IMG/VR virus record: IMGVR_UViG_3300046523_000117
DNA: 64,000 nt
DNA from: a virus
Lineage: Duplodnaviria; Heunggongvirae; Uroviricota; Caudoviricetes
Reading direction: 5' to 3' (one strand)
Numbering within the stretch: the stretch's first letter is position 1; the number at the start of each line of letters is the position of its first letter. A program made the position numbers and the translations under genes. The notes under the pieces are model-generated. The model did no database searches and had not been told where the DNA came from. It worked only from the letters and a program-made list of their open reading frames with translations. Positions 1 to 64,000 of the stretch are shown here, one piece after another.

Positions 1-52
1 TGCTCGCCTAGCCGAAATTGCATCATAGGCTTGTCAACATCAGGGAACCGGT

Positions 53-271
53 TCACGCCGCCACCGCCCCGGACACAAGGCGCTTTAGTCGGGCTTTGCA
101 GTTAGTCCAGCTTCGATAATCGGACGGTGTGGAACTGGTAAAAATCGGACTGTTACCCGGCAACATAAACTTTAGGTGTTTGTTCTTGGTTAGTTCCACA
201 CTATATCCGATCCCTTCGGCAAACTTGACTAGTTCGCGCATATCCGAATTTTTAATAAATTGCTTGCACAT
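53..271 (-). CDS. HicA-like (YcfA family) mRNA-interferase toxin-like small protein (putative)
   Basis: ORF 53..319 trimmed to the internal ATG (MCKQF...) directly after the stop of the upstream gene. The motif RELVKFAEGIGYSVELTKNKHLKF resembles the HicA GW..x..GSHH.F core. Confidence 0.35.
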   Translation of the reverse strand: MCKQFIKNSDMRELVKFAEGIGYSVELTKNKHLKFMLPGNSPIFTSSTPSDYRSWTNCKARLKRLVSGAVAA

Positions 272-273
272 AG

Positions 274-621
274 TTAAACCCCTTTGATTTCGTGAACTAA
301 TTCTAGAACTTGCGAACAATTCGCTAATTCATCACCTAACCGGATACTACCATAATCTTTAGATGCAACATACCACAACTTACGGAACAATCCAGAGTTC
401 GCATAGTCCGGGTGTGTATAGGCCGATACAATACGGCCTAGCTTGCTACTCTGAGCTTGTATCAGGATCACCGCGACGTTTCGCCCGTGAACCTGATAAA
501 CGTATCGACTAGAGCCGTTAAACGTCTTAAACAGCATTACAGACGTTCCAGCGATATAGCCCGTTTCCTTATCGGTAATGGTCGGACACTTACCGCACGG
601 CTCTAATAGATCCTTTTCCAT
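274..621 (-). CDS. hypothetical protein (115 aa), possible partner of the HicA-like gene
   Basis: minus-strand ORF; its stop abuts the start of the downstream HicA-like gene. Confidence 0.5.
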   Translation of the reverse strand: MEKDLLEPCGKCPTITDKETGYIAGTSVMLFKTFNGSSRYVYQVHGRNVAVILIQAQSSKLGRIVSAYTHPDYANSGLFRKLWYVASKDYGSIRLGDELANCSQVLELVHEIKGV

Positions 622-632
622 AACTCCCCCGA

Positions 633-1073
633 TTAAATCGCCTTGATGATATCCGCGTTCTTTTCAAACCAGACCGCCAACTTTTGCAGGGCTTCGGCTG
701 GGGTCTTGCCTTTGATCTTGCGGAACTTCAAACCGGCTTCCCGCAACTGCCAAGAGCCAATGCCTTGTTGGATTTCAAACGTTTTTGCAACCGTTCCCGA
801 ACTGTTGCCGTTAAGTTGTAACAGGAACCGCATATAACCGCTAGCATTCATCAGGATTTTAGACGCGCAATCGTCACGGCTGGCGACGTTGGCGAATTCA
901 ATTTCTACATTGTCACCCAACAACTTGCGGGGATACGCACGGGCAATAAAGAACGGGAACACTTGTTCCATTTTGTTGTTAAAGGCTTGGATACCTTCGG
1001 CGGCATTGGCTACAGCTTCGGCTATCAATTCGGCTTGGGATTTGATAACTGTTACAAAATTTTGTTCGGTCAT
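633..1073 (-). CDS. hypothetical protein (146 aa)
   Basis: ORF 633..1148 trimmed to MTEQNF, preceded by AGGAAAcaaaatc; the track start MHQM lies inside the upstream repeat. Confidence 0.5.
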   Translation of the reverse strand: MTEQNFVTVIKSQAELIAEAVANAAEGIQAFNNKMEQVFPFFIARAYPRKLLGDNVEIEFANVASRDDCASKILMNASGYMRFLLQLNGNSSGTVAKTFEIQQGIGSWQLREAGLKFRKIKGKTPAEALQKLAVWFEKNADIIKAI

Positions 1074-1080
1074 GATTTTG

Positions 1081-1158
1081 TTTCCTGTTGTTGGTTTCGA
1101 TATGGTCAGTTTACAGGGTTTTGAATCAAGGTCAAGCATTTGATGCAAATATTTTTAG
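1081..1158 (-). promoter_or_regulatory. PeSL-like early promoter cassette, class B (no GGGG hairpin)
   Basis: GTTTCGATATGGTCAGTTTACAGGG...AAGCATTTGATGCAAATATTTTT; located between a terminator and the next gene start. Confidence 0.55.
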
Positions 1159-1188
1159 AAATAAAAAGCCCCTAGAATCAGGGGCTTA
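1159..1188 (-). terminator. rho-independent terminator (minus-strand oriented)
   Basis: AAAAAGCCCCTAGAATCAGGGGCTT on the plus strand gives a hairpin followed by a U-run on the minus strand, just downstream of gene 1192..1401. Confidence 0.7.
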
Positions 1189-1191
1189 GGA

Positions 1192-1401
1192 TCATTCGAC
1201 TAATTCTAAGTCGTCTTGATTCCAATACTTGCAGCCGTGCAAATCTTGATCTAACCAACATTCGCCGTCGTCACCGTAACAGGCCCGAATCTGCGCCGTG
1301 TGGTTGTCTTCCCGACCTTCTGGGCATACATGATTTAAATGGGCATGTGAACCCGGTTTCAGTCGCACTGTATCGCCTTTCTTTAGGATTCGGTCTGCCA
1401 T
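1192..1401 (-). CDS. hypothetical protein (69 aa)
   Basis: minus-strand ORF. Confidence 0.5.
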   Translation of the reverse strand: MADRILKKGDTVRLKPGSHAHLNHVCPEGREDNHTAQIRACYGDDGECWLDQDLHGCKYWNQDDLELVE

Positions 1402-1411
1402 GATTAACCCC

Positions 1412-1615
1412 TTATGCCCGTGCGTATACGTTGCCGGACGTGCGAACCGATCCGCCGCGTTCGATATGAGCCGCTGTAAATGGTGCCGACAACCCGAAAG
1501 AGTGCTGAGCTACAGGCACGCCCGGATTTTCTGGGCTATCCACTTGAAAGAAGGCACCGGACAGGCTACCGCGTACCACGTTAACTATCACGCCGTTGAT
1601 TTTGATCTTTTGCAT
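1412..1615 (-). CDS. hypothetical protein (67 aa)
   Basis: minus-strand ORF; 10 nt from the next gene. Confidence 0.45.
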   Translation of the reverse strand: MQKIKINGVIVNVVRGSLSGAFFQVDSPENPGVPVAQHSFGLSAPFTAAHIERGGSVRTSGNVYARA

Positions 1616-1626
1616 TTTGTAGCCCC

Positions 1627-1694
1627 TTGCTTAGTTGGTATGGTCAGTATAGCAGGGGTTGCATCAAATACAACCCCTTTGCATCAATTATTTT
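1627..1694 (-). promoter_or_regulatory. PeSL-like cassette, class A
   Basis: GGTATGGTCAGTATAGC AGGGGTTGcatcaaataCAACCCCT TTGCATCAATTATTTT. Confidence 0.6.
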
Positions 1695-1936
1695 GCCCGG
1701 CTTGCATCTTTCATGATAACGCGACCGCTTGGGGTTGTCGCAATCACCACGTTAGCCAGCTTTTCAGGGTTGCTCGACAGGTGCTGTTTAAGGCCCGGTT
1801 GGGTCTTGCCTTCGATCACGTCACCGGCTGGGGTTTGAATGATGAAACTATAAACCGAATTCCCGTTACCAGTGGCGTGCGAGAATTCAAATTTCTTGAC
1901 TTCTACTAGGTCGAAGGTTTGGCGAGTGGTTTGCAT
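1688..1936 (-). CDS. hypothetical protein (82 aa)
   Basis: minus-strand ORF. Confidence 0.5.
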   Translation of the reverse strand: MQTTRQTFDLVEVKKFEFSHATGNGNSVYSFIIQTPAGDVIEGKTQPGLKQHLSSNPEKLANVVIATTPSGRVIMKDASRAK

Positions 1937-2000
1937 GTTCGTATTCCCTGTTTCGGTTGGTGTGAAAGAAGTATAACAGCTATTTGATGCAATGCAAACT
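1937..2000 (-). promoter_or_regulatory. PeSL-like cassette, class B
   Basis: CCCTGTTTCGGTTGGTGTGAAAGAAGTATAACAGCTATTTGATGCAATGCAAAC. Confidence 0.55.
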
Positions 2001-2345
2001 TTATTTTGAATACACGTAACCAGTCCAATCCTCGACTAATTTTAAATCCTTGCCTTCTAAATCCGTTGGATAGAACCAGTATCCCCGGTTATATTCCAGC
2101 TCGACAATACGACCGGACGGCAGTTGTATACGGGTCCGGGTGTTTAGATATGGTTCACCCTCGACAAAATCCGTTTTAGTTTCCGTTTCAGGTCGGCAGC
2201 GAGCCGCGCCCATTTCTTCGGCCACAAATACCGCTTTAGCTTCACACATTGATTTAGTCAAATGCATGGCTTCGATAGTTTCGACGGTATCCATTGGGCT
2301 TGTAGCCCCGGCAACCAAAACTAAACCCATCAATGTATACAACAT
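2001..2345 (-). CDS. secreted hypothetical protein (114 aa)
   Basis: N-terminal signal-peptide-like MLYTLMGLVLVAGATSP. Confidence 0.5.
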   Translation of the reverse strand: MLYTLMGLVLVAGATSPMDTVETIEAMHLTKSMCEAKAVFVAEEMGAARCRPETETKTDFVEGEPYLNTRTRIQLPSGRIVELEYNRGYWFYPTDLEGKDLKLVEDWTGYVYSK

Positions 2346-2346
2346 A

Positions 2347-2556
2347 TCAAGCCCCTTCTGTTATTGGTTTGTCCAGAATATCGACAGCGGTACAAACTGC
2401 CATATAGTCGTGTTCGCCTTTGCCGACGTTGAAAGTATTCCCGACATAATAGGCTAGGATTTCAGAATCGGTTATTTTCCCGTTCATGCTACCACCTTCG
2501 GACCATACCGCCCCGTCTTCGCCTTTCCAGTGTGTTCTAAACGATCTTAAAGCCAT
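2347..2556 (-). CDS. hypothetical protein (69 aa)
   Basis: ORF trimmed to MALRS, preceded by AAGGGGAttcaatc; the upstream part of the track ORF is the repeat. Confidence 0.45.
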   Translation of the reverse strand: MALRSFRTHWKGEDGAVWSEGGSMNGKITDSEILAYYVGNTFNVGKGEHDYMAVCTAVDILDKPITEGA

Positions 2557-2624
2557 GATTGAATCCCCTTGAATATGGTTCATTCTAGCAAGGGGCTGCA
2601 TTTGATGCAACCCCTATTTTTGAA
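2557..2624 (-). promoter_or_regulatory. PeSL-like cassette, class A with flipped loop
   Basis: TTCTAGCAAGGGGCTGcatttgatgCAACCCCTATTTTT; -10 TAGAAT on the minus strand. Confidence 0.55.
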
Positions 2625-2918
2625 TCAGTCCAGATAAATTTTGGTAGCGATTACGCCAGCTTCCCGCAACTTGTCGTGACCTTTGACAGTGATATACGCG
2701 AAGTGTAACAGCGATTCGCCGGGGATACTGGTACGCGAGTCGGCCCGGTTCCGTATTTCTTCGGATTCCAGTTTGATGCGCAGAGACTTGCACAGGGCTT
2801 TAACCGTGGCGTCATTCGAATTGTCCCAAACAAGGGAAAACTTTTTGTAGCAGAATTCGGAATAAATCAGTTTGTCAACCGGTTGTGCTTCGCCCATTTC
2901 AGGATAATAACCGCTCAT
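2625..2918 (-). CDS. hypothetical protein (97 aa)
   Basis: ORF trimmed to MSGYY, preceded by AGAAGGGGctacaaa. Confidence 0.5.
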   Translation of the reverse strand: MSGYYPEMGEAQPVDKLIYSEFCYKKFSLVWDNSNDATVKALCKSLRIKLESEEIRNRADSRTSIPGESLLHFAYITVKGHDKLREAGVIATKIYLD

Positions 2919-3010
2919 TTTGTAGCCCCTTCTGGTTTGTTTTGCTTCGATATGGGTTATTCTAGCAGCTATTTGATGCAATGCAAGCATTTGATGCAAT
3001 TATTTTCAGA
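2919..3010 (-). promoter_or_regulatory. PeSL-like cassette, class B
   Basis: GCTATTTGATGCAATGCAAGCATTTGATGCAATTATTTT, directly after terminator 3014..3045. Confidence 0.55.
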
Positions 3011-3013
3011 CAA

Positions 3014-3045
3014 CAAAAAGCCCCGGTTTATCTGGGGCTTTTCAA
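3014..3045. terminator. bidirectional rho-independent terminator
   Basis: AAAAAGCCCCGGtttatCTGGGGCTTTTC. Confidence 0.7.
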
Positions 3046-3055
3046 TGGTTCGCGA

Positions 3056-3328
3056 TTAGATCAGGTCGGCCAGCTTGTAACCCATTGCAGCCTCGACCAT
3101 AGGCGTGATGGTCCGGGACGATTCACCGTAAACAATCACGCCACCTTTCGGCATCCATGTCAATTGGTCAGGCTTGAAAACATCAATTCGCATGATGTTA
3201 TTCTTTTTCGAGTTCGCGACATACGCCCGACCATGCCCGTCTTTTTCTGCTTTTTCTTGGGCTTCGATCAACCCGGCCAGAATACGATCTTGCATTACCG
3301 GGTGTTTTAGGCTGGTTTGGGTCAACAT
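3056..3328 (-). CDS. hypothetical protein (90 aa)
   Basis: minus-strand ORF. Confidence 0.5.
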   Translation of the reverse strand: MLTQTSLKHPVMQDRILAGLIEAQEKAEKDGHGRAYVANSKKNNIMRIDVFKPDQLTWMPKGGVIVYGESSRTITPMVEAAMGYKLADLI

Positions 3329-3400
3329 GATGATAATTCCGTTTCGGTTGGTATGAGTGGATTATGTTCTGAAATAATCCACTAGTCAAGGGGTTTTAAA
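3329..3400 (-). promoter_or_regulatory. PeSL-like cassette, degenerate
   Basis: CCGTTTCGGTTGGTATGAGTGG...CAAGGGGTTTTAAATCAAATTTGATTC. Confidence 0.4.
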
Positions 3401-3598
3401 TCAAATTTGATTCAGTGTATCCGCTAGAGCTTCGGCGGCAGCCTTGCTTAGTCCGGCCTGTATACATTCGTCAGACTCGCTCATAACCATCCAGCGGCCC
3501 GACAACGGGTTAAACTCGGCCCGGTATACTACAAACTGGCCTATAACGGCGTGTAGGGGCTTAGGCGAGCTTGTAGGGGTAGACATAACCGGCAACAT
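3401..3598 (-). CDS. hypothetical protein (65 aa)
   Basis: minus-strand ORF. Confidence 0.45.
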   Translation of the reverse strand: MLPVMSTPTSSPKPLHAVIGQFVVYRAEFNPLSGRWMVMSESDECIQAGLSKAAAEALADTLNQI

Positions 3599-3669
3599 AG
3601 GAAAATCTCCGAAAAGTTAAAAGCAAGTCAGACTAACAGGGGTTAACCGGATGTCAACCCCTCATTTGA
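3599..3669 (-). promoter_or_regulatory. PeSL-like cassette, variant hairpin
   Basis: AGGGGTTaaccggatgtcAACCCCT then CATTTGATCAAAT. Confidence 0.45.
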
Positions 3670-3945
3670 TCAAATCTTGATCGTTTCCCATGCTTTGCCG
3701 AAGTTCCATAGGGTTTTAGGGTAGTCGCGGTTGCGCTCAAAGGCGATAAGGCTAACCATGCCGTTTGCCTCGACAATGACAAACGCAACACTTTGAACCA
3801 AAATATTTGATTCCAACAACCGGCGAGCCGAACCGCGAGCGTCAAACATGGTAACCACAAGTTCCCGGCTTTCGATCTTGACCAGTGTATCTAGGTCAAA
3901 CAATGCGCGGAGTGGGTTGGTTTTAGCTGGGAGACGAAAGGACAT
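3670..3945 (-). CDS. hypothetical protein (91 aa)
   Basis: minus-strand ORF. Confidence 0.5.
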   Translation of the reverse strand: MSFRLPAKTNPLRALFDLDTLVKIESRELVVTMFDARGSARRLLESNILVQSVAFVIVEANGMVSLIAFERNRDYPKTLWNFGKAWETIKI

Positions 3946-4021
3946 TTTGATAACTCCGGTTCGGGTTGGTGTATGGCTATTCTAGCAAGGGGTTACAATT
4001 GATGCAACCCCTATTTCGATT
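3946..4021 (-). promoter_or_regulatory. PeSL-like cassette, class A with flipped loop
   Basis: TTCGGGTTGGTGTATGGCTATTCTAGCAAGGGGTTacaattgatgcAACCCCTATTTCGATTTTATTT. Confidence 0.6.
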
Positions 4022-4468
4022 TTATTTCAAACCGTTAAACAGTGTTTGCAGGTTTGGTAAATTCAATTCAGAAAACAGCCAGTCGTTAGCCTGATGGATA
4101 AAATCCCCCTCATAACCCGAGCCGATAAAATCCATGCCAACCAAACCCCAGAGGGATTCGATATTGATCCATTCCTCGGTTGGAATCGGGCGAACCTGCA
4201 TCACCGCCCCATAAACCCCTTGAGAGTTCACACGGGCGCGAAACGCTCTCTTTTGGCGTGCCAGTGTGGTTACTTCGATATCCGGGTTAGCTTCCGGGTT
4301 GTAGCAGTCCCCGCAAAGATCCTCAAAACTATAATTATCGTCTTCGACCAAAACGATTCGGAACAACCCGAGCATAAACGCCGAAGTCACACGGGTTACG
4401 TCGGTATTCTTACCCACTGTTTTCAAAACTTCTTTCGTTATGTTCTTGCCGTTGTCTGCATAGTTCAT
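4022..4468 (-). CDS. hypothetical protein (148 aa)
   Basis: minus-strand ORF. Confidence 0.55.
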   Translation of the reverse strand: MNYADNGKNITKEVLKTVGKNTDVTRVTSAFMLGLFRIVLVEDDNYSFEDLCGDCYNPEANPDIEVTTLARQKRAFRARVNSQGVYGAVMQVRPIPTEEWINIESLWGLVGMDFIGSGYEGDFIHQANDWLFSELNLPNLQTLFNGLK

Positions 4469-4546
4469 GATGTTGCCCCTGTTTTGGTTGGTGTATGGTC
4501 AGTATAAAGGGTTTGCATCAATTGTCAAACCCTTTTGCATCAAATT
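4469..4546 (-). promoter_or_regulatory. PeSL-like cassette, class A variant
   Basis: CCCCTGTTTTGGTTGGTGTATGGTCAGTATAAAGGGTTTGcatcaattgtCAAACCCTTTTGCATCAAATTTTAC. Confidence 0.6.
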
Positions 4547-4852
4547 TTACAAATGAGTATCCAGACCAGTGACGCGGGTAAATTCGCTTTGCAGCATGTC
4601 GCAATAGATACCCTCGACTTTGCAAACCATTTTCAGGTTAACGCCGCGAGTGTAATAGAATTCGATGTCATACAAATCCGCTGGGGTCAAGATGATTTTA
4701 ACCAAATTGATTTTATCTTTTGCGAAATTAGAAGGCATTTTGAACTGTAGGAAGTTTTCACCACCAACAAATTGCTTGACACCACACATTACAGCGAACT
4801 TGTGGCCGCCGAGTTGTTGGCGGATGGTTTCGGCTATGATCAATTTGGACAT
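4547..4852 (-). CDS. hypothetical protein (101 aa)
   Basis: minus-strand ORF. Confidence 0.5.
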   Translation of the reverse strand: MSKLIIAETIRQQLGGHKFAVMCGVKQFVGGENFLQFKMPSNFAKDKINLVKIILTPADLYDIEFYYTRGVNLKMVCKVEGIYCDMLQSEFTRVTGLDTHL

Positions 4853-4927
4853 TTTCGTATTCCCTGTTTTGGTTGGTGTGTGGTTAGTATAGCAGGGGTT
4901 GCATCAAATACAACCCCCTATTTGATT
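4853..4927 (-). promoter_or_regulatory. PeSL-like cassette, class A
   Basis: CCCTGTTTTGGTTGGTGTGTGGTTAGTATAGCAGGGGTTGcatcaaataCAACCCCCTATTTGATTTTATTTG. Confidence 0.6.
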
Positions 4928-5131
4928 TTATTTGTGGTTCAAACGATCCAGATAGCCAGACGCATAGTAATACGCGCCCATATTGCAAGGCTTGAACCCA
5001 ACCGGGTTTTCCAAATTGAATTTTTCGATACACGCGGCCAACCCCATGCCCGCGATATCAGCAGCGGCAGATTCCCAACCTTTCATGTAGTCCGGTTGAT
5101 GTTCGGTATGGGTTACAGTGCGAGGGGCCAT
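4928..5131 (-). CDS. hypothetical protein (67 aa)
   Basis: minus-strand ORF. Confidence 0.45.
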   Translation of the reverse strand: MAPRTVTHTEHQPDYMKGWESAAADIAGMGLAACIEKFNLENPVGFKPCNMGAYYYASGYLDRLNHK

Positions 5132-5210
5132 TTTTGAAACTCCGGTTTGGTTGGTGTATGATCAGTATAGCAGGGGTTGCATCAAATACAACCCCTTTCT
5201 ATCAAATTAT
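5132..5210 (-). promoter_or_regulatory. PeSL-like cassette, class A
   Basis: GTTTGGTTGGTGTATGATCAGTATAGCAGGGGTTGcatcaaataCAACCCCT. Confidence 0.6.
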
Positions 5211-5534
5211 TTAAAAATTGTAGTCGTAGAATTTGCGCGGGGCTTCGGCTAATACATGCTTGCCGTAGGCACTGTGAAAGTAACCATCTTTACGCAACCG
5301 GCAACGAATAACCGGGGCGGATTCATCACTGGCATAAATCCATTTTTGGGTTTGTTGGTTTGTACAATGACCAGCAAAGCCACCGGGGATAATGTTCGGC
5401 TTCCAGCTTGGATCTAGGGTTGCCGTCATAGAGCGGACTTCGATAGTCTTTTCGCTTATGACCTTGACAATTTCGAATGGTTGGATATCGCTGTAACCGT
5501 GCATGTTCGCGAATTTCATTTCTGTCATGTCCAT
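5211..5534 (-). CDS. hypothetical protein (107 aa)
   Basis: minus-strand ORF. Confidence 0.5.
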   Translation of the reverse strand: MDMTEMKFANMHGYSDIQPFEIVKVISEKTIEVRSMTATLDPSWKPNIIPGGFAGHCTNQQTQKWIYASDESAPVIRCRLRKDGYFHSAYGKHVLAEAPRKFYDYNF

Positions 5535-5625
5535 TTTATTTCTCCGGGGTTGTTTTGTTTCGATATGGTTAGTCTACGCCTAATTTGATGCAATGCAAGC
5601 ATTTGATGCAAATATTTTAAAATAA
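5535..5625 (-). promoter_or_regulatory. PeSL-like cassette, class B
   Basis: TTGTTTCGATATGGTTAGTCTACGCCTAATTTGATGCAATGCAAGCATTTGATGCAAATATTTT. Confidence 0.55.
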
Positions 5626-5749
5626 TTTTTGGCACATCAATTGCATAGACAAGAATCATGCCAACTCAAATCTCGCCCACCCTCCCTGTTTACCTCTGAG
5701 CCTCCCCAGTAACTATAGAATAGCACACTCAAAACAGAATACAACCCCG

Positions 5750-5780
5750 GAACAAAAATAAACCCGACTTTCGCCGGGTC
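5750..5780 (-). terminator. putative rho-independent terminator (minus-oriented)
   Basis: AAAAATAAACCCGactttcgcCGGGT on the plus strand, read as hairpin plus U-run on the minus strand after gene 5796..6005. Confidence 0.45.
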
Positions 5781-5795
5781 TATTGGTTTGATGCA

Positions 5796-6005
5796 TTACG
5801 CCGGTTTTTTGATGTCGTGGCCCCAGTCGTCAACCGTATTAGGCCCATCGTATACAGCCGCGTATAAGGTCGTAACCGCACTAACCCGGATACCAACCCC
5901 ACAACACAACGCAACGCCTACCAGTGGCTTGCGGCCCGCTTGCACGTTGTATTCCACCGGGCTGTTTAACTTCAATTCTTGCTTACAGTGTGGGCATTCC
6001 ATCAA
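5796..6005 (-). CDS. Zn-ribbon-like small protein (69 aa)
   Basis: CPHCK...CC cysteine pairs. Confidence 0.5.
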   Translation of the reverse strand: MMECPHCKQELKLNSPVEYNVQAGRKPLVGVALCCGVGIRVSAVTTLYAAVYDGPNTVDDWGHDIKKPA

Positions 6006-6008
6006 ATA

Positions 6009-6338
6009 CTACTCCGGGTTTTTGAAAACGTCCGGGTCTTCCCGTTCCATTTCTTCAAGGGTTTGAATCCGGGGAACCTTGATCCCGTTGGCGACAATAT
6101 AAACTTTCAGGGTCAGTTCATAGTCGTTATTGCGCAGGCTATTCAAATAAGCCTTTACAGAGTCGGACAACACGCCTTCGCCTTTCTCAATGAATTCATC
6201 CAGCTTTATCGCTGCATCTGTCATGGTCGGGCCTGTATAGATTTGGAAGCTTGCAACGTGCTGCATATCACCTTTAAGGTTTGGATAGAAAACATCTATA
6301 CAGGTTTTGTAGTAGCCGGGGGTTGATGTCATTGGCAT
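6009..6338 (-). CDS. hypothetical protein (109 aa)
   Basis: minus-strand ORF, 3 nt after the upstream gene. Confidence 0.5.
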   Translation of the reverse strand: MPMTSTPGYYKTCIDVFYPNLKGDMQHVASFQIYTGPTMTDAAIKLDEFIEKGEGVLSDSVKAYLNSLRNNDYELTLKVYIVANGIKVPRIQTLEEMEREDPDVFKNPE

Positions 6339-6341
6339 GGT

Positions 6342-6512
6342 TTATGCTCCAGTATATGGGGTCAGGTCGCGTTCATGAAAAGAGCCAGCATCACCGCCGA
6401 TAGTACCGAACCGGCAGCTATACCAGCCATTGGCACGAACTTCGGTGATAGTCAACCAAAAAGGACCATCAGCCATAACTTTGTCTTTAATCGAGAATTT
6501 GTTATCTAGCAT
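6342..6512 (-). CDS. hypothetical small protein (56 aa, below the ORF-track cutoff)
   Basis: Found by hand translation: MLDNKFSIKDKVMADGPFWLTITEVRANGWYSCRFGTIGGDAGSFHERDLTPYTGA. It fills the gap between a PeSL and gene 6009..6338. Confidence 0.4.
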   Translation of the reverse strand: MLDNKFSIKDKVMADGPFWLTITEVRANGWYSCRFGTIGGDAGSFHERDLTPYTGA

Positions 6513-6585
6513 GATGGCGGTTCCTTGTTGGTGTATGGTCAGTATAGCAGGGGTTGCATCAAATACAACCCCTTTGCATCAATTT
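6513..6585 (-). promoter_or_regulatory. PeSL-like cassette, class A
   Basis: CCTTGTTGGTGTATGGTCAGTATAGCAGGGGTTGcatcaaataCAACCCCTTTGCATCAATTTTTAC. Confidence 0.6.
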
Positions 6586-6828
6586 TTACAGGTATTCGGC
6601 CATATAGGCAGACAGTTCAACCAATACAGGCGTTTTATCGGGGCTATTGAACTGGATAAAATCGTTTGCGCAAAACACATAGACACTATGGTAAGTGTCG
6701 GTTTCGCGGGTCTTCCAGATATCTAAACGGATTTCCCGGCCTTGAGGCGTGACCATTTCAGCCTCAAAAATTTTATCCGCAAGCCCGGTACTGATTTGTT
6801 TCAGGGGTTTAACATCACCGATAGCCAT
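6586..6828 (-). CDS. hypothetical protein (80 aa)
   Basis: minus-strand ORF. Confidence 0.5.
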   Translation of the reverse strand: MAIGDVKPLKQISTGLADKIFEAEMVTPQGREIRLDIWKTRETDTYHSVYVFCANDFIQFNSPDKTPVLVELSAYMAEYL

Positions 6829-6913
6829 TGCGCAAATCCTTGTATTGGTTGGTGTATTAGGATTATGGCATCAACGGCAATAGCTGTCAAGCTATTTGAT
6901 GCAATTATTTCAA
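6829..6913 (-). promoter_or_regulatory. PeSL-like cassette, class B / degenerate
   Basis: TTGTATTGGTTGGTGTATTAGG...GCTATTTGATGCAATTATTTCAATT. Confidence 0.4.
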
Positions 6914-7117
6914 TTAAATTTCATGTTCGAATTTGTGCCCGACATTTTCCCAATAGGTCGCGGTGACCTCATAACCATCCTTCGCCGGGAAACGCTCTCT
7001 AAGGACATTTAACAGCATGATTGCGCTGGTTTCGGTAACCGCCGACCTTTCAGCCGTGGCGAATAGGTGACGGCCTTTATAACTTACGTTGATTTCGTAA
7101 TGCGATTGATTAGCCAT
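6914..7117 (-). CDS. hypothetical protein (67 aa)
   Basis: minus-strand ORF. Confidence 0.45.
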   Translation of the reverse strand: MANQSHYEINVSYKGRHLFATAERSAVTETSAIMLLNVLRERFPAKDGYEVTATYWENVGHKFEHEI

Positions 7118-7118
7118 G

Positions 7119-7409
7119 TCAAGCCCCTTTCATCCAGTTATTCAGTGTACGAATAGAATCACCACGCGGGCGACTCTGATAGGCAAACGAGTATTCTAAC
7201 CAGTCCCACGCCTTACCAGCACGAACCATGCCCATTAGGCGTTCCAGCTTACCGATACGACGATAAACCTTTGCAGTGACCAACCGGGGGCTTTCCCACT
7301 GATAACCATCCTCAGAACCCACACGCACGAACCCATGCTTTTCTAGCAGTGTGTCGCGTTCGGCTTCAAGGGCTTTGTAGTATGCGGTTCGAATGGTTGC
7401 CATGATCAA
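7119..7409 (-). CDS. hypothetical protein (96 aa)
   Basis: minus-strand ORF, 1 nt after the upstream gene. Confidence 0.5.
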   Translation of the reverse strand: MIMATIRTAYYKALEAERDTLLEKHGFVRVGSEDGYQWESPRLVTAKVYRRIGKLERLMGMVRAGKAWDWLEYSFAYQSRPRGDSIRTLNNWMKGA

Positions 7410-7464
7410 ATCCCTGTTTCGGTTGGTATGGGGTTAGTATAACCCCATTTGATGCAATTGCAAA
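7410..7464 (-). promoter_or_regulatory. PeSL-like cassette, variant
   Basis: CCCTGTTTCGGTTGGTATGGGGTTAGTATAACCCCATTTGATGCAATTGCAAATTAATTTTTAG. Confidence 0.5.
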
Positions 7465-7713
7465 TTAATTTTTAGGGATTTTGTCACCCGGCAAATACTG
7501 GCGAACAATCCCGTCATTGCACAACCGTACAAGGTTGCCCAGTTCGTCGCGGTATTGAGCTAAGCACGAATCGCCACGGATTTGACGGACTTTGTTAGTC
7601 ATGATCCGTTGATCATTGCGCGGCAGTTTGGCATAGATTTCAGTTGCATTTTTGTCGGCTATTGCTTGATCGACAAACTGAGTTAGCAACAGTTGTTTTT
7701 TGAATTCGTGCAT
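7465..7713 (-). CDS. hypothetical protein (82 aa)
   Basis: minus-strand ORF. Confidence 0.5.
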   Translation of the reverse strand: MHEFKKQLLLTQFVDQAIADKNATEIYAKLPRNDQRIMTNKVRQIRGDSCLAQYRDELGNLVRLCNDGIVRQYLPGDKIPKN

Positions 7714-7788
7714 TTCAAAACCCTCTTTTCGTTTGGTGTGATAGAAGTATAATAGGGGATTGCATCAAATGCAACCCCCTATTTGATT
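7714..7788 (-). promoter_or_regulatory. PeSL-like cassette, class A
   Basis: TCGTTTGGTGTGATAGAAGTATAATAGGGGATTGcatcaaatgCAACCCCCTATTTGATTTTATTTTG. Confidence 0.6.
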
Positions 7789-8118
7789 TTATTTTGGGTC
7801 TTCGACTGGTTTATGTTTACCAGTAGTCGAAAGAATCCGCACGTTTTCAACTTCGGATATCGGTACAGTTTCACCCTTGCGGATTTCGTTCACGCCGTCC
7901 TCTTTCGTGATTTTGTTCGGCATGTATTCACTAATGGTATAGTGCGCAGCCTTCGGCAGTTCCACACGACACACGACAGTCATAACCCCATCAGGTTTGT
8001 GGCGATTCAAAGTGCTAACCCCTATATAACGGGCAGCCTCCTTTATGGCGCCTTCACGGGTGTCAGCAACACCCCAGCCGTAGGCGGTTGATGCATAATA
8101 GTGGTGATTCATTTTCAA
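7789..8118 (-). CDS. hypothetical protein (109 aa)
   Basis: minus-strand ORF. Confidence 0.5.
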   Translation of the reverse strand: MKMNHHYYASTAYGWGVADTREGAIKEAARYIGVSTLNRHKPDGVMTVVCRVELPKAAHYTISEYMPNKITKEDGVNEIRKGETVPISEVENVRILSTTGKHKPVEDPK

Positions 8119-8495
8119 ACCCCTTTGATTTTCTGGATTGCACCATTGGAAAAGTAAACCACAATATTAGATAACAGTTCCCCGATATCATCCTTTGTAT
8201 TTGGTTCACGCACATAAAAATCAATGATAGCCCGCCCATCGTCTGAGAGTTCCACGCCTTGGGTGAATTGTGACCAGTCAACAGGCGACCACAAATCAGT
8301 ATCAGACCAATTATCGCCAGTTAGATCAGTTACACGGGCGATATTGATATGGGTGTCTTTATCGCGATTGGTCAGGCTTACACGCTCGCCAACTTCGATT
8401 GTTACACGCTTGCGACCAACTTCCTTGCGAGCCGCTTCACGTATTTGAAAGCATTCTTTAGTGCTAGGCTTCCAAACGTTATTGATGATCGACAT
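8115..8495 (-). CDS. hypothetical protein (126 aa)
   Basis: minus-strand ORF with a 4-nt start/stop overlap with the downstream gene. Confidence 0.5.
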   Translation of the reverse strand: MSIINNVWKPSTKECFQIREAARKEVGRKRVTIEVGERVSLTNRDKDTHINIARVTDLTGDNWSDTDLWSPVDWSQFTQGVELSDDGRAIIDFYVREPNTKDDIGELLSNIVVYFSNGAIQKIKGV

Positions 8496-8569
8496 TTCAA
8501 AAATTCCCTGTTTCGGTTGGTGTATGATCAGTATAATAGGGATTGCATCAAATGCAACCCCTATTTGAT
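8496..8569 (-). promoter_or_regulatory. PeSL-like cassette, class A
   Basis: CCCTGTTTCGGTTGGTGTATGATCAGTATAATAGGGATTGcatcaaatgCAACCCCTATTTGATTTAAAT. Confidence 0.6.
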
Positions 8570-8788
8570 TTAAATCTGGTGTGGTGTAAACGTCATACCT
8601 TTAGCCGGACCATCAACCCCCATGCAAACAGATTGGGCCTTGATTGCAGCAGCTTGGGCCTGTTCGAAGGTATCAAACTGCATAGCCAGCTTGATAGAAC
8701 CCATGCAAGCGGTCCCCCACGTATCGCACCACTCATGCAAATAATCAGAACCGGATATCCCATAGGTACGCTTTACTACATAAGCCAT
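8570..8788 (-). CDS. hypothetical protein (72 aa)
   Basis: ORF trimmed to MAYVV, preceded by AAAAGGGGtttgatc. Confidence 0.5.
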   Translation of the reverse strand: MAYVVKRTYGISGSDYLHEWCDTWGTACMGSIKLAMQFDTFEQAQAAAIKAQSVCMGVDGPAKGMTFTPHQI

Positions 8789-8863
8789 GATCAAACCCCT
8801 TTTCGTTTGGTGTGATAGCAGTATAGCAAGGGGTTGTATTTGATGCAACCCCCTTTGATGCAA
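8789..8863 (-). promoter_or_regulatory. PeSL-like cassette, class A with flipped loop
   Basis: TTTCGTTTGGTGTGATAGCAGTATAGCAAGGGGTTGtatttgatgCAACCCCCTTTGATGCAATTATTTTT. Confidence 0.6.
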
Positions 8864-9073
8864 TTATTTTTCCCAATCATGCAAAGTTGTGGTGATTTCC
8901 TCAAACCCATTACCTGCATCATCAAACCAGCACCGCACAACCGCACGACGCCCAGCTATGACCGTTTCGATTTTCGGGTCTTCAACCAAACCGGAAACAT
9001 CACCCAACACTTCAACCGATACGCGATTGGTCCAATTGGTGATTTTTACAAACTTCACGATTTGGTTTGACAT
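8864..9073 (-). CDS. hypothetical protein (69 aa)
   Basis: minus-strand ORF. Confidence 0.45.
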   Translation of the reverse strand: MSNQIVKFVKITNWTNRVSVEVLGDVSGLVEDPKIETVIAGRRAVVRCWFDDAGNGFEEITTTLHDWEK

Positions 9074-9148
9074 TTTGTAGTCCCTGTTTCGGTTGGTGTA
9101 AGATCATTCTATAGGGGTTTGCATCAAATTGCAAACCCCTATTTGATT
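9074..9148 (-). promoter_or_regulatory. PeSL-like cassette, class A (11-bp stem)
   Basis: CCCTGTTTCGGTTGGTGTAAGATCATTCTATAGGGGTTTGCAtcaaatTGCAAACCCCTATTTGATTTTATTTG. Confidence 0.6.
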
Positions 9149-9598
9149 TTATTTGTGGTTCTTTTTGGCTTCGGTCAGGTCAGCAATCAATTTGTTTTGT
9201 TGGTTGACTTCCCATTCAATTTGGTCTACCACATAAACCGCTTGACCTTTTTCGTTTGCACCGTTTTGAACTTGACGGGCCTTCGCTTGTGCTATCCGCA
9301 AATCATTGTAACGGGTTGCGTTTTGGACAGTAGCCCAGCCAGCGGTGTCGCCTTCAAACTTGACACATACACGCAATTTGCCAGTGATAACCATGTAACC
9401 GGTTGGGTTAGTTGCTTTGAAAGCTTCCAGCCGTGCTATGTAGCCTTGCGATTCGGTAATCATGCCGTTAATCATGTCAATCATTGGGTTTACCTTCTGG
9501 TTTAGGTGTTTCAGGCACAGGGCGAACGTGGCTGCATAGTTGTCACCCGGTTGAATGATTTCTTTAGTCAACTTGTGGGCTTGGGCAAATGCGTTCAT
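9149..9598 (-). CDS. hypothetical protein (149 aa)
   Basis: minus-strand ORF. Confidence 0.55.
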   Translation of the reverse strand: MNAFAQAHKLTKEIIQPGDNYAATFALCLKHLNQKVNPMIDMINGMITESQGYIARLEAFKATNPTGYMVITGKLRVCVKFEGDTAGWATVQNATRYNDLRIAQAKARQVQNGANEKGQAVYVVDQIEWEVNQQNKLIADLTEAKKNHK

Positions 9599-9690
9599 GT
9601 TCGTATTCCCTGTTTCGGTTGGTGTAAGGTCAGTATACGCCTAATTTGATGCAATGCAACCCATTTGATGCAATTATTTTAAAATAGTTG
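9599..9690 (-). promoter_or_regulatory. PeSL-like cassette, class B
   Basis: TCCCTGTTTCGGTTGGTGTAAGGTCAGTATACGCCTAATTTGATGCAATGCAACCCATTTGATGCAATTATTTTAAAATAG. Confidence 0.55.
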
Positions 9691-9771
9691 TGGGAAATAT
9701 TCGTGCCAATACCTTTTTGGGGTCGTCAATCCATTTTCTCATATTTTTCTAGGGGATGTCAATACCAACAG

Positions 9772-9800
9772 ACAAAATAAAACCCGGACAATGCCGGGTC
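9772..9800 (-). terminator. putative rho-independent terminator (minus-oriented)
   Basis: ACAAAATAAAACCCGGacaatgCCGGGT on the plus strand, read as hairpin plus U-run on the minus strand after gene 9810..10061. Confidence 0.5.
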
Positions 9801-9809
9801 AAGGTGTTG

Positions 9810-10061
9810 TTACATCACTCGGTTTATCGGATCAATACTAAACAATACTTGCTCATGTAGTGCGGTTTGACAGTCTTGCAGAGTCTTGAATCGATGTTCA
9901 AAGATGGTAACGCCGAGTTTATCCTTGACTGAATAACCGTTATCATGTGCATCGATAACAAAGGTCAGGCAATGCGTCCCCAACATATCAAAGTTAATAA
10001 CAACGTCGGCATGGTAACGCCCGACATATAAGCCACGTAACAAGATCCTATCAATACGCAC
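9810..10061 (-). CDS. hypothetical protein (83 aa)
   Basis: minus-strand ORF. Confidence 0.5.
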   Translation of the reverse strand: MRIDRILLRGLYVGRYHADVVINFDMLGTHCLTFVIDAHDNGYSVKDKLGVTIFEHRFKTLQDCQTALHEQVLFSIDPINRVM

Positions 10062-10069
10062 AAAACCCC

Positions 10070-10282
10070 CTAGAACGCTGTCAGGCGAACGAAAGAACCA
10101 CCCTTTACCAGATCATGTACCAGTTCAGCGCCTTGCACAGCCAGTTCATAGGAACCGTCAATTTGCAGCCAGTGAGTTGAACCCTCATGATAGCTATCGG
10201 TAATCACCCCGATAGTTTCCATGTCTTGGTTGGTTCTGGCTTCTTCGCCCATCAACGCCTTGTGATTATATGTCATGTTCAA
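10070..10282 (-). CDS. hypothetical protein (70 aa)
   Basis: minus-strand ORF. Confidence 0.45.
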   Translation of the reverse strand: MNMTYNHKALMGEEARTNQDMETIGVITDSYHEGSTHWLQIDGSYELAVQGAELVHDLVKGGSFVRLTAF

Positions 10283-10476
10283 ACCTCCTTTACAACAAAC
10301 GCATCAAAGGGATAATCATGCGAAACGTTACCGGTCTTGGTTTCGATAGTCAAGGTGATCCACCCGTCGTGATCCTCGAAACAACGGCTTACTAGTTTGC
10401 CCATGACCAGTTCGCCACTAACTACCATAGCGATGATGTTACCAATTTTTGCATCAACCGCGTTTATCAATTGCAT
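10279..10476 (-). CDS. hypothetical protein (65 aa)
   Basis: minus-strand ORF with a 4-nt overlap. Confidence 0.45.
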   Translation of the reverse strand: MQLINAVDAKIGNIIAMVVSGELVMGKLVSRCFEDHDGWITLTIETKTGNVSHDYPFDAFVVKEV

Positions 10477-10545
10477 GTTTGTCGCTCCCTTGTTGGTGAT
10501 TAGATTCTAGCAAGGGGCTGCAATTGATGCAACCCCTATTTGATG
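10477..10545 (-). promoter_or_regulatory. PeSL-like cassette, class A with flipped loop
   Basis: CCCTTGTTGGTGATTAGATTCTAGCAAGGGGCTGcaattgatgCAACCCCTATTTGATG. Confidence 0.55.
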
Positions 10546-10716
10546 TTATTCGATAGACCAACCGGCAATATCAGACATCAACCATTTAGCATCAGACCGG
10601 CCAGACTTGCGGTTAATGATGTTGATGGATTCGCCGTTGAATTCCACCCGGTACAGAATCAACGAATAAGAATTTGTCCCGGCATCCTCAAACAGCAAAC
10701 GAAAGAGTATAGGCAT
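10546..10716 (-). CDS. hypothetical small protein (56 aa, below the ORF-track cutoff)
   Basis: hand translation MPILFRLLFEDAGTNSYSLILYRVEFNGESINIINRKSGRSDAKWLMSDIAGWSIE. Confidence 0.4.
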   Translation of the reverse strand: MPILFRLLFEDAGTNSYSLILYRVEFNGESINIINRKSGRSDAKWLMSDIAGWSIE

Positions 10717-10718
10717 GA

Positions 10719-10937
10719 TTATTCCCCCAAAAACTTTGCATAGGCAGCTTCACGTTTAGCGGTGCATATGTCTTTTGAATCGGTCAATTGGACTTTTTCA
10801 GCACAGCCAGCCGAATAGCCAGCCTGAAACGTTTTATAGCCATTCGGTTGGGTTGTTGCATTGAATGGGTTTTCTTTATAGTAACCCAGCGAGCCGGCCC
10901 GATAAGCGTATTCAAAGATTTCTTTTTGACTGGCCAT
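10719..10937 (-). CDS. hypothetical protein (72 aa)
   Basis: minus-strand ORF. Confidence 0.45.
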   Translation of the reverse strand: MASQKEIFEYAYRAGSLGYYKENPFNATTQPNGYKTFQAGYSAGCAEKVQLTDSKDICTAKREAAYAKFLGE

Positions 10938-11014
10938 TTCGATATTCCCTGTTTCGGTTGGTGTGATAGCAGTATAAAAGGGATTGCATCAAATTACAAC
11001 CCCTTTCTATCAAA
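10938..11014 (-). promoter_or_regulatory. PeSL-like cassette, class A
   Basis: TTCCCTGTTTCGGTTGGTGTGATAGCAGTATAAAAGGGATTGcatcaaattaCAACCCCTTTCTATCAAATTATTTT. Confidence 0.6.
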
Positions 11015-11326
11015 TTATTTTCCGGCTTTAGTCATCATGACCAGTTCGTTATGGTTACGGCAGATCATGGCCGCGTTAGGGATTTGATTCATCCAGTCCT
11101 CAAACCCATGCTTGACAAACCGAGATTTCATCACATCCAGAACCGCGAATTTCATTTCTTCAACGGTTGGGGATTCTTCCAGCACAGCCCGACGATAATC
11201 ATCGGCAGTTGCATAACCGTTGGTTACAAAGTAACGCATACGATCATTAGCCGACGCCTTCTTACCTTCAAACCATGCCGCTTTGACTTGGGTTTGTATG
11301 TTCGCTGGGAGGCTGGAAAGTTTCAT
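11015..11326 (-). CDS. hypothetical protein (103 aa)
   Basis: minus-strand ORF. Confidence 0.5.
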   Translation of the reverse strand: MKLSSLPANIQTQVKAAWFEGKKASANDRMRYFVTNGYATADDYRRAVLEESPTVEEMKFAVLDVMKSRFVKHGFEDWMNQIPNAAMICRNHNELVMMTKAGK

Positions 11327-11405
11327 GTCATTAACCCTGTTTCGGTTGGTGTATGGTCAGTATAGCCCCTGTACATTCAGAGTCAAGCAATTTGATGCAA
11401 TTATT
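11327..11405 (-). promoter_or_regulatory. PeSL-like cassette, class B
   Basis: ACCCTGTTTCGGTTGGTGTATGGTCAGTATAGCCCCTGTACATTCAGAGTCAAGCAATTTGATGCAATTATTTT. Confidence 0.55.
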
Positions 11406-11409
11406 TTAA

Positions 11410-11445
11410 GAAAAGAAAAAGCCCCTAGAATCAGGGGCTTATTTT
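11410..11445. terminator. rho-independent terminator
   Basis: AAAAGAAAAAGCCCCTAGAATCAGGGGCTTATTTTAG. Confidence 0.7.
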
Positions 11446-11833
11446 AGAATTCTTCTTTTCGTTCCATATCCCGGAAATATCCTTGACTGTCAAGGGTTTG
11501 ATATGCATTAGAGCCGTATCTAGGATCAGTTTCAATCCAGTGCATAGGGTCAAGCTTACCGCCTGCATTCACGAATAACCGGATTCTTTCGGCCAATGCT
11601 TCGGCCTTGTTAGATGATTCTTCGCGAAGGTCTTCAAAAAACACCATGCCGTCGCAGTCCTCACCGCCTTCTATACGCTTAGCAGCATCAAAGCGGGCAG
11701 TATGTATCCACCGTTGGCCGTTAGGGGCTTCGGCTTCAATGTAATAGCGTTCGGCTATGAATGCTTCGCCGTCCTCAGTTAAACCGTAGTTAAACAGATC
11801 AGATGCAACCCCGATTTCTAAAGCCATGATCAA
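11444..11833 (-). CDS. hypothetical protein (129 aa)
   Basis: minus-strand ORF. Confidence 0.55.
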   Translation of the reverse strand: MIMALEIGVASDLFNYGLTEDGEAFIAERYYIEAEAPNGQRWIHTARFDAAKRIEGGEDCDGMVFFEDLREESSNKAEALAERIRLFVNAGGKLDPMHWIETDPRYGSNAYQTLDSQGYFRDMERKEEF

Positions 11834-11895
11834 AACCCCTTTGTTTGGTGTATGGTTATTCTAACAGACCACATCCAACCGTCAAGGGTTTGATG
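11834..11895 (-). promoter_or_regulatory. PeSL-like cassette, degenerate (last copy)
   Basis: CCCCTTTGTTTGGTGTATGGTTATTCTAACAGACC...GGGTTTGATGCAATTATTTTCAAATT. Confidence 0.4.
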
Positions 11896-12111
11896 CAATT
11901 ATTTTCAAATTAGCCGATAGATTGCAACACCTACCGGAATGCAATAGAAAGGACACGCCAGAACAAACCAACCCCAGCGAGTTCTAGACGGTATAGGAGG
12001 CGTGATATTACGGCACCAGCCTATCACCAGCAAAACCAATCCAATGGCAGCCATCGACGCCATAGAGCTGTTAAAATTCATATGTTAATAAACCCTCAGA
12101 ATCGCCCAAAT

Positions 12112-12294
12112 TCAGCCAGAATAATACCCTTTATAAACCTCAGTCCCGGCCACGGTTAAGACAATTAGAATAGAAACAATAATAGACAACCGGAATTGCC
12201 CCCGAGCTTGTGTATCTGTACTAGAACGAAAACCCCAGTAACTAAAACAACCAATAACCAAATTCATCAATCCAAAACCAATCATAGAATTCAT
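12112..12294 (-). CDS. small membrane protein (60 aa)
   Basis: hydrophobic; stop/start overlaps chain it with its neighbours. Confidence 0.45.
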   Translation of the reverse strand: MNSMIGFGLMNLVIGCFSYWGFRSSTDTQARGQFRLSIIVSILIVLTVAGTEVYKGYYSG

Positions 12295-12476
12295 TGATTC
12301 GCCCCAGATCGTTTAAACCATGCACAATATACAACATAAGCACAGGAAACAATAGCAATCAACAAACCAGAATCAAAAGCAATAACCTGCCAAAAGGAAT
12401 GTCTAGGCATATGGTTAATCGCATAGACAATAACCATATTAGAAACAATACAAACGATAAACGCAATATAGAACAT
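12291..12476 (-). CDS. small membrane protein (61 aa)
   Basis: hydrophobic; 4-nt overlaps on both sides. Confidence 0.45.
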   Translation of the reverse strand: MFYIAFIVCIVSNMVIVYAINHMPRHSFWQVIAFDSGLLIAIVSCAYVVYCAWFKRSGANQ

Positions 12477-12742
12477 TATTGACCACGCATCCCAATATCA
12501 TGGGGAATAAAAGAATCACCGATAACCCGGCATTCATATAGGTGAACCAATCCACCATTAGGCAGCTTGTAATAGTTCATATTGTGTCGGGTACAGTCAA
12601 ACTCCTTATTGATGTTAGCCAATAAGAAAGCCTTGTTATCAGCAGTATAATGCCCATAACCAAACAAACCACAGGAACGCCATAGAGCTTTACCGTGTAG
12701 CTTGATACGGGTTAATTTTTTAGGTGATAGATCCATGATCAA
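12476..12742 (-). CDS. hypothetical protein (88 aa)
   Basis: minus-strand ORF in the overlapping chain. Confidence 0.45.
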   Translation of the reverse strand: MIMDLSPKKLTRIKLHGKALWRSCGLFGYGHYTADNKAFLLANINKEFDCTRHNMNYYKLPNGGLVHLYECRVIGDSFIPHDIGMRGQ

Positions 12743-12924
12743 CCCCAGATAATCATTAGAGAGTCATACACAACATATACGTTTAGGCATACGGATACAT
12801 TCAAACCAATGAGTGAACCACGCCAGACAATCAAATTAGGTTTGTCTTGAGCTACCCACAAACCAATCCCGGATAGAATGATAATGACCAATGCTGCAAT
12901 GACCAGATAGAACGCCAAATCCAT
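12739..12924 (-). CDS. small membrane protein (61 aa)
   Basis: hydrophobic; first gene of the overlapping chain. Confidence 0.45.
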   Translation of the reverse strand: MDLAFYLVIAALVIIILSGIGLWVAQDKPNLIVWRGSLIGLNVSVCLNVYVVYDSLMIIWG

Positions 12925-13372
12925 GATGAATCCCCTATCAGTGAGTTACTAGACAATAGATTAGCACATTAGAAACAGAATACAAGGGTTATTTGCATCT
13001 AAATCAACCCATATATTGGGATTGATCAAAATATAATCTATATCGATTTGGAAGGTATTTTATAGGAGGAATATCAGGGGAATAGATATAGGATAGGGAA
13101 TCCACGCGGGGCTTATAGAATAAGGCTTATGGTTGAATGAATCGATGGGGAATAGGTTAGGAATTGATGGTGTATCGATTTCAATACAGTGGAATGAAAA
13201 CGTTACAGTAATTTTAGGGGTTTGTTCATGCTTCCTAGTGAGTGTGTTATATTTTGATGCATTTATTTTTGCATCAAATCCTGCAATAGCATCAAATTGC
13301 AGCAGATTTCACCACAAGTCCCTAGCATGATTCGAAATAATTCACTAGTATTCCATCAAATTGCAGCAGATT
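12925..13372. other. 448-bp non-coding region with short direct repeats and a 9-bp-arm palindrome
   Basis: GGGAATAG x3; TTAGGAATTGATGG; ATCAAATTGCAGCAGATTTCACC x2; TTTGATGCAtttattttTGCATCAAA at ~13246..13273. Confidence 0.6.
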
Positions 13373-13603
13373 TCACCGATACACGGTTTTGGTCTGATTC
13401 CCCGGCAGCATCAGCCACACAATAAACGATACAACAGACAGAACCATCATACCGATATAGACCATTCCCCCGTGGTGGATAATTTGATCCATTTGAACTA
13501 GGCGTAAATGCGGTGGGGTTCTATCCCATGCTGCGAATATACCTAAGAACGCCATAGGCATACTACTAACTACCAGAAAGATTGCGATATAAAAGAGTTT
13601 CAT
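13373..13603 (-). CDS. small membrane protein (76 aa)
   Basis: two hydrophobic helices. Confidence 0.5.
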   Translation of the reverse strand: MKLFYIAIFLVVSSMPMAFLGIFAAWDRTPPHLRLVQMDQIIHHGGMVYIGMMVLSVVSFIVWLMLPGNQTKTVYR

Positions 13604-13666
13604 AAGTCACCGTTTGGGTTAGGAGGTTTGATTAGATGATAGACTACCAAAACAGAATGTCAAGTA

Positions 13667-13695
13667 AAACAAAAAGCCCCGGTTAAGGGGCTTTG
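13667..13695. terminator. rho-independent terminator
   Basis: CAAAAAGCCCCggttaaGGGGCTTTG. Confidence 0.65.
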
Positions 13696-13713
13696 ACTAC
13701 CTATCAGGATCTA

Positions 13714-14211
13714 TTAGACTGGTGTACTCGGTACGGTTCCTGCTTTATAAATCAGTTCCCGCTGGCCGCGACCTTCTGGGAGTTTTTCACCGTATCGGGT
13801 CACAATGCCTTGAGCTTCCAGATAGTTGACAGCGTTCCGGGTTTGGATTCTATCAGCTTTCATTGCTTCGGTCACTTCGGCAATGGTGAAATAAGTAATT
13901 TCTTTCGTTTGCAACGCTTCAATGATAGCGTTACGGATTTCGAGTTGTTCGGCGCTTGGGTTACGACCTGCCGAGCCTTTAGAGTCATTGGCCGGGTCAC
14001 CAGCTCCATTCGGTTGGGTTGCAGCCTTGGAAGCCCTTCCAGAAGCTTTAGGAGGCTTCGAGCCTTGAGCCCCGCCGATACTCGCCAAAGCTTCTTTGGC
14101 TTTGATCAGTGCCGATTCAGCGGAGTCTACCGCCATGTTTGCGAGTTCCAGAACGTTAACCACGTTAGCGGCTTGGGTATTCTGGGTTGCTGCTTTAGAT
14201 ACTTGGCGCAT
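13714..14211 (-). CDS. putative DNA-binding protein (Ala/Lys-rich N-terminal region, C-terminal winged-helix-like region), 165 aa
   Basis: the low-complexity KAAT/KPPKASGRASKAA region is histone-H1-like; no confident family assignment. Confidence 0.5.
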   Translation of the reverse strand: MRQVSKAATQNTQAANVVNVLELANMAVDSAESALIKAKEALASIGGAQGSKPPKASGRASKAATQPNGAGDPANDSKGSAGRNPSAEQLEIRNAIIEALQTKEITYFTIAEVTEAMKADRIQTRNAVNYLEAQGIVTRYGEKLPEGRGQRELIYKAGTVPSTPV

Positions 14212-14412
14212 TTTTGAAACTCCTAAACAATCAAATTGGGTTGGTCGGTTGATAATGCGAACCTAGGCAATTGATGATTAGTGCGTGAATCTTGTTACAA
14301 GTTCCTTTAAATCTGTATTCCCTTTCGGTGATGTCATTATGGTCATGGGGTTCTATGGTGTCAAGCCCCAGAACAAAATATTTTTGATTCAATTCCTAGG
14401 ATTGGATCACAT

Positions 14413-14446
14413 ACGAAAAAGCCCCGGTTTCCCGAGGCTTTTCAAT
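14413..14446. terminator. rho-independent terminator (imperfect stem)
   Basis: GAAAAAGCCCCGGtttcCCGAGGCTTTTC. Confidence 0.55.
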
Positions 14447-14458
14447 GCTTTACAGTTT

Positions 14459-14836
14459 TTACTTTTCGAACGTGGTGATATGTACAACCCGATCAAAGCT
14501 AAAACCGTCTTCCCTTGCTTTCTTGATTGCAGCCACTTCGGCTACCGCATCCGTTAACGCTTGAACCTCATACGTTACTTCTACCGGTTCGCCCCACTTT
14601 CTATGCTGTATTTCCCTGCATTCTATCGTAATGCGTTTATAGACCTTTGTAGGTCGTTCTAGCCTTGGTGCTGGAAGCTTCGCCACCAACGGACCTTTAT
14701 GTTTCCCTAGCTTCTTATCCCGCTTAGCTCGTTTGGCTTGTCGCTTAGCTTCTTCGGCTTCAAGCTTTTGTTGGTGTGCGTATGCTTCCAAATTAGCCCA
14801 CGCTTTTATTTCGGCTTCCAGATCCTTATAACTCAT
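14459..14836 (-). CDS. basic coiled-coil protein (125 aa)
   Basis: minus-strand ORF; KR-rich. Confidence 0.5.
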   Translation of the reverse strand: MSYKDLEAEIKAWANLEAYAHQQKLEAEEAKRQAKRAKRDKKLGKHKGPLVAKLPAPRLERPTKVYKRITIECREIQHRKWGEPVEVTYEVQALTDAVAEVAAIKKAREDGFSFDRVVHITTFEK

Positions 14837-15400
14837 TGCTAACCCCTATATGGTTTGGTTGGTGTATGCCCATTCTATACCATAGAGCATACAAGTCAAG
14901 CATATGATGCAATTAATTTGTACTGATTCAATCAAACCATAACACTACTAGGATAGGAACAGAATCAATATGATGCATTGGGTAGGGTTTGATGCAATCG
15001 GCCCGTGTGCGTGACTACAGGGGCTTACGTGGTGTATTGGATATGATGCAAAGGATTAGGAATTGATGCAATGCGATGGGGACTATTGTGTACCGGATGA
15101 ATGGTAATAGAATCGACTAGTGTATTAGGAATTGATATGGTAGACTAGTGATGGTGGGAGGACTATTGTGTTTCGATAGGGGGTGCTAGTGTGGGAGGGG
15201 TGCCAGGGGTGCCGGGGAGGGGTGAAAATTAAGGTTCCATACCTATGGATTCCTTGGCAGTTTAGTGGATGTGAGTAAGTTATTAGACACCCTCCCCGAT
15301 TCCAAAAAATTTCCATATGTACAGAAATCGACAAAAAGTTTCCTAGATGTCGATTCCAAAAAAATTTTCCACCAAAAAATTCGGCTTCAAAACTTTTTCC
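14837..15400. other. 564-bp non-coding region with iteron-like repeats, a G-quadruplex-capable G-rich tract and an inverted repeat
   Basis: ATATGATGCA x3; TTAGGAATTGAT x2 (a third copy at 13165); GGACTATTGTGT x2; GGGAGGGGTGCCAGGGGTGCCGGGGAGGGG at 15190..15225; GAAATCGACA...TGTCGATTCC; GATTCCAAAAAA(A)TTT(T)CCA x2. Confidence 0.6.
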
Positions 15401-15643
15401 CTATACTTTCTCAGGGGCCAGCAAGCATTCCGGGGTATCATACTTTTCAGCAATCTCCCGAATGGTTTCGATGTATTCATCCGATGGCAGATGCTGGTAG
15501 TAAGCAAGCAATCTCGTTATATGCTCCCGGAACCTTTCATCCCCTCGCTTGAGGAAATACATCATATCCATGATCGCATATTCCCGCATGGAGCTTTCCG
15601 GGGATTCTTGGAGCTTCATGATTTTCTTGCTCCGACATCCCAT
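15401..15643 (-). CDS. hypothetical protein (80 aa)
   Basis: minus-strand ORF. Confidence 0.5.
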   Translation of the reverse strand: MGCRSKKIMKLQESPESSMREYAIMDMMYFLKRGDERFREHITRLLAYYQHLPSDEYIETIREIAEKYDTPECLLAPEKV

Positions 15644-15843
15644 CCGATGATAGCTCTTTCGAACCCCGGCTGGGCATCTTGGTAGTTCATTGAAAACTTT
15701 GGACCCCTCGCCCCGCAGTCATGGCATTCTACCCAACATTTACCCCAATGATGATTAGGGGAGGTTTTACCTTGACAGAATGGGCATACCGATAATACTG
15801 GGTACTTGGCTTCGATTGCATCTAAAGCACTGCCTATGCACAT
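15616..15843 (-). CDS. Zn-ribbon-like hypothetical protein (75 aa)
   Basis: CPFCQ...CHDC. Confidence 0.45.
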   Translation of the reverse strand: MCIGSALDAIEAKYPVLSVCPFCQGKTSPNHHWGKCWVECHDCGARGPKFSMNYQDAQPGFERAIIGWDVGARKS

Positions 15844-16016
15844 TCTTCTATTACCTCGAATGCATCAAATAGAAACCATGTATCATATCCAGCTACCGTA
15901 ATTCTTGGTGGTAGCCTTGGATCGACATTGGTAATCACATAAACCCCACCTACCACTAATTCACCCACACAGGGATGAATCCGCCGAACTTCTTTACCGA
16001 TCAATTCTTTCATCAC
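15834..16016 (-). CDS. hypothetical protein (60 aa)
   Basis: minus-strand ORF. Confidence 0.4.
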   Translation of the reverse strand: MMKELIGKEVRRIHPCVGELVVGGVYVITNVDPRLPPRITVAGYDTWFLFDAFEVIEECA

Positions 16017-16201
16017 ATACCCCTATAGGAACATTTGAAGGTATGGGAATAATTCAGGGTGTCAACCCCACATTCCGAACACCGATATTGTTCAATCAAT
16101 TTCTTATTGAACGCTATGGTCCTTGCTCTGGCCTTGGCTAACCTTTCTTCCGGGGTGCCCATCCTTGCAAGGATCTTATCAAACAAATCATCGGTGGTCA
16201 T
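16013..16201 (-). CDS. hypothetical protein (62 aa)
   Basis: minus-strand ORF; CSEC motif. Confidence 0.4.
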   Translation of the reverse strand: MTTDDLFDKILARMGTPEERLAKARARTIAFNKKLIEQYRCSECGVDTLNYSHTFKCSYRGM

Positions 16202-16373
16202 TTGATCAATTTCCCTTCACTATCCAGATATTGCGATCCGGTGATGGTCTTGGTCCGACCACATTTGATGCATTGGATATCTTGGTAACCCCACAGAGGA
16301 ATTCCAAAAATACCGCTATACCAAAAACTGATTGACTTATATCGATGGTCGCACATAAACCGGGAGAAGAATT

Positions 16374-16577
16374 TCATTCAAGCACCTTCTTGATTCGATT
16401 CAGCTTTCTATTGGCTTCTTTCAATTGATCACGCTGAATATCACGGATACGATGATTTTCGTATATCAGCCCAATCATAGACAACATGATGTCAGGATCA
16501 ATTTCCAGCATTTGCCCTGCTTCCTTCGCTTTCAATGCACGGGCTTGCATGAATCCGTAATCAATCAACAGATTCAT
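16374..16577 (-). CDS. hypothetical protein (67 aa)
   Basis: minus-strand ORF. Confidence 0.45.
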   Translation of the reverse strand: MNLLIDYGFMQARALKAKEAGQMLEIDPDIMLSMIGLIYENHRIRDIQRDQLKEANRKLNRIKKVLE

Positions 16578-16777
16578 CCAATCACCGCATCAGGGTCTTC
16601 CAGCTTATGGATGTTATCGAGGAATTCGACTGGCCTATCACTTACATACCATTCATGTCGATTCATGTTAAAGAATTCCAATACATTCCAAGCCAGACGA
16701 TAGAACATTTCATCATGGAATGCATTTGGATAGACACAATGTGTAGCACCCTTGGGATACTTTCTGATTTTGGTCAT
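16574..16777 (-). CDS. hypothetical protein (67 aa)
   Basis: minus-strand ORF with a 4-nt overlap. Confidence 0.45.
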   Translation of the reverse strand: MTKIRKYPKGATHCVYPNAFHDEMFYRLAWNVLEFFNMNRHEWYVSDRPVEFLDNIHKLEDPDAVIG

Positions 16778-17268
16778 TGGGGATTTTCCAGTTCGACAAT
16801 CCGGTATTTCAAATCAAGGATAGTTTGCTCATGTTTGTGAGCCAAACTACGCCATTGGGATTTGATCATATTGGCATCATTCAACTTTGTTTCAAGTTCC
16901 TTGATGTGTTGTTCCTTCAAATTCCGATGATACCGTGCAAGGTTCTTCTGTTCAATTTCAGCATCCCGATCAGTGGTCATAGCGTCAAGCAGGAAATTCA
17001 GGTTGAACAATTCCTTTCTGTGCTGTTCGCTTTTGGCATTGATGGTATTGCACAGCTCTTGCGGAATCACCGCTGGCCTGACATCATTCAGGTATTTGCT
17101 CAATTCATCCCGAAGGGTTTTCAGGGATTCATAATCTGTGATAATGGTTCGACCATGATCCGGGACTTTGCAGAACAGAGCGTGTTTGAAACTCCCTATC
17201 GGGGCTATCGAAATTCTACCATCAAATTGATTGTAGACATCTTTGATTTGTACTTTCATTCCGAACAT
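16774..17268 (-). CDS. coiled-coil hypothetical protein (164 aa)
   Basis: minus-strand ORF. Confidence 0.5.
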   Translation of the reverse strand: MFGMKVQIKDVYNQFDGRISIAPIGSFKHALFCKVPDHGRTIITDYESLKTLRDELSKYLNDVRPAVIPQELCNTINAKSEQHRKELFNLNFLLDAMTTDRDAEIEQKNLARYHRNLKEQHIKELETKLNDANMIKSQWRSLAHKHEQTILDLKYRIVELENPQ

Positions 17269-17489
17269 GTCCTGACTGTAGAATCTGGATTGAATGCTGG
17301 GGCCATTGCAATACTACGATCATAGAAGGTCACGTAATACACAACACCTTTCTTACAGGTTTCCCCTGCAACATCCACTCGATACTGACCTATATCAGAG
17401 AACCGGGCGGCTATTTGTTTTTCAGATGCTTGTTCACATCCACTGAGCAACATTGCCGCTGCCATAACCAAAATGAAATATTTCATCAC
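17256..17489 (-). CDS. putative lipoprotein (77 aa)
   Basis: MMKYFILVMAAAMLLSGC lipobox. Confidence 0.5.
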   Translation of the reverse strand: MMKYFILVMAAAMLLSGCEQASEKQIAARFSDIGQYRVDVAGETCKKGVVYYVTFYDRSIAMAPAFNPDSTVRTCSE

Positions 17490-17674
17490 ATCGCCTTTAT
17501 ATGATCTTGAATCAATCGCTTGACAAATTTTGAACTGGCCGTATCAATCAAATCAAGGTGTGGAATATAACCTTCGAATTCTTCTTTGGTAGTCCCGTCC
17601 GCAACCATGTCTTGGAACATGGCCCGCAGGTCTGCCATATGCTGAATGATTTCTTGATTCATTATTTGATCCAA
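17486..17674 (-). CDS. hypothetical protein (62 aa)
   Basis: minus-strand ORF. Confidence 0.4.
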   Translation of the reverse strand: MDQIMNQEIIQHMADLRAMFQDMVADGTTKEEFEGYIPHLDLIDTASSKFVKRLIQDHIKAM

Positions 17675-18159
17675 TTCTTATACGGATTATCTGATAGGTT
17701 TGAATTGTAGTATTTCGGATCACCTGTAACTTCTTTGGTAACCCATGCCGGGATTATGATCGATTCTGTTTCGGAAGTCAACTCGACTTCTGCTACGATC
17801 AGTCCGGTGTTGTCACCGTGGAAAATATCAATTTCCCAGATTTTGTCATTGAGGTTTACGACATACCTTGACTTGTCGATGATTCCGGTGCATAGCAACA
17901 TCAACTGCTTGGCTTCTTCGACATCAATTTCCTTTTCCCATTCAAACCGGGATAGGCCGTCATCCGTCGATTTACCCTTTACAGTAATGAATCCACGATA
18001 GCTACCCAATCGGATTCGAACAGTTCGATTGGGATCTTGGCTCAAATAACCTTGGGTAATCCTGATTAGTGTCAATTGGCTGGGATTAACTTGCTTACCC
18101 AGCATCGTGCTATCAACCAAAAACTTACGTTCGATTTCTATCATTGCTCTGCGAACCAT
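17662..18159 (-). CDS. CYTH-domain (triphosphate tunnel metalloenzyme, CyaB/ThTPase-like) protein
   Basis: N-terminal EIERKFLV ExExK signature, ~165 aa size and acidic beta-strand pattern typical of CYTH. Confidence 0.6.
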   Translation of the reverse strand: MVRRAMIEIERKFLVDSTMLGKQVNPSQLTLIRITQGYLSQDPNRTVRIRLGSYRGFITVKGKSTDDGLSRFEWEKEIDVEEAKQLMLLCTGIIDKSRYVVNLNDKIWEIDIFHGDNTGLIVAEVELTSETESIIIPAWVTKEVTGDPKYYNSNLSDNPYKNWIK

Positions 18160-18581
18160 TCTGTAATGGATTTCCAGTATCGATCAGACGCTACAAGGAA
18201 TTCAGCCCACAACAGGATATTATGCTGGTGGGTATCCTCAGTCCATTCACCGCCATTGTATGTATCGCCATATAGGTCGTACAACAATTCTTGATCAATG
18301 CACTTATTACCGGCTTGAATCAAATCGATCAATTCATTGGATCTTTCGGTAAACCCTTTACCCAGCAACCAAAATGCCCACGACACGTCCTTAACCTTAT
18401 CGTGCATGTAATAGTCGGTAAAGCTTTCCCCGGCATTCATTTCCCATTCACGGATTTTAACCGCTAGGACTTCCGCTGATCTTTCCATTAACCTTTCGCC
18501 TTCATTAACAATTCCATCAATTCGAATGCTTCTGTGATTTGCTTGTGGTATTGAGCTTCTGGATCGATCTTTGTACACCAC
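18141..18581 (-). CDS. hypothetical protein (146 aa)
   Basis: minus-strand ORF. Confidence 0.5.
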   Translation of the reverse strand: MVYKDRSRSSIPQANHRSIRIDGIVNEGERLMERSAEVLAVKIREWEMNAGESFTDYYMHDKVKDVSWAFWLLGKGFTERSNELIDLIQAGNKCIDQELLYDLYGDTYNGGEWTEDTHQHNILLWAEFLVASDRYWKSITEWFAEQ

Positions 18582-18736
18582 CCACGATCACAGGATTTGA
18601 TTACCGGCTTTGACCCCGGCTTTACATCAATTCGCTGGTATTCGATGGTTCGACCGGCCTTGAGAACCTTCCAATAGCCTTTGTGGTAGCCGAGAACAAT
18701 ATCCCCGACTTCAATACCATGACCTCTTACTTCCAT
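18488..18736 (-). CDS. hypothetical protein (82 aa)
   Basis: minus-strand ORF; its overlap with 18141..18581 suggests the true start lies further in. Confidence 0.4.
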   Translation of the reverse strand: MEVRGHGIEVGDIVLGYHKGYWKVLKAGRTIEYQRIDVKPGSKPVIKSCDRGWCTKIDPEAQYHKQITEAFELMELLMKAKG

Positions 18737-18936
18737 GCTTTCACCTTGATTACATCAAAGATATAGACCGGCCAGAGCAAGGCTAATCCCAGATAGAAGA
18801 ATTTGTTGTAATGGTCATGCAGAATCAGGAACGCGGCAGACAATACCCACCCAATTCCATAAATGACTGCGATGATAATCAATATGATCCAAATCATTTG
18901 GACACCTTCGGCTGTGGGATAAAACCACCCAAACAA
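18727..18936 (-). CDS. small membrane protein (69 aa)
   Basis: hydrophobic. Confidence 0.45.
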   Translation of the reverse strand: MFGWFYPTAEGVQMIWIILIIIAVIYGIGWVLSAAFLILHDHYNKFFYLGLALLWPVYIFDVIKVKAWK

Positions 18937-19100
18937 TTCAGCGGGTCATATCCGGGTTTGGTAGAAGCATTGATAATACACTTCGGGAATTTGAGAAAAT
19001 CCTCGATGTCTTTGGTTGGGTCCGACAATTGGGTAACCAATTCTTGGTATTGCTTCAATTGCTCAGGGGTCATATTGGCGTGGCTCATTTTTCGGTACAA
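18894..19100 (-). CDS. hypothetical protein (68 aa)
   Basis: minus-strand ORF. Confidence 0.4.
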   Translation of the reverse strand: MYRKMSHANMTPEQLKQYQELVTQLSDPTKDIEDFLKFPKCIINASTKPGYDPLNCLGGFIPQPKVSK

Positions 19101-19267
19101 CTTGTCATGACCGAAACAGACATTTCAGTCCAATTAGCGGCTCTGGTGAAATCCTTGTGTAATTGCGTTTCCGCAGATGTACAGGCTTCGTGGCCGTTGT
19201 ACTCATGGGATTGCAGAACCATGCCTTTCGGGTCTGTCAACAGAACCCACAAAATAAATATTTTCAT
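19085..19267 (-). CDS. hypothetical protein (60 aa)
   Basis: minus-strand ORF. Confidence 0.4.
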   Translation of the reverse strand: MKIFILWVLLTDPKGMVLQSHEYNGHEACTSAETQLHKDFTRAANWTEMSVSVMTSCTEK

Positions 19268-19476
19268 TCAATTTCCTTTGGTACAGGTTTGGGTAACGCC
19301 GCGTAAACCCTTTGGGCGAATTCAAGTGGTAGGTGTGGGATTGCTTCTTTTAGGAGAACACACAACTCCCCAGCGGCCAAGGCTACTTTGAATAGTTCCT
19401 TGACATCGACATATTGACCTTGAGTATCAGGGTACAATCCACCAACACCGTCACGAACTTCTCTATACCGAATCAT
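19264..19476 (-). CDS. hypothetical protein (70 aa)
   Basis: minus-strand ORF. Confidence 0.45.
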   Translation of the reverse strand: MIRYREVRDGVGGLYPDTQGQYVDVKELFKVALAAGELCVLLKEAIPHLPLEFAQRVYAALPKPVPKEIE

Positions 19477-19922
19477 GGATTATGCCCTAATAATGTGTAG
19501 GCATGATTGAGTCGTTCTTTCAGGCCAATGATTCGTTGGGATTGTTCATCCCGTTGTATCCGAGCGGTAGCCTTCATCGACTTTTCAGCGTCACGATCAG
19601 CGGTCATGGTTTCGAGTTGCAATTTCAACTTCTCGATTTCAGTCGCGTAGTAATGTTCGTTCTTGGCAAGGTCTTCATTCGCAACCCCGGACGCCATATT
19701 GTATTCATGGAGTTGGGTCCGCATGTCGGCGGTGTCCTTGATATGTTCCAAAGTCATCAACCGACGAGCTTCGGAAACCTGAGCTTCGACAAACACGTCA
19801 ACCGCATCGGCCTTGACCCATTTACCTTCCGGGGTTTCCTTAATTGATAGAACCCCGACATAGCTTGGCTCGCCCCAACTGGTGGTGTAATCCGCGTAAG
19901 CCGAAATATCGTATTTGATCAT
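19473..19922 (-). CDS. coiled-coil hypothetical protein (149 aa)
   Basis: minus-strand ORF. Confidence 0.5.
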   Translation of the reverse strand: MIKYDISAYADYTTSWGEPSYVGVLSIKETPEGKWVKADAVDVFVEAQVSEARRLMTLEHIKDTADMRTQLHEYNMASGVANEDLAKNEHYYATEIEKLKLQLETMTADRDAEKSMKATARIQRDEQSQRIIGLKERLNHAYTLLGHNP

Positions 19923-20221
19923 TACATCAATTCCATCAAATAGTCTTCGGTAAGATCGCAGAACCCTCTAGGCCAAGCATTCAATCTTGCCCCGGAATCT
20001 GGATACATCATTTTATCTTGAAACTTGAACCCTACGTCGGTGGCTTGTACCACACCACGTTTGATCAAAACCCGGAATGCGTCAAAGATCATCGTTTGGG
20101 AGAACTTGACTTCGTGGATAGCATTCGAGTCGTTGGCCCGTTCTACAAAGCTTTGGGCGGTTTCCATTGCCTTGACATCAGGAACACAAATCCCATCTGG
20201 GTGATATTCTAAAATAATCAT
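19922..20221 (-). CDS. hypothetical protein (99 aa)
   Basis: minus-strand ORF. Confidence 0.5.
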   Translation of the reverse strand: MIILEYHPDGICVPDVKAMETAQSFVERANDSNAIHEVKFSQTMIFDAFRVLIKRGVVQATDVGFKFQDKMMYPDSGARLNAWPRGFCDLTEDYLMELM

Positions 20222-20355
20222 TTCTTCAATCTCTTTTTACCCATGCGGGTTTTACACTCTGGGCATTTTGATCCAATAGCGACTATAGCTTTGTCGCAGG
20301 AACAATACCCTTTACCCAATTTGGGGGATTTGGCTTGGATTCGATTTCTGCCCAT
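20218..20355 (-). CDS. Zn-ribbon micro-protein (45 aa, below the ORF-track cutoff)
   Basis: hand translation MGRNRIQAKSPKLGKGYCSCDKAIVAIGSKCPECKTRMGKKRLKK; TGATG and ATGA overlaps with both neighbours. Confidence 0.45.
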   Translation of the reverse strand: MGRNRIQAKSPKLGKGYCSCDKAIVAIGSKCPECKTRMGKKRLKK

Positions 20356-20555
20356 CACCACCCGCCGCAGATGTTGATACCCATGACTTCGGGCTTACCA
20401 TCTAGTCGATCAATGATTTGAAGTGTTTCCGACAATCTGGAATAACACACATCAATCCCTTCACCATTTAGCTTGATGCTGAAATGGCCGTACTGGTTTT
20501 GATATACATCATATCCCTTGTACCAAATAACCACAGGGGAAATTGCAATGATCAT
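20355..20555 (-). CDS. hypothetical protein (66 aa)
   Basis: minus-strand ORF. Confidence 0.45.
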   Translation of the reverse strand: MIIAISPVVIWYKGYDVYQNQYGHFSIKLNGEGIDVCYSRLSETLQIIDRLDGKPEVMGINICGGW

Positions 20556-21037
20556 TTACCCACCATTACATCAATGTCCTTGACAACTGCATCAATTTCC
20601 GCGAACCACATGTCAGTCGTTGGGTGGGATTTCGAATTGCGGATGTCTTGGATCAACTCACGGAACCGGGTGATTTGCTGATCCCGACGATTCAATTCCT
20701 TGTACAAGGCTCTATCAGTGCGATCCCCGTACTTCGAGAACCGCATTAACCAGTGAGCTTGCTCGTTCTGGATCTTACACAGAGCAAAGTGATAGTTAAT
20801 GCTTCGGCGTTTTTCATCCGGGTACAGGCTGTGCATTCGTTCTTGATCTAGTTTGAGCTTCCGAATTTCTTCTTGGGCGTCAAGTAATAGCTGTTCATCG
20901 ATCAAATTAACGATCTTGGTATTTTGGTCTTTACCGAACAGACGTTCAATAACATCACGATCATCAATACCACACAAATGCAACTTGTTGGTTTCGATAT
21001 TCAATAAGGCCCAACCTACTACATTAGTCGTGGTCAC
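20552..21037 (-). CDS. hypothetical protein (161 aa)
   Basis: minus-strand ORF (GTG start in the track). Confidence 0.5.
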   Translation of the reverse strand: MTTTNVVGWALLNIETNKLHLCGIDDRDVIERLFGKDQNTKIVNLIDEQLLLDAQEEIRKLKLDQERMHSLYPDEKRRSINYHFALCKIQNEQAHWLMRFSKYGDRTDRALYKELNRRDQQITRFRELIQDIRNSKSHPTTDMWFAEIDAVVKDIDVMVGK

Positions 21038-21103
21038 TATCCCAGTCCTCTTGATTACGACGACGCTCTGCCAATTCCTCGGCGTCTTGCCATTCTTGTT
21101 CGG

Positions 21104-21217
21104 TCAATCCAAACTCCTTGTGGGTGAACCACATTTAGGGCAGGTATAGTTTGGCCCCATGAATCGATAGTGTGCCCACCAGCCACACGCGGTACTAACG
21201 CAAGCTACATAACCCAT
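21104..21217 (-). CDS. Zn-ribbon micro-protein (37 aa)
   Basis: hand translation [37 protein letters not shown]; TAATG overlap with the upstream gene. Confidence 0.35.
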   Translation of the reverse strand: MGYVACVSTACGWWAHYRFMGPNYTCPKCGSPTRSLD

Positions 21218-21504
21218 TAGCTAATCTCAATTGGTCTAGTGTATTGGCCCCAATCATCGGATTCTGTAAGCAGAACCGAATCAATGACCTTGTAAGGTTC
21301 CCCTCGTTCTTTCAGGAATTGAATCCCGCCGATACAGGGTTTCGAGTTGTCTTTGTGACATGCCCACGTTTTACCATGATGCACCCGCATGGTGCGGATG
21401 TCCCAAGGCTCTGGAAGGCAGCCGTAGTTTTGAACCTGTTCACTTGCCTCTGTCCATGCGAACGGGCAAGTTGCGTCCGGGTCATCGTGATCGCAAACGC
21501 TCAT
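21217..21504 (-). CDS. hypothetical Cys-rich protein (95 aa)
   Basis: minus-strand ORF. Confidence 0.5.
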
Positions 21505-21661
21505 TTGATGTTTCTCAGTCTAAGCGGATCAACAACCGACCAATAAGCCCGATAGGCTCGAACGTACTCCACGTAGAAGTCGTCAACTTGATCGGACCCT
21601 GTATTGTCCTGATAGTCCAATTGAGCGACAACCAGTTTCATTCGAAGGTCTTCGGTATCCA

Positions 21662-21922
21662 TTAACAATGAATCTCGATTTTAGTAGCCACTGGGTTACC
21701 GTTAACGATTTCCATGATATGGGATAACCGACCGATAGCATTGGAAACCATTGAACATTCTTCACGCCACTTTGTACCATCCCATTGAACTGGAATAGAC
21801 CAGATGGTTGCGTACTGTCCGGGGAACTTCTTATAAACCATACGGTTTCTAGTTCCACTGGCGGATACGGCTCTCAGAACCGTACCAATCGGAATATCAT
21901 CAATATGTAAATGAAGTGTCAT
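21662..21922 (-). CDS. hypothetical protein (86 aa)
   Basis: minus-strand ORF. Confidence 0.45.
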   Translation of the reverse strand: MTLHLHIDDIPIGTVLRAVSASGTRNRMVYKKFPGQYATIWSIPVQWDGTKWREECSMVSNAIGRLSHIMEIVNGNPVATKIEIHC

Positions 21923-22494
21923 TAGCCCACCAACAGGTCTGGACCGTCGATATGTTCAATCCACAGACGTTCCAGCTTCTGGTAATCCGCGATACCCAGA
22001 TAGATTTCCGGCTCGTTGACCAAAAGCATCAATTCCTCAAGGAAATTCAGATTGTGCTTTTTGGTGACTACGGCCTGATACGGCAGCAGGCGGTAGTCGC
22101 TCCACTTCTCAAGGTGCGATGGAGTCAGGTTTTCCAGAACATCCCAGTCGAGGTTCGTCCAGAATTCGTAATTGAAGTCTTCAACAGAACGGCTCAGCTC
22201 GTAGACGTTGATTGAAGTCCGATCACCAACCTTGATGAACCCGAACCATGTGATAGGTTCATACTTGACATTGCGTACCCGAGCGACGGAATAGTCCCGC
22301 CATGCTTTACCAGAATCTCGGTACGCATCCAGCTCAAGGATCTTGACCCCACGATTTACATCAAACTCGGCTTGGGCGACGATATCCTGTTCGGCCAATT
22401 CCGCATTCAGTTTCTGGAGGTACATCAACAAGGCACTGACCTTGCCGTTCAAGTCGGAACCGCTGATTTTCACATAACCGTCAATATTTTTCAT
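21922..22494 (-). CDS. hypothetical protein (190 aa)
   Basis: minus-strand ORF. Confidence 0.55.
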   Translation of the reverse strand: MKNIDGYVKISGSDLNGKVSALLMYLQKLNAELAEQDIVAQAEFDVNRGVKILELDAYRDSGKAWRDYSVARVRNVKYEPITWFGFIKVGDRTSINVYELSRSVEDFNYEFWTNLDWDVLENLTPSHLEKWSDYRLLPYQAVVTKKHNLNFLEELMLLVNEPEIYLGIADYQKLERLWIEHIDGPDLLVG

Positions 22495-22928
22495 ACTTCA
22501 ACCTTATCAATTCGAATTTTGTACCCAATATCCGGGGTATCAAGTTCCCAGAAATTACGACGGGTTTCTGGGATGTTCATGCTACGTGCAAAACTATGGG
22601 CGGCTAGTGAAACTTCATCCCATTCCATAGACGGAAAATCAATTTCCCCTACGCACACGCCATTGAAATACTGGGTGAACACTAATTGAAACAATGGGTC
22701 TGGGGTTACTTGTTCCAGATATTGTTTCTCAACCCGGCATTCCGCATATGATTTCCCAAAGTCTTCTGGGGTGAACCAATACGACACAATCGTATTGTCT
22801 TTGTACTTCCAGTATGCGCGATCCGCGTATACCACATCACCCTTCTTGGCGAAGAAATAATCTTGGATGTACACCAATTTGATCATTTCCCGCTGGGCGA
22901 CCGGTTCGAAGTCGCAATCACACGTCAT
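22491..22928 (-). CDS. hypothetical protein (145 aa)
   Basis: minus-strand ORF. Confidence 0.55.
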   Translation of the reverse strand: MTCDCDFEPVAQREMIKLVYIQDYFFAKKGDVVYADRAYWKYKDNTIVSYWFTPEDFGKSYAECRVEKQYLEQVTPDPLFQLVFTQYFNGVCVGEIDFPSMEWDEVSLAAHSFARSMNIPETRRNFWELDTPDIGYKIRIDKVEV

Positions 22929-23145
22929 CGGATTTCAACCATTCGAAGAATCGTTCGAACAATTTGGCTTCGAGCATACCAGCAAAACCGTAGCACACCG
23001 TAGCAAACATCAAAACGAATGATGTCATAGCCCCGACGAACCCCAGACCGAAGCTATCAATTTGTGGGAAGTAAAACATCCCAACCCAGCTCAAGACGAA
23101 TAACAACCCAACGCCGATCCATTTATGTTTCGATTTCAATTTCAC
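22918..23145 (-). CDS. small membrane protein (75 aa)
   Basis: two hydrophobic helices. Confidence 0.5.
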   Translation of the reverse strand: MKLKSKHKWIGVGLLFVLSWVGMFYFPQIDSFGLGFVGAMTSFVLMFATVCYGFAGMLEAKLFERFFEWLKSDDV

Positions 23146-23591
23146 AGTTCAATATCCGGTGTTTGTGGTAGATAGGCCCAACGTGGGTAACAGACCTTGT
23201 ACATATTCCAGTGAGTCAGGGAAATGATATCCCAACGCTTCTTGTCAACCACCCAGACAATGATGTTACCCCAAGCATCACATAGCTCAAATTCGGGTTG
23301 GTATTCACCGTCAGATGGATAGGTCGCTTGAAGCTTCGCAGCACGGTTCTTATCCATGCTCATTTTCTTCAATTTCAAGGTTCGGATTCGGTCGATGATC
23401 TTTTCGAATTCCATCGCCTTATCCTTCAACGCTTCCTGTTCCGGGGTTTCCGGTTGGTCGCAATCTGGGCAGTCGTCCAGACGATAAAGTGGGCGTTGAC
23501 ACCCGATACAAGGATGCATTTGATTTGCTGCCATGTTGATTCCTCCTTTCGATTTGAGAATTCTACCACGATTCAATTCTATGTCAAACAC
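23142..23591 (-). CDS. Zn-ribbon protein (149 aa)
   Basis: HPCIGCQRPLYRLDDCPDCD. Confidence 0.5.
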   Translation of the reverse strand: MFDIELNRGRILKSKGGINMAANQMHPCIGCQRPLYRLDDCPDCDQPETPEQEALKDKAMEFEKIIDRIRTLKLKKMSMDKNRAAKLQATYPSDGEYQPEFELCDAWGNIIVWVVDKKRWDIISLTHWNMYKVCYPRWAYLPQTPDIEL

Positions 23592-23599
23592 TTTTGAAA

Positions 23600-23633
23600 T
23601 AAAAAAGCCCCGGAAATCCGAGGCTTTTGTATC
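23600..23633. terminator. rho-independent terminator
   Basis: AAAAAAGCCCCGGaaatCCGAGGCTTTTG. Confidence 0.6.
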
Positions 23634-23636
23634 AAA

Positions 23637-23873
23637 TTACTCTGGCACTTCCATCCCTAACAGATTGGTCAGTGCAGATTGAATAGCTTCCGCAAACTCA
23701 AAGTCATCCTGATTCAGAGGTTCAACGCCGACGTTGAAAATGCGATCATCTTGGTTCATCAACAGGGTCGCTTCGACGCTGAATTGCTGAACAGCTTGGT
23801 CTACAGTATCAGCGTCAATCACCGAAGTGATTAAATCATATTCTGATGTTACGACCGATACACCAACGATCAC
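23637..23873 (-). CDS. acidic hypothetical protein (78 aa)
   Basis: minus-strand ORF. Confidence 0.45.
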   Translation of the reverse strand: MIVGVSVVTSEYDLITSVIDADTVDQAVQQFSVEATLLMNQDDRIFNVGVEPLNQDDFEFAEAIQSALTNLLGMEVPE

Positions 23874-24157
23874 ACCACGGCCTTATCGGCGGTTTTGGTA
23901 ACTGGGGTTGGGTCAAGCTTGAGGTGCTTGTAGATCCAATCACGCACTTCATAAGCAAACCCTTGGTCTTCCTGATTCACTGCGGTAACCATCGCGTTTG
24001 AAAACATTTCCTCCGGCGCACTTAACCCCGAAATACGGTTAAGTTCAAATCCGGCGATATGTTCGGCAATGTGTTCATCTGCCAAATCGTCGGGGGTCAG
24101 TTTATGGATGGTTTGCATCAATTGTTTGTCGGTTGCGATTGCGATTGCAATAATCAT
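23870..24157 (-). CDS. hypothetical protein (95 aa)
   Basis: minus-strand ORF. Confidence 0.45.
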   Translation of the reverse strand: MIIAIAIATDKQLMQTIHKLTPDDLADEHIAEHIAGFELNRISGLSAPEEMFSNAMVTAVNQEDQGFAYEVRDWIYKHLKLDPTPVTKTADKAVV

Positions 24158-24696
24158 TCTTTATTCTCAGTTGGTGTGGTATCGCATTTAGGATACCCGC
24201 ATTGAAGGTTGTGGAAAGGACATCCACCTTTTTGTTTCTTGTGTGGGCATAGACCCCATACAGGATCGGCGGCTGGTTCCGGGTATTTGGGTAAAATGTT
24301 CCAAGGAGAATCCCAACGGCTGGCGGTTGCGCGCCCACGGTCATGATCCCTGTTGTAACGCCATCCACCATCAGAGAACCGGGCGGTTTCATAGCCTCTG
24401 GTGTCACTGAGCTGGATGCATTCGACTTCTGTACCGCGAAGGGTTTTGAACTTATCCCCGATCTTGAACGGAATCGATCCACTCATACCTTTGGAGAAAT
24501 TCGTAACCCCGGCCATTTCCAGAATACCGGTGCATTGAAACATTTCATCAATTGATTCTTTGACTGGTTTGGTATCCAGCAGTTCAATTGGCACGTAGCC
24601 TTCGCCTTTACACACCGCACAATCAATCGATTTGTTCAAATCATATTCAAATTGACGGTGACCGTTGCAGGCGTGGCATTTGTACAGAGTAGTCAT
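24154..24696 (-). CDS. DnaJ-type zinc-finger (CxxCxGxG) protein (180 aa)
   Basis: CHACNGHR ... CAVCKGEG repeats. Confidence 0.5.
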   Translation of the reverse strand: MTTLYKCHACNGHRQFEYDLNKSIDCAVCKGEGYVPIELLDTKPVKESIDEMFQCTGILEMAGVTNFSKGMSGSIPFKIGDKFKTLRGTEVECIQLSDTRGYETARFSDGGWRYNRDHDRGRATASRWDSPWNILPKYPEPAADPVWGLCPHKKQKGGCPFHNLQCGYPKCDTTPTENKE

Positions 24697-24959
24697 CAGT
24701 AGAATGCTCGACTATCGGATGGGGATTGGGCACATTCCAATTTGAATTTATCAAATTGCCCCCAACCCGGACTTTCAGCCTGCCAGACGTAATCATTCTG
24801 GATGGTCAACCATTCGCGTGGGAACTGAGTCTGTGCGACAACTGCGCGTGCGTCTTTGCATTCTTGCATCGAATCGAACGCGGTGACATCGAGACTATGG
24901 GTCTGGGAATTGCCAACACCGTGCCAGACGGCCACCAACAACAGGAATTTAAGCATCAC
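24696..24959 (-). CDS. secreted hypothetical protein (87 aa)
   Basis: signal-peptide-like N-terminus. Confidence 0.45.
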   Translation of the reverse strand: MMLKFLLLVAVWHGVGNSQTHSLDVTAFDSMQECKDARAVVAQTQFPREWLTIQNDYVWQAESPGWGQFDKFKLECAQSPSDSRAFY

Positions 24960-25134
24960 GTCTCACTTCAAATGTTTGGACAATATTCAGGTCTTGGAGC
25001 TTCGCATCACGCCAGTGCAAAGCGGTTTCTGAATCCATACCGTTGCACGTAGCATATTCTTCCGAATATTCGACTTGAAGAACCAGCTTACCGAAAAAGG
25101 TACTGCGATAGCGGTATTTTCCGGTAAGTGTCAT
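24949..25134 (-). CDS. hypothetical protein (61 aa)
   Basis: minus-strand ORF. Confidence 0.4.
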   Translation of the reverse strand: MTLTGKYRYRSTFFGKLVLQVEYSEEYATCNGMDSETALHWRDAKLQDLNIVQTFEVRRDA

Positions 25135-25340
25135 TACGCCAACTCGACCGTCGATGTAAGCTGTGTGATCGAAGCTGCGCCGATACCTTCAACTGCGACA
25201 GTTAGCTTTACAGCCTTGACGGTATACACCGCACCATCAATCTCAAATGGGGTTTTGAGTGTTGGTGTGAAAGTTTCGTGGTGAATCCACAGAACCTTAT
25301 CTTGATGTTTAAAAACTGTACTCATTCTATTATTACTCAA
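25134..25340 (-). CDS. hypothetical protein (68 aa)
   Basis: minus-strand ORF. Confidence 0.4.
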   Translation of the reverse strand: MSNNRMSTVFKHQDKVLWIHHETFTPTLKTPFEIDGAVYTVKAVKLTVAVEGIGAASITQLTSTVELA

Positions 25341-25734
25341 ATTTCAGGGTTGGACAAAACTTTTCTTTCTTGGCTTTGATGTAAGCCATGACAATGTTCG
25401 GTTCTTTCAGTACAGGGGAATACGGATTGCATTCCCGGTATTTCTTCAGCAGGTAACGACCACCGAGGATCACACCAGCTAAGGTATAGATTGCCCAGAT
25501 AATCACACCCACGGCCAATTGGTTTGCACTGATCGCGATGATACCCATCAGTGCCAACAGTACGTGCAATGGAGCCCAGCCGAAAAGAATAGCCACACCC
25601 ACCGCAACAAAGCAGAGTAATAGGCTGATCACGATATAGGTCAAAAGCTGCCGAACGTATGGGCACAGACTATCGCTTGGTGATACGTCGAACCAACTGA
25701 TCAGTTTGTAATGCCACGATGTTTTCTTGATAAT
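25333..25734 (-). CDS. membrane protein (133 aa)
   Basis: ORF 25333..25950 trimmed to MIIKKTSW; three hydrophobic helices; the upstream part of the track ORF looks non-coding. Confidence 0.45.
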   Translation of the reverse strand: MIKKTSWHYKLISWFDVSPSDSLCPYVRQLLTYIVISLLLCFVAVGVAILFGWAPLHVLLALMGIIAISANQLAVGVIIWAIYTLAGVILGGRYLLKKYRECNPYSPVLKEPNIVMAYIKAKKEKFCPTLKFE

Positions 25735-25781
25735 CATTCTTGAATCTCTTGGGTTGGGTTGAGTTTGGTATGGGATTGATT

Positions 25782-26009
25782 CTACACACCATTCTGTTTC
25801 GATGCAAGCACTTCGGCAATTTTGTTTCGAACATCTTCTTCGGTAAACAACCGAACAGCATCCTTCGGCCCGGTACTCCAATGCGAAGCATAGGAATAGA
25901 AGAATTCGGAACCTTGCAGTTCTACCGGAACCGGGGATTCCCATCGCCACCCGGCGACCTTCATGCCCATCACGGTTTCACCCACAAGGGTACGAACGAT
26001 ATCCGTCAC
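25782..26009 (-). CDS. hypothetical protein (75 aa)
   Basis: minus-strand ORF. Confidence 0.45.
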   Translation of the reverse strand: MTDIVRTLVGETVMGMKVAGWRWESPVPVELQGSEFFYSYASHWSTGPKDAVRLFTEEDVRNKIAEVLASKQNGV

Positions 26010-26227
26010 TTGACCAGCCTTTCAGCGATTTCGAAATACGTCGATTCAACCGTACCGAACAGTTGACGGCTGGACAGCTTGATTACACCCATGCCGCCAA
26101 TGCGAATGGTCAGGTCGAAGCCGTCTTTATAGACCGCAGAGACTTCATTCAGGTCAATCATCGCCGCTGGCCCGATTTCCATCATATTCTGAGGACGCTC
26201 GACCAAATTTCTAAGCCACGTTTTCAT
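26006..26227 (-). CDS. hypothetical protein (73 aa)
   Basis: minus-strand ORF. Confidence 0.45.
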   Translation of the reverse strand: MKTWLRNLVERPQNMMEIGPAAMIDLNEVSAVYKDGFDLTIRIGGMGVIKLSSRQLFGTVESTYFEIAERLVK

Positions 26228-26523
26228 TTACCACCATCCGCAAGAAAATGATCAATTACAAAGTCATCACCAAGGGCGAGTTTGAAATGTTCAAGGGTAT
26301 GATCATCCGAACCCAAACTCCAAACTTCATTGCCCCGGTCGTAATCTGGGTGTTTCAGGGCCAGTATCGTGTTCGCTGTGAACATAACACGTTCCGGGGT
26401 AACCTTACCTTCCATGCAACTGAATACCCGATCTACGATTTCGGCCCCACATAGACACACGGTTTTGCTGGTGAAGTCGATATAGACACCGGGTTGATAT
26501 GTATCAGTCATTCTGATTCTCAC
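26224..26523 (-). CDS. hypothetical protein (99 aa)
   Basis: minus-strand ORF. Confidence 0.45.
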   Translation of the reverse strand: MRIRMTDTYQPGVYIDFTSKTVCLCGAEIVDRVFSCMEGKVTPERVMFTANTILALKHPDYDRGNEVWSLGSDDHTLEHFKLALGDDFVIDHFLADGGK

Positions 26524-26695
26524 AAAGCTGGATATAGTGTTCCGTCAGGTCACCAAGGAATTGAAGCAATTGCGGGCCTGACAGTTCACCCGCGTCTTGT
26601 CTGATGATCCCAGCCTTTGTCACAGCGTCTTTGATTGAATCTGCAAAGATATCCCGCTGTTGTTCTGGGGTTGGGTCAAGATTAGTCGTATACAT
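26504..26695 (-). CDS. hypothetical protein (63 aa)
   Basis: minus-strand ORF. Confidence 0.4.
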   Translation of the reverse strand: MYTTNLDPTPEQQRDIFADSIKDAVTKAGIIRQDAGELSGPQLLQFLGDLTEHYIQLCENQND

Positions 26696-26960
26696 GCCGT
26701 TCCCATGAGTGCATTACATCACCGCGTCTATTTGATGATTCGAGGTGGAAACTAAAAGTGTCATCACCGATTTCGAATTCACCATGATATTCACCACCCG
26801 GAGTTCCCGGCCCGTAGGAGGAACTTCCGGTGATTCGAACACCATCCACTTTGCCGTCATTCCACATCGCATCGCCTATTCGTTCGAAAATGTCAATGCC
26901 ACCATCGAACGAATGTTCTTCAACGAATTCTTGGAATTCCCAGCAATCGTCACTCGCCAT
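26682..26960 (-). CDS. acidic hypothetical protein (92 aa)
   Basis: ORF 26682..27146 trimmed to MASDDCW to remove the overlap with the upstream gene. Confidence 0.4.
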   Translation of the reverse strand: MASDDCWEFQEFVEEHSFDGGIDIFERIGDAMWNDGKVDGVRITGSSSYGPGTPGGEYHGEFEIGDDTFSFHLESSNRRGDVMHSWERHVYD

Positions 26961-27439
26961 TAATAACCGTAGTCCGACCACATCGATTCCCGGCGAAAAT
27001 TCAGCCGAGTCGCGTTTTGACGTTCTTCGTGGGTCAGGCAACCGGAATTCATCCGATCTGCATAACGCTGGGCTTGGTTTCGGGTCTTGAAAACCCGATG
27101 GAAATTGTAATGCTGTTTCCCAACCGCAACACCAGAATCCCGACACGAATGTTTATTGTGATACAGCGTAGGGTTACCCGTAGCCCAATGATTACGCCAC
27201 TCGGTAGTTTTGTACCAAAGCGCATCGGCAAGAATTGTTCGCATAATACCTTCGCCGCTAAGCGGTTTCAGGTAAGCCCGCGACTGAATGGTGTATTGCT
27301 CTACCCGAGCATTACCACCTTTCGATTCGAGCGGAAACGCCATGACGTAATACAGGGTCTTGCCTTGACGGAAATCTTTGACTTTTACGTTTTTCATGAA
27401 ATCGCTACCGTAATATTGATCATGGTGTACAGCTTCCAA
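26960..27439 (-). CDS. hypothetical protein (159 aa)
   Basis: minus-strand ORF. Confidence 0.5.
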   Translation of the reverse strand: MEAVHHDQYYGSDFMKNVKVKDFRQGKTLYYVMAFPLESKGGNARVEQYTIQSRAYLKPLSGEGIMRTILADALWYKTTEWRNHWATGNPTLYHNKHSCRDSGVAVGKQHYNFHRVFKTRNQAQRYADRMNSGCLTHEERQNATRLNFRRESMWSDYGY

Positions 27440-27585
27440 CTACCAGCAGCACCGAGAATCATCATGATCACCCCGACGATCCCCAATTCCTTCTGGAACT
27501 GGCTGGCGATGAATGTCATGAGGAACCCGCAGAACAGAAGCCAGATGACAACCGCCCACATAATGATGTAACCAAGAGCCCACAT
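27394..27585 (-). CDS. small membrane protein (63 aa)
   Basis: hydrophobic. Confidence 0.45.
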   Translation of the reverse strand: MWALGYIIMWAVVIWLLFCGFLMTFIASQFQKELGIVGVIMMILGAAGSWKLYTMINITVAIS

Positions 27586-27926
27586 TATTGTGCAGCCTCA
27601 TGAATTTGATGCTGGATTTGATGCAACCAGTCAGTCATACCACCGAAGGTCTGGATTTCATCGCAGGTATCGCCATCACCGAGAATATCGATGAACTGAT
27701 CAGCCAAGTCTGGCGAAACATCCTCAATTTCATCGCGGAGTGCAAGTGAAAGCCAAAATGGGCCGAATACGGTCTGGTCTGGAAACTGGGCGTTATAACC
27801 CGGCGTGAATTCACCCACCGCACATGCATTCCAACCATTGGTATGATCGATTTTACGAACCGGATCTTGTTCGGAACAGAATTTGACAAACGCATCGAGC
27901 TTCGGGGTTACAGAGAGGGACATCAT
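27585..27926 (-). CDS. acidic hypothetical protein (113 aa)
   Basis: minus-strand ORF. Confidence 0.5.
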   Translation of the reverse strand: MMSLSVTPKLDAFVKFCSEQDPVRKIDHTNGWNACAVGEFTPGYNAQFPDQTVFGPFWLSLALRDEIEDVSPDLADQFIDILGDGDTCDEIQTFGGMTDWLHQIQHQIHEAAQ

Positions 27927-27986
27927 TCATTCCTTGCTGTTTTGATTTCGAGTAGAATACCAGATTCTGTTCCGGGTGCAAGCATT

Positions 27987-28517
27987 TTATTTCGAATATT
28001 TTCTCTGCCACTTGGCGAGTTTCTTTTTCATGATCGGATAAATCACATCCGGGTCAAGTTCACCAAGCTCTGTGTGGATCATGTCGTAGCCGCAAAGGAT
28101 CAAATCAATAGCTTCACCTACGATACCATCGACTCCAGCAGGGCCGGGTTTGGTTCCGTGGGCGATTCGAACCTCTACGGAAAGCTCTCCCAGTTCTTCG
28201 AGGGCGCTAGCCAGAACATCTTTCTGGTGTTCTCTTGTGTTTCCGACGATTCGGGCGACTTTCTGGATTTCAACAAGCGGATCGAAAGCTTTGATTTCTT
28301 CGACGTAGGCATCATGTCGTTTGGTCGCGCATTCAAAACAATAAGCAGCTCGCTTATCGACGCCATTCCAACAGTCTTTGCAGCCGGTGCAGCGAAACAT
28401 ATATTCACCGGGGGCAAATCCAAATCGAAGAAGGTGTTCCCACTCGGCACGACTGGTGAATGTTTGGACTTCACGAATGACTAACCCTGTATTGGTTGTT
28501 ACTGTAGTTTGTGACAT
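27987..28517 (-). CDS. Zn-ribbon + MazG-like nucleotide pyrophosphohydrolase domain protein (176 aa)
   Basis: C-x2-C...C-x2-C N-terminal ribbon; EELGELSVEV ... EAIDL matches the MazG EExGE motif pair. Confidence 0.5.
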   Translation of the reverse strand: MSQTTVTTNTGLVIREVQTFTSRAEWEHLLRFGFAPGEYMFRCTGCKDCWNGVDKRAAYCFECATKRHDAYVEEIKAFDPLVEIQKVARIVGNTREHQKDVLASALEELGELSVEVRIAHGTKPGPAGVDGIVGEAIDLILCGYDMIHTELGELDPDVIYPIMKKKLAKWQRKYSK

Positions 28518-28726
28518 TCCATCAATCTCATTTTGTTGTGGAAATCGGCTTTCTCACGTAGATAAACCTGATGTGTTCCGACATCCCGGTACATCACCAC
28601 TTCGATGTGTTTCAGGATACCAGCACATTTGATGGTATCGTGTTCCGTGGCATCCAACACCAGTTCATACACACCACCCTTGTTCTTGCCATTTCCGATG
28701 TATTCGTATCGTGGCATCTTAGACAT
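28499..28726 (-). CDS. hypothetical protein (~75 aa)
   Basis: ORF 28499..28804 trimmed to an internal Met to avoid an 86-nt overlap. Confidence 0.4.
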   Translation of the reverse strand: MSKMPRYEYIGNGKNKGGVYELVLDATEHDTIKCAGILKHIEVVMYRDVGTHQVYLREKADFHNKMRLMECHKLQ

Positions 28727-29210
28727 GGGCATCATCCGGTTCCAGCAACATGAAAACTTTCGTGCCAGATTTCGTAAACGTGAAGTTAAATTCATAGAAA
28801 CCATCCGGCGACATCAGAATCTGGCTTTTACCAACACGCTTGAAGAAATCATTTGCATGATCGCCTTTCAATGTGTATCGCATACCCGCACGGGATTTGA
28901 AATAGAGCTGAATGCTACTGGTGCCGTTGTGAATTGCATCAAACTCGAATTCACCACGCATAACCGGAATATGATCCAATTGTTCGTAGTCTTCGAGGGT
29001 TTTATCGGTTTTACGCCAATAATGCCCGAAATTGTACACAGGGGCGGGCAGACCATTGGCGATTGCATCATAAGTAGCTATCAGCTTCTCTTTGATGTCT
29101 GTGTGGTCGTGTTGATACAGGGTGTCGTCGTCAGTCAGAATATCCCCTGTGCTTTTCTGACGAATCAGGCGCCATGCCTTACTGGGAGTTTTTTGGCGAA
29201 TAGTTCTCAT
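28719..29210 (-). CDS. hypothetical protein (163 aa)
   Basis: minus-strand ORF. Confidence 0.5.
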   Translation of the reverse strand: MRTIRQKTPSKAWRLIRQKSTGDILTDDDTLYQHDHTDIKEKLIATYDAIANGLPAPVYNFGHYWRKTDKTLEDYEQLDHIPVMRGEFEFDAIHNGTSSIQLYFKSRAGMRYTLKGDHANDFFKRVGKSQILMSPDGFYEFNFTFTKSGTKVFMLLEPDDAHV

Positions 29211-29548
29211 GCTTTCTCTTTCAATACAAAACCAAATGATAAAACGTAACGGGTGCCTTTAATGATAGGCGTTACGCTGTGTCGATGAATATCGGGACGG
29301 AACAGACAGAAAATTCTGTTCTTGATGATTGAACCGGTGGTTTGGAATTCCCCACCAATCTCGGCTGGTTTGACAAAGATGTTCAATCGGAAATGGCGAA
29401 GACCGGTTTCAACCGGATCGACGTGCCATTTAATGCAACTACCTTGACGGAATCGCAGAAGCCAGACATCGAATTTCTTACCTTGCAAAAGCCGGAGTGT
29501 GTCGTACCCACTGTTTTGTCGCCCGTTCTGCCACTTTAGCCAAGCCAT
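29207..29548 (-). CDS. putative 2OG-Fe(II) oxygenase-like (double-stranded beta-helix) protein (113 aa)
   Basis: WHVDP (HxD) ... H ... RYVLSF (RxS) arrangement. Confidence 0.35.
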   Translation of the reverse strand: MAWLKWQNGRQNSGYDTLRLLQGKKFDVWLLRFRQGSCIKWHVDPVETGLRHFRLNIFVKPAEIGGEFQTTGSIIKNRIFCLFRPDIHRHSVTPIIKGTRYVLSFGFVLKEKA

Positions 29549-29678
29549 TTCGAATCATCCCCATATTGATGCAATAGGTGCAAAGATCCAGATCGGCAAC
29601 ATAAACACCAGTATGAATGGTTCTGTTACACCGATCACAAACCGTTGCCCATTGAGTGTTGCCGATCTGGATTTTCAT
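29478..29678 (-). CDS. Zn-ribbon hypothetical protein (66 aa)
   Basis: CDRC...CTYC. Confidence 0.4.
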   Translation of the reverse strand: MKIQIGNTQWATVCDRCNRTIHTGVYVADLDLCTYCINMGMIRNGLAKVAERATKQWVRHTPAFAR

Positions 29679-30070
29679 TAGCCGTGGACGCCCATCATGT
29701 GGACGTGGAACATTTCAGGGCTGATGTTATCATCACCGGACTCGATCCAAACACGATACGAAAACCCATTGATTTCGTCATCGTGATAGAGCTGCCAATC
29801 CGTGCAGAGTTGTTCCATTTTCTCGGTGATATCGAATCCGAGCGAATCCGACATTGCCCGTACAACTTGGCTGGTATCGGCACACAGAGACTCCAGTGAT
29901 TCCGAATAAACTTCATCGACAATCAGGCAACCGACCGCACACATCAAGCCATTGTCGCCCCGATAGGCACAGCTTGGGGTTTGCGAACCGCCATAGGCGG
30001 TTTTCGACTGCTTACGCTGTTTGGTTAGGTGGTCCCGGATCTTTTCCGAGATTAGAATCAAATTCGACAT
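29678..30070 (-). CDS. hypothetical protein (130 aa)
   Basis: minus-strand ORF. Confidence 0.5.
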   Translation of the reverse strand: MSNLILISEKIRDHLTKQRKQSKTAYGGSQTPSCAYRGDNGLMCAVGCLIVDEVYSESLESLCADTSQVVRAMSDSLGFDITEKMEQLCTDWQLYHDDEINGFSYRVWIESGDDNISPEMFHVHMMGVHG

Positions 30071-30205
30071 GCTTTAAATCTCACAACGCCTAAGAGGCTC
30101 TGTAAGCCTCTGTAAGCCATTTAATCAAATTCCCAATACCATCGCATAGGGAATGGTTTAAAAACGTCTGTAACCGCGACACAGCTCGTTGCTGGCGCTA
30201 TTGCA

Positions 30206-30415
30206 TCAAACCTTCGGCGGTGTTTTAGTGTTTCTAGTCTTGAGCCACCCGAGGGTACTCGCGACCATGCAGCCCAAAAACAGAAAGAAGCATGACGTAC
30301 CGATCAAAAAATTGTTCTCAACCGGAACCCAGCCGATTATGTACAGGCTGAATGCTATCCCCATCATTGATAGCGTCATATTGATGTAATGCAAACTCTT
30401 TAGATATGTACCCAT
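30206..30415 (-). CDS. small membrane protein (69 aa)
   Basis: two hydrophobic helices. Confidence 0.45.
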   Translation of the reverse strand: MGTYLKSLHYINMTLSMMGIAFSLYIIGWVPVENNFLIGTSCFFLFLGCMVASTLGWLKTRNTKTPPKV

Positions 30416-30529
30416 GCTTCTTCCACCATTAATTTGATATTATTCGATATTATTCCTTACCCAACCGCTTGTCGGGTTGTTACGCCAATGATACACCTGA
30501 TTTGGTTGAATCTAAACAGAATTCGAAAT

Positions 30530-31234
30530 TTAATTTTGAATATTGTGGGTATACAACACAAAATTGATAGGTTCGGGATGCTTCATCACCATACCCGCCG
30601 TAACGGCTCGGATATTGTTGAAAGCCTCTTTCGCCGGTCGCTGTGTAATCCCAAGCATTTCCAAAACATAACCACGGGTGTTCATGTCATTCCACGGCTT
30701 TTGATCGGGCCAGACCTTACCCAATAGTTTATGTTCACCTTCGTAATGGAAACGATCATTGGATTCTGCGATAATACCTAACCGCCGATCTAGTTTGACA
30801 ACACCACGGATCAATTGTTCCTTCTGGCGTTTCTGTTCCTTATAACCATTGTCGCCGGGTTTGAACCCACGGTCATCGAACGCACCACGATTGTAATACT
30901 TTCGAATCCATTCTGGTGAAATTGCAGAGACGAATTCAAACTCACTCTTGCGGCGCAGAAAATGTTCGTGGGTAATCGGGGAATCCCCAACACTCCAAGC
31001 CTTTTCCGCTGTCAACTGGCGAGTTGTCCGGTACACAAACACCGGGTCACTCGGAAGCATCATGATCGCTGACATACAATGCCCAGCAGTCGGAGCCACA
31101 CAAATACGCTTAACACGCGGTTCGTCCTCACCAGCCGAATACGGCAAGCGTGGGGACAATTCCATCGTATTACCCATAAAGTCTTGGGTGACAAAATACC
31201 AGTAGCGCTTAGTCTTTTGAATTCGTTTGCTCAT
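30530..31234 (-). CDS. hypothetical protein (234 aa)
   Basis: minus-strand ORF. Confidence 0.6.
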   Translation of the reverse strand: MSKRIQKTKRYWYFVTQDFMGNTMELSPRLPYSAGEDEPRVKRICVAPTAGHCMSAIMMLPSDPVFVYRTTRQLTAEKAWSVGDSPITHEHFLRRKSEFEFVSAISPEWIRKYYNRGAFDDRGFKPGDNGYKEQKRQKEQLIRGVVKLDRRLGIIAESNDRFHYEGEHKLLGKVWPDQKPWNDMNTRGYVLEMLGITQRPAKEAFNNIRAVTAGMVMKHPEPINFVLYTHNIQN

Positions 31235-31884
31235 TAGATTTTACCAGTTGCGCGCAACTCGCTCAGGTTGAACTGCGGAAATGATGTAATGAATTGATCA
31301 ATTGGCATTGGGTTATTGATCAGGTTTTCCATACCATGCGATTTGACGGTGGACAGGGAATCACCCTTGCCGCAATACCAGCTATAACTAGTTTCAAACC
31401 CATCGACATAGGACCGGTTATAAGAACCCGGCAAATACCCTTTGGCGATCTTTTTCAGGTAATAAGCCTTCTCACCATCAAAATAATTACGGTCTTTCAA
31501 CCACTCGGAACGTGATTCCCCGAACATGTCTTGGGAATTGCCATTCAGTTTCATAACAACACCGGACCAAACATTGGTGTTACGGTCTTGTACAATCGCG
31601 ATCAGGTAACGCCAAGTAACTTTCGGCTTTTCAATCGGCTTGTTCGGGTCGAGTTTGTCTTTATACTTCGCCCGTTCCGAATCCATCCAACCGGTTTTAC
31701 CCGAAACGTGGAATTGTTCCGTAGAAACCATCAACTGTGCGGGACCATACAGACCACAACTGGTTCGAACCATCGTCGGGGTATACCCAGTCACGACGCC
31801 CTTACTGAAACTGCGATTGTTCACTGCTACGACGAAATCACCGATCTTGATAGGTACTTCCAAAAAATCCTTGTATTCCATCAT
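31234..31884 (-). CDS. hypothetical protein (216 aa)
   Basis: minus-strand ORF. Confidence 0.6.
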   Translation of the reverse strand: MMEYKDFLEVPIKIGDFVVAVNNRSFSKGVVTGYTPTMVRTSCGLYGPAQLMVSTEQFHVSGKTGWMDSERAKYKDKLDPNKPIEKPKVTWRYLIAIVQDRNTNVWSGVVMKLNGNSQDMFGESRSEWLKDRNYFDGEKAYYLKKIAKGYLPGSYNRSYVDGFETSYSWYCGKGDSLSTVKSHGMENLINNPMPIDQFITSFPQFNLSELRATGKI

Positions 31885-32078
31885 TTACGCATATCCGCCA
31901 ATTTCTCAAAGTGCTTTACCGCAAGTTCTTTTGTTTTGAGTGGGTTCTTCGCCCCGAAGAAACATGGGTCTTTCAATTCTGATTTGATCTGGGAGTCTTT
32001 CCAACTCGCCAGCAGCTTGCGACCGTGTGGGGTGGCTGCCAGAGCCAAACGAACATTCTTAACCAAAATATCAAACAT
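31881..32078 (-). CDS. hypothetical protein (65 aa)
   Basis: minus-strand ORF. Confidence 0.45.
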   Translation of the reverse strand: MFDILVKNVRLALAATPHGRKLLASWKDSQIKSELKDPCFFGAKNPLKTKELAVKHFEKLADMRK

Positions 32079-32083
32079 GCTTC

Positions 32084-32284
32084 TTACTCTCCCATACGAT
32101 CAGTAATACGTTCGGACCAATCGATAGTGCGTTCAACAATGCCCGCGATATCGTGAAAATAGGACTCTACGTCGGATAACATCAAATCTTCTACAGCCTG
32201 CCCGGTGCGAACGGAAAAGTCTTCCATTACAGCACGGGTTGGATCGGATTCAATCTTTGTATCAAATTCTGTGAAAAGGATCAT
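32084..32284 (-). CDS. acidic hypothetical protein (66 aa)
   Basis: minus-strand ORF. Confidence 0.45.
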   Translation of the reverse strand: MILFTEFDTKIESDPTRAVMEDFSVRTGQAVEDLMLSDVESYFHDIAGIVERTIDWSERITDRMGE

Positions 32285-32619
32285 TTATACTTCCCGGCCA
32301 TATGACCTTTGCTGGTCGCGTGCCACCCGTCACAGTTTTTGCAGTGATAGACATTGGTTGCTGCGTGTTTGCCTTTTGATTTGACCATACCCACAGATGT
32401 AACAAGTCTTGCATCAGCTTCGGAGGCGTAACGTTTCTTGAAGCAGATGAATTGATTCGAACCGAGATTCCAACCCACAATCCGACCATCAAACAGAACT
32501 TCGGACACATTGAACCGTTCGTACAGGGATTTAACTTTCTGACGGCGAAGGTTTGGGTCACGATATTCGCGATAGGTAGCAACGGCGAGGTCGCGACTGA
32601 ATTGGGTGGTTGAGTACAT
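32281..32619 (-). CDS. hypothetical protein (112 aa)
   Basis: HCKNCDGWH motif. Confidence 0.5.
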   Translation of the reverse strand: MYSTTQFSRDLAVATYREYRDPNLRRQKVKSLYERFNVSEVLFDGRIVGWNLGSNQFICFKKRYASEADARLVTSVGMVKSKGKHAATNVYHCKNCDGWHATSKGHMAGKYK

Positions 32620-32742
32620 AATTTGCTCCTAATTCTGTTTCGATGATGGCGTATCTGCCTTGTGTGGTTATCATACCGTGTTTTCATTCAGTTTCAAACA
32701 CTTTCGGGACAAATATTTCTGTTTCAATTCAATCAGTAGGCA

Positions 32743-32770
32743 ACAAAAAGCCCGGACGAACCGGGCTATT
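32743..32770. terminator. rho-independent terminator
   Basis: CAAAAAGCCCGGacgaaCCGGGCTATTG. Confidence 0.55.
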
Positions 32771-32774
32771 GAAA

Positions 32775-33305
32775 TTACTTGCCGTAGCTGACAAACATCG
32801 GGTCAATTTCTCTCCGATGCTTCTTCATACCACTTTGCCACCACGGATCTGTGAAACCATACCGTTTCCGGTAGTGCTGCACACCAAGCAGGGTGTATTG
32901 CCAATCAGCCGGGTCAAACCCAGCTTTGTCATCAACGATAATTGATGTATAAAACTTTGCATCAAAGTATCCAGTCTTGGTGTTAGCCTCAAGAGGATTG
33001 GTATTGACAGCCAGAACCTTGATACCCGCATCTGCGAAGAATTTAACCACTGCCGGAATTTCTTCCGGTTGTAGCGAACTCCAGAGGATGAAATAGGTTT
33101 CATCAAAATCTGAGAGCTGTTTCAAGATACCCGGAATGTCCGGGTGAATCCATTCGTAGGTGTTTTGCTGGTAGTTACCATGCAGCACCGTACCATGCAG
33201 GTCTAACGACCAGTAGATACGCTGCCATCCACGTTCTTGGGATACCCGATACGCACGATCAATTGCTTTGAGAAGTGACAAATTCTTTAATCTTCGCGGA
33301 GCCAA
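32775..33305 (-). CDS. HAD-like phosphatase / 5'(3')-deoxyribonucleotidase-like protein (176 aa)
   Basis: WSLDLHGTV resembles a HAD motif I; weak. Confidence 0.35.
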   Translation of the reverse strand: MAPRRLKNLSLLKAIDRAYRVSQERGWQRIYWSLDLHGTVLHGNYQQNTYEWIHPDIPGILKQLSDFDETYFILWSSLQPEEIPAVVKFFADAGIKVLAVNTNPLEANTKTGYFDAKFYTSIIVDDKAGFDPADWQYTLLGVQHYRKRYGFTDPWWQSGMKKHRREIDPMFVSYGK

Positions 33306-33483
33306 TCACACGATCACCAGCTTCTGTAATCATGGTTGGGAGTGAACGGATTGTGTTTGCCTGAGCTACGTCCGGGAACTGATCGATATCGATGTATTCG
33401 TAGGCTACGCCCTGTGCATCCAGAAACTGTTTGGCGGTTTTGCAGTTACCGCACCATTCAGCGCCAAAAATCTTATGTGTCAT
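33259..33483 (-). CDS. glutaredoxin/NrdH-like thioredoxin-fold protein
   Basis: CGNC active-site motif at the N-terminus; ~74 aa; SLP cis-Pro region. Confidence 0.65.
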   Translation of the reverse strand: MTHKIFGAEWCGNCKTAKQFLDAQGVAYEYIDIDQFPDVAQANTIRSLPTMITEAGDRVIGSAKIKEFVTSQSN

Positions 33484-33700
33484 TACTGTTTTCTAAACCT
33501 GTGTTGATTCGATGTAATGCGCAGTCCAGCAAGTCGATGTGGTCTTGATCGACTGGTTTACCCAATTCCATCAATTCACGTAGAGCTTCAAGGGCTCTGG
33601 TCGCTTGTTCGATTTGCATTACATTCGAGATTGATATTTCGATTATTTGTGGATCACTCATTTGTACCGCCCTTCCGGTAGAAGCTCTTTCGGATACCAA
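33473..33700 (-). CDS. hypothetical protein (75 aa)
   Basis: minus-strand ORF. Confidence 0.45.
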   Translation of the reverse strand: MVSERASTGRAVQMSDPQIIEISISNVMQIEQATRALEALRELMELGKPVDQDHIDLLDCALHRINTGLENSNDT

Positions 33701-33972
33701 AGGGCCATACGTGGTATTTTGATGGTTTGCTTCAATCGGGCCGGGGTATAAGACCGGATTACGTCACGCTGAAAAATATCTTCATAGATTGGGGTGTGTT
33801 CGTGGACGGCTACATAGCCTTCTTTCGGATAACCTTCAACAAGGTACAAACGCCCTTCGTTGTGTTGATCCATTCGAATGAACCATTCACCCGGAACCAC
33901 ATCCCTACCATATCTGTCAACAAGCATTACCGACATCCATTCTGTTTTGGTACGACCATAATACCATACCAA
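33658..33972 (-). CDS. hypothetical protein (104 aa; TTG start in the track, start uncertain)
   Basis: minus-strand ORF. Confidence 0.45.
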   Translation of the reverse strand: MVWYYGRTKTEWMSVMLVDRYGRDVVPGEWFIRMDQHNEGRLYLVEGYPKEGYVAVHEHTPIYEDIFQRDVIRSYTPARLKQTIKIPRMALWYPKELLPEGRYK

Positions 33973-33989
33973 AACAGAATTACAAACAG

Positions 33990-34301
33990 TTAGTGGAAAT
34001 ATATGCTCATATTAGGATGGGTTTCATCCACGAACTGAATGTAGCCGGGTGGGAGGATTACACCACGGGATGGCGTTTGGATACAGGACTTGCGTTCACC
34101 AACCACATAATACGGGCCAATGAATGCATAAGGCGGCTGTGAATCGCGCAATCGACCTAATTTGTGGGTACTGATATTTCCCTTCTTTTCATCGATCTTT
34201 CGAACCACATGAATTTGGGTGACCGCCGACCGACCACTGAGGGATGAATAAACAACGATGTCACCAACTTTATACGGTTGGTCGATTTTATCAATTATAG
34301 G
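33990..34301 (-). CDS. hypothetical protein, paralog of the next gene (~103 aa)
   Basis: ORF trimmed to MPIIDKID; shares M..PI.D......VG...Y and V(I/V)LP(D/P)GY with 34291..34566. Confidence 0.45.
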   Translation of the reverse strand, partial: PIIDKIDQPYKVGDIVVYSSLSGRSAVTQIHVVRKIDEKKGNISTHKLGRLRDSQPPYAFIGPYYVVGERKSCIQTPSRGVILPPGYIQFVDETHPNMSIYFH

Positions 34302-34566
34302 CATAAAGTTCTTCGCGGGTGTTGAAGTAGCCATCAGGTAGGACAACAGCGGATGCTGGGAATTTGAGGCAAACTGTCTTGTCACCCCCACGGTAGAATG
34401 GTTCGCCTATCTCTTTCTGATAATATTCAATCGCAGAAATGGTATCGCTATTTCGATTAAGCTTGGCAACCTTGTAAACACCCATACCACCAGACGATGT
34501 GGCATACGCGATGAAATGACCGACCATAATTTCACGGTCGGCGTAATCTAGAATTGGTTCCATCAA
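34291..34566 (-). CDS. hypothetical protein, paralog of the previous gene (91 aa)
   Basis: MMEPILDYADREIMVGHFIAY ... VVLPDGY. Confidence 0.45.
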   Translation of the reverse strand: MMEPILDYADREIMVGHFIAYATSSGGMGVYKVAKLNRNSDTISAIEYYQKEIGEPFYRGGDKTVCLKFPASAVVLPDGYFNTREELYAYN

Positions 34567-34577
34567 ATTATTCCGAG

Positions 34578-34612
34578 CAATAAAAAAGGCGGCTAACGCC
34601 GCCCTTTTAGGG
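34578..34612. terminator. rho-independent terminator
   Basis: ATAAAAAAGGCGGCtaacGCCGCCCTTTTAG. Confidence 0.7.
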
Positions 34613-34620
34613 GGTTGTGA

Positions 34621-34956
34621 TTATTCTTGGGTTTGTGCGACCGGTGCCGGTGTCTGGATCACAGTCGGTGACGTGCTGATTTCGACCATTCGATCACATG
34701 CCAACGACCGGGCGACTTCTTCACAGTCGTATCGGTTTTGTTTGGTCTTCGGACCATTCAGATAGCATTGGTTGAACTGTTGGATCACCAATTGCTTCTG
34801 AATCAGGGATGAACAGTTATAGAACACCCGTGTAGAGTCTGTGCGATTTTCACTGTGATTGACTTCTTCTTTCGAAGCACAACCACCCAGAGTGACAAGG
34901 GCCAGAGCCAGTACAATCAATTTACCTTTCATGCGGAATTTCCTTTTGTTATCCAA
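34621..34956 (-). CDS. lipoprotein (111 aa)
   Basis: MKGKLIVLALALVTLGGCAS signal peptide plus lipobox. Confidence 0.6.
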   Translation of the reverse strand: MDNKRKFRMKGKLIVLALALVTLGGCASKEEVNHSENRTDSTRVFYNCSSLIQKQLVIQQFNQCYLNGPKTKQNRYDCEEVARSLACDRMVEISTSPTVIQTPAPVAQTQE

Positions 34957-35560
34957 TCGGATCAGTGAGAACTAGTTGACCGGTGGGGCGAATCATCCAG
35001 TTTGACCCGTGACAATCCACTTTCGCATCCGGTAACCCAGCCATCCAAATCACGATATCTGCTAGGTTGTTTGTATTGTAGTTACGGTTCCCGCGCATGT
35101 CAAACTGATTCCGCAAAAAATCTGCAATTTTCTTTCGTTTACCATTCAGGGTTTTAAACTGATTGATAAACCATTGATTTCTACAGAGTTTTACGACATT
35201 CGACATTCCGACACTATGAACGATTTCGCTTTCATAGAGCCGTTCCATACAGGCTATTGCTCGACCATCATCCACAAACATATTATAAATTTTTGGCATC
35301 AATGGATTTGAGTCCATATGCCGGGTGACATGCTCTGCGTACTGAATCCAAGGGTCAGACCCTTTCCACGACAGTTTGAACACCCGCTCAGAATCGATTT
35401 GCCCAATCACCGACGAGTAAAACCCGGTTCCGTGATATTTCCATCCAACCGGCATCAAGCGTTGAAGCTCTAGGGTTTCGTGGAAGACGCGGGGAGCGTG
35501 TTGCATTGCTCCCTGCAAATCACCAGCAATCAGACAATCAATTAGTTTTGCGACATCCAT
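34949..35560 (-). CDS. atypical protein-kinase-like fold protein (203 aa)
   Basis: HGTGFYSSV Gly-loop-like, VFKLS Lys, DCHGSNWMI (DxHxxN catalytic-loop-like), LVLTDPIG (DFG-position); paralog of 35542..36375. Confidence 0.45.
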   Translation of the reverse strand: MDVAKLIDCLIAGDLQGAMQHAPRVFHETLELQRLMPVGWKYHGTGFYSSVIGQIDSERVFKLSWKGSDPWIQYAEHVTRHMDSNPLMPKIYNMFVDDGRAIACMERLYESEIVHSVGMSNVVKLCRNQWFINQFKTLNGKRKKIADFLRNQFDMRGNRNYNTNNLADIVIWMAGLPDAKVDCHGSNWMIRPTGQLVLTDPIG

Positions 35561-36375
35561 GAAAACTTAGTGCCTTGCTCCAGTTGCGTGTAGCCATTCA
35601 AAATGTCACAGATTGGGTCAGTCAGGACCGGGAAGCCATCGCGATGCATGACGTTGCTTGAGCTGATATCGTCACAGCCACGTACAGAATTTCGGTGGTC
35701 TTCGTAAACCCTAGCAGCAACAATTGCATCAATCGGACTGTGCTTAATGAACTGCCCGAACGTAAATTCGGCATTTTCCATGTAGCGGTCCACGTCGAAG
35801 TCTTCGAAAAAGGATTCGTCGGCCAGATCACCGAGCGAACCATCCTCAAAGGACAGGCCGACGCCAAGATGCAGATGCTCTACCACAGCGATGTACAGAT
35901 GTCCACGTTGTTCAATCGATTTGATGTTAGGGATATACGGGTTCCCTTGGTGCTGCGTGCAAGTCTTCATCCAACCAAACCCACCATCTACAGGCGAATA
36001 AAAGTTGTCCCGGCAGTTGACTTTCAACACCCACTCAGGGCCGAGGCTAAACACCTCTGCGAAAGATCCATTGCCGATGAAAATAAAGCACTTAGCAAGC
36101 ACTTCGGAGATAAATTCGAGGTCATACCCACTATCAGGTACGCCATCTACCGGAGTAAACTCACTGCCGAGTTTATCCTTGGTCGCATACTTGCCGAAGA
36201 TTTGAATCAAATTCTTCGGCAAGTTACGGATATCATCTTGTACGGCCTTGACATCAGCAACTGCTTGATGTACTAGATCGTCGTAGGACGGACCAATTTT
36301 AACTACACCACCTGCAAAGGAAATGCAAAAACTATCTGCACACCCCATATCTGCAACCGCTGCAACTGCGCCCAT
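35542..36375 (-). CDS. atypical protein-kinase-like fold protein (277 aa)
   Basis: IGNGSFAEVF glycine loop, WVLKV lysine, VMHRDGFPVLTDPI catalytic/DFG-like segment. Confidence 0.5.
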   Translation of the reverse strand: MGAVAAVADMGCADSFCISFAGGVVKIGPSYDDLVHQAVADVKAVQDDIRNLPKNLIQIFGKYATKDKLGSEFTPVDGVPDSGYDLEFISEVLAKCFIFIGNGSFAEVFSLGPEWVLKVNCRDNFYSPVDGGFGWMKTCTQHQGNPYIPNIKSIEQRGHLYIAVVEHLHLGVGLSFEDGSLGDLADESFFEDFDVDRYMENAEFTFGQFIKHSPIDAIVAARVYEDHRNSVRGCDDISSSNVMHRDGFPVLTDPICDILNGYTQLEQGTKFSWMSQN

Positions 36376-36402
36376 TCCGTTTTAGCCCCAATGCCCTAGG
36401 TT

Positions 36403-36603
36403 TTATGTTGGTTGTTTTTTGTGCAGCTTGTAATCTGCTGGGCAGTGTTTGTTCCAGATCGAAGCGTCCAGATCCAAAATTCCCTGTTGACGACAAAGTG
36501 TCTCGAACGATGTTCTCCCCGCGTGGTACACCTTGCTGTCATCGCTATATTGATAGAACCAATCGTGCTTTGCAAGCAGTTTTTCGTAATCAGACAGTAA
36601 CAT
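36403..36603 (-). CDS. hypothetical protein (66 aa)
   Basis: minus-strand ORF. Confidence 0.45.
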   Translation of the reverse strand: MLLSDYEKLLAKHDWFYQYSDDSKVYHAGRTSFETLCRQQGILDLDASIWNKHCPADYKLHKKQPT

Positions 36604-37072
36604 TCAGGGTAAATTCCGCTTTTTCAAGTTCGAGCCAAGCTTTGTGGTAGGTCTGGACGCGGGCGATGTCGCTAGGACGCACGCCCTTGAGCCGGGTGAT
36701 GCACGAATTGTGCTGTAGGTCACCTTTTTTGATCCGAATAATATCTACCCGACCTGCGGTAATCAGTCGCTGAATGAAATCCTCATAGGGTTCATCCTTA
36801 CGACGGGTCAACAGATCCAGACCAGATTCGAATTCTTCCAGAACGTCATATGCTCTGGCTTGGACCAACAAATGTTGAACCATTTCTGGGTGGTCTTCCT
36901 TGACATCATGACAAACCGCCAGTGCAAGGCTTACCGGGTTGGTAACGCCAAGTTTCCGTGCATTTTCCATGACGGTAATACAGTGCAAAATGTATGCCTT
37001 ACCGCCCTTGTCTACATCAAATTGATGTGCCATCGCAGCTACTGCAAAAACACCACCCAGAAGAGTTCCCAT
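36590..37072 (-). CDS. HD-domain hydrolase, RelA/SpoT-type (small alarmone hydrolase-like)
   Basis: YILHCITVMENARKLG...SLALAVCHDVKEDH matches the Rel/SpoT HD signature (HP...AALLHDVxED); 160 aa single domain. Confidence 0.6.
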   Translation of the reverse strand: MGTLLGGVFAVAAMAHQFDVDKGGKAYILHCITVMENARKLGVTNPVSLALAVCHDVKEDHPEMVQHLLVQARAYDVLEEFESGLDLLTRRKDEPYEDFIQRLITAGRVDIIRIKKGDLQHNSCITRLKGVRPSDIARVQTYHKAWLELEKAEFTLNVTV

Positions 37073-37434
37073 TACTTGACTTCCTGTGCCTTGGATACGT
37101 TAGGGAACCAGCTAAAGAACTGGACGCGCACGCCATTGGTCTTGAATGTGTACTTGGTGTCTTTCTTGATTTCACCGTACATGTCAGCGGAATTGAATTT
37201 CCAATTCAGCCACGAATCACGGTTTTCCAGAACACCTTTGTCGGTATAGATCAGGTACTTGCAATTACCCTGAGACGAACAACGCTCGCCCTTGTCGGTT
37301 ACGGTCGCGGTTACTTCGTCGCTGGTCGCCAGATACAGAACAGCTTTGGCACCACCGAACAACAGAAAGATCGCCAGAACTGTACCGTAGAGCAACAGTT
37401 CAACCGCCGAATTACCTTTTTGACTTTTCATCAA
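37072..37434 (-). CDS. membrane-anchored / periplasmic hypothetical protein (120 aa)
   Basis: N-terminal TM AVELLLYGTVLAIFLLFGGA. Confidence 0.5.
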   Translation of the reverse strand: MMKSQKGNSAVELLLYGTVLAIFLLFGGAKAVLYLATSDEVTATVTDKGERCSSQGNCKYLIYTDKGVLENRDSWLNWKFNSADMYGEIKKDTKYTFKTNGVRVQFFSWFPNVSKAQEVK

Positions 37435-37439
37435 ATCCC

Positions 37440-37739
37440 TTACTTCGTGTAGTGGCTGGCAATCGCCAACAGATTATTAAGCTCTTTGGACAGTTCAACC
37501 TTGTCCAGCTTTGGTTCGTTTTCAACCGTACTGATCAGAGCCATGATGTTTTTGCGTTCTTCGAACGAAATCGGCAGGTTATCGGCAACCCAGCTAAGGA
37601 TTGTAATAGCCGAAACAGTTGCGGTTTCATAGAAGGTCTTGCGGGCCATCAGATCCCGAACATCACCGATATTCAGTTTGATCTTTTGGGAATCGGCGGT
37701 AGCCGAGTATTGAACCAGTGTGTCGTTAAGTTTGCTCAT
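37440..37739 (-). CDS. hypothetical protein (99 aa)
   Basis: minus-strand ORF. Confidence 0.5.
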   Translation of the reverse strand: MSKLNDTLVQYSATADSQKIKLNIGDVRDLMARKTFYETATVSAITILSWVADNLPISFEERKNIMALISTVENEPKLDKVELSKELNNLLAIASHYTK

Positions 37740-37791
37740 GAGCCTATTCTATATCAGTTTTGAGTTGTTTTAAACAGAATCGAAAAATATT

Positions 37792-38094
37792 TTATCGATA
37801 GCTGGATTCGTAGGTGCCGGTAATGCCGATTTCGATTGTGAAATCATCACCCATATTGAATTCGTTGAATTCCCATCCACTTAGATACAGCAAATCCCGA
37901 CCGTTGGCTTCGAAGAAATCCCAACATGCGGGAGAAACCTTTACATCAAATTCCAGCTTTAGGGATTTGCGATTCAACCCAGTAACCGGGGCATTCACCA
38001 TCGCCTTTGCAATGGCTTCCCGAGCTTCGTTAAGGTGAATCTGTACACGCTGCGAAAAGATCGTAACCGGCGTTGGTACTGAAACCTGATTCAT
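37792..38094 (-). CDS. hypothetical protein (100 aa)
   Basis: minus-strand ORF. Confidence 0.45.
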   Translation of the reverse strand: MNQVSVPTPVTIFSQRVQIHLNEAREAIAKAMVNAPVTGLNRKSLKLEFDVKVSPACWDFFEANGRDLLYLSGWEFNEFNMGDDFTIEIGITGTYESSYR

Positions 38095-38629
38095 TCTGCA
38101 TCAATTCCTGTGCGTAGATTTTATAAAGGGCTTCCCGATCTTGGGGCTCCCAGAGATTGAACGTGGTGATTCTCAAGCCCTTGGCCAGATTGAACGCTGT
38201 AGCCGTACCACCCTTGACCGTTCGGCCTCTTGGTGGGGCACACGCGACAACCAAATCAGCCTTTGACTTTAGGTCGTCACCCAATACCTGAAACACGTTG
38301 CGGGTATGGGCGTTCTGTGCGAATTCATCAATTTCATCAAATCTTGGATGTATTCTTCTGGCGATGTCCTGAGCTTCAAACCACAAGTCCCCAAATTCGC
38401 TGGGGACTTTGAAACAATCAGCATTGGATCGACCATTGAAATTTGGTTCAGGTAGATAAATCGTTTTCCGATCCGATTCTACAAACCCCAATTCCCAAGC
38501 GCTATCCGCGCCTCTAGCACCACCAGACCGCAGATGCCAGCCTTTATTAGCGAGGACTGTAGCGAGGTTCTGACAAATCTTAAATTGGATTGCATCAATT
38601 TCCCTCGAACCGATTCCAGTAACGATCAA
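38030..38629 (-). CDS. DprA/Smf-like (SLOG superfamily) Rossmann-fold protein (199 aa)
   Basis: IVTGIGSREID ... LRSGGARGADSAWELG ... VVACAPPRGRTVKGGT parallels DprA GxGxxG / SGGARGID motifs; standalone domain. Confidence 0.5.
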   Translation of the reverse strand: MIVTGIGSREIDAIQFKICQNLATVLANKGWHLRSGGARGADSAWELGFVESDRKTIYLPEPNFNGRSNADCFKVPSEFGDLWFEAQDIARRIHPRFDEIDEFAQNAHTRNVFQVLGDDLKSKADLVVACAPPRGRTVKGGTATAFNLAKGLRITTFNLWEPQDREALYKIYAQELMQNESGFSTNAGYDLFAACTDSP

Positions 38630-38898
38630 AGCTGTTCCATCAAAAGACGAATCAGTTCATCACCGTCTACGTTGGTGCCTTTCATGTCAGTCAAGAAGCC
38701 TTTCAGGGCTACCGGGTTGACAGGTTGAACCAGAACATAATCGGTTTGGTCATCGAACTTGGTGTAATGCGACTTCATGTTTTCAGTGAAGCGGCGTTTG
38801 ACAATCGATGTGCTGTGTCCAACTTGACCGTATTGATAACCGTCTTGGGCACGAACAGAAGCATAACCTTTTAGAAACAAATTTTCTATCTTTTTCAT
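38626..38898 (-). CDS. hypothetical protein (90 aa)
   Basis: minus-strand ORF. Confidence 0.45.
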   Translation of the reverse strand: MKKIENLFLKGYASVRAQDGYQYGQVGHSTSIVKRRFTENMKSHYTKFDDQTDYVLVQPVNPVALKGFLTDMKGTNVDGDELIRLLMEQL

Positions 38899-38926
38899 AT
38901 TAAAAACCCGGCTTTCGCCGGGTTCC
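38898..38926. terminator. rho-independent terminator
   Basis: TTAAAAACCCGGCtttcGCCGGGTTCCTTATT. Confidence 0.55.
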
Positions 38927-38941
38927 TTATTCAGTTTTGAA

Positions 38942-40291
38942 TTATTGAGCTACTTTCATATCCAGCAGAAGGTCTTTTGCCGCTTTGGCACCTACCACGT
39001 TCATGAAATTGGCGGTTTCGGTTTGACGACCGTTATCACCAGCACCACCCATAACCAGTTGTGGAACCTTGGCTTTGGAGTATGCATCAGCCCAAACTTT
39101 TTCGATTTCGACACGGGCTTGCAGTTTCTGAGTCAAAGCACCGTCAGCGAGGATCACGGCTTTCTTGGCGTAGGCTTCCGCTTCGGCCTTTTCTTTCGTG
39201 GTCTTTGCATCAATTTGAGCTTGTTCAAACTTGATTTGAGAAGTTGCTTTCTCAATCGAAGCCTTTTCTTGCTCACGGGAAGCGTTGGTCAGAGCCAGTT
39301 GTTTTTCAGTTTCGGCGTTGGTGGTACGAATTACCTGATCTTTCATGGTCAGTTGACGTTGTGTTTCAACTTCCATTTCACCGTTTGCAGTAGCAAGTTT
39401 CTTTTGTTCGTCGGCAGTGATACGGCCTTGGCGAGCATAAGACAAATCAGCTTGCGATTGTTGAACTTTCTTCATGCGCTCTTTGAACTGAGGCGATGGA
39501 TCGATGTTCAAAATGTTCGCATCGGCAACAGTTACACCCAGTTTCGAGAACTGACGCTCCAGACGAATCGGCAGACCAGATTTTGCATCCAATACCTTTT
39601 CGGTAATTACAACGGTAGTTGTATCGGCACCGAATGAACCTTGTTCTTTACCATTCTGGGCAACAGCGCCTTGAGTGGCATCACGGGTATTCTTGACTTG
39701 CTTTTCAATTCGCTTGACGACATACGCACCGTCTGCAATTTGATCTTGGAAGCTCTGGCGGAATTCTGTTGCACCACCGTTGTAGTAATCGTCAGCCGAC
39801 ATCAACTGTGCAGTCGATTGCAGCGTGGATTTCATGACCGGCATGATCGATTGAAGAACAAAATTGTCGGGGCTGCGATAAGTACGAGCCAGTTGCAGGA
39901 ACTGTTCACCGTCCGGCAGTGCAACACGAACGTTCGCATCAACAGTAGCAACTACACCACCGAGGAAGGTCACCGGGAATGCTGGAATCAGAGAAGAACC
40001 CAATCCATCAAAATCACCCTTGGGTAATGTTGCGGTATCCAGTACAGATTGAACCGACATCTGGCGAGGCCACGGGGTTACCGTACCAAAACCGATGTAG
40101 GTGTAACCGGTGGTGCTTACAACCTTTTCACCTTGGGTTGGGAACTTGGTCATAACCTGAGTGATGTAACCGGCGCTGTTGTAATAGAACATGCTGCTAA
40201 ACATGAGCCAAACGAACAGAATTGCCGCTACAACGACCGCAGCCGTCCAACCGAGTTTCTTGTTTACTTCAAATCCGAGAATATTGCTCAC
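38942..40291 (-). CDS. SPFH/band-7 (stomatin/flotillin-like) membrane protein with long C-terminal coiled coil (449 aa)
   Basis: N-terminal TM (WTAAVVVAAILFVWLMF), SPFH-like core, Ala/Glu/Lys/Gln-rich flotillin-like tail. Confidence 0.55.
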   Translation of the reverse strand: MSNILGFEVNKKLGWTAAVVVAAILFVWLMFSSMFYYNSAGYITQVMTKFPTQGEKVVSTTGYTYIGFGTVTPWPRQMSVQSVLDTATLPKGDFDGLGSSLIPAFPVTFLGGVVATVDANVRVALPDGEQFLQLARTYRSPDNFVLQSIMPVMKSTLQSTAQLMSADDYYNGGATEFRQSFQDQIADGAYVVKRIEKQVKNTRDATQGAVAQNGKEQGSFGADTTTVVITEKVLDAKSGLPIRLERQFSKLGVTVADANILNIDPSPQFKERMKKVQQSQADLSYARQGRITADEQKKLATANGEMEVETQRQLTMKDQVIRTTNAETEKQLALTNASREQEKASIEKATSQIKFEQAQIDAKTTKEKAEAEAYAKKAVILADGALTQKLQARVEIEKVWADAYSKAKVPQLVMGGAGDNGRQTETANFMNVVGAKAAKDLLLDMKVAQ

Positions 40292-40440
40292 TAATCTTTC
40301 CTTTGTTTTGTTTGTGGTCCTAATGACCGGGTTACATGTACATCATACTACGTTTTGAATCTGTTTCAAACACTTTCGAAACTTTATTTTTTGTCGCGTT
40401 CTGTTTCGATGTCGCCATTCTATAGATTCAAAACACATTG

Positions 40441-41247
40441 TCAATGGATTCTGTAAAAACTTTTTTCGAGAAATCCGGTGTCGTCTTGATCTGGGTAGCC
40501 ATACGGGTTGCAGATAACGTTGGTGTCGCCAATCATGTAGTCATGAACGATATGGACGTGACCGTGGCACCAGAAATTGATGTTAGGTCGATCCAGAATG
40601 AATTCGCTCAAATCGCTGTGATAGCCGAAGTTCATGTAATATTCGTTGGCAAATTTCGGGTCGAGGCTTTTAGCACTTGGTGGGTGATGGGTCACGACCA
40701 CACAAGGTTCCATCGAATTGCCGACTTCTTCTGCGATGTATTCCAGATCCTTTTTATGCTCGGCTTGCCAGTGACGCGGCTTGAACTTCCCATAATGATC
40801 GAATTTTTCATCGTGGTAGTCGATTACCCGGAAATCGTTCATCCCGGTACTCAGGGTGAATTCCACCACCGGGTTACCGCGATCCATATTGGTCCAGAGC
40901 GTAGCCCCAACGAATCTAATTCCATCAATTACCACAGAGTCACGAATCAGGAAGTGGATGTTATCCAAGCCTTCTGGGTTCATTTTCTGGAAATTGAACA
41001 GGTTGGTAATCGGTTTGATTACGCTGCCGTAGTATTCGTGGTTCCCCGGAACGTACACAACCGCTTTGAAGCGGTTTCCGTATTCGGTCAACAGGGGTGC
41101 GACGTTCTCAGCACGTTTCAGGGTGTGAAAATCCCCGGCGATTACCAGAACACGTTCTTTGTCACCGTTGATATGCGGCAACGACGGCATTGCAAATGAG
41201 GCGTACCACTCAAGGTGGCAATCGCTAATAAGTCTGAATTCCATCAA
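40441..41247 (-). CDS. calcineurin-like metallophosphoesterase (class-III phosphodiesterase-like)
   Basis: GDFH ... GNHEYYG ... H ... GHVHIVHD motif set. Confidence 0.65.
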   Translation of the reverse strand: MMEFRLISDCHLEWYASFAMPSLPHINGDKERVLVIAGDFHTLKRAENVAPLLTEYGNRFKAVVYVPGNHEYYGSVIKPITNLFNFQKMNPEGLDNIHFLIRDSVVIDGIRFVGATLWTNMDRGNPVVEFTLSTGMNDFRVIDYHDEKFDHYGKFKPRHWQAEHKKDLEYIAEEVGNSMEPCVVVTHHPPSAKSLDPKFANEYYMNFGYHSDLSEFILDRPNINFWCHGHVHIVHDYMIGDTNVICNPYGYPDQDDTGFLEKSFYRIH

Positions 41248-41498
41248 TTACTCCACTTTACCCGGATGACGCAGGTATGAATTCTGTTTTTCTTGTCCAT
41301 ATATTCGATATGGGTCAGGATCGCTTTGTTGCCGACTCGATCTGTAAAGTTTTCTTGCCACTCTTTCACGACAGAACACCCATTCTGTTTGTAGAATGGG
41401 ATGTGTGGAATGACTTTGATTACCTTTCCGGCCATCAAGCCGTCAGGTTCACTGACATTTTTCAAGGGCTTTGTCATACAGATCACCGGCACAATCAA
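41244..41498 (-). CDS. hypothetical protein (84 aa)
   Basis: minus-strand ORF with a 4-nt overlap with the phosphoesterase gene. Confidence 0.45.
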   Translation of the reverse strand: MIVPVICMTKPLKNVSEPDGLMAGKVIKVIPHIPFYKQNGCSVVKEWQENFTDRVGNKAILTHIEYMDKKNRIHTCVIRVKWSN

Positions 41499-41649
41499 TC
41501 AAATCCTGTTGATGGTGGTCGTAGTGCAGATTCGAAGAAGCGTTATCGCCGGATCGGTCAGCAAGGCAGTAATTCAAAATGAATTGAAATTTACGTTCGT
41601 TGAATTCCGAGCTAGCTTGCGGGAGGCTATCGCCAATTTCGTCGTACAT
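41449..41649 (-). CDS. acidic hypothetical protein (66 aa)
   Basis: minus-strand ORF. Confidence 0.35.
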   Translation of the reverse strand: MYDEIGDSLPQASSEFNERKFQFILNYCLADRSGDNASSNLHYDHHQQDLIDCAGDLYDKALEKCQ

Positions 41650-41702
41650 TCTTAATTCCTCATTAGAAACAGAATCATATCACAGTTTCGATTCATTCTA
41701 AA

Positions 41703-41735
41703 CAAAAAAGGAGCCTTTCGGCTCCTTTTTATTTG
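41703..41735. terminator. rho-independent terminator
   Basis: CAAAAAAGGAGCCtttcGGCTCCTTTTTATTTG. Confidence 0.75.
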
Positions 41736-41741
41736 CATCAA

Positions 41742-43259
41742 TTACGGAATGCGAATTTCGCTAAACGCCCACTCCATAATGTGGTCACCGTCTTCCCACA
41801 CCGTAACCATTTGGTCAACGATTGTGTGATTGGTTTCTTGCAGCTCGATACGATCCGAGAAGAATTTCCCGTTCGAATCTTTGAACGTGGTCACACGACC
41901 TTTCTTGGACCGTTTAACCGAGTCGGTATCCGGGTCTTTGTACAGGTCACGCCACACACCATCTACACACAGTGCAGACGCTTTCATGGCGAATTTGAGC
42001 CAATCACGGTCGCAGTGTTGCAGAAGGGCACCACCCATACCGAAAACGATGTTATCGGCAGAGTAACCAAGTGCGAACATGTTCGCATAGATTTGACGAA
42101 TGCTGGATTCGTTGATGCCGTCGCCTTGCAGAACACGGATGCAATCTGGCAGGACTTTGTAACCTTTGCTGTTGATCGTGTAACCAAAACCTTCCATCAA
42201 AATGCCGATGATTTCTACCGGGATTTCGGTTGCTACACCGGAATCTGGGCGCAGTACAAACGTACCACCAGAATTCATGATTCGAGTTTTGATCGGATCA
42301 GTTGCACACCACTTGGCGAAGCGGCGAATGCTATAAGTATCACCCACACAGGCTACGATGCCTTTGTGTTTTTCCAGCAGTTGGATCGCCATTTCCAGAG
42401 CGTTGGAATCGTCGCGGGTTTCAGCGTCAGAGTTTGCACAAACAACACTGTGTTCCGTTGCACGAACCGAGAAGGCGGGCATTTCGCCTTTCTTCACGCC
42501 GTAGAACTGTTTCAATTCGATGATAGCTTGAATGGTATCAGTACCCATCCAACCGGCCATCAAGTGAGCAGCACCGCCGATGCGAGCAGATTCGACACTG
42601 GACACACCACGGAAACCGAAGTCGTGCAGCTTGAATTGACTACCAACGCCTTCATCAACCGATTCGCGGAAAGCTTGTTCAACCACTTGACGGATGCTGT
42701 ACGAAACAGAAGCCACGGTGATTGGATACCACGCTTGCAGGAACAGCGGTTCGAAGTACGAAACCAGCCATGCAAAGTCCGGGTGGGTGTTTTCAACAGT
42801 CCACAGAACGTTGCCGGTCGGAACAATCGTGCCTTCTTTCAGGCAGCGAATGCGCAGTGGCAGACGGCCTTTGAATTTTGTCACGATTGCTTCCCAACCT
42901 TTACGGTTGAAAACGTTCGGACCCATGTGCAGTTCTACCAGTTCTTCGGCTTCGTCCACATCCTGCATGGTCAGACGACCAGAGAAGTGACGTTTCAGAA
43001 TGGCTTGCAGGCCGACAAATACGGTGTAGGTGTAACCTTCGTTGACACCGCGTACTTCGTGCTGGTCAGATCCACGCGATTCCCCGTAGGAATACAGGTA
43101 CTGTGCCCCGGCTGGGATCATTTCCCAGTGGTCGCCTTTGTACGAATCGGATTTCAGGATCAGGTTGTTTGGGTTGAAATCAAGATTAATATTGAGACTG
43201 GTCATTCTTTCGAACTCCTCGAAAATTGAATTAGTTGTTTTGTTGCGCAGCACGACCAA
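41742..43259 (-). CDS. nadV: nicotinamide phosphoribosyltransferase (NAMPT/NadV)
   Basis: 505 aa; conserved NAMPT blocks (DSYKGDHW, GYTYTVFVGLQAILKRHF, LPLRIRCLKEGT, FGFRGVSSVESA, GTDT). Confidence 0.85.
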   Translation of the reverse strand: MVVLRNKTTNSIFEEFERMTSLNINLDFNPNNLILKSDSYKGDHWEMIPAGAQYLYSYGESRGSDQHEVRGVNEGYTYTVFVGLQAILKRHFSGRLTMQDVDEAEELVELHMGPNVFNRKGWEAIVTKFKGRLPLRIRCLKEGTIVPTGNVLWTVENTHPDFAWLVSYFEPLFLQAWYPITVASVSYSIRQVVEQAFRESVDEGVGSQFKLHDFGFRGVSSVESARIGGAAHLMAGWMGTDTIQAIIELKQFYGVKKGEMPAFSVRATEHSVVCANSDAETRDDSNALEMAIQLLEKHKGIVACVGDTYSIRRFAKWCATDPIKTRIMNSGGTFVLRPDSGVATEIPVEIIGILMEGFGYTINSKGYKVLPDCIRVLQGDGINESSIRQIYANMFALGYSADNIVFGMGGALLQHCDRDWLKFAMKASALCVDGVWRDLYKDPDTDSVKRSKKGRVTTFKDSNGKFFSDRIELQETNHTIVDQMVTVWEDGDHIMEWAFSEIRIP

Positions 43260-44316
43260 TCATGGTCATGATGATGTTGTGATGGTCTTCGAAAAAGTCA
43301 GCCGCGTGTTCCGGGGCAGCGATTTCAGAGATTGGAACCCAGAACGCTTTATCAGCGTCATCGGAACCGTAAACCCGTGGCAAGCTACCGTCATGATTTG
43401 TATCAATCTTGAAAGTAAATGCGAAGGTCATGAGCCGACCGCGAAGGGAACGTTTCGGATTATCGAACCGCTTTTCGTCAATGATCGACTTGCGCAGCAC
43501 CTTTTCAGGCACATGCAGTTTTGTTTCTTCATCCAGTTCACGAATCGCACCGTCTTCAACCGTTTCATTGGTATTGACGAATCCACCGGGTAGAGCAAGT
43601 TTGCCCTTACCGGGAATGTTTTTACGACGAATCAACAGGATGTGGCTTTTGCACAGAACTACCGCGTCTGCGGTTACGTCGTTGATCGGGTATTTGGCCC
43701 GACGATGTGCGGGATACGCTTTGTGGAAATTGTATTCGGCCAGCAGTTCCCGGAACATATCAGAACTGATGAATTTTGTGTTGACATAATCCCAGACACC
43801 GGAAGGCATCATTGGGCCAGCGTCACCAAAATACCCTTCGAACATCAGTTCGCGGATTTTGGTTGCCGCCATTTCTTCGTCGCCGTGCATTTTAGCACCG
43901 GATTCGATGAAATCCCATGTTGGGAACAAATCGAGATAGAATGAACTATCATCTTTCTTGTGCCCAACGATTGCGATTTTCGGAGCTTTGATGCCGGAAA
44001 TGTAACGAGTCGAAAGACGCATTACCTCGGCAGCCCACAAATCGTTCGATGGCATGTCGTTGATGAAACTGATTCCAACGCCTTTGATACCAGCGTCGAT
44101 GGTTGCCAATTCAACCATAGCCGAACGATCACGATTACCGAATGGGTTACGTTCATCACGCGGGGCGTTTGCACTCCCCAGAATCACGACCACTCGATCA
44201 GCAATCGAATCTGCCAGTTTGATGTTGTCCAAATGGGCGTTGTGCAGTGGAGCCATTCGCCCGATGAAAATTGCTAGGTCGTACTTTTTAACGTTGGTCA
44301 CTACTGATCCCCTCAA
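43231..44316 (-). CDS. natV: bifunctional NMN adenylyltransferase / Nudix (ADP-ribose pyrophosphatase) NatV-like
   Basis: The N-terminal cytidylyltransferase fold carries an HxGH-like motif (GRMAPLHNAH). The C-terminal Nudix box is GGFVNTNETVEDGAIRELDEETKL. The gene overlaps nadV. Confidence 0.8.
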   Translation of the reverse strand: MRGSVVTNVKKYDLAIFIGRMAPLHNAHLDNIKLADSIADRVVVILGSANAPRDERNPFGNRDRSAMVELATIDAGIKGVGISFINDMPSNDLWAAEVMRLSTRYISGIKAPKIAIVGHKKDDSSFYLDLFPTWDFIESGAKMHGDEEMAATKIRELMFEGYFGDAGPMMPSGVWDYVNTKFISSDMFRELLAEYNFHKAYPAHRRAKYPINDVTADAVVLCKSHILLIRRKNIPGKGKLALPGGFVNTNETVEDGAIRELDEETKLHVPEKVLRKSIIDEKRFDNPKRSLRGRLMTFAFTFKIDTNHDGSLPRVYGSDDADKAFWVPISEIAAPEHAADFFEDHHNIIMTMIGRAAQQNN

Positions 44317-44324
44317 TGTGTGAC

Positions 44325-44385
44325 TATTGAAACAGAATGGAATTGCGGATGCAACCCCTATTCTGTTTTTATTTTAGCTCTGTGC
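44325..44385. repeat. degenerate PeSL remnant / 8-bp inverted repeat
   Basis: AACAGAATggaattgcggATGCAACCCCTATTCTGTTTTTATTTTAG. Confidence 0.4.
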
Positions 44386-44859
44386 CCGAATCAGCCAGCC
44401 ACGTAGGTAAACACCCAGAGACGGTTTGGTTGCGACCAGTCCTTTGTAGTAATCAGCCTGAATTATACGGAATGAAGCCAAGAACCGTTCCGCGTCAGTG
44501 TTATTCAGTGCTGCAATAGATGCAGGGCCGAAAATCCCGTCTTCTGTCAGGTTCTTACCGTTTTGGTTCAAGGCTTTCTGGGCAAATCGATGCGCTCGTT
44601 TAGCTCCGACGTTGATAGCGGTATCAAAGATTTTGGTAGCCGCGTCATCATTGCTAATGGTGTCGTATCGGTTTGGCAGCCACCAGTCGTGTAGGTAGAT
44701 GCGTTTCGCGTCTTCTACAGTCAGGTTTTTGATGTCTTCATTCGGATACGAACGCTTGGAAATACCATATTTGGTTTCCCCACCCGGATCTGTATCGGAA
44801 TCTACATAACCACCTTCGTGGGCCAGAACGATTTTAATTGCTTTTTCAAAATTTGACAT
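44374..44859 (-). CDS. GH108-family muramidase-like protein (161 aa), candidate endolysin
   Basis: LAHEGGYVDSDTDPGGETKYGIS (catalytic EGGY motif) plus a C-terminal peptidoglycan-binding-like region. Confidence 0.65.
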   Translation of the reverse strand: MSNFEKAIKIVLAHEGGYVDSDTDPGGETKYGISKRSYPNEDIKNLTVEDAKRIYLHDWWLPNRYDTISNDDAATKIFDTAINVGAKRAHRFAQKALNQNGKNLTEDGIFGPASIAALNNTDAERFLASFRIIQADYYKGLVATKPSLGVYLRGWLIRAQS

Positions 44860-44904
44860 TAGTGATGTCCTCCAAAGGTATTTACCCTTGGAGGATTACA
44901 TCAA

Positions 44905-45948
44905 TTATGCGAAATCGAGGGTGAGCCATACCGGTTTGATTACCGATGCCGCGTGGGCACCGACTCGCTTACCAAGGACGTTCCATTCTTCGGTTTCTTG
45001 GGCCTTGTACCCATGATCTTTTTCGAAGTCTTCCAGAGCGTCACGGGTGAAATCCCCTTGCAGCCTACCGAACGACTTCTGGTCGTATACAGATTTTGAT
45101 ACAACCGCGTTAACCCGGTTCTCGCTCATGTAAGAGCAGACCTTATCCAGCAGAGCCTGTTGCTCGTCTGACAGGTTCACCGCCGACTTGATTTTTACTT
45201 CCTTGACCTTTTCACCGTACAGATGGTTCTTTTGTTTCAGAATCACCCGTTCTTCGCCCATATAGAAGTCTTCTTCATACCCGCAGATCACAAAACCTTC
45301 CGCGTAGTCAACCGGGGCTTTCTCACGATGTTCTGTTTCAAGACCAAATGCTTGTGGCACATGGGTATAGAACAACGGATCAATTTTGATCAGTTCTTCC
45401 AGCGTACCGATTTTGATGATCGGAGCATGACGCATACGGTCTTCGAACGACAAGCGAGCGATGAAGTTTGCATCAAATAGCAGGTCAACCAAATCCATGA
45501 ACGGAACGTAACGGCTGATACCGGTATCGAACGTCAGTTTCAGGTCGAATGCCATGAATTCGTTATCAGGGTGGTAGTTCACACCACCTTGAACTTTCTT
45601 GGCGGATTGAGCGCTAATCCCGTTATACGAACCACCGAAAATTTCACCGAACAGATTGATTTGAACCAGACCGGGGAACTCGCTCTTGACCAGACCAAAC
45701 AGAGCTTGGACAACTGGTTTGTATCGGGAGAAGAACCGGGAATGACCATAGAAGGTTTCAAGTTCATCGATCAAATCGTTACGGCTGGCAACCCGAATAG
45801 TAGTTCCGTCAGCAATCCACGAAAAGTTGGCACCGTGGATTTTCTCCACCGCCACCATCTGAGCATCCCCAACATGCATAGCGCATTTGTCGAGGAATCG
45901 TTGTTGGTAAGAGTTTTCGATGGAACTGTATTTAACAAATTCGCTCAC
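44905..45948 (-). CDS. rnlB: RNA ligase 2 (Rnl2, T4 gp24.1-like)
   Basis: The GTG start is preceded by AAAGGA. (V)SEFVKYSSIENSY...EKIHGANFSW aligns with the T4 Rnl2 MFKKYSSLENHY...EKIHGTNFSL KxHG ligase motif I. Confidence 0.8.
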   Translation of the reverse strand: MSEFVKYSSIENSYQQRFLDKCAMHVGDAQMVAVEKIHGANFSWIADGTTIRVASRNDLIDELETFYGHSRFFSRYKPVVQALFGLVKSEFPGLVQINLFGEIFGGSYNGISAQSAKKVQGGVNYHPDNEFMAFDLKLTFDTGISRYVPFMDLVDLLFDANFIARLSFEDRMRHAPIIKIGTLEELIKIDPLFYTHVPQAFGLETEHREKAPVDYAEGFVICGYEEDFYMGEERVILKQKNHLYGEKVKEVKIKSAVNLSDEQQALLDKVCSYMSENRVNAVVSKSVYDQKSFGRLQGDFTRDALEDFEKDHGYKAQETEEWNVLGKRVGAHAASVIKPVWLTLDFA

Positions 45949-45958
45949 AATAGATCCT

Positions 45959-46291
45959 TTATTTCTTTGGACGACCAGAATTAAGCCGGTCGTATAACAA
46001 TGTTTGTTGCAACTGGGTGATAGGCACATCCCCGTTTGCATGACCAAGTATTTTGTCCACGATGATATCTCGAAGACGTTTCATCGATGATTTGTTGAAC
46101 TTCCCTTCATCCGTATCAATACTGATGTTCACATATCCAATGTTGTTGGAATGCTTAAAAAATATCGTCAGGTAATCGTGGATAATGTCAAAGATTGTTT
46201 CTGGTGTTTCTGCGTAATACCGCGTAATTGTTGACGTAGTAACAGTCGGAGCGACTGTCACCACTTCAAATCCAACAATTAGGGCTCTCAC
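45959..46291 (-). CDS. hypothetical protein (110 aa)
   Basis: minus-strand ORF. Confidence 0.45.
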   Translation of the reverse strand: MRALIVGFEVVTVAPTVTTSTITRYYAETPETIFDIIHDYLTIFFKHSNNIGYVNISIDTDEGKFNKSSMKRLRDIIVDKILGHANGDVPITQLQQTLLYDRLNSGRPKK

Positions 46292-46566
46292 TCGGCCAAT
46301 CCCATGAGCGCACCGGCAAGGATATTAAATTTGACTTGATCTAGCATCAGATTACATCCAGCGTTGTCTTGATTAGTCATAAAACTAACCCCTTCTTCAC
46401 TATCAGAGTTATCCTGTTCACCCACGATCATTACAAAGTCACATTTGCCGGTAAGAATCTCGCCGTACATTTCATCCAGAGCTTTTTTAATTTCTGGGGT
46501 AATCTTTTCTGATGGCTTGGCAGCCGACACCAATTGAAACACTTTCTTATCTGTCATACTTCGCAC
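46288..46566 (-). CDS. hypothetical protein (92 aa)
   Basis: minus-strand ORF. Confidence 0.45.
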   Translation of the reverse strand: MRSMTDKKVFQLVSAAKPSEKITPEIKKALDEMYGEILTGKCDFVMIVGEQDNSDSEEGVSFMTNQDNAGCNLMLDQVKFNILAGALMGLAE

Positions 46567-46575
46567 CGGTTTAGA

Positions 46576-47433
46576 TCAAAAATTACCCGGCGCAACTTGG
46601 TAGCAGCGAAGCCCCATGCTACGCCAAGTCCTCACAACTTGATCACGGTCATCAAACACACCTTTTACGTTGTAATACGGTGCGATGTAACGGTGATACA
46701 AATCGTGTTTTACAGCAGAATCTTTGATATGCGATCCTTCTGGACGCATACGCAATCCATCGTAAGGCAAATCATATCGCCACAACCAATCCATAGTTTC
46801 TTCGCGACAAACTTCATCACGACCAGAAACACCGATCAGTTTATTACCAGCCGCTTCCAGAATTTTCAGAACTTCGATTACATCCGAATGCGGTTTATCA
46901 TGTCCGACTTTCTTCCAATCGAATGGGCCACGAACTCCAGTCATATCGGCAACGGTGCCGTCGATATCGTAAAGGAATGCGTCAGCTTTCAATGGATCAT
47001 ATGCCGGTGCCATAATCGGGAATTGATCCCGATACATAGCGTACATTTGTTGCACCACACCCACAGGTACAACTTTGGTCTGATCATCGCGATTTGCATT
47101 GCGTTGGATCAAATCATCAAGCAGCAGATACGGTGCAACATGAACAATTTGAATCTCAGCACCGAAGCTAGACCCAAATTTGATCAAATGTTCGCGGGTA
47201 GTCGGATTGATATTCGTATCAGATACAAATACATTCAGGTCACTCAGCAGAGCATTTCGAATCAGTTGTTCGTGTTCGTAAGTCACATGCTTTTCATCAA
47301 CGCCGTTTCCGTACCAAGATCCGTAGAGCTTTTTACGCAACAGGTCGCGTTCAACCTGTACATACCCTTGCGACACAAATTTATGCGCAAGGGTGGACTT
47401 ACCGGAGCCGGGGACTCCGATAGTCAGAACCAT
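46576..47433 (-). CDS. pseT: polynucleotide 5'-kinase/3'-phosphatase (Pnk/PseT-like)
   Basis: MVLTIGVPGSGKST P-loop at the N-terminus as in T4 Pnk; DxDGT-type phosphatase half (LYDIDGTV); the track start was TTG, so it is trimmed to the ATG one nt after the rnlA stop. Confidence 0.8.
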   Translation of the reverse strand: MVLTIGVPGSGKSTLAHKFVSQGYVQVERDLLRKKLYGSWYGNGVDEKHVTYEHEQLIRNALLSDLNVFVSDTNINPTTREHLIKFGSSFGAEIQIVHVAPYLLLDDLIQRNANRDDQTKVVPVGVVQQMYAMYRDQFPIMAPAYDPLKADAFLYDIDGTVADMTGVRGPFDWKKVGHDKPHSDVIEVLKILEAAGNKLIGVSGRDEVCREETMDWLWRYDLPYDGLRMRPEGSHIKDSAVKHDLYHRYIAPYYNVKGVFDDRDQVVRTWRSMGLRCYQVAPGNF

Positions 47434-47434
47434 T

Positions 47435-48568
47435 TTAGTCAGACGATGTTCCTTCAAATTCTTTCAAGATATAATTGGAATAGTTCTTTTGCATGAACTC
47501 TTTGGCCTGTGTTTCCCAATCACGCCCAACAAATCGGGACATTTGGATGTTAAACACCCAATCGGAATATTCGGCCTTCGCAGCAATGGCGTAGTCTTTT
47601 TGAGACAGATCCTTGTTACGGTCATGAAATGATTCTACCACAGAACAGGTATGGTTATAAACAGAACTGATAGAAATTTCGTAAGCATTGATTTTGTCCA
47701 ATACCGCTTGGTCGTCCGAGAACAAAACCTTGAGGTCGTCAATCTGTTCCGAAAGAATCAGTTCGATCAACGCACGGGTGTTCTGTACGTTGTCCTTGTT
47801 ACGGTGCAACGCCAGATACCACGGGCATTTCATTTTGAAGTAAACCCCATTTTTGGTCAGGGCTACAACGCCTTCGGTGCCGGTCAGGTTGTTGATTGCG
47901 GTTGCCAGCAAGCCGGTGTACTGGAATTCTTCAACCCAGATATCATCAACCCCGGCCAGACCCAAATCATCAATCAGGTCTTGTCCGTAAACAGTTCCGG
48001 TATGATTGTCAATGATGCTCAGGCCAATCAGTTTTGGTTGTTGATAACCGACCACGATACGGTTCCACGGCGCACACCATTCAAGATTAGTCGTGAAGTC
48101 GCGGGATGCGAGGAACCGCAGATCCGCCAGCAAGGCTGGTTGGGTCTTGAGGAACGCCATTGCATCATTACATTGAACCGATCCGGTAGAACCTTTCGAT
48201 TTCAGACGCAATTCGCCGTTGGTATGCAGGTAGGTAGACATCAACGAACCGTCTTCCTTGACCATGCACATTGCCAAATCATCCATCGGCAATTCCATCG
48301 TGAATGGATTTTCACCCAGATTGAAGAATTTCTTCGGAGGACGGCAAACCAAATCGTCAAAGTTGCCTTTGCGATCTACCAGAAACATGGTGCCACGACA
48401 TTCCAGCGCACCGGGTTTGCAGAAATCCGAATAGCTTGCCAGACGGTAGTTAAAGATCCGGTACATACGTTCCGGGTCGTCCGCTGGGAAGTCTTTGAAG
48501 AAGAATGCATCACCGGTCAGGGTCAATTGCATCAATTGATCGTAAAGCTGGAATGGGTTGGTGGACAT
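47435..48568 (-). CDS. rnlA: RNA ligase 1 (RnlA, T4 gene 63-like)
   Basis: 377 aa; YRIFNYRLASYSDF ... LECRGTMF ... KKFFNLGENPFTM ... VKEDGSLMSTYL match T4 Rnl1 blocks including the KxDG nucleotidyl-transfer motif. Confidence 0.85.
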   Translation of the reverse strand: MSTNPFQLYDQLMQLTLTGDAFFFKDFPADDPERMYRIFNYRLASYSDFCKPGALECRGTMFLVDRKGNFDDLVCRPPKKFFNLGENPFTMELPMDDLAMCMVKEDGSLMSTYLHTNGELRLKSKGSTGSVQCNDAMAFLKTQPALLADLRFLASRDFTTNLEWCAPWNRIVVGYQQPKLIGLSIIDNHTGTVYGQDLIDDLGLAGVDDIWVEEFQYTGLLATAINNLTGTEGVVALTKNGVYFKMKCPWYLALHRNKDNVQNTRALIELILSEQIDDLKVLFSDDQAVLDKINAYEISISSVYNHTCSVVESFHDRNKDLSQKDYAIAAKAEYSDWVFNIQMSRFVGRDWETQAKEFMQKNYSNYILKEFEGTSSD

Positions 48569-48585
48569 ACAAACTCCGAATTTGA

Positions 48586-48921
48586 TTAAATTTCTTGCAG
48601 CCAGAAATGTTGGGTATTGCCATTGAGGGGTTCCAGCACCGCACCATCGACCACATTTTGATCCAAGGTAAACAACCTATCATCAAATTGACGGGCGAAC
48701 AGATGCACAGGATTTGATTCCGAGTCTTCGGTAAGGAAGTAATCAATTACTTCACCATCCGGGATCGTAACCGTCTCATATATTGGGACGTAGTAGAATT
48801 CAGACGGGCTCCATTGAACAACCCGCTTGAACGACAGCTTGGCAACACCGGGAGCAATCTTTACCCGGTATTTTTTCCGGGGCTCATTTACAATCGGCCC
48901 CAGACGACTTTCAGTGGTCAT
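48586..48921 (-). CDS. hypothetical protein (111 aa)
   Basis: minus-strand ORF. Confidence 0.5.
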   Translation of the reverse strand: MTTESRLGPIVNEPRKKYRVKIAPGVAKLSFKRVVQWSPSEFYYVPIYETVTIPDGEVIDYFLTEDSESNPVHLFARQFDDRLFTLDQNVVDGAVLEPLNGNTQHFWLQEI

Positions 48922-49301
48922 GCAGCACCCGCCAGATAGCGTCCGATATGATTGATGGAATTGATCGTTTCTTGAACAACCGTGTTCATGTCCGTAATGA
49001 TTTTGTTCATTTTCGGAGCCTGCAACAGCTCAGACTTTTTCAGGTAGATCACGGTTTCGCTACCGTTTCGCAGGTAGTCTTCGACGGTGAAGAATGGTTT
49101 CTTCGATTCATAGAACTCGAATCGGAAAATAACCCCGTGCTTCTGGTCTGCCTTTTCGTACATACGAATTTTATGCTTCGGGAATTCAATCCACGACACA
49201 TAGCCTTCATCGTCTTCACGGAACTTAGCGACACCGCTGCATTCCAGAAGGTTTCTGTTCTGGAGAATTCGAGTCACCAACAACACTGCCGAATGGGTCA
49301 T
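48918..49301 (-). CDS. hypothetical protein (127 aa)
   Basis: minus-strand ORF. Confidence 0.5.
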   Translation of the reverse strand: MTHSAVLLVTRILQNRNLLECSGVAKFREDDEGYVSWIEFPKHKIRMYEKADQKHGVIFRFEFYESKKPFFTVEDYLRNGSETVIYLKKSELLQAPKMNKIITDMNTVVQETINSINHIGRYLAGAA

Positions 49302-49309
49302 ACCTACTC

Positions 49310-49990
49310 CTAACCGTTTTTACTGACATAAAATGTGTGGGAACCAATCTTTGCGGTCTTATTGAACGCATAGACCCACTTTGGTTTTGATGTAACCTTT
49401 GACTCGTTAAGGTAATGCGTAGCCCCACGGGTGATGTCTTTCAAGTCACCTTCGTAAGCCACCCACGCCACATAACCAGCCATATATTTTGAATCGGTAT
49501 CAGTCATCCGCCGATCTTTCAACTGGCACATATAACTAAACTGACACACCCACCCGGTTTTCTTGTTGTATTTCTTCTGATTCACAACACCCGCAATAGA
49601 GCCGGGATACCCTTCGGTGTTGGTTCGATTCATCACGACATTGGCGACCGCTTTCATGCCCTTCAAACCGCCCCCGCGATCCTCAAAATAGGTCGCTTCC
49701 GCTAATTTGTAGCATTCCCAGTGTTTGAAACATTTTTGTGAGTACGCAAACATCTGGTCATCAGATGGTGTGTAATCAAATGTCGGTTTCGAAACAGATT
49801 TAGGCTTTGCTTCAACCTCTTTCTGTTTTGGAACAACTGGTTTAGAGACAGCTTTATGCTGTTCGGTCAATTCAATTTCGTTGAGTTGCCGCGCCTGATC
49901 CGGTACATCTGCTTTGTGTAGCTGCGCGACCAACAAAACTGATAGGCAGGCTGATACCACGATCAGCCCCTGTTCAATCCGTTTGGTCAT
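49310..49990 (-). CDS. membrane-anchored cell-wall hydrolase, SleB/Hydrolase_2-like (226 aa)
   Basis: N-terminal TM/signal-anchor (GLIVVSACLSVLLVAQL), Lys/Pro-rich linker, C-terminal MKAVANVVMNRTNTEGYPGSIAGVVNQKKY SleB-like block. Confidence 0.6.
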   Translation of the reverse strand: MTKRIEQGLIVVSACLSVLLVAQLHKADVPDQARQLNEIELTEQHKAVSKPVVPKQKEVEAKPKSVSKPTFDYTPSDDQMFAYSQKCFKHWECYKLAEATYFEDRGGGLKGMKAVANVVMNRTNTEGYPGSIAGVVNQKKYNKKTGWVCQFSYMCQLKDRRMTDTDSKYMAGYVAWVAYEGDLKDITRGATHYLNESKVTSKPKWVYAFNKTAKIGSHTFYVSKNG

Positions 49991-50001
49991 TTTCTTTTCT
50001 C

Positions 50002-50292
50002 TTATTCGAGCAGAATCGCATACGGCTCAGAAGTGATTTTTTCGTAGATATGCATCAAACGGTCTTCTGGGCATCGAGCCATCAACTGGCGATAGCTCAT
50101 GTACGTGAAACGTGCCCCGGTAATGGACACCGGGGGATTTGGCAGTTCATTGACAAATGCAACAAAATGCTCGTCGTTATTCGCGGTATCGTCCATACCA
50201 AATTTGAACAAAACACCGCGAATGACTAGCAGGTCTTCGATAATGGTTTCACGTTTGACTTGTTGGATTTCACGCTTTGACAATTCAGACAC
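50002..50292 (-). CDS. hypothetical protein (96 aa)
   Basis: minus-strand ORF. Confidence 0.5.
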   Translation of the reverse strand: MSELSKREIQQVKRETIIEDLLVIRGVLFKFGMDDTANNDEHFVAFVNELPNPPVSITGARFTYMSYRQLMARCPEDRLMHIYEKITSEPYAILLE

Positions 50293-50355
50293 TTACAACA
50301 ACCCCCGGTAAAAACGGCCCGATCATTCAGGCCGTGCGATTAATGCTGGAACAGA

Positions 50356-51654
50356 TTAAATCTGTTCCAAATCTTCTATGAACAACCCAGCAGGGGTCGC
50401 ATTCTTCCAGTAATTCCGTTTCGAGTCAAGGGCTTTCGCCTTGCCCATCTGGACTACAATTTCATCCTTGGTCAGCGAGTAGAATTCCATTCCTAATAGA
50501 CTCGGAACAATATCCTTGTCGAAGGTCGCAGTCAACTCCTTTGTGAGTGCTGCTTTGGTTTTCCCTTTAAAATCAAGCTGTTGGCCGAGGATCATACCGA
50601 TAAATTTGATCTTTGCAACCGCCACCTTGAAATTATGTTCCGATTCCGCCAATTGTTTTGCAATCCTATCAGAATAGAATGGCAAACGGAAGTCGCAAAA
50701 CTCCCGGACAACCTCATGCGGCCCGCTGAATTTCCGTAGCTTACGATCCTGATCCAGTACCGTAAGGTTTTCTGTGAACGACGACCGAAGCTTGAACATT
50801 TTGATCAATTCTTCATTCGACTTTGTATCAAATCCACGCTTCAAATCCACACTGAATCTAAAGCCGTGGTCGCCGCAGTCCTCGTCATACCGCAGGATGA
50901 TTCCATTCTCTTGCAGCTCGTCGAGGACTCTGATATAGCCAACCCGGTCGTATTTGAACGGGACTTCACTGATGATGGCTGTAGTCTTACCTTTCAGTTC
51001 GATAATACCAACCTGATCAAAGCCACCTTTTGGGTTGCGTTCGATCTTACCCTTGAACCCGTAAAAGGTTGGGGTTACATCAATTGTGCTGATATCCTTA
51101 CCCTGAACATATTTGATGCACAGATTTTTTACATCATTTAACGCATACGGCGGAATGTCGGTGGCATAGCCAGTCGCAACCCCGGAAACCCCGTTAACCA
51201 GAACCATAGGAATGATCGGCAGGTAATATTTCGGTGGAATGTGTTCCGGGTCTTCATGGGCTGGACAAAGATCGTTGTCTTTGAACAGCTTTTGGACCAT
51301 CGGGTGAACCTGTGCGAACACATACCGAGGCGCGGACGGTTCTTGAACCAGCCGGTCGCCAAAGTTACCATCACCAAGCAGGCACGGTTGATTGTTAGAC
51401 CAATCCGCAGCCATCTTTTGAGCGGTTTCCTGAGCGGCTGCATCGCCGTGGTGATAACCGTATTCAGCAATCGCCGCCAGCGATGAAACCTTGAGCCAAC
51501 GATTTGATGCATTCTTAAACGCTGAATACATAATGAATCGCTGCGATGGTTTGAACCCGTCGATCAATGAAGGGATGGCCCGCTCACTGATCGTGTACAG
51601 GGAGAAATCACGCCAAGGCCCAGCGGCAAATTGACTTAATGTAGTTTCGGTCAT
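50356..51654 (-). CDS. 52: DNA topoisomerase II medium subunit (gp52, GyrA-like)
   Basis: 432 aa; GyrA N-terminal-like breakage-reunion region; adjacent to gp39. Confidence 0.85.
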   Translation of the reverse strand: MTETTLSQFAAGPWRDFSLYTISERAIPSLIDGFKPSQRFIMYSAFKNASNRWLKVSSLAAIAEYGYHHGDAAAQETAQKMAADWSNNQPCLLGDGNFGDRLVQEPSAPRYVFAQVHPMVQKLFKDNDLCPAHEDPEHIPPKYYLPIIPMVLVNGVSGVATGYATDIPPYALNDVKNLCIKYVQGKDISTIDVTPTFYGFKGKIERNPKGGFDQVGIIELKGKTTAIISEVPFKYDRVGYIRVLDELQENGIILRYDEDCGDHGFRFSVDLKRGFDTKSNEELIKMFKLRSSFTENLTVLDQDRKLRKFSGPHEVVREFCDFRLPFYSDRIAKQLAESEHNFKVAVAKIKFIGMILGQQLDFKGKTKAALTKELTATFDKDIVPSLLGMEFYSLTKDEIVVQMGKAKALDSKRNYWKNATPAGLFIEDLEQI

Positions 51655-53477
51655 ACGTCACCAATTAATTTCTTACGGGCGTCACCAAATTTATTGTATG
51701 CGCCATACATTGCATCAAATAGAAGCGGATCATCGATTTGTACAGTTATCATTACCGGGCTTGCCAGAATGTCTTTGTACTCAGTTTTGCGCAGCGATCC
51801 AAGACCTTTGATGTATCGAATTTCATAACCCTTCAAACCACTAGCCGCTGCATCATAATCGGCTTTATCATAGAAGTATTTCCGTTCATCTTTCTTGGTT
51901 GCCACGTAAAGAGGCGTCCGAACGATTTTGATTCTATTCTGGTAATACAGATCCGGCCATAGCCAGAAGAAATTCAGCAACAGACCTTGGATGGAAAATC
52001 CATCAATATCTTGGTCAGTCATAATCGCAATCGTACCGTAATCCGGTTCAATTGCTTTTTGACCAATTTTCAAATTAAGGATATTGATCAAATCACCAAG
52101 CTCTTTGGTTTTCAGAATCTCAGTGGTGGTCATGCCGGTAATGTTTGGGATCTTACCGCGCAGTGGATACCCACCGTAAATCTTCGCCAGATCCTGTGTA
52201 CGGGCCGAAATGAACGGACCAATAGCAGAATCGCCTTCTGTAATGAATAGGGTCTTAGCACTCGCTACACGACCTGTAGCGGGGATATGTTTTTCAACCT
52301 TCTTGGACTGCAAGGCTTTTTCAGCCATTGTCGCAGCCCGAGCATCCGCAGCCATTTGTTTGGCTAGCTGTGCCTGAATGATCGGCATAATCAAAGCTTC
52401 ATTTTTCATGATGCCTTGAGCCAGCTTGTCGAACTTGACATTGGCAAACAAACCGGATACTTCACCACGCGGGTTGGTGATTCGTTCCTTGGTCTGAGAA
52501 TCGAATTTCATGTTCTTCATGCCACGTATCACAGAAACCACTTGTAAATGGCTCCGAATCTGACCGGGGGTAACTTCGAGCTTGTGTTTCTTTTTAATCA
52601 ATTCCCGTAGGGGGTCAATCAGTTGACCAATCGCATAATCAATATGCGTACCACCCTGACTGATGTTCAACCCGTTGACCAGAGACAGGCAGCGGAATTC
52701 TTCATCCTTACAATTCATGATACCAAGAATGATGGAATCATCATGGTGCAGAACGTTTTCAACAGAGAACTTATCCACCCATGCTTTAGCCGTGCCAGTC
52801 TTGATAGGCTCGCCATTGAGCTTGAACGTGATTGCCGGGTAGCAAATCGCCAGATTGACCAGACGGCTTTTAATCAAACCCATCATGGTTGCATCAATCA
52901 TCTGGACACCAAACCGAGGGAAATCCGGTTCGATATAGACTTCGGTGAATTTCTTGGTCGATTTCTTGACCGAAACGTCACGGATAGTCGCATTGTCTTC
53001 ACAGGTAACCACCAGATGCATTTTACCATCCGAGGTTGTACCTATGAATTTGGAACTGAATATGTTAGCCAGTGCAGAACCCACGCCGTTCATACCGATT
53101 GTGTCGCGGTCTGTATCAGAACCAAAGTTCGAACCAGCCTTGGTTTTACACCACGCGGCCACAGGGGTATAGATTTTCTCGCCGTCTAGGTCATCGACTA
53201 GGACAACAGGGATACCGCGACCGTTATCTTTGATCCAAAAGCTCTTTGCATCAACTTTGATATCAATAGCGTTAGCGAATTCGCCATTGGTCCGAATGTG
53301 TTCATCGATTGAGTTGTCAATCAGTTCGTTGATGATCTTGAACAGACCCGGTACAAATTTCGCACTTGTCCACTGATAATTCAGGAACAGGGACTGGGTT
53401 TCTTCGACCACAGATCCGCAGTACATCCCCGGTCGGAGCAGGATGTGGGCCTTATCATCTAGAATCTTGAAGCTCAT
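51651..53477 (-). CDS. 39: DNA topoisomerase II large subunit, fused gp39+gp60 (GyrB-like ATPase + TOPRIM)
   Basis: 608 aa; ELIDNSIDE GHKL ATPase motif at the N-terminus; the TOPRIM region continues in the same ORF with no separate gene 60 and no bypass element. Confidence 0.85.
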   Translation of the reverse strand: MSFKILDDKAHILLRPGMYCGSVVEETQSLFLNYQWTSAKFVPGLFKIINELIDNSIDEHIRTNGEFANAIDIKVDAKSFWIKDNGRGIPVVLVDDLDGEKIYTPVAAWCKTKAGSNFGSDTDRDTIGMNGVGSALANIFSSKFIGTTSDGKMHLVVTCEDNATIRDVSVKKSTKKFTEVYIEPDFPRFGVQMIDATMMGLIKSRLVNLAICYPAITFKLNGEPIKTGTAKAWVDKFSVENVLHHDDSIILGIMNCKDEEFRCLSLVNGLNISQGGTHIDYAIGQLIDPLRELIKKKHKLEVTPGQIRSHLQVVSVIRGMKNMKFDSQTKERITNPRGEVSGLFANVKFDKLAQGIMKNEALIMPIIQAQLAKQMAADARAATMAEKALQSKKVEKHIPATGRVASAKTLFITEGDSAIGPFISARTQDLAKIYGGYPLRGKIPNITGMTTTEILKTKELGDLINILNLKIGQKAIEPDYGTIAIMTDQDIDGFSIQGLLLNFFWLWPDLYYQNRIKIVRTPLYVATKKDERKYFYDKADYDAAASGLKGYEIRYIKGLGSLRKTEYKDILASPVMITVQIDDPLLFDAMYGAYNKFGDARKKLIGDV

Positions 53478-53487
53478 TAGGGATTCC

Positions 53488-53522
53488 TTTAAAATAGAAA
53501 AGGCATTCTATCACGAATGCCT
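53488..53522. terminator. bidirectional rho-independent terminator
   Basis: TAGAAAAGGCATTCtatcacGAATGCCTTTTCTTC. Confidence 0.7.
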
Positions 53523-53537
53523 TTTCTTCTAAACACA

Positions 53538-54182
53538 TTACAGGTCAGTGATTTCCATTTGACCCATTGCAAGCTTGACGCAGTTCTGCATTTCGATGAC
53601 AGCCTTAGCGATGTCGTGTCGTGCATCGTGCATACGGAAACCCGGAATTGTTTTGTATTCCCGGTCGTCCTTGTACAGCGTGGTCGCGGTCAGATCCATC
53701 AAAGCCCCGGAAATGAACGAACGGATATCACGGGAGTTCCAGAAGGCACCCGGCAATTTCATTCCAACGGTCGCCATCGCATCATCCATAATCGGGATAT
53801 CGAAATCCTGACCACGGCAGAACCGATAGGTACGCTTCTCGCTGCCTTTGTTGATTCCACGTTCGGCCAGATATTCGATAATCTGTTTCGAACCTTCTTC
53901 GAGGCTCACATCTTTCGCAGACGGCATCAGCTCACGGCGAACAACGTCGTCCTGTTTCTTCCACCAATTCAAGGTATCTGGATCGATCTTACGTCCAGCA
54001 TCCTTCTGTTGCTTCACGCTGAATTTGATGTAAAGAGCATCGTTGACATATTCGTCAAACGTTTTTGTTTCGTTGAAGTCGAAAACCAGAAACGCCGCCG
54101 ATACGATTACACAACCTGCTTTGGTGCCCAAGGTTTCAATGTCGAAACCGTACAGTTTGCTATCGTTACCGACTGTAAGCAT
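53538..54182 (-). CDS. dexA: exonuclease A (DexA, DEDD 3'-5' exonuclease)
   Basis: YGFDIETLG exo motif I, ~214 aa as T4 DexA. Confidence 0.75.
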   Translation of the reverse strand: MLTVGNDSKLYGFDIETLGTKAGCVIVSAAFLVFDFNETKTFDEYVNDALYIKFSVKQQKDAGRKIDPDTLNWWKKQDDVVRRELMPSAKDVSLEEGSKQIIEYLAERGINKGSEKRTYRFCRGQDFDIPIMDDAMATVGMKLPGAFWNSRDIRSFISGALMDLTATTLYKDDREYKTIPGFRMHDARHDIAKAVIEMQNCVKLAMGQMEITDL

Positions 54183-54763
54183 TACTGACCACCAACCATA
54201 TGCAGGTCGGCTTCTTTGACGAAAATACCGTCGATCATTTTGCCTTTACGGTCTTTGATCACGTTGTAGGATGCCAGCAAAGCGTCATCAAAACCTTCTT
54301 CGACCAGCAGGCAGCCAGACAGGGCGCTTACCAAACCGAGTGCATGACCCAGAGCTTCTTTCGCCAGTGGTGCGTTTTTCTTCGCGATACCGGTTGCCAG
54401 CTTACCGAACTGGGTAGACATCGCACGGATATACGCCGAATATTCGGTTTCGTCATCGAAGTAAACGAAAGTACGTTCCATGCCTACAGCATATTCAAAA
54501 CATTCTTCGATGGTAGTACCCATCTGAGACGCCAGAATGGTCAGAACAACCGCTGTATCACCGAGGCCATCTTTGATTTCGGCATAATTGTCTTCTTCCA
54601 TGCCAAGTGTAACTTCACCGAATTCTTCACACAGTTTCACGAACTGCGCTTGCGGGGTTGCACCCAGAATCAGGTTGCGGTCGCTACCCCACTGACGAAT
54701 AAGATCAAATACAGGTACGGTTGCTTCATTAATTGGGGATGTCATAAGGGTGCTTTTTTCCAA
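54182..54763 (-). CDS. MazG-like (all-alpha NTP pyrophosphatase) protein in the position of T4 gp56 dCTPase
   Basis: KLCEEFGEV...E / DGLGDTAVVLTIL MazG-type motifs; location between dexA and gene 61. Confidence 0.55.
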   Translation of the reverse strand: MEKSTLMTSPINEATVPVFDLIRQWGSDRNLILGATPQAQFVKLCEEFGEVTLGMEEDNYAEIKDGLGDTAVVLTILASQMGTTIEECFEYAVGMERTFVYFDDETEYSAYIRAMSTQFGKLATGIAKKNAPLAKEALGHALGLVSALSGCLLVEEGFDDALLASYNVIKDRKGKMIDGIFVKEADLHMVGGQ

Positions 54764-55764
54764 AGGTTAAATTCAAGTTGGGCTTGTAGCCCTGTCACAA
54801 TATTTGATTCAAAATACCGCTGAATCTCGCGGGCTTTCACGCCGTTCTGGACGCAAAGGTTTACGTCCTTCCAAGGGTATTTCCAATTCCGCCAGTTCAC
54901 GAACCGGGCTTTGCGATCAATCAATTGTTGATATCGCCGCAGAACCGAGACGTTACGGGGTTCATTGTCTAAAACGAAAATCCAGTCGTAACCCGCAGGG
55001 AGTTCGCCGGGGTTGACCGATCCACCAAAGATGCCCGTAGCGTTAGCCAAGAACATTGCATCAAATGCACCTTCCAACAGGAATAGCGGTTGATCCTTTT
55101 TGGCCCGGTCCATGCCCCACAATTTGAGGCAATCTTGAACCTTCACGGTCAGGTATTTCTTTTCTTCCACTTCCGGGTCGAGGCTTCGCCCCTGAAAGCA
55201 GATCAATTCCCGCTTCTCGTTGTAAGCGGGAATCACAATCCGAGCTTCCTCGGACTTGATTGTTTTGTACGTGTCTGGTTCGAACTGATTCGTCAGCTCT
55301 TTCCAGCTTTCACAGAAATACAGCTTTTCCAACCAATGCGTAGGCAGTTGTCGGTTTTCAATGTATTGCCGTGCAAAATGATCGTGTGGCAGGCTTGCAA
55401 TCGTCGGCAGGTCGTGAACCAATTCTGGGTCACCCGCATGACGCACCGGCTTTTCTTCCGCAACAGAAGTTTGCCGTTTGCCGTTACCATACTCCCGGAA
55501 CTTTTCCAAGGCCCATTCAGAATACAATGCTGGGTCTTGACGTTTCAGGAAGAACCCGAAATCAGATCCGCAGGTATCATCGTTAAAGCAGTGGAACCGG
55601 GTTTTGTTATCGGTACTGAAAAACCATGCACGCGACTTATACTTATTTTTAGCCGAGTCGCCGCAGATTGGACATCTAAAGTTATAACGACCGGGCGATT
55701 TCTGCTTGAACTGATCTAATCGGAGGGAAACCCGTCCGATGTACGCTTGGTCTATATGATCCAT
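54742..55764 (-). CDS. 61: DNA primase (gp61)
   Basis: N-terminal Zn-binding CPICGDSAKNKYKSRAWFFSTDNKTRFHCFN as T4 gp61; TOPRIM region. Confidence 0.85.
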   Translation of the reverse strand: MDHIDQAYIGRVSLRLDQFKQKSPGRYNFRCPICGDSAKNKYKSRAWFFSTDNKTRFHCFNDDTCGSDFGFFLKRQDPALYSEWALEKFREYGNGKRQTSVAEEKPVRHAGDPELVHDLPTIASLPHDHFARQYIENRQLPTHWLEKLYFCESWKELTNQFEPDTYKTIKSEEARIVIPAYNEKRELICFQGRSLDPEVEEKKYLTVKVQDCLKLWGMDRAKKDQPLFLLEGAFDAMFLANATGIFGGSVNPGELPAGYDWIFVLDNEPRNVSVLRRYQQLIDRKARFVNWRNWKYPWKDVNLCVQNGVKAREIQRYFESNIVTGLQAQLEFNLWKKAPL

Positions 55765-55769
55765 CTTAC

Positions 55770-56051
55770 CTACTCAAAGAATTGATCCAATCTTGGGTTA
55801 GCCAATTCAATCAAAATATCACCGTGGCATTTCTTCGGTTTGCACCAGCAAATCAAATCCTTGCCGCAGAGTTCATGAATGTCCTTGATCAACCCAGACG
55901 AATAAAGGTACGCACGAAACTTGTGAATCACTTCCGTGCGATTTCCATCAATTCCAATTTCATATGGATTCTCCCATTTCGAAGGGCGTCCGATATAGAC
56001 AGCCCCACGCGGGAGATTAGACTGGTTTCGGTTCCAGACTTGGATACACAT
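55770..56051 (-). CDS. hypothetical protein (93 aa)
   Basis: minus-strand ORF. Confidence 0.5.
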   Translation of the reverse strand: MCIQVWNRNQSNLPRGAVYIGRPSKWENPYEIGIDGNRTEVIHKFRAYLYSSGLIKDIHELCGKDLICWCKPKKCHGDILIELANPRLDQFFE

Positions 56052-56415
56052 GCTTTTCTACGAATTTGAGATAATCACGTTCGTATCGACCGGATCGCAA
56101 ACCGCCGACATGTCCACCATCCACCCGGACATCAACAGTCGCATTGGAAATCGAGACGATGGAAACCAATTCCAAACGTGGTTGGTCAGGAACCTTCACC
56201 CACCACTTTTGATTGACCGTAGGCACTTGCTTGACGGGCACTTCACCACTGGTAGAACTTGCTGTACGGGTAGAACCAGCACGGTTCGGAAAATATCGAT
56301 CCAGCAGTACACGATCCGATGGGGAAGTTGATTCCCGCAACATACGTTCAACCTGATCCCAATCGATAATAAAATGGTTCGGGACATTGAAACGGTTCAA
56401 ATCGTTCATGTGCAT
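56017..56415 (-). CDS. hypothetical protein (132 aa)
   Basis: minus-strand ORF. Confidence 0.5.
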   Translation of the reverse strand: MHMNDLNRFNVPNHFIIDWDQVERMLRESTSPSDRVLLDRYFPNRAGSTRTASSTSGEVPVKQVPTVNQKWWVKVPDQPRLELVSIVSISNATVDVRVDGGHVGGLRSGRYERDYLKFVEKHVYPSLEPKPV

Positions 56416-56717
56416 TATTGAACTACCGGGGCAACTGGTTTGACGCCGATCAGTGCGGCCAGATTGGTTTGCGCGGCTGTAGCCTGATCGATTTCTTCTT
56501 GGCTGGTCTTGTTGGCTTGTGCCAGAGCTTCGATCTGCGCTTCGTTTTCAGCGATCTTGGTGGTGTGTGCTGCGACTGCCGATTTCAGATCGGTAATCAG
56601 GGAATTGATACCAGAGAGAATCTGGGATACTGGTTTGGTAGCTTCGTTGTTACCAAACAGCGAGGAAAAGGAGAAGGGCTTGCTCATAATGTATGTATCC
56701 GGTTGGGTTGTTGTCAC
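56415..56717 (-). CDS. coiled-coil hypothetical protein (100 aa)
   Basis: minus-strand ORF. Confidence 0.5.
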   Translation of the reverse strand: MTTTQPDTYIMSKPFSFSSLFGNNEATKPVSQILSGINSLITDLKSAVAAHTTKIAENEAQIEALAQANKTSQEEIDQATAAQTNLAALIGVKPVAPVVQ

Positions 56718-56853
56718 AAGAGAATTGAACTATACCACCGATCCGATAGATTCTAAACAGAATCGCTCAGAATTTGTTTTGGGAGGCTTTACACCGAACC
56801 CCATACCATCGCATGGAATTTGATGTAAAGCGTCTCAGAACTGATTTGCGGGC

Positions 56854-58296
56854 TTACCACTGTACCTTTGCGGCCTCTGGGTTGTCAGGCTTCTTACGTC
56901 GCCCCGGCACCTTCGAATCATTCGCTATAGAAGCCGACTGATGCTGGGATTGAGGCTTGTTAGGTTGCTCTGCCACTTCTGCGAATCCATTATTAGGAAG
57001 CTCAGACCAGCGTTGTAGACCTTTATCCACGGCAATGAAGAACCGGGACCATTTCGACTTGTCACCGTATCGGGATTTGACCTGCTTGAACATCTGTTGA
57101 CCTTGCTGGGCCAATTCGTCGGTTTCAACGATACCCAGAATAAAGTCAGCAGTGTGAACCAGACCAGCCGATTCAGCGGTATCGCCCATGTCGATGTCGC
57201 TCTTTTCCCACGAACCACGGGTAGTCTGTGCAGCGGACCAGATGCAGGTATTGGTTTCGATAGCCATACCGCGTAATTCCTCTGCAATCGCCTTCACGTA
57301 GCCGTAAGAGTTTTCACCACCGTAGCCCACCCGAGAACTGGCACAGATCCCGAGGTAGTCAATGATGATGACTTGTGGAACGAAATTCTTCTTGGTTTTC
57401 AGCTCTTGCAGCAGGGTACGGAAATGCCCTACGTGCGCAGCCCCAGTTGGGAACTGTTTGAAGAACAGCTTACCTAGAGTCTTTTCCTTGAGCTTGGCGA
57501 TTCGTTGGCCGAAATACTCTTTAGGAATTGCATCCAAATCATCCATGCTGACATTCAGCAGGTTTGCATCAATACGTTTACCAATGGATTCTTCCGACAT
57601 TTCCATCGAAATATAAAGAACGTTCAAGCCCTGATTCAGATAGCCAGCGGCCAAATGGCACAGTCCAAGAGACTTACCGGCGTTGGAGCCAGCGAGAATC
57701 AGGTTAAGGGTTTTGTACTCGGCACCACCTTTGGTGACCCTGTTCAAAATCTCAATATCGAACGGAATCTTGGCTTCTTTGTTGTGATACGACTCGTAAC
57801 GAGTTTCCCAGTCTTCCATGTAGTTATGGCCGACCGATGTATCAAAACAGACGCCCAATGCATCACGCAGCATATCAGGAATGCAACCGATGTCTGCAAG
57901 CTTTTTGTTTCGTTTGTCCGGGGACATTTCAGCGTTAGCCTTAATTTCCAGTGCATCTTTCAATGCATTGTACAAAGCTTGCTGCTTACAGAAATTCTCG
58001 GTTTCTTCAACCATGAAATCTGTAAGGGATAGATCCGGCCCCGCGCCCTTGAGGTTGTCGATTTGAGCCGACAGAGTTTCATATACCCCTTCATTCAGGG
58101 ATGTATCTTTCTCAAGTAGCAGTTTCAGAACAGTAGGGTCAGGACGTTTGTTGTACTTGTCGCCAAACCCTCTGATATACGAAAACATACGCTGATCAGC
58201 GAAGTCCGAAAAGTATTCTTTTTTCAGATGTGGAATGACTGTACGAAAATAATCTTCGTTGTAAATCAAATTTTGGAAGATACTTTCTTCGATCAT
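56854..58296 (-). CDS. 41: replicative DNA helicase (gp41, DnaB-like)
   Basis: 480 aa; Walker A GSNAGKS; DnaB-family architecture. Confidence 0.9.
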   Translation of the reverse strand: MIEESIFQNLIYNEDYFRTVIPHLKKEYFSDFADQRMFSYIRGFGDKYNKRPDPTVLKLLLEKDTSLNEGVYETLSAQIDNLKGAGPDLSLTDFMVEETENFCKQQALYNALKDALEIKANAEMSPDKRNKKLADIGCIPDMLRDALGVCFDTSVGHNYMEDWETRYESYHNKEAKIPFDIEILNRVTKGGAEYKTLNLILAGSNAGKSLGLCHLAAGYLNQGLNVLYISMEMSEESIGKRIDANLLNVSMDDLDAIPKEYFGQRIAKLKEKTLGKLFFKQFPTGAAHVGHFRTLLQELKTKKNFVPQVIIIDYLGICASSRVGYGGENSYGYVKAIAEELRGMAIETNTCIWSAAQTTRGSWEKSDIDMGDTAESAGLVHTADFILGIVETDELAQQGQQMFKQVKSRYGDKSKWSRFFIAVDKGLQRWSELPNNGFAEVAEQPNKPQSQHQSASIANDSKVPGRRKKPDNPEAAKVQW

Positions 58297-58305
58297 GCTA
58301 CACCT

Positions 58306-58542
58306 TTAATCTATATCAATTGGTTTGTTGTTTAGTTCATCGCGTTCAACTTCACGGCGCAGAAGGTCTTGGAATGCTCGGTTAAGCATCAGCTCGATTT
58401 CTTCGTTCGTGAACTTGCGTTCTTTGTCGATACACACCCAAGTGCATCGAAGCTGGCCGGTATCATCGATACCAGCCTCCGTAACTCCGATATTCTGCCC
58501 GTTTAGATCAAACAGAATATAATGCTGTTGGGCATCAGTCAT
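58306..58542 (-). CDS. hypothetical protein (~78 aa)
   Basis: ORF trimmed to MTDAQQHY to avoid overlapping uvsX. Confidence 0.45.
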   Translation of the reverse strand: MTDAQQHYILFDLNGQNIGVTEAGIDDTGQLRCTWVCIDKERKFTNEEIELMLNRAFQDLLRREVERDELNNKPIDID

Positions 58543-59629
58543 TCTTGGACTCTTTGAGGAAGTCTGTGAATTCCGCCTCATGGTTTGTATCCATTTCGGT
58601 CGCTTTCAACATATACGTGTCTTCAACGAAATCACGGAACGACTTACGGCGCATGATTTCCATCAAATAGTTGTTGGTAGCTTCCAGCTCGGCACGACGG
58701 AATTTCTTCCCTTCGTACAGGACTTCCCCGGTATCCTTGTTCACCAATTGATAGAATCCTTTGGTTGGGCTGATAATCGACCCTTCCTCAAGACCCAGCT
58801 CAAAGATGCCGGACATCGGTTGCACACCACCCGCGAACGATACGTGGATTGGGAACTTGGATTTTTCAACCACGAATCGCGATTTCTCGATGATCAGTGT
58901 GAATTTGAATCCGGTTAGGTCTGTACCGTCTTTATCTTGCGACTTGGAGATAAACAGAACTGTGTTCGAGGACAACATACCGCCCTGACCACCACCCATG
59001 ATTTGTTTCGGATACATACCCTGTTCGTTGTACGTGTGGTTAATCACGATACAAGGGATGTTCTTCGACTGGAAATGCGGGGTGATAATACGGAACATCG
59101 ATTTCAGTTGTTTCGCACGAGTCATGTCAGCAGCGCTGTTTTCACTCAATGCGTCATCAACTTCTTTCTTCGAAGCCAAGTTACCGATGGAATCCACCAA
59201 GAACACAACCTTTTCGCCACGCTTGATGTTGTCCAGCAACTGGGCGAATTCGAATTTCAGTTGTTCGATGTTGTAAATCGGTACGTGCATAACACGGCTC
59301 GAATCAATACCAAACGATTTCAGGTATTCGTCGGTGATACCAAACTCGGAGTCCAACAGAACGCACATGGCGTCTTTATGTTTCCGCAGATAGGCCGCAA
59401 CCAACAGCAACGCGAAGTTGGTTTTAAAGTGTTTCGATTCCGCCGCAATGGACAGAATACCCGATGGAAGTCCACCGGTAATTTTGCCGCTCAACGCCAC
59501 GTTCAAGATCGGAACGGATGTTGGGGCAAAATCTTTCTCATTGAACAACGTCGATTCCGACAGTACCGCAACATCCTCGCGGGTTGTAGCTTTTAACAGA
59601 CGTTGCATCAAATTCGATTTTTCGCTCAT
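58535..59629 (-). CDS. uvsX: UvsX recombinase (RecA-like)
   Basis: 364 aa; RecA core. Confidence 0.85.
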   Translation of the reverse strand: MSEKSNLMQRLLKATTREDVAVLSESTLFNEKDFAPTSVPILNVALSGKITGGLPSGILSIAAESKHFKTNFALLLVAAYLRKHKDAMCVLLDSEFGITDEYLKSFGIDSSRVMHVPIYNIEQLKFEFAQLLDNIKRGEKVVFLVDSIGNLASKKEVDDALSENSAADMTRAKQLKSMFRIITPHFQSKNIPCIVINHTYNEQGMYPKQIMGGGQGGMLSSNTVLFISKSQDKDGTDLTGFKFTLIIEKSRFVVEKSKFPIHVSFAGGVQPMSGIFELGLEEGSIISPTKGFYQLVNKDTGEVLYEGKKFRRAELEATNNYLMEIMRRKSFRDFVEDTYMLKATEMDTNHEAEFTDFLKESKND

Positions 59630-59635
59630 ACTTAC

Positions 59636-62158
59636 TCACATAAAGAAGTCTTCAAGACAGATGGAATCTTTGTATTTCCATCCAATTGCATCACAAATTG
59701 TTGCTAGTGGTTTGATGAATGATTTCTCAAACATCAAATTCCGATCCAAATACCGAAGTACCGTATCTGGGTCCATCGCTTCCGGGATTCGCGAACCTGC
59801 AAGGTAGGCAAATGTTTCGGAACCGTATTTATTCGGAGTTCTCAGGCGAACCATAGCGATTTTCTCGCCTTCTTTGATCGGGTCTACACCATCGGTCTTC
59901 TGGGCCAACCGGTTGTGGGCCAGAACGCCTTTAATGTGTCCGGGGCATCTGAAACCCGGCAGCAAACCCGGCAAGCTGTACTTCTGTAGGTTGTTTGCGG
60001 AGGACACCCCGGCAATCTCCCTGTAATCCACGGTCTGATAGTGTTTCTCAGCCGCTGTAACCAATTGAATCAAATCCTCACGCTTTTCCCCAAGGATCAT
60101 ATCGATTGCATCTTTCAATGCAGTTCGAACGTAAGCCGGGGTACTACCACGCTGGGTTTCAATCCCCATGATTTTTGTTTCTGGTTCCTTGTAGCGGTAA
60201 CCTTCCATGTCCCACACCCAAAGGGCATAACGTTTCTTCGCGATAAAAAACCCGGTCGAAGAAATCGCTTCACGCTTCATGTACATGACAGAATCGTAAT
60301 GGTTCATGTAGGTAGCTAATTCGGCGTACCATTTGTTCAACAGTGGCTGTACTTTCTTCTCAGCGAATTGATCCAACATGTTCACGGTGTCATTGATGGA
60401 ACGATCTGGGTAGAACTTTTGAACCAAATCATCAAAACACACGTAGCAAGAGTCAGTATCGATTGCCACAACCCGATCTTTCTTCGGACCACCAATTGCG
60501 TTGTTCAACATTTCATTGAAGTGGTTAGCCGACCATTTGATGATAACCTGACCGGTTAGGGTCACAGCCTCGGCGTTGCGAAGGTCGTAGTACCGGAAGA
60601 ATGCGTTACCCAATGCACCATATGCAGAGTTGATCGCGATCTTTGCTGCTTTCTGCAACAGGTCATACTTACGAACGTCATCGTCATTGCCAGCGTGCTT
60701 GGCTTCTTTCATCAAATTCTTGAAAGTCTTCCGTTGGTTGAATACCAGTTCAACTACGGTTGGAATCACGCCACGAATATCTTTGCGGTAGCGAGTGCCG
60801 TTAGCACCAATCGAATATTGCTCGCGGTCCAGCTTCACGTTGCCATTAACGAAATCGTCAACGTTCGCGGTGTAATACTGATCAACGATGGTTTCAGGAC
60901 TGATATTTAGCTGACGAATAATCCCCGGATACAGGGATTCCAAGTCGAACGACATTATCCATTTCCAGAACCCTACCAACGGGTCTTTTACATACGCACC
61001 TTCAAACGCTGACGGTGTGCTACGACGCTTCATCGGTACAATTTTTTTCAACTTCCGAAGGTGGTTGAAAATAATCGAATCCCACTGTTTGATAGGCGAA
61101 TAGCCGTCCTCAAACGTCATCCCGGCATCATAGGTCATGTACATCATTAGATCGATCAGCAGAAGCTTATCGTTGATGCGCTTGACCAGTTCAACGTCCA
61201 CGATGTTGTAATCTAGGTAGCGTTGCGGATCTTTGATCGCCAGTTCTACTAGAGAGCCTTCAAAGTCCAGCTTGGTTTCGCCAAGTTCAATGGTTGCAAT
61301 TGCACCCAGTCGGAAACTAGAACGCGGCTCAAGTACGAACTTCTTGTACAGCTCAATGTAATCAAGCTGTGCGATACCCAGCAATTTGATGATTTGACGC
61401 TGGCCGTTCTGGTTATCCTGCATGGTCTTGATTTCAGAACGACCATACGGGCTCAGGGAATCAGCTACAGACTCGCCTAGGACCATTGTGATACGGCGGT
61501 GCAGATACGGGATGTCGAAGCTGTTGGAATACCAGCCAGTTACGATATCCGGGAAATTCTCTCTCCAGTCTTGTACAAACTCTTGGAGCATTTCCTTTTC
61601 GTTTACAAACTTGTGAAACCTTACCTTTGCCAGCAACTCAGGCTTGAGAGACGATTTGGTCTTAGACCATTCTCGATACGAATACACGTCGTAACGATCA
61701 TCGATGTTGTCATACATCGTGATTGCATCAACGGGCCATTTGCATATCTCTGGATCTGGGAACCCGTCTGCCTTGGCGGTCGATGGGTCATTTGGATCGG
61801 TATAGGTCGCGGCATGAACTTCGATGTCGAGGTTCTTGATACGGACTAGTTTCGTATCTGGTTTTTGATCGCCAAACACGTCTGAAATAAATGCGAGGGT
61901 GAAGTTATCCATCCCGTTCACAACACCGTTCGACACAGCTTGAGTATCACGAATGTAAGCCGATGCTTCATACATGTTATCAAAGTGCATTGGCAGTTGG
62001 TTTACACCGTAAATGTCGGTATAGCCGGTCTGCTTATGGGTTGGAACAAACAGCGTGGGGGAATAATTGTACTTCTCACGAAACGGGATACCATTTTCGT
62101 ACCCACGAACAAATATGTGCTGACCGATTCGATCAACAGCAGTAAAAAATCTTGACAC
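59636..62158 (-). CDS. 43: DNA polymerase (gp43, family B)
   Basis: 840 aa; N-terminal exonuclease and pol motifs; collinear with RB69/T4 gp43. Confidence 0.9.
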   Translation of the reverse strand: MSRFFTAVDRIGQHIFVRGYENGIPFREKYNYSPTLFVPTHKQTGYTDIYGVNQLPMHFDNMYEASAYIRDTQAVSNGVVNGMDNFTLAFISDVFGDQKPDTKLVRIKNLDIEVHAATYTDPNDPSTAKADGFPDPEICKWPVDAITMYDNIDDRYDVYSYREWSKTKSSLKPELLAKVRFHKFVNEKEMLQEFVQDWRENFPDIVTGWYSNSFDIPYLHRRITMVLGESVADSLSPYGRSEIKTMQDNQNGQRQIIKLLGIAQLDYIELYKKFVLEPRSSFRLGAIATIELGETKLDFEGSLVELAIKDPQRYLDYNIVDVELVKRINDKLLLIDLMMYMTYDAGMTFEDGYSPIKQWDSIIFNHLRKLKKIVPMKRRSTPSAFEGAYVKDPLVGFWKWIMSFDLESLYPGIIRQLNISPETIVDQYYTANVDDFVNGNVKLDREQYSIGANGTRYRKDIRGVIPTVVELVFNQRKTFKNLMKEAKHAGNDDDVRKYDLLQKAAKIAINSAYGALGNAFFRYYDLRNAEAVTLTGQVIIKWSANHFNEMLNNAIGGPKKDRVVAIDTDSCYVCFDDLVQKFYPDRSINDTVNMLDQFAEKKVQPLLNKWYAELATYMNHYDSVMYMKREAISSTGFFIAKKRYALWVWDMEGYRYKEPETKIMGIETQRGSTPAYVRTALKDAIDMILGEKREDLIQLVTAAEKHYQTVDYREIAGVSSANNLQKYSLPGLLPGFRCPGHIKGVLAHNRLAQKTDGVDPIKEGEKIAMVRLRTPNKYGSETFAYLAGSRIPEAMDPDTVLRYLDRNLMFEKSFIKPLATICDAIGWKYKDSICLEDFFM

Positions 62159-62203
62159 TCATAATCCTTGCAAGCGTAAGGGCGATGCATACCCAATTAT
62201 ACA

Positions 62204-62245
62204 ATAAAAAAGCCGTGTCTTAAACACGGCTCTCAGTTTTATTTG
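62204..62245. terminator. bidirectional rho-independent terminator overlapping the regA stop
   Basis: ATAAAAAAGCCGTGTcttaaACACGGCTCTCAGTTTTATTTG. Confidence 0.7.
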
Positions 62246-62612
62246 CGCCGATGTTGTACTTGTAAACCTTTTTCCAGCCACCTTCATTTGCTTCTGTGTA
62301 AGAGATAATCCTAAACAAGTTGCGTCTTTCGGATGTTGCTAGATTTGGATTAACAATTCGGCATAGCTTCCACTCTTGTAAGAGCTTGGCAATGTCGTTT
62401 CGACGTTCGGTGTCTTCTTCTGTCATCAGGGCAACACGCCCATCCAGTTCCAGAAGTTCTTTAAAGTGGACGATATAAACTTTTCCACGTTTGTTCAAGA
62501 TATGACAAGACTGGTAAATTACCTTGGACTTGTTATTTGCAATACCAATTCGAGTCAGCGTTTCCCGGATCTTGGGAAAGCTATCCTCTTGGCTCAGTTC
62601 AATTTCAATCAT
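62220..62612 (-). CDS. regA: translational repressor RegA
   Basis: MIEIELSQEDSFPKIRETLTRIGIANNKSKVIYQSCHILNKRGKVYIVHFKELL closely matches T4 RegA MIEITLKKPEDFLKVKETLTRMGIANNKDKVLYQSCHIL. Confidence 0.9.
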   Translation of the reverse strand: MIEIELSQEDSFPKIRETLTRIGIANNKSKVIYQSCHILNKRGKVYIVHFKELLELDGRVALMTEEDTERRNDIAKLLQEWKLCRIVNPNLATSERRNLFRIISYTEANEGGWKKVYKYNIGANKTESRV

Positions 62613-62628
62613 CGTGAAATACTCCTAA

Positions 62629-63033
62629 TCACCGAGTATTTACAGCGTTCCGACCACCGAAGTTTGTAACCTTGGCTCGGAGAATTTTCAATTGATCCGT
62701 GCTTAGTCGCTCACAGAGTTCCGAGGCTTTTTGCATACTGACCTTGTAATAGGTCACTACGTCATCCAGATACTCATGTTTCTCGTTCTTTACCCACTTG
62801 CCATACCGCTTTGTTTTGCGAAGCCCATGATACAAATAGTCATATTGCATCTTATTAGGTAGCTTCGAATGCCGATTCAGAAATTCGACAAACGGCATAG
62901 AATCTAATGTCGCACTTAGCGTCCGGTTGATAACGAACGGCAAATACTGCCGTTCGATCAATGGGCTAACCATGATATATTTCTTGTCGTTGATTGAATT
63001 CACAAAATCGAACGGCGAGAATTTTTCACTCAC
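62629..63033 (-). CDS. 62: clamp-loader small subunit gp62 (C-terminal ~134 aa; GTG start in the track)
   Basis: KTKRYGKWVK vs T4 gp62 RGKRYGKWAK; lies between regA and gene 44 as in T4. Confidence 0.65.
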   Translation of the reverse strand: MSEKFSPFDFVNSINDKKYIMVSPLIERQYLPFVINRTLSATLDSMPFVEFLNRHSKLPNKMQYDYLYHGLRKTKRYGKWVKNEKHEYLDDVVTYYKVSMQKASELCERLSTDQLKILRAKVTNFGGRNAVNTR

Positions 63034-63214
63034 GAATAATCTCCATCACTTCGATTTTCGTGAAGTCCGGGATCATATTGCCATTAAAGATCAATCGCCA
63101 CGTTCCATCCGGGAGTTCATCCAAGTGGATCATCCGTTTATCGGTTTTAATGGCAGTGACCTTTGACAGTTCCAGAACTAAATCCGTTCCTGTCAATTTG
63201 ATCGCCCGTCTCAC
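63026..63214 (-). CDS. hypothetical 62-aa ORF between gene 44 and gene 62 (possible detached or frameshifted N-terminal part of gp62)
   Basis: ATGA overlap with the gene 44 stop; 8-nt overlap in another frame with the gp62 ORF. Confidence 0.35.
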   Translation of the reverse strand: MRRAIKLTGTDLVLELSKVTAIKTDKRMIHLDELPDGTWRLIFNGNMIPDFTKIEVMEIIRE

Positions 63215-64000
63215 ACGAATTCCACGTTCGTCATTAGTTGAACCATTAGCCAGTTCATGTGAATTTCAAGATCCGGCACACGGCTATACGCTTCCTGATT
63301 CATACCGATGATTTCAATCATGGTCGGAATACTGGCAGGCTTCGCCAAGGTGTACAAAGTGTCATAGATCGCACGAATGAACGTCGGATAGTCGCTCGCG
63401 AACTTCGGAACCAATGCCCGAATTTCGTTGAACTTCTTCGCTTTCAAGTGACCAATCATGACTTCGACATCAGAACCGGAAGTAACCCGGCCTAAAATAC
63501 CTTCGTCAATCACACCTTTCATCGAATAGGTCTGCAACGTTACCAACATCGCCCGGTTGTCTGGGAACTTACGTTTCACCAGCTCAGCCACGGCCATCTT
63601 GCTATCAACCTGAATGCCTTCTTTAGCCAGAATTTCAAGGCAGCGCATAATCTGGCCTTTCATCATCGTAGCTTTTTCAGCTTGCGGGATCGAAAATTCG
63701 TATTGCATCATTCGGCTTCTGATCGGTTCAATGATCTGATTCACGTAGTTGCACGTCAGAATGAATCGGCACGATACCGAGAATTCTTCGATGATCCCAC
63801 GGAAAGCTTTTTGAGCCGCGTCCGACAGGTTATCAGCTTCGTCCAGAATGATTACCTTGCAATTCGACATCATCGAAATCGTTGATGCGAACTTGGTTAC
63901 ATCATTTCGAAATACGTCAATACCGGACTCTTTAGAGGCGTTGATGAACAACACATCGGCATCGAGTTCGTTGCAGATAGCTTGGGCTACCGTCGTTTTT
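63211..64000 (-). CDS. 44: clamp-loader large subunit gp44 (AAA+), 5'-truncated by the window end
   Basis: The reading frame stays open to the window end. KTTVAQAICNELDADVLFINAS matches T4 gp44 KTTVAKALCHDVNADMMFVNGS. DEAD Walker B is present and a sensor region follows. Confidence 0.85.
   Translation of the reverse strand, partial: KTTVAQAICNELDADVLFINASKESGIDVFRNDVTKFASTISMMSNCKVIILDEADNLSDAAQKAFRGIIEEFSVSCRFILTCNYVNQIIEPIRSRMMQYEFSIPQAEKATMMKGQIMRCLEILAKEGIQVDSKMAVAELVKRKFPDNRAMLVTLQTYSMKGVIDEGILGRVTSGSDVEVMIGHLKAKKFNEIRALVPKFASDYPTFIRAIYDTLYTLAKPASIPTMIEIIGMNQEAYSRVPDLEIHMNWLMVQLMTNVEFV

Follow-up and report, generated by a model that had tools for sequence, protein, structure and literature searches.

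Two conserved non-coding regions of a T4-like Pseudomonas phage look more like transcription punctuation than a classical replication origin

Among the closest described counterparts of the regions examined here are the PeSL cassettes (promoter-early stem-loops) of T4-like phages (Arbiol et al. 2010, PMC2839356; Comeau et al. 2014, PMC4122927), in which an AT-rich upstream stretch is followed by a sigma-70 promoter with a polyG/polyC stem-loop between its -35 and -10 elements. Two further T4 systems are relevant. Rho-dependent sites lie between the immediate-early and delayed-early genes of T4, and rut sites are described as unstructured and sometimes C-rich (PMC2988021). The T4 origins oriF and oriG combine a middle promoter with an AT-rich unwinding element and an R-loop, and oriE has an early promoter, 12-nt direct repeats and RepEB (PMC3016281).

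The window (the whole stretch of DNA analysed, 64 kb) comes from a T4-like phage that is kin to Pseudomonas phages Astolliot and Milchi; an AsiA homologue encoded at 50002-50292 is among the evidence for this identity, and the genes are on the minus strand. An initial annotation had pointed out two non-coding stretches of 448 and 564 bp, and the ORF list confirmed both their status and their lengths. NC1 (12925..13372) separates the minus-strand ORFs 12739-12924 and 13373-13603, and NC2 (14837..15400) runs from the stop codon of ORF 15401-15643 to the start codon of the 125-aa gene at 14459-14836. Both probably sit in the early, hyperplastic part of the genome, where every gene is on the minus strand and is read from right to left.

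As in the PeSL system, small intergenic cassettes of a hyperplastic region are found here, with AT-rich DNA upstream, a sigma-70-like promoter whose -35 and -10 enclose a G-run/C-run stem-loop, and then a Shine-Dalgarno sequence and start codon; small orphan genes are flanked by them, the surrounding gene content is shuffled, and the word repeated in NC1 and NC2 forms the inner stem and loop of the cassette. In contrast to the cassettes, which measure about 75 bp here, NC1 and NC2 are 6-7 times longer, no G/C-clamped hairpin is present in their promoters, most of their box copies lack a -10, and nothing in the PeSL description corresponds to one part of NC2, element X.

Repeats and early-promoter cassettes

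Repeats were assessed against 500 dinucleotide-preserving shuffles of the two regions. Inside NC1 and NC2, 31 10-mers were repeated (1.2 ± 1.6 in shuffles), as were 15 12-mers (0.13 in shuffles), and neither value was reached by any of the 500 shuffles, in keeping with the repeats that had been reported. Inverted repeats as a class did not exceed chance (8 10-mers against 4.4; 92/500). Because merely two 12-mers are common to NC1 and NC2 (0.06 in shuffles; 7/500), the likeness between the regions is weak, essentially one 12-13-mer.

Most of the individual repeats in the initial annotation were recovered, several at slightly different positions. TTAGGAATTGAT occurs three times, at 13157, 15056 and 15125 (reported at 13165, 15056 and 15127), ATATGATGCA three times, at 14902, 14968 and 15041 (reported at 14889-15045), and GGACTATTGTGT twice, at 15080 and 15160. 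Three copies of GGGAATAG had been claimed and just two are present, at 13078 and 13148. The 23-mer placed at 13293 and 13352 does occur twice, its true form being the 24-mer CATCAAATTGCAGCAGATTTCACC at 13290 and 13354, and the palindrome described as perfect near 13246 exists as TTTGATGCA-N8-TGCATCAAA at 13253-13278. The inverted repeat at about 15322-15355 corresponds to GAAATCGACA (15324-15333) and TGTCGATTCC (15348-15357). The G-run tract, placed at 15190-15225, was found at 15193-15222, the sole match to the canonical G4 pattern (four runs of G3+ with N1-7) on both strands of the 64 kb. The repeat types are heterogeneous, with 2-3 copies each at irregular spacings of 19-80 bp.

Most of these supposed iterons are copies of TTGCATCAA, the commonest 9-mer of the window (31 + 21 copies); there are 35 copies of TGCATCAA and 27 of TTGATGCA. 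This word, the box, belongs to the early-promoter cassettes of the phage, PeSL-like hairpin promoters ahead of small genes at 1-12 kb, in which it is the inner stem plus loop. Box copies in 1-16 kb sit within intergenic cassettes of two kinds: either an AT-rich stretch, the box, TTGACN, 16-17 nt and TAnAAT, or a GGGGTTGCA-N5-TGCAACCCC hairpin with TGCTAGAAT or TGCTATACT and the leader CATACACCAACC downstream of it. In all, 11 hairpin and 5 box-plus--35 cassettes were counted, and in sequence they match the published PeSL description. Astolliot has the same cassettes with TTGTA arms, the related contig L004 uses TTGTATCA, and the contigs of relatives break precisely within hairpin/box cassettes. 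The promoter scan as a whole did not rise above shuffles (19 vs 15.3 ± 3.6), and the promoters given below are consensus matches.

Organization of the two regions and the block between them

All features below are on the minus strand, in the direction of transcription. NC2 is conserved across 9 loci, with 73-76% identity in L001 and L002 and nhmmer E-values of 1e-19 to 1e-31 in L021, L023, L004, Astolliot and Milchi. Its 5' half (first 210 bp) constitutes element X, which comprises A/T blocks, the invariant CCACTAAAC and a C-run tract. The first part of X (15300..15400) contains about five copies of AnTn blocks (GGAAAATTTTTTTGG and similar) and the inverted repeat GGAATCGACA (15357-15348)/TGTCGATTTC (15333-15324), and is kept in all relatives, Astolliot and Milchi included. 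The core (15223..15298) consists of a G box, CGGGGAGGGTG (15298-15288), then TCTAATAAC (15287-15279), the invariant box CCACTAAAC (15268-15260), the imperfect palindrome TCCATAGGTATGGA (15249-15236) and TTAATTTTCA (15232-15223). The invariant box is unchanged or one base off in 14 sequences; for the palindrome, no covariation above shuffles and no consensus fold could be found. The C-run tract (15190..15222), which on the plus strand reads as the G4-capable GGGAGGGGTGCCAGGGGTGCCGGGGAGGGG, lies 35-45 nt past the box in 12/12 metagenomic relatives carrying the box, and in Astolliot and Milchi takes the form of three C5 runs and one more distant run. Element X is present once in the window and once in the 88 kb of Astolliot examined. 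Because Astolliot and Milchi carry X without the winged-helix gene of the block, X is older than the three-gene block.

The C-rich, G-poor region that follows (14960..15190) holds an imperfect duplication of ~80 bp, with ACACAATAGTCC at 15171 and 15091 and ATCAATTCCTAA at 15136 and 15067, together with four orphan TGCATCA boxes (15070, 15050, 14996 and 14977) that no -10 element follows. One 19-mer in the NC2 alignment is identical in three phages. NC2 ends in a predicted early promoter and leader of the 125-aa gene (14837..14925), a consensus match with the box TGCATCA (14911-14905), -35 TTGACT (14899-14894), -10 TAGAAT (14877-14872), the leader CATACACCAACC (14868-14857), a GGGG Shine-Dalgarno and the ATG at 14836; TTGCATCAAATGCTTGAC and TGGTATAGAATG in this promoter region are invariant among relatives.

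The 125-aa gene (14459..14836) occupies a variable slot after NC2, which holds an unrelated 101-aa ORF in L001 and ORFs of 98-102 aa, not compared with the 125-aa protein, in L021-L023. A homologue with 60% identity was found in the unrelated Pseudomonas siphovirus vB_PpS_SYP, and family searches with the 125-aa protein gave no match. In the spacer to the next gene (14212..14458), an intrinsic terminator (14440-14415) is followed by a predicted promoter (TTGACA 14364-14359, CATAAT 14341-14336) with a one-mismatch box, TTGAATCAA, and a leader of ~120 nt. The gene at 13714..14211 had been described as of DNA-binding type, and AlphaFold2 and Foldseek showed that it encodes a winged-helix protein of 165 aa. 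In the model, an N-terminal helix (residues 20-45) and a disordered linker precede the C-terminal winged-helix domain (~85-160; pLDDT ~90), and the Foldseek matches are winged-helix domains of MarR, ROK, ArsR, PadR and RTP proteins. Pfam and PHROG matches were weak, with no Rep-family match. Across 27 homologues, down to 43% identity, residues 120-132, DR(I/V)Q(T/V)RNAVNYLE, are invariant or nearly so and probably form the recognition helix. Another intrinsic terminator (13694-13673), with a predicted promoter (TTGACA 13663-13658, TATCAT 13641-13636) directly behind it, lies in 13604..13713, ahead of a gene for a 76-aa hydrophobic, membrane-type protein (13373..13603), after which there is no intrinsic terminator.

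In relatives the 76-aa gene always comes after the winged-helix gene, and these two genes travel together with NC1. The initial annotation had proposed comparing the block with related phages and had suggested that the two regions bound an inserted module. This suggestion holds in part: the winged-helix/membrane/NC1 unit is indeed missing from L004, Astolliot and Milchi; NC2 is older and independent, and the regions are not the flanking repeats of an insertion, because they have merely one 12-13-mer in common.

NC1 is limited to genomes carrying the winged-helix gene; an nhmmer profile matched L021 and found nothing in the searched 45 kb of Astolliot, 6 kb of Milchi and 12 kb of L004. It carries a cluster of box copies (13250..13377) made up of two 24-bp direct repeats, GGTGAAATCTGCTGCAATTTGATG (13377-13354 and 13313-13290), TTGCAGGATTTGATGC and the palindrome TTTGATGCA-N8-TGCATCAAA (13278-13253), all similar to the promoter-hairpin core (TGCA-TTTGA-TGCA). 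Both repeats and the palindrome are conserved in relatives, and L022 and L023 retain 2-4 boxes at this site though the remainder of NC1 is unalignable. Because the NC1 cluster and the orphan boxes of NC2 are conserved without a -10 element, they probably do something besides starting transcription. A conserved G-poor tract follows (13000..13250), with CTGTAACGTTTTC (13208-13196), ATCAATTCCTAA (13168-13157) and GATCAATCCCAATATATGGG (13027-13008), and then the predicted promoter and leader (12925..12990) of the 61-aa gene 12739-12924, with -35 TTGTAT (12985-12980), a 16-nt spacer and -10 TAATCT (12963-12958). In close relatives CTTGnATTCTGTT is invariant and this -10 keeps a TAnnCT form.

Composition and termination

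Among the C minus G windows of the transcribed strand across the 64 kb (mean -3.8, sd 8.3), NC2 has the most extreme value, +48, and NC1 comes second with +36. These two positions also take the first two ranks in every relative, including places where the sequence is unalignable. RNA folding of this strand gave -7 to -10 kcal/mol per 120 nt for 14960..15190 and about -11 for 13000..13250, against about -25 in the flanks; the box cluster at 13250..13377 is the sole strongly structured piece (z about -4, both strands). No intrinsic terminator follows the genes that precede NC2 and NC1, in contrast to the remaining two genes of the block. C-rich, G-poor, unstructured tracts of this sort are the signature of a Rho loading site, with the relevant strand assumed, a C-rich transcribed strand being the same observation as a G-rich opposite strand.

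Rho loading sites normally lack sequence conservation. For this reason termination alone does not explain the invariant words (CCACTAAAC and the 19-mer in three phages) or the positionally conserved C-run tract, and the single occurrence of X, both in the window and across the 88 kb of Astolliot, agrees more with one cis-acting site than with a generic terminator. Compared with known Rho-dependent terminators (lambda tR1 rut; T4 sites, PMC2988021), these candidate regions share an untranslated, unstructured, C-rich/G-poor tract of 150-300 nt, located after a gene without a hairpin terminator and upstream of the next transcription unit; they differ in the invariant words and conserved run-of-C tract, unexpected of rut sites.

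Our preferred, tentative reading is that NC1 and NC2 are transcription punctuation regions of this uncultured T4-like Pseudomonas phage. Each contains a nearly unstructured, untranslated tract of rut-site composition, C-rich or G-depleted, that would halt transcripts from the terminator-less genes 15401-15643 (NC2) and 13373-13603 (NC1), several copies of the early-promoter word TTGCATCAA, and a predicted sigma-70-type promoter that would restart transcription for the next gene. The promoter consensus matches at the region ends are conserved in relatives. The winged-helix protein is the obvious candidate binder of palindromic TTGCA-N5-TGCAA sites, which cluster in NC1 and also occur inside the hairpin promoters.

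Alternative readings

Related to this last point, the repeats could be operator arrays, a reading that agrees with transcription punctuation, covers the repeats only and is, taken on its own, rather unlikely. The winged-helix protein, dimerised via its N-terminal helix, would bind TTGCA-N5-TGCAA-type sites, and the NC1 and NC2 clusters, with a site upstream of its own promoter, would regulate the block; the clusters could also serve as a sink of high affinity, or as the point of nucleation, for a regulator that occupies the hairpin promoters as well and turns early genes off or on. Consistent with this, the centres of the half-sites are spaced by 10 bp, and at least 11 promoters have the palindrome between their -35 and -10 elements. 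NC1 has four such sites just past the gene pair, TTGAATCAA precedes the -35 of the winged-helix gene itself, the box cluster persists in L022 and L023, and the presumed recognition helix is near-invariant. The nearest folds are dimeric operator-binding repressors; residues ~85-160 share the fold of MarR/PadR/ArsR-type proteins, whose half-sites one helical turn apart in palindromes overlapping promoters resemble the candidate sites here, but the 165-aa protein falls outside these sequence families and has an N-terminal coiled helix and a long disordered linker. All genomes with the winged-helix gene use TTGCATCA boxes (0.6-1.9 per kb), and L004, Astolliot and Milchi, without it, use TTGTATCA or none; this co-occurrence may, however, reflect phylogeny alone. 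Astolliot has the same hairpin promoters and no winged-helix protein, so the hairpins work without it, and many hairpins pair a TTGTA arm with a TGCAA arm. The G-U pair that results exists only on the transcribed strand, which speaks for a hairpin in RNA rather than a site bound by protein.

Iteron-type origins of plasmids and phages have a Rep protein, 17-22-bp iterons, DnaA boxes and AT-rich repeats. The initial annotation had seen the classical signature of an origin, partition or packaging site here, which is not supported: the repeats are irregular, their core is a dispersed promoter word, and there are no DnaA boxes, IHF sites or exceptional AT tract in the regions. A replication origin is a doubtful reading, whether of T4 type (a promoter transcript forming an R-loop at an easily unwound stretch) or of iteron type (the winged-helix protein acting on the repeats as initiator). 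On this view unwinding would take place at the A/T blocks, and an open or hybrid structure would owe its stability to the G-rich tract. With iteron-type origins the locus shares direct repeats beside a winged-helix protein gene, in NC1 a cluster of direct and inverted repeats; it differs in having 2-3 copies per repeat, a core with more than 50 copies dispersed across the window, and a 165-aa protein with a single winged-helix domain and no Rep-family match, which is moreover missing from Astolliot and Milchi, both carrying X. With T4 origins it shares the T4-like phage setting, a non-coding stretch with direct repeats, A/T blocks and a promoter-like site, and a small DNA-binding-type protein gene nearby. 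T4 origins have no shared motif, oriE needs an early promoter, and the role of its 12-nt repeats is unproven (PMC3016281). Element X is unique, non-coding and conserved across the genera of the clade, its A/T blocks adjoin the only G4-capable tract of the window, whose position is conserved, and it contains a partly conserved candidate promoter, TTGGAA-17-TAACTT; in Milchi and L021, homing-endonuclease genes lie directly upstream of X, as expected beside a sequence that cannot change. Against a T4-type origin, the repeats are unevenly spaced, a MotA-type promoter is undefined, and the lowest-GC 40-mers (20-25% GC) are equalled at many other positions of the window. Transcription in the gene direction would give C-rich RNA, which is least suited to forming a stable R-loop; upstream of the G tract no plus-strand promoter was convincing, since in L001 and L024 an insertion of 11 bp interrupts the one candidate, TTGTGT-16-TAGAAT (15087-15114); and cumulative GC skew shows no direction change at these regions.

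It is improbable that one or both regions encode a non-coding RNA, for instance a small regulatory RNA or one sequestering a host protein such as Rho (C-rich RNA) or RsmA/CsrA (GGA-rich plus-strand RNA). C-run RNA is the best known Rho ligand. The regions are as conserved as the adjoining genes, a candidate promoter may lie within X, and the plus strand has 10 (NC1) and 14 (NC2) GGA triplets, but the GGA strand bias is inconsistent among relatives and no plus-strand promoter or terminator was found. Rfam searches gave no E-value <0.007 (a few weak matches fell on the terminator hairpin, 14411-14490), RNAalifold gave a consensus structure for neither strand (0 and -1.75 kcal/mol), and the sole candidate hairpin was paired in 63% of cells, equal to shuffles.

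Both regions are kept in more than 12 uncultured related phage contigs in position, length and sequence, with 72-76% identity, the same block order, and conservation equal to that of the adjoining, equally diverged genes. That modular shuffling left them as functionless scars, made of gene remnants and decayed promoter cassettes bordering an inserted block, is very improbable. In its favour, such shuffling by PeSLs is documented (PMC2839356), shorter ORFs take the 125-aa slot in L001, where the ORF proved unrelated, and in L021-L023, the 125-aa gene has a homologue in an unrelated siphovirus, the winged-helix/membrane/NC1 unit is missing from L004, and boxes 15070 and 15050 followed by ATACACCAC resemble a promoter cassette minus its -10. 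Against it, length, block order and identity are maintained, X is nhmmer-significant even in a different genus, the compositional extreme persists where the sequence does not, and NC1 and NC2 share one 12-13-mer and no more.

Because NC1 and NC2 are conserved in more than 12 relatives, contain non-random repeats and have a winged-helix gene between them, the comparisons support functional, selected cis-regions rather than junk. Their combination of a tract resembling a terminator, copies of the promoter box and a predicted promoter suggests transcription punctuation more than a classical replication origin.

Genomic setting and repeat content of the two regions

Nearly all long ORFs of the window are carried on the minus strand. 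PHROG matches identified a T4-type DNA polymerase (59636-62158), UvsX (58535-59629) and gp41-type helicase (56854-58296), together with topoisomerase subunits (51651-53477 and 50356-51654), two RNA ligases, and NAMPT and NadR-type genes; no tRNAs were found in the window. The topoisomerase large subunit shares 75% identity with its counterparts in the cultured Pseudomonas phages Astolliot (host P. syringae) and Milchi (P. poae), with everything else below 50%. Based on these T4-type genes and the topoisomerase identity, the window derives from an uncultured T4-like phage whose host is probably Pseudomonas. An identical protein is on record from a 181-kb metagenome contig. Directly after the topoisomerase genes, a homologue of the anti-sigma-70 protein AsiA is encoded on the minus strand (50002-50292; Pfam PF09010, 37.1 bits, cut-off 25); the ORFs tested included no MotA-like activator.

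The initial annotation had described two long, repeat-bearing non-coding regions flanking a three-gene block, and this observation is real. Gaps of 448 bp (12925-13372, here NC1) and 564 bp (14837-15400, NC2) do lie between minus-strand ORFs. The crude gene caller overlooks several small genes, so the gaps longer than 700 bp that it leaves elsewhere are not genuine non-coding regions. All of the reported repeat words were recovered within a few bases of their positions, except that GGGAATAG occurs twice and not three times. Against 500 dinucleotide-preserving shuffles, the regions hold 31 repeated 10-mers (1.2 ± 1.6 expected) and 15 repeated 12-mers (0.13 expected), neither count being reached by any shuffle. 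The proposed similarity between NC1 and NC2 amounts to a weak excess (two shared 12-mers versus 0.06; 7 of 500 shuffles), and inverted repeats as a class showed no excess over chance in the 500 shuffles. The G-run tract at 15193-15222 proved to be the sole canonical G-quadruplex pattern in 64 kb when both strands were checked.

Read in the direction of the genes on the minus strand, NC2 opens with A/T blocks and an inverted repeat (15400-15300), followed at 15298-15223 by a G box, TCTAATAAC, the box CCACTAAAC (15268-15260), an imperfect palindrome and TTAATTTTCA, and then by the C-run tract (15222-15190). These first ~210 bp of NC2 (15400-15190) are referred to as element X. A C-rich stretch (15190-14960) contains a ~80-bp segment that is imperfectly duplicated, and four TGCATCA boxes without a -10 element, before a consensus-matching promoter (box 14911, TTGACT 14899, TAGAAT 14877). 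The 125-aa gene that follows ends in an intrinsic terminator (14440-14415). A predicted promoter (TTGACA 14364, CATAAT 14341) with a ~120-nt leader precedes the 165-aa gene and its terminator (13694-13673), and a further predicted promoter (TTGACA 13663, TATCAT 13641) precedes the gene for a 76-aa hydrophobic protein, which lacks a terminator. In NC1, which comes next, a pair of 24-bp direct repeats is joined by another, related copy and by the palindrome TTTGATGCA-N8-TGCATCAAA (13377-13250). Conserved G-poor sequence occupies 13250-13000, and a predicted promoter, TTGTAT-16-TAATCT (12985-12958), precedes a 61-aa gene. Two genes upstream of NC2, a 75-aa protein (15616-15843, minus strand) scores 29.5 bits with the Pfam model of the Lar restriction-alleviation family (cut-off 28.6; PHROG 599).

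The core of most of the repeated words is TGATGCA on the plus strand, corresponding to TTGCATCAA on the gene strand, which is the most frequent 9-mer of the window. There are 35 copies of TGCATCAA and 27 of TTGATGCA, where ~1 copy of such a word is expected from length alone and ~5 from local composition (order-3 Markov). Between 1 and 16 kb, when every copy is read in gene orientation, the word sits in ~75-bp intergenic cassettes before small genes. Two kinds of cassette could be distinguished. The first consists of an AT-rich stretch, TTGCATCAAAT, TTGACN, 16-17 nt and TAnAAT; the second contains a hairpin, GGGGTTGCA-TCAAA-TGCAACCCC, with the loop either way round, and then an extended -10 (TGCTAGAAT or TGCTATACT). 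In both kinds the leader CATACACCAACCgAAACAGGG and a start codon come next, and strict patterns counted 11 hairpin and 5 box-plus--35 cassettes. Because the TTGCATCAA core is a window-wide cassette word, the "iterons" of the initial annotation are mostly copies of the early-promoter word of this clade.

The cassettes share the published architecture of the promoter-early stem-loops (PeSLs) of T4-like phages, in which an AT-rich upstream stretch precedes a sigma-70 promoter with a polyG/polyC stem-loop between -35 and -10; the stem-loop terminates upstream transcription, and PeSLs mediate modular shuffling (PMC2839356, PMC4122927). Consistent with this architecture, three long contigs of relatives (L017, L019 and L021) end exactly inside PeSL-type hairpins, Astolliot carries the same cassettes with TTGTA arms, and in contig L004 the box takes the form TTGTATCA. 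At least 11 PeSL-type hairpin cassettes occur within 1-12000, e.g. at 1677, 2614, 4918, 5195, 6572, 7779, 8561, 8853, 9139, 10536 and 11003. The 5-nt loop between their constant stems reads either TCAAA or TTTGA, as if flipped by recombination between the arms. Several promoters in the first 12 kb have two boxes, 15-22 bp apart.

A PeSL-like promoter, i.e. sigma-70-like -35 and -10 elements in intergenic DNA with an AT-rich stretch upstream and a Shine-Dalgarno sequence and start codon downstream, is predicted at the 3' ends of NC2 (14911-14837) and, in weaker form, NC1 (12985-12925), and relatives keep it at both places. Unlike the 11 cassettes at 1-11 kb, neither has a G-run/C-run stem-loop, and NC1 offers only an AT-rich palindrome 270 bp upstream of its promoter. 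Within genes of the remaining window (16000-64000), TTGATGCA(A) is enriched on the coding strand (16 copies versus 2.4 ± 1.3 in synonymous-codon shuffles). These minus-strand copies (e.g. 20588, 28935, 35725, 51711, 57565 and 61724) mostly read xTT-GAT-GCA (I/F/V-Asp-Ala) and, having no -10 element after them, are not evident internal promoters. An interpretation of the intragenic TTGATGCAA copies as MotA-box-like middle promoters was discarded, as no -10 element comes after them.

Conservation of the regions and the block proteins

Searches of the region by megablast and blastn against 50,697 phage records gave no match other than a coding one to the siphovirus SYP, and no cultured phage matched the region by BLAST. 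Many uncultured relatives were obtained by protein-guided retrieval, to which a metagenome scan with the protein alignment added one short contig. All relatives retrieved have the same layout: a long non-coding region, a variable gene of ~100-126 aa, the winged-helix gene, a 70-82-aa membrane gene, a second long non-coding region, and small genes with cassettes. Gap sizes are 410-1200 bp on the right and 449-588 bp on the left. Identity to the closest loci is 73-76% for NC2 and 64-72% for NC1, a conservation on a par with the flanking genes. A profile of NC2 matched L021, L023, L004, Astolliot and Milchi (E 1e-19 to 1e-31), covering only the 5' half in the two cultured phages, and a profile of NC1 matched L021 alone.

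The homology of element X to Astolliot surfaced only through reading of intergenic DNA and nhmmer. There, a 379-bp intergenic region (2316-2694) holds the A/T blocks, CCACTAAAC, the palindrome, TTAATTTCA and C runs, and the same features are present in Milchi. Neither phage has a homologue of the winged-helix protein or an enrichment of TTGCATCAA, and for this reason element X is older than the three-gene block, while NC1 travels with the winged-helix and membrane genes. The suggestion that the two regions bound an inserted module is thus half right: it fits NC1, but the 5' half of NC2 predates the block, and NC1 and NC2 are not two ends of a single insertion.

Several further observations concern the surroundings of element X. 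A few kb upstream, a CYTH-domain gene (17662-18159, minus strand) is kept in L017, L019, L020, L023 and Astolliot (4886-5365) and provides a handy synteny anchor. A homing-type endonuclease gene lies directly upstream of X in Milchi (L030:2282-2995; HNH endonuclease) and in L021 (1872-2471; a 199-aa protein with a weak AP2-domain match). Two independent assemblies of relatives begin within the C-run tract (L015:1-40 and L022:1-30), one opening with Nextera adapter sequence and the other being a 179.7-kb contig. Contig starts and ends at the C-run tract and at hairpins could reflect sequencing dropout and repeat-induced breaks, or a physical end.

The initial annotation had assigned a DNA-binding-type protein to the block, and structure prediction agrees. 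No solid family match was found for the 165-aa product, which gave weak SWIRM and Ren-like matches and none to a Rep family. AlphaFold2 with 27 homologues predicted an N-terminal helix, a disordered linker and a confident C-terminal domain (pLDDT ~90), for which Foldseek returned winged-helix DNA binders with similar, weak scores throughout (ROK, MarR, MepR, ArsR, PadR, a plasmid centromere binder and the replication terminator protein). The model therefore indicates a DNA-binding protein, its fold leaving the kind of binder undecided. Residues 120-132, DR(I/V)Q(T/V)RNAVNYLE, are invariant or nearly so in the 27 homologues and are taken as the putative recognition helix. The 125-aa protein (14459-14836) has a 60%-identical homologue in an unrelated 107-kb Pseudomonas siphovirus, vB_PpS_SYP, and in the 101-kb IMG/VR contig L005; these homologies indicate that phage families exchange this gene and speak for a Pseudomonas host.

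Candidate transcription punctuation at the C-rich tracts

Rho loading sites are long, untranslated, unstructured tracts in which C is well above G. On the transcribed strand, the 150-nt window 15220-15071 contains 62 C and 14 G, and its C minus G of +48 is the extreme of the 64 kb (background mean -3.8, sd 8.3); the second-ranking window, 13200-13051, contains 47 C and 11 G (+36). The corresponding C/G ratios over 150 nt are 4.4 and 4.3. These two places rank as the top two for C minus G in every relative, even where NC1 is unalignable, and element X is by far the top such window in the 88 kb of Astolliot examined. Folding energies of the transcribed strand at both tracts are -7 to -11 kcal/mol per 120 nt. 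At both tracts the RNA is untranslated, with no conserved ORF, and over 80 nt or more it is little structured and far richer in C than in G, as a rut site requires; the genes preceding both lack hairpin terminators.

Rho-dependent sites between T4 early gene classes have long been inferred (PMC2988021). On compositional grounds, Rho-type termination offers the best mechanistic account so far of most of the two regions, and it would lead to composition being kept where sequence is not. Of the readings considered, the likeliest, at somewhat under even confidence, takes both regions as transcription punctuation in a PeSL-rich early region, in which a Rho-type stop at the C-rich tract would be followed by orphan promoter-box sites and then by a restart promoter. 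Rho-type termination leaves three features unaccounted for, namely the invariant CCACTAAAC box, the positional conservation of the C-run tract and the conserved orphan boxes.

Element X, the winged-helix protein and a proposed origin function

Element X is a unique, strongly conserved non-coding element with the only G-quadruplex-capable tract of the window. In 12 of 12 metagenomic relatives, its C-run tract follows the box at a distance of 35-45 nt. By pattern, four runs of at least three G with loops of 1-7 nt are present and conserved on the plus strand at 15193-15222; Astolliot and Milchi have three runs and a distant fourth. Pattern scans of viral contigs for X beyond the clade yielded nothing but chance hits within coding sequence. 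It is conceivable, though unlikely, that X is a single-copy cis site of the clade, perhaps an origin or another genome-level signal acting via a G-quadruplex or i-motif, and, separately, that the winged-helix protein, with its box clusters, regulates the hairpin early promoters globally and specifically in this clade.

The winged-helix protein is a reasonable candidate for a binder of the boxes. Within the hairpins, TTGCA-N5-TGCAA forms a palindromic core whose half-sites are separated by one helical turn; immediately downstream of the winged-helix and membrane genes, NC1 has four sites related to this core; L022 and L023 retain a box cluster at the place of NC1 without alignable flanks; and genomes with the protein all use TTGCATCA, while those without it use TTGTATCA or no box. 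Against such binding, the same hairpin promoters serve Astolliot in the protein's absence, and many hairpins depend on a G-U pair available on the transcribed strand alone, an argument for the hairpin acting at the RNA level.

A replication origin at NC1/NC2, proposed from direct repeats beside AT-rich DNA and a DNA-binding-type gene, is unsupported and keeps a low probability. Iterons comprise at least three near-identical 17-22-bp repeats at a regular ~22-bp spacing, but the repeat families here have two to three copies of 11-24 nt, spaced 19-80 bp apart within a region and ~1900 bp between regions. The neighboring 165-aa protein has a single winged-helix domain and matched no Rep family; neither region matched the DnaA box (TTATCCACA, 1 mismatch allowed) or the IHF consensus; their lowest-GC 40-mers (20-25% GC) are equalled at at least 10 other places in the window; and cumulative GC skew does not turn there. 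T4 origins have no motif in common; oriF and oriG combine a middle promoter with a downstream AT-rich unwinding element where an R-loop is formed, and oriE is early promoter-dependent, with 12-nt repeats of unproven role (PMC3016281). Element X does hold a weak, partly conserved TTGGAA-17-TAACTT, but its A/T blocks lie upstream, not downstream, of this sequence, the DNA downstream is ~40% GC before turning C-rich, and a C-rich RNA would result. No specific hallmark supports an origin, partition or packaging site. Upstream of the G tract, the sole plus-strand promoter candidate (15087-15114) is interrupted in L001 and L024, where 11 bp are inserted. A nick-associated motif, considered from the Milchi paper, was set aside, since the nicked phage is Rembedalsseter (motif WACTRTGAC) and Milchi is without modification.

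Structured RNA and coding sequence were also considered as readings of the regions. An Rfam scan gave only sub-threshold, terminator-like matches, the best (31.8 bits against a gathering score of 106) sitting on a terminator hairpin outside NC1 and NC2. RNAalifold found essentially no consensus structure in the X core and 200 nt on either strand (transcribed strand, 0 kcal/mol and no pairs; other strand, 4 pairs and -1.75 kcal/mol). The hairpin or palindrome after the X box could pair in 63% of cells, the same as in column shuffles, with no covariation; the bracket string for this hand-drawn hairpin was one column off at the outer pairs, which left the result unaffected. The NC1 palindrome is the sole strongly structured piece (z ~-4 on both strands). 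An RsmA/CsrA sponge on the GGA-rich plus strand was rejected on inconsistent strand bias in relatives and no Rfam match. A 62-aa, ATG-initiated ORF through X (15316-15128, minus strand) has no Shine-Dalgarno sequence and owes its many proline and histidine residues to the C-rich, G-poor strand; as a small protein it was rejected, its start not being conserved in L001 and the frame differing in Astolliot. Long stop-free frames in X result from G depletion, and two small CDS annotated over X in the Milchi record are probably spurious.

The early transcription layout and replication start of T4-like phages outside the T-even group are poorly known. If transcription punctuation is the correct reading, the two regions would supply sequence-defined candidates for the Rho-dependent stops inferred between T4 early gene classes, and would show that one promoter-cassette word may be reused as orphan sites. 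The winged-helix protein and box clusters make a candidate regulator of PeSL-type promoters. Element X is of more interest than the rest and, because it is present in the cultured phages Astolliot and Milchi, is directly testable.

Follow-up and report, generated by a model that had tools for sequence, protein, structure and literature searches.

Two overlapping genes of a T4-type phage, here called A and B, encode homologs of the phage T7 gp0.7 kinase (T7K). The two proteins are probably anciently diverged, co-inherited members of the T7K family, with phosphorylation in early host takeover or anti-defense as their most likely role. Homology to T7K, the kinase-like fold of B, the core catalytic residues of both proteins, and conservation of the pair in a T4-like clade were all observed; kinase activity of A and B is predicted from the homology.

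The genes lie in a 64,000-nucleotide stretch of DNA (the window) that belongs to a T4-type phage, encoding gp43 polymerase, UvsX, gp41, topoisomerase II, RnlA, and NadV/NatV. The polymerase shares 72% identity with those of Pseudomonas phages Astolliot and Milchi, with the next best matches at ~45%, and a megablast search of the locus against cultured phages gave no match. Both ORFs exist as originally predicted, and every motif string quoted for them was found: IGNGSFAEVF (residues 100-109), WVLKV (K118), VMHRD (242-246), and VLTDPIC (250-256) in A, and HGTGFYSSV (43-51), VFKLS (K62), DCHGSNWMI (182-190), and VLTDPIG (197-203) in B. The two proteins have a low Ser/Thr/Tyr content (11.3% and 13.4%, compared with a window median of 15.8%). 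Their features are as follows.

35542-36375, minus strand: gene A ORF, 277 aa, ATG start, with a T7K-family kinase domain.
35542-36375, minus strand: domain layout of A, with a ~90-aa N-terminal helical extension, the kinase domain, and a 22-aa conserved tail (...DPICD..G....G..FSWM).
36049-36078, minus strand: A glycine-rich loop I100-GNGSFAEV-F109 (G101, G103, V108), aligned with T7K G74/G76/A81.
36022-36024, minus strand: A Lys118 (beta3 "VAIK" Lys), aligned with B K62 and T7K K93.
35653-35670, minus strand: A catalytic loop D236-I-S-S-S-N241, aligned with B D182-CHGS-N187 and T7K D195-MHSG-N200.
35611-35619, minus strand: A DFG-equivalent D253-P-I255, aligned with the T7K D213-P-V215 "DPV" motif.
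35542-35560, minus strand: A/B overlap of 19 nt, comprising the A stop region and the B start.
34949-35560, minus strand: gene B ORF, 203 aa, ATG start, with a minimal T7K-family kinase domain.
35408-35434, minus strand: B glycine-rich loop H43-GTGFYSS-V51 (G44, G46), from the family alignment.
35375-35377, minus strand: B Lys62 (beta3 Lys), invariant in B-types and located on strand 59-64 of the model.
35000-35017, minus strand: B catalytic loop D182-C-H-G-S-N187, which fits the family consensus D-x-H-x-x-N.
34955-34963, minus strand: B DFG-equivalent D200-P-I202, with G203 as the one residue left before the stop codon.

The B start codon (35560-35558) is embedded in the TCA-TGG of gene A that encodes S-W of the conserved FSWM tail.

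Relatedness of A and B was analyzed by sequence and profile comparison. Plain BLASTP aligned the D-x4-N...LTDPI stretch (E 0.085), whereas hhalign comparison of the two family alignments gave a probability of 87% and E 4e-6 over 142 columns; judged from these alignments, the likeness is more than chance and is visible only at profile level, which makes the proteins paralogs, as had been predicted, of a distant kind. In the merged A and B alignment, 19 columns are invariant, every kinase catalytic position among them. A broad family profile of 65 members, with A and B as its seeds, matched residues 67-221 of T7 gp0.7 with a probability of 99.3% (hhalign, E 2.2e-20), and the family consensus matched gene 0.7 in T7-like records. 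PHROG 15752, annotated as "protein kinase; inhibitor of host transcription," was matched by B (E 7e-12), by A (E 2.5e-6), and by T7 gp0.7 itself (E 1.7e-46); PHROG 2828 was matched by A (E 4e-4) and T7 gp0.7 (E 1.6e-169). T7 gp0.7, named in the original prediction, is the right comparator. The A-only profile aligned with T7 gp0.7 over 156 columns, tail included (hhalign 82%, E 1e-5), and with gp0.7 of Dickeya phage DchS19 from A residue 52 onward (hhalign 91.5%, E 9e-7); tblastn with A also retrieved the protein at the gene 0.7 position of DchS19. The corresponding match of the B-only profile to T7 gp0.7 was weak and confined to the N-lobe (19%, E 1.2e-3), so that the link of B to T7K is transitive, via PHROG 15752 and the broad profile.

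In line with the expectation that T4 itself has no such kinase, HMM search found none in its first 50 kb, including the syntenic gene 47-nrdC region, and T4 was absent among the tblastn matches, the tblastn searches being those that covered the rest of that genome. Scans of A and B against Pfam (E ≤ 1), NCBIfam, and PADLOC returned no useful match, the Pfam result being uninformative as the local copy lacked PF27024 and left T7 gp0.7 itself unmatched; one B-type ortholog (L013) carries a precomputed weak PF27024 match. PDB sequence searches with the single proteins and narrow profiles gave noise only. The broad profile matched PDB entries marginally (best E 1.2e-3), and among the matches listed all were protein kinases. 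Three of its 65 members matched Kinase-PolyVal (PF18762), and three matched YrbL-PhoP_reg (PF10707). A homolog search with the broad alignment, held back by its word index, returned mainly A-type relatives. An exhaustive search recovered at least 322 clusters with E ≤ 1e-10, or 3,656 when the cutoff is E ≤ 1e-3, which suggests a family much larger than published so far. Most members are ~170- to 220-aa domains that stop at or just after the DFG-equivalent, and proteins with two to five fused copies of this kinase domain occur.

The glycine-rich loop, Lys, Asp, Asn, and DFG-like Asp are kept in every tabulated A-type and B-type and in T7K, where the counterparts are G74/G76, K93, D195, N200, and D213-P. 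Across 150 family members, the set G44/G46, K62, D182, N187, and D200-P (B numbering) is present in 94-99%, with the loop glycines in 94-99%, the beta3 Lys in 96%, and the D and P of the DP motif each in 99%. The family alignment supports the glycine-rich loop and Lys originally assigned in both proteins, and LTDPI sits, as proposed, at the DFG/Mg-binding position, matching T7K D213-P-V215 column for column (PMC13645617). The proposed catalytic loop of A, VMHRD, is out of register: the real Asp and Asn are D236 and N241 (DISSSN), the H-R of VMHRD belongs to a family N-x-M-x-R motif, and D246 is unconserved (HRN or HRG in homologs). Likewise, the DxHxxN of B, taken as a sign of aminoglycoside (APH), Kdo, RIO, or HipA-type kinases, is the T7K-family catalytic-loop consensus (T7K D195-M-H-S-G-N200).

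The two proteins differ in the catalytic loop and in where the chain ends. A retains the loop Asp and Asn and has Ser in place of the family His at Asp+2. This His is missing from 11 of the 12 A-types paired with a B-type (S, G, A, V, or Q instead), the exception being the A-type of L019. The B-types retain it without exception, as do T7K and 77% of the family; the remaining 23% lack it. In a weak match of the broad profile to PDK1, the B loop aligned with HRDLKPEN, and the His fell on the catalytic-loop Lys of eukaryotic-like kinases. The atypical loop is thus that of A, the copy that had been called canonical. A ends 24 residues past the DFG-like Asp and B only three; B-type orthologs all end 0-4 residues after DPI. 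The idea that a canonical and a divergent copy form a kinase and pseudokinase pair finds no support in the alignment, in which both copies keep the core catalytic residues in every ortholog, leaving no residue-level case for a pseudokinase. By residue content neither protein qualifies as one: the beta3 Lys, catalytic Asp, and DFG-type Asp are present in A, B, and all tabulated orthologs, and what A lacks is the His, which is not universal in the family.

Structure prediction bore out the proposed kinase fold for B. Its model (pLDDT 88) has a protein-kinase-like fold, and its nearest BFVD neighbors are gp0.7-type kinases, including A0A7L7SMK1, a named T7K homolog (PMC13645617). In the B model, a helical insertion of ~75 residues separates the hinge from the catalytic loop, and there is no activation segment, no APE motif, and no helix beyond the DFG position. 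For A, AF2 gave a model too poor to use (pLDDT 52.8), and the fold of A is assigned by sequence alignment. The proposed protein-kinase-like nature of both proteins is supported.

Twelve related T4-like genomes have retained the overlapping A-then-B pair, although the kinases are just 27-43% identical (27-34% for A-types). In a crude, star-like neighbor-joining (NJ) tree, A-types and B-types formed separate old clades with congruent topologies, each monophyletic and not sister to the other. Recent tandem duplication was rejected on this basis; since the tree is star-like, the pair may nevertheless descend from an A-like ancestor that duplicated long ago. Two more distant T4-like contigs (L017 and L018) carry a single A-like kinase in the same genomic slot. 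These single-copy kinases keep the His (DMHGEN and DVHDEN), and their scores are intermediate between the A and B profiles.

The conserved upstream neighbor is a homolog of a (p)ppApp hydrolase, which acts on nucleotide alarmones, a host-takeover type of function. The whole ~12-kb block is collinear within the clade, so the neighborhood says little about function. A promoter and terminator scan found no enrichment (4 promoter sites, compared with 6.6 expected), and it is from genome position that early expression is proposed. In the annotation of Milchi, the B-type protein is called a kinase and the A-type protein "hypothetical."

According to the mechanism that we favor, A and B would bind Mg-ATP through the glycine-rich loop, Lys, Asn, and the Asp of the DP(I) motif, and the catalytic-loop Asp would transfer phosphate. 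T7K and its ortholog JSS1_004 phosphorylate Ser, Thr, and Tyr promiscuously and act broadly against bacterial defenses (PMC13645617, PMC12345140). Because B has no activation segment or substrate-binding C-lobe, and given hyper-promiscuity of the T7K type, A and B probably act soon after infection on numerous host (and phage) proteins, phosphorylating Ser/Thr (or also Tyr); such phosphorylation would redirect host machinery and inactivate defense proteins. Identity to T7K is ~16-30%, so that substrate class and promiscuity are not safely transferable to A and B. Two copies may be kept for differing targets or properties, A having T7K-like extensions and a changed loop, and B being the bare core.

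A rival reading, unlikely but to be taken seriously, is that B is the working kinase and A a weakened kinase-fold partner (activator, scaffold, or targeting subunit) in complex with it. Such a catalytic and regulatory pair would be kinase/pseudokinase-like, and A could replace the targeting role of the T7K shut-off domain. The His is lost in nearly all A-types partnered with a B-type and kept by the B-types, T7K, most of the family, and the single-copy A-like kinases in the same slot of the distant contigs, and its position in the alignment is that of the catalytic-loop Lys in classical Ser/Thr kinases, all of which would suit a weakened A. However, its absence from 23% of the family indicates that it is not essential there, the paired A-type of L019 retains it, and the five core residues of A are kept in every ortholog at 27-34% identity, whereas pseudokinases usually lose at least one. 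The invariable overlap of the A and B frames is consistent with coupled translation, although gene overlap is common in T4-like genomes. A regulatory A would also account for its extra conserved N- and C-terminal segments, and the fusion proteins with two to five copies make several copies acting together a recurring theme. A stricter version, which we judge rather improbable, is an obligate two-subunit kinase, in which the B core would be completed, activated, or targeted by an A that shed its His after B arose. If so, the T4-like clade would have evolved a split, heteromeric form of the T7 anti-defense kinase, and the "poly-kinases" with two to five domains would embody the same principle in fused form.

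It is very unlikely that A and/or B are small-molecule kinases of the aminoglycoside, choline, or Kdo kind, with a metabolite, a nucleotide, an antibiotic-like compound, or an envelope sugar as substrate in place of proteins. The B model has no recognizable peptide-binding lobe and the neighboring gene acts on nucleotide alarmones, which speaks for this reading, but the nearest relatives by sequence and predicted structure are of the T7K type, which are proven protein kinases (PMC13645617). Pfam APH, choline-kinase, RIO, and Kdo families were unmatched at E ≤ 1, neither protein has the APH signature His at Asp-2 of the catalytic loop (K-V-D in B, C-D-D in A), and the weak PDB matches of the broad profile were, among those listed, protein kinases throughout.

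A non-functional origin (chance motif likeness, decaying duplicates, or a frameshift-split gene) is effectively refuted: the insignificant A-B BLASTP score and the lack of Pfam and NCBIfam matches speak for it, and against it stand the A-B profile homology, the strong family match to T7K, the confidently kinase-like B model, the invariant catalytic residues, and ORFs that are intact in 12 genomes, their starts and ends conserved. A single gene split by a frameshift or read by programmed frameshifting was rejected specifically, as the 19-nt overlap has no slippery heptamer (X_XXY_YYZ), overlap lengths vary in related genomes (19, 19, 13, 13, 4, and 8 nt), and the A and B clades are separate.

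With A and B read as paired T7K-family kinases, the family now extends to a deep lineage of T4-like phages, where it forms a conserved module of two genes; Pseudomonas phages Milchi and Astolliot are cultured representatives of this lineage. The pair provides material for asking what the minimum size of a working protein kinase is, and whether T4-like phages use phosphorylation-based host takeover; T4 itself uses ADP-ribosylation. T7K-type kinases are hyper-promiscuous and disarm many bacterial defense systems (PMC13645617, PMC12345140).

Among known systems, eukaryotic-like kinases (Pkinase, PF00069; TTK, PknB, and PDK1) share with A and B the Asp-x4-Asn followed by an Asp 12-13 residues on, the spacing of PKA D166/N171/D184. 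They differ in that A and B are unmatched in Pfam (E ≤ 1) and lack HRD, with His for the catalytic-loop Lys (in B) and DP(I) for DFG, and in that B lacks the activation segment, APE, and helices after the DFG position; the fold likeness is at superfamily level only. Classical Pkinase membership was rejected on the Pfam result, the out-of-register HRD of A, and the DP(I) at which B ends. APH(2'') and APH(3') share the kinase-like fold, with fold-search scores comparable to those of protein kinases. Identity as an APH/choline kinase, RIO, Kdo, or HipA protein was rejected, as there was no family match, the H-x-D-x4-N loop is absent, and the nearest homologs are protein kinases. Kinase-PolyVal (PF18762) and YrbL-PhoP_reg (PF10707) are short kinase-like domains of phages and mobile elements, to which A and B themselves were unmatched at E ≤ 1.

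The closest comparison is T7K (PHROG 2828; Pfam PF27024, Phage_T7_kinase), whose kinase domain, like that of JSS1_004, is homologous to A and B. The shared layout comprises the G-x-G loop, Lys (K93), D-x-H-x-x-N (195-200), and D-P-(V/I) for DFG (213-215), the T7K "DPV" motif having been described in place of DFG (PMC13645617). The T7K helical segment before the glycine-rich loop and the short segment after DPV are also found in A. T7K is a single gene product of 359 aa with a C-terminal shut-off/DNA-binding domain, whereas here two diverged copies of 277 and 203 aa stand in tandem, both without that domain, A without the catalytic-loop His and B ending at the DFG-equivalent. The A and B genes, unlike gene 0.7, are not at the early-injected genome end beside the RNA polymerase gene. 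The T7K family is found "almost exclusively" in Autographiviridae (PMC12345140), with jumbophages and prophages the sole additions (PMC13645617); A and B come from a T4-like myovirus. The homologs of Salmonella phage Munch, Escherichia phage G17, and prophages (PMC13645617, Fig. 5) are, by their published description, similar to A and B in having diverged kinase domains, a lost shut-off domain, and a less conserved residue after D-P. The jumbophage proteins belong to another phage lineage, and a tandem A/B pair is unreported in that work (PMC13645617). As these jumbophage and prophage homologs also lack the shut-off domain (PMC13645617), this domain defines the Autographiviridae architecture and not the kinase family.

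Two ATG-initiated ORFs were found exactly at the coordinates of the original prediction, and every peptide string quoted from them was present in genes A and B.

Genes A and B and other genes of the window
34621-34956, minus strand: gene for a small predicted lipoprotein, directly downstream of B, with a signal peptide and lipobox (...LVTLGGC)
34949..35560, minus strand: gene B, ATG-initiated ORF, 203 aa
35542..36375, minus strand: gene A, ATG-initiated ORF, 277 aa
36590-37072, minus strand: HD-domain gene, 160 aa, homologue of the solved (p)ppApp hydrolase PDB 7smg (E 1.4e-13; PHROG 990)
38030-38629, minus strand: DprA-like protein, 199 aa, upstream in the block, conserved
38942-40291, minus strand: SPFH/Band_7-domain protein, 449 aa, upstream in the block (PHROG 11908; 64-86% identity across the clade)
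41742-43259 and 43231-44316, minus strand: NAD salvage genes, for a NadV-like nicotinamide phosphoribosyltransferase and a NatV-like cytidylyltransferase/NUDIX fusion, respectively (compare KVP40-type phages)

The window (GC ~46%) derives from a T4-type phage encoding gp43 polymerase, UvsX, gp41 helicase, both topoisomerase II subunits, RnlA, and NadV/NatV. Its polymerase is 72% identical to those of Pseudomonas phages Milchi and Astolliot, the next best matches (Vibrio schizo-T4 phages) reach ~45%, and no DNA-level match of the locus was found among cultured phages, which points to a T4-like lineage that is deep and has been little sampled. The 64-kb window yielded no tRNA genes; 29 are reported for Milchi.

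A and B are very probably kinase domains of the family of the phage T7 gp0.7 protein kinase (T7K). Pfam and NCBIfam scans of both proteins gave no match; the Pfam result means little because T7 gp0.7 itself is unmatched in the Pfam-A copy used, which lacks PF27024 (Phage_T7_kinase), a newer model seen in precomputed annotations only. PHROG 15752 was matched by B (7e-12) and A (2.5e-6) and PHROG 2828 by A (4e-4); T7 gp0.7 matches both (1.7e-46 and 1.6e-169, respectively), and the PHROGs thus place A and B among the gp0.7 kinases. An exhaustive HMMER search with a merged A+B profile retrieved 3,656 cluster representatives at E<=1e-3, of which 322 reached E<=1e-10, and a 65-member alignment drawn from these matches aligned with T7 gp0.7 residues 67-221 (hhalign 99.3%, E 2.2e-20). 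A tblastn search with A led to a 369-aa protein of Dickeya phage DchS19 whose gene directly precedes that of the T7-type RNA polymerase, the gene 0.7 position. Narrower profiles separated the two proteins: the A-only profile matched T7 gp0.7 (82%, E 1e-5, 156 columns) and DchS19 gp0.7 (91.5%, starting at A residue 52), whereas the B-only profile matched T7 gp0.7 weakly and in the N-lobe only (19%, E 1.2e-3). By these comparisons, A is architecturally nearer to T7K, and B is a minimal form whose link to T7K runs through PHROG 15752 and the broad family.

The proposed paralogy of A and B held up as a distant one, judged from family profiles. Direct BLASTP was not significant (E 0.085) and aligned only the D-x4-N...LTDPI stretch. 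Their homologues form small families (7 and 10 members, respectively) of metagenomic sequences only, and hhalign of the two family alignments gave a probability of 87% (E 4e-6, 142 columns). The merged alignment was coherent, with G46, K62, D69, N85, P89, A103, E106, L108, D182, N187, R191, and V197-L-x-D200-P-I202 invariant (B numbering).

The AlphaFold2 model of B is confident (pLDDT 88, pTM 0.83) and shows the anticipated kinase-like fold. Three N-terminal helices lead into an N-lobe of five strands and one helix, where K62 is part of strand 59-64. Four further helices (119-174) precede the catalytic loop, and the chain ends after two short strands.

Key positions of B, A, and T7K, read from alignment to the family HMM
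Glycine loop: B G44/G46; A G101/G103; T7K G74/G76
Beta3 Lys: B K62; A K118; T7K K93
Catalytic Asp: B D182; A D236; T7K D195
Asn: B N187; A N241; T7K N200
DFG-equivalent: B D200-P-I; A D253-P-I; T7K D213-P-V

As read from this alignment, the core catalytic set is complete in both A and B, and its residues are kept in all tabulated orthologues of A (A-types) and B (B-types) and in 94-99% of 150 family members. The Asn lies at +5 from the catalytic Asp and the next Asp at +13 (B) or +12 (A) from the Asn, a spacing that matches PKA D166/N171/D184. LTDPI does sit at the DFG position, as had been suggested: in T7K, a 'DPV' motif (213-215) takes the DFG place (PMC13645617), and the DPI of A and B occupies exactly those columns. 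Two other motif readings failed. VMHRD in A, taken for an HRD catalytic loop, is out of register; these residues come after N241 as part of a family N-x-M-x-R motif, and D246 is not constant (HRN and HRG in close homologues). DxHxxN in B, taken as a mark of APH, RIO, Kdo, or HipA kinases, is instead the catalytic-loop consensus of the T7K family, with His (catalytic Asp+2) in 77% of members. A weak family-profile match to PDK1 sets this loop opposite HRDLKPEN, so that the His falls on the classical catalytic-loop Lys. A has Ser at this position.

A followed by B, always with a stop/start overlap, is shared by 12 genomes. Besides the window, these are the phages Milchi and Astolliot, four contigs from IMG/VR (75-183 kb), and five other metagenomic contigs. 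In the window the overlap is 19 nt, the B ATG lying inside A codons TCA-TGG (S-W of the conserved C-terminal FSWM of A). A crude NJ tree placed the A-types and the B-types in separate clades that were not sisters and branched congruently; the pair is old and co-inherited, and both genes have been retained long-term. Within the block, few genes evolve faster than the kinases: their identity to the window is 27-43%, versus 44-76% for most neighbors, and the polymerase reaches 72%. In two more distant T4-like contigs the slot is occupied by one A-like kinase alone (L017:4001-4753, 250 aa; L018:4001-4798, 265 aa), with no B-type gene found within 4 kb; these single kinases score between the A and B profiles and still have the His of the catalytic loop (DMHGEN, DVHDEN). 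Of the 12 paired A-types, 11 have lost this His, and the one on contig L019 retains it. The main rival reading, an unlikely one, is that A now serves as a partner that regulates or targets B. The pattern of His loss, the coupled reading frames, and relatives with several fused domains support it; the remaining catalytic residues of A, all intact, speak against it.

Gene order is preserved across the clade over approximately 12 kb around the pair (gp47-like nuclease, SPFH protein, gp30.3-like, DprA-like, HD hydrolase, A, B, lipoprotein, glutaredoxin), so the neighborhood alone is weak evidence for function. In every related genome the HD-domain gene is conserved upstream of A and B; in the window, only a 66-aa ORF separates it from A. 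Its product carries an HDxxED-type motif (CHDVKED) and is probably a small alarmone hydrolase encoded by the phage. The predicted lipoprotein is 61-75% identical across the clade, far better conserved than the kinases, and probably starts at an internal Met because its homologues are 82-88 aa. A near-consensus sigma-70-type promoter match inside B (35075-35103, minus strand; TTGACA-17-TACAAT, 11/12) faces the lipoprotein gene; such sites showed no enrichment in the region overall.

T7K and its orthologue JSS1_004 phosphorylate many host proteins, redirecting the cell and blunting its defenses (PMC13645617, PMC12345140). By likeness to them, A and B would be Mg-ATP-dependent protein kinases, produced early in infection and acting on many host proteins to the same ends, the two copies probably differing in targets or regulation; taken as a whole, this reading is reasonably likely. 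Low substrate selectivity would fit the absence of an activation or substrate-binding segment after the DFG-equivalent. The fold by itself is compatible with a small-molecule kinase; this role is very improbable, and the nearest relatives offer it no support. Both kinases contain relatively little Ser/Thr/Tyr (34949-36375; 11.3% in B and 13.4% in A); the median is 15.8% in a crude control set, the 76 minus-strand ORFs of >=100 aa in the window. Early proteins of phages that encode T7K reportedly show a similar depletion.

Most top family matches are 160-220 aa, and 58 of 141 single-domain members end <=5 residues past the DFG-like Asp (median tail, 9 residues); the abrupt end of B is therefore family-typical rather than a truncation. 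Other members comprise two to five complete tandem copies of the T7K-like domain (~170-200 aa) in one polypeptide (P0018, P0020, P0025, P0030, and others). P0018 (L014:193-3258; 1,021 aa) contains five of these domains and is a genuine ORF. Its contig is phage-like and 56 kb long, and Gad2-like, 5'-3' exonuclease, and methyltransferase genes lie next to it.

Three features merit follow-up: the conservation of A and B as a pair, the minimal build that stops at the DFG-equivalent, and how large the family is. Automatic annotation of Milchi labels the B-type gene 'protein kinase' and the A-type gene 'hypothetical'; the paper describing Milchi discusses neither. No family member was found in the first 50 kb of T4, including the syntenic gene 47-nrdC region, and among cultured phages the family consensus matches almost only T7-like gene 0.7, plus Milchi. 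Both A and B lack the C-terminal shut-off domain, which is DNA-binding in T7K. A shares with T7K a helical segment preceding the G-loop, and its tail (...G.KFSW) aligns with T7K ...DGGAFSI after DPV. The family has been called almost exclusive to Autographiviridae (PMC12345140), and jumbophages and prophages have been added as carriers, with T4-like phages unmentioned (PMC13645617). A and B add new members to this known family, from a lineage in which it had not been reported.
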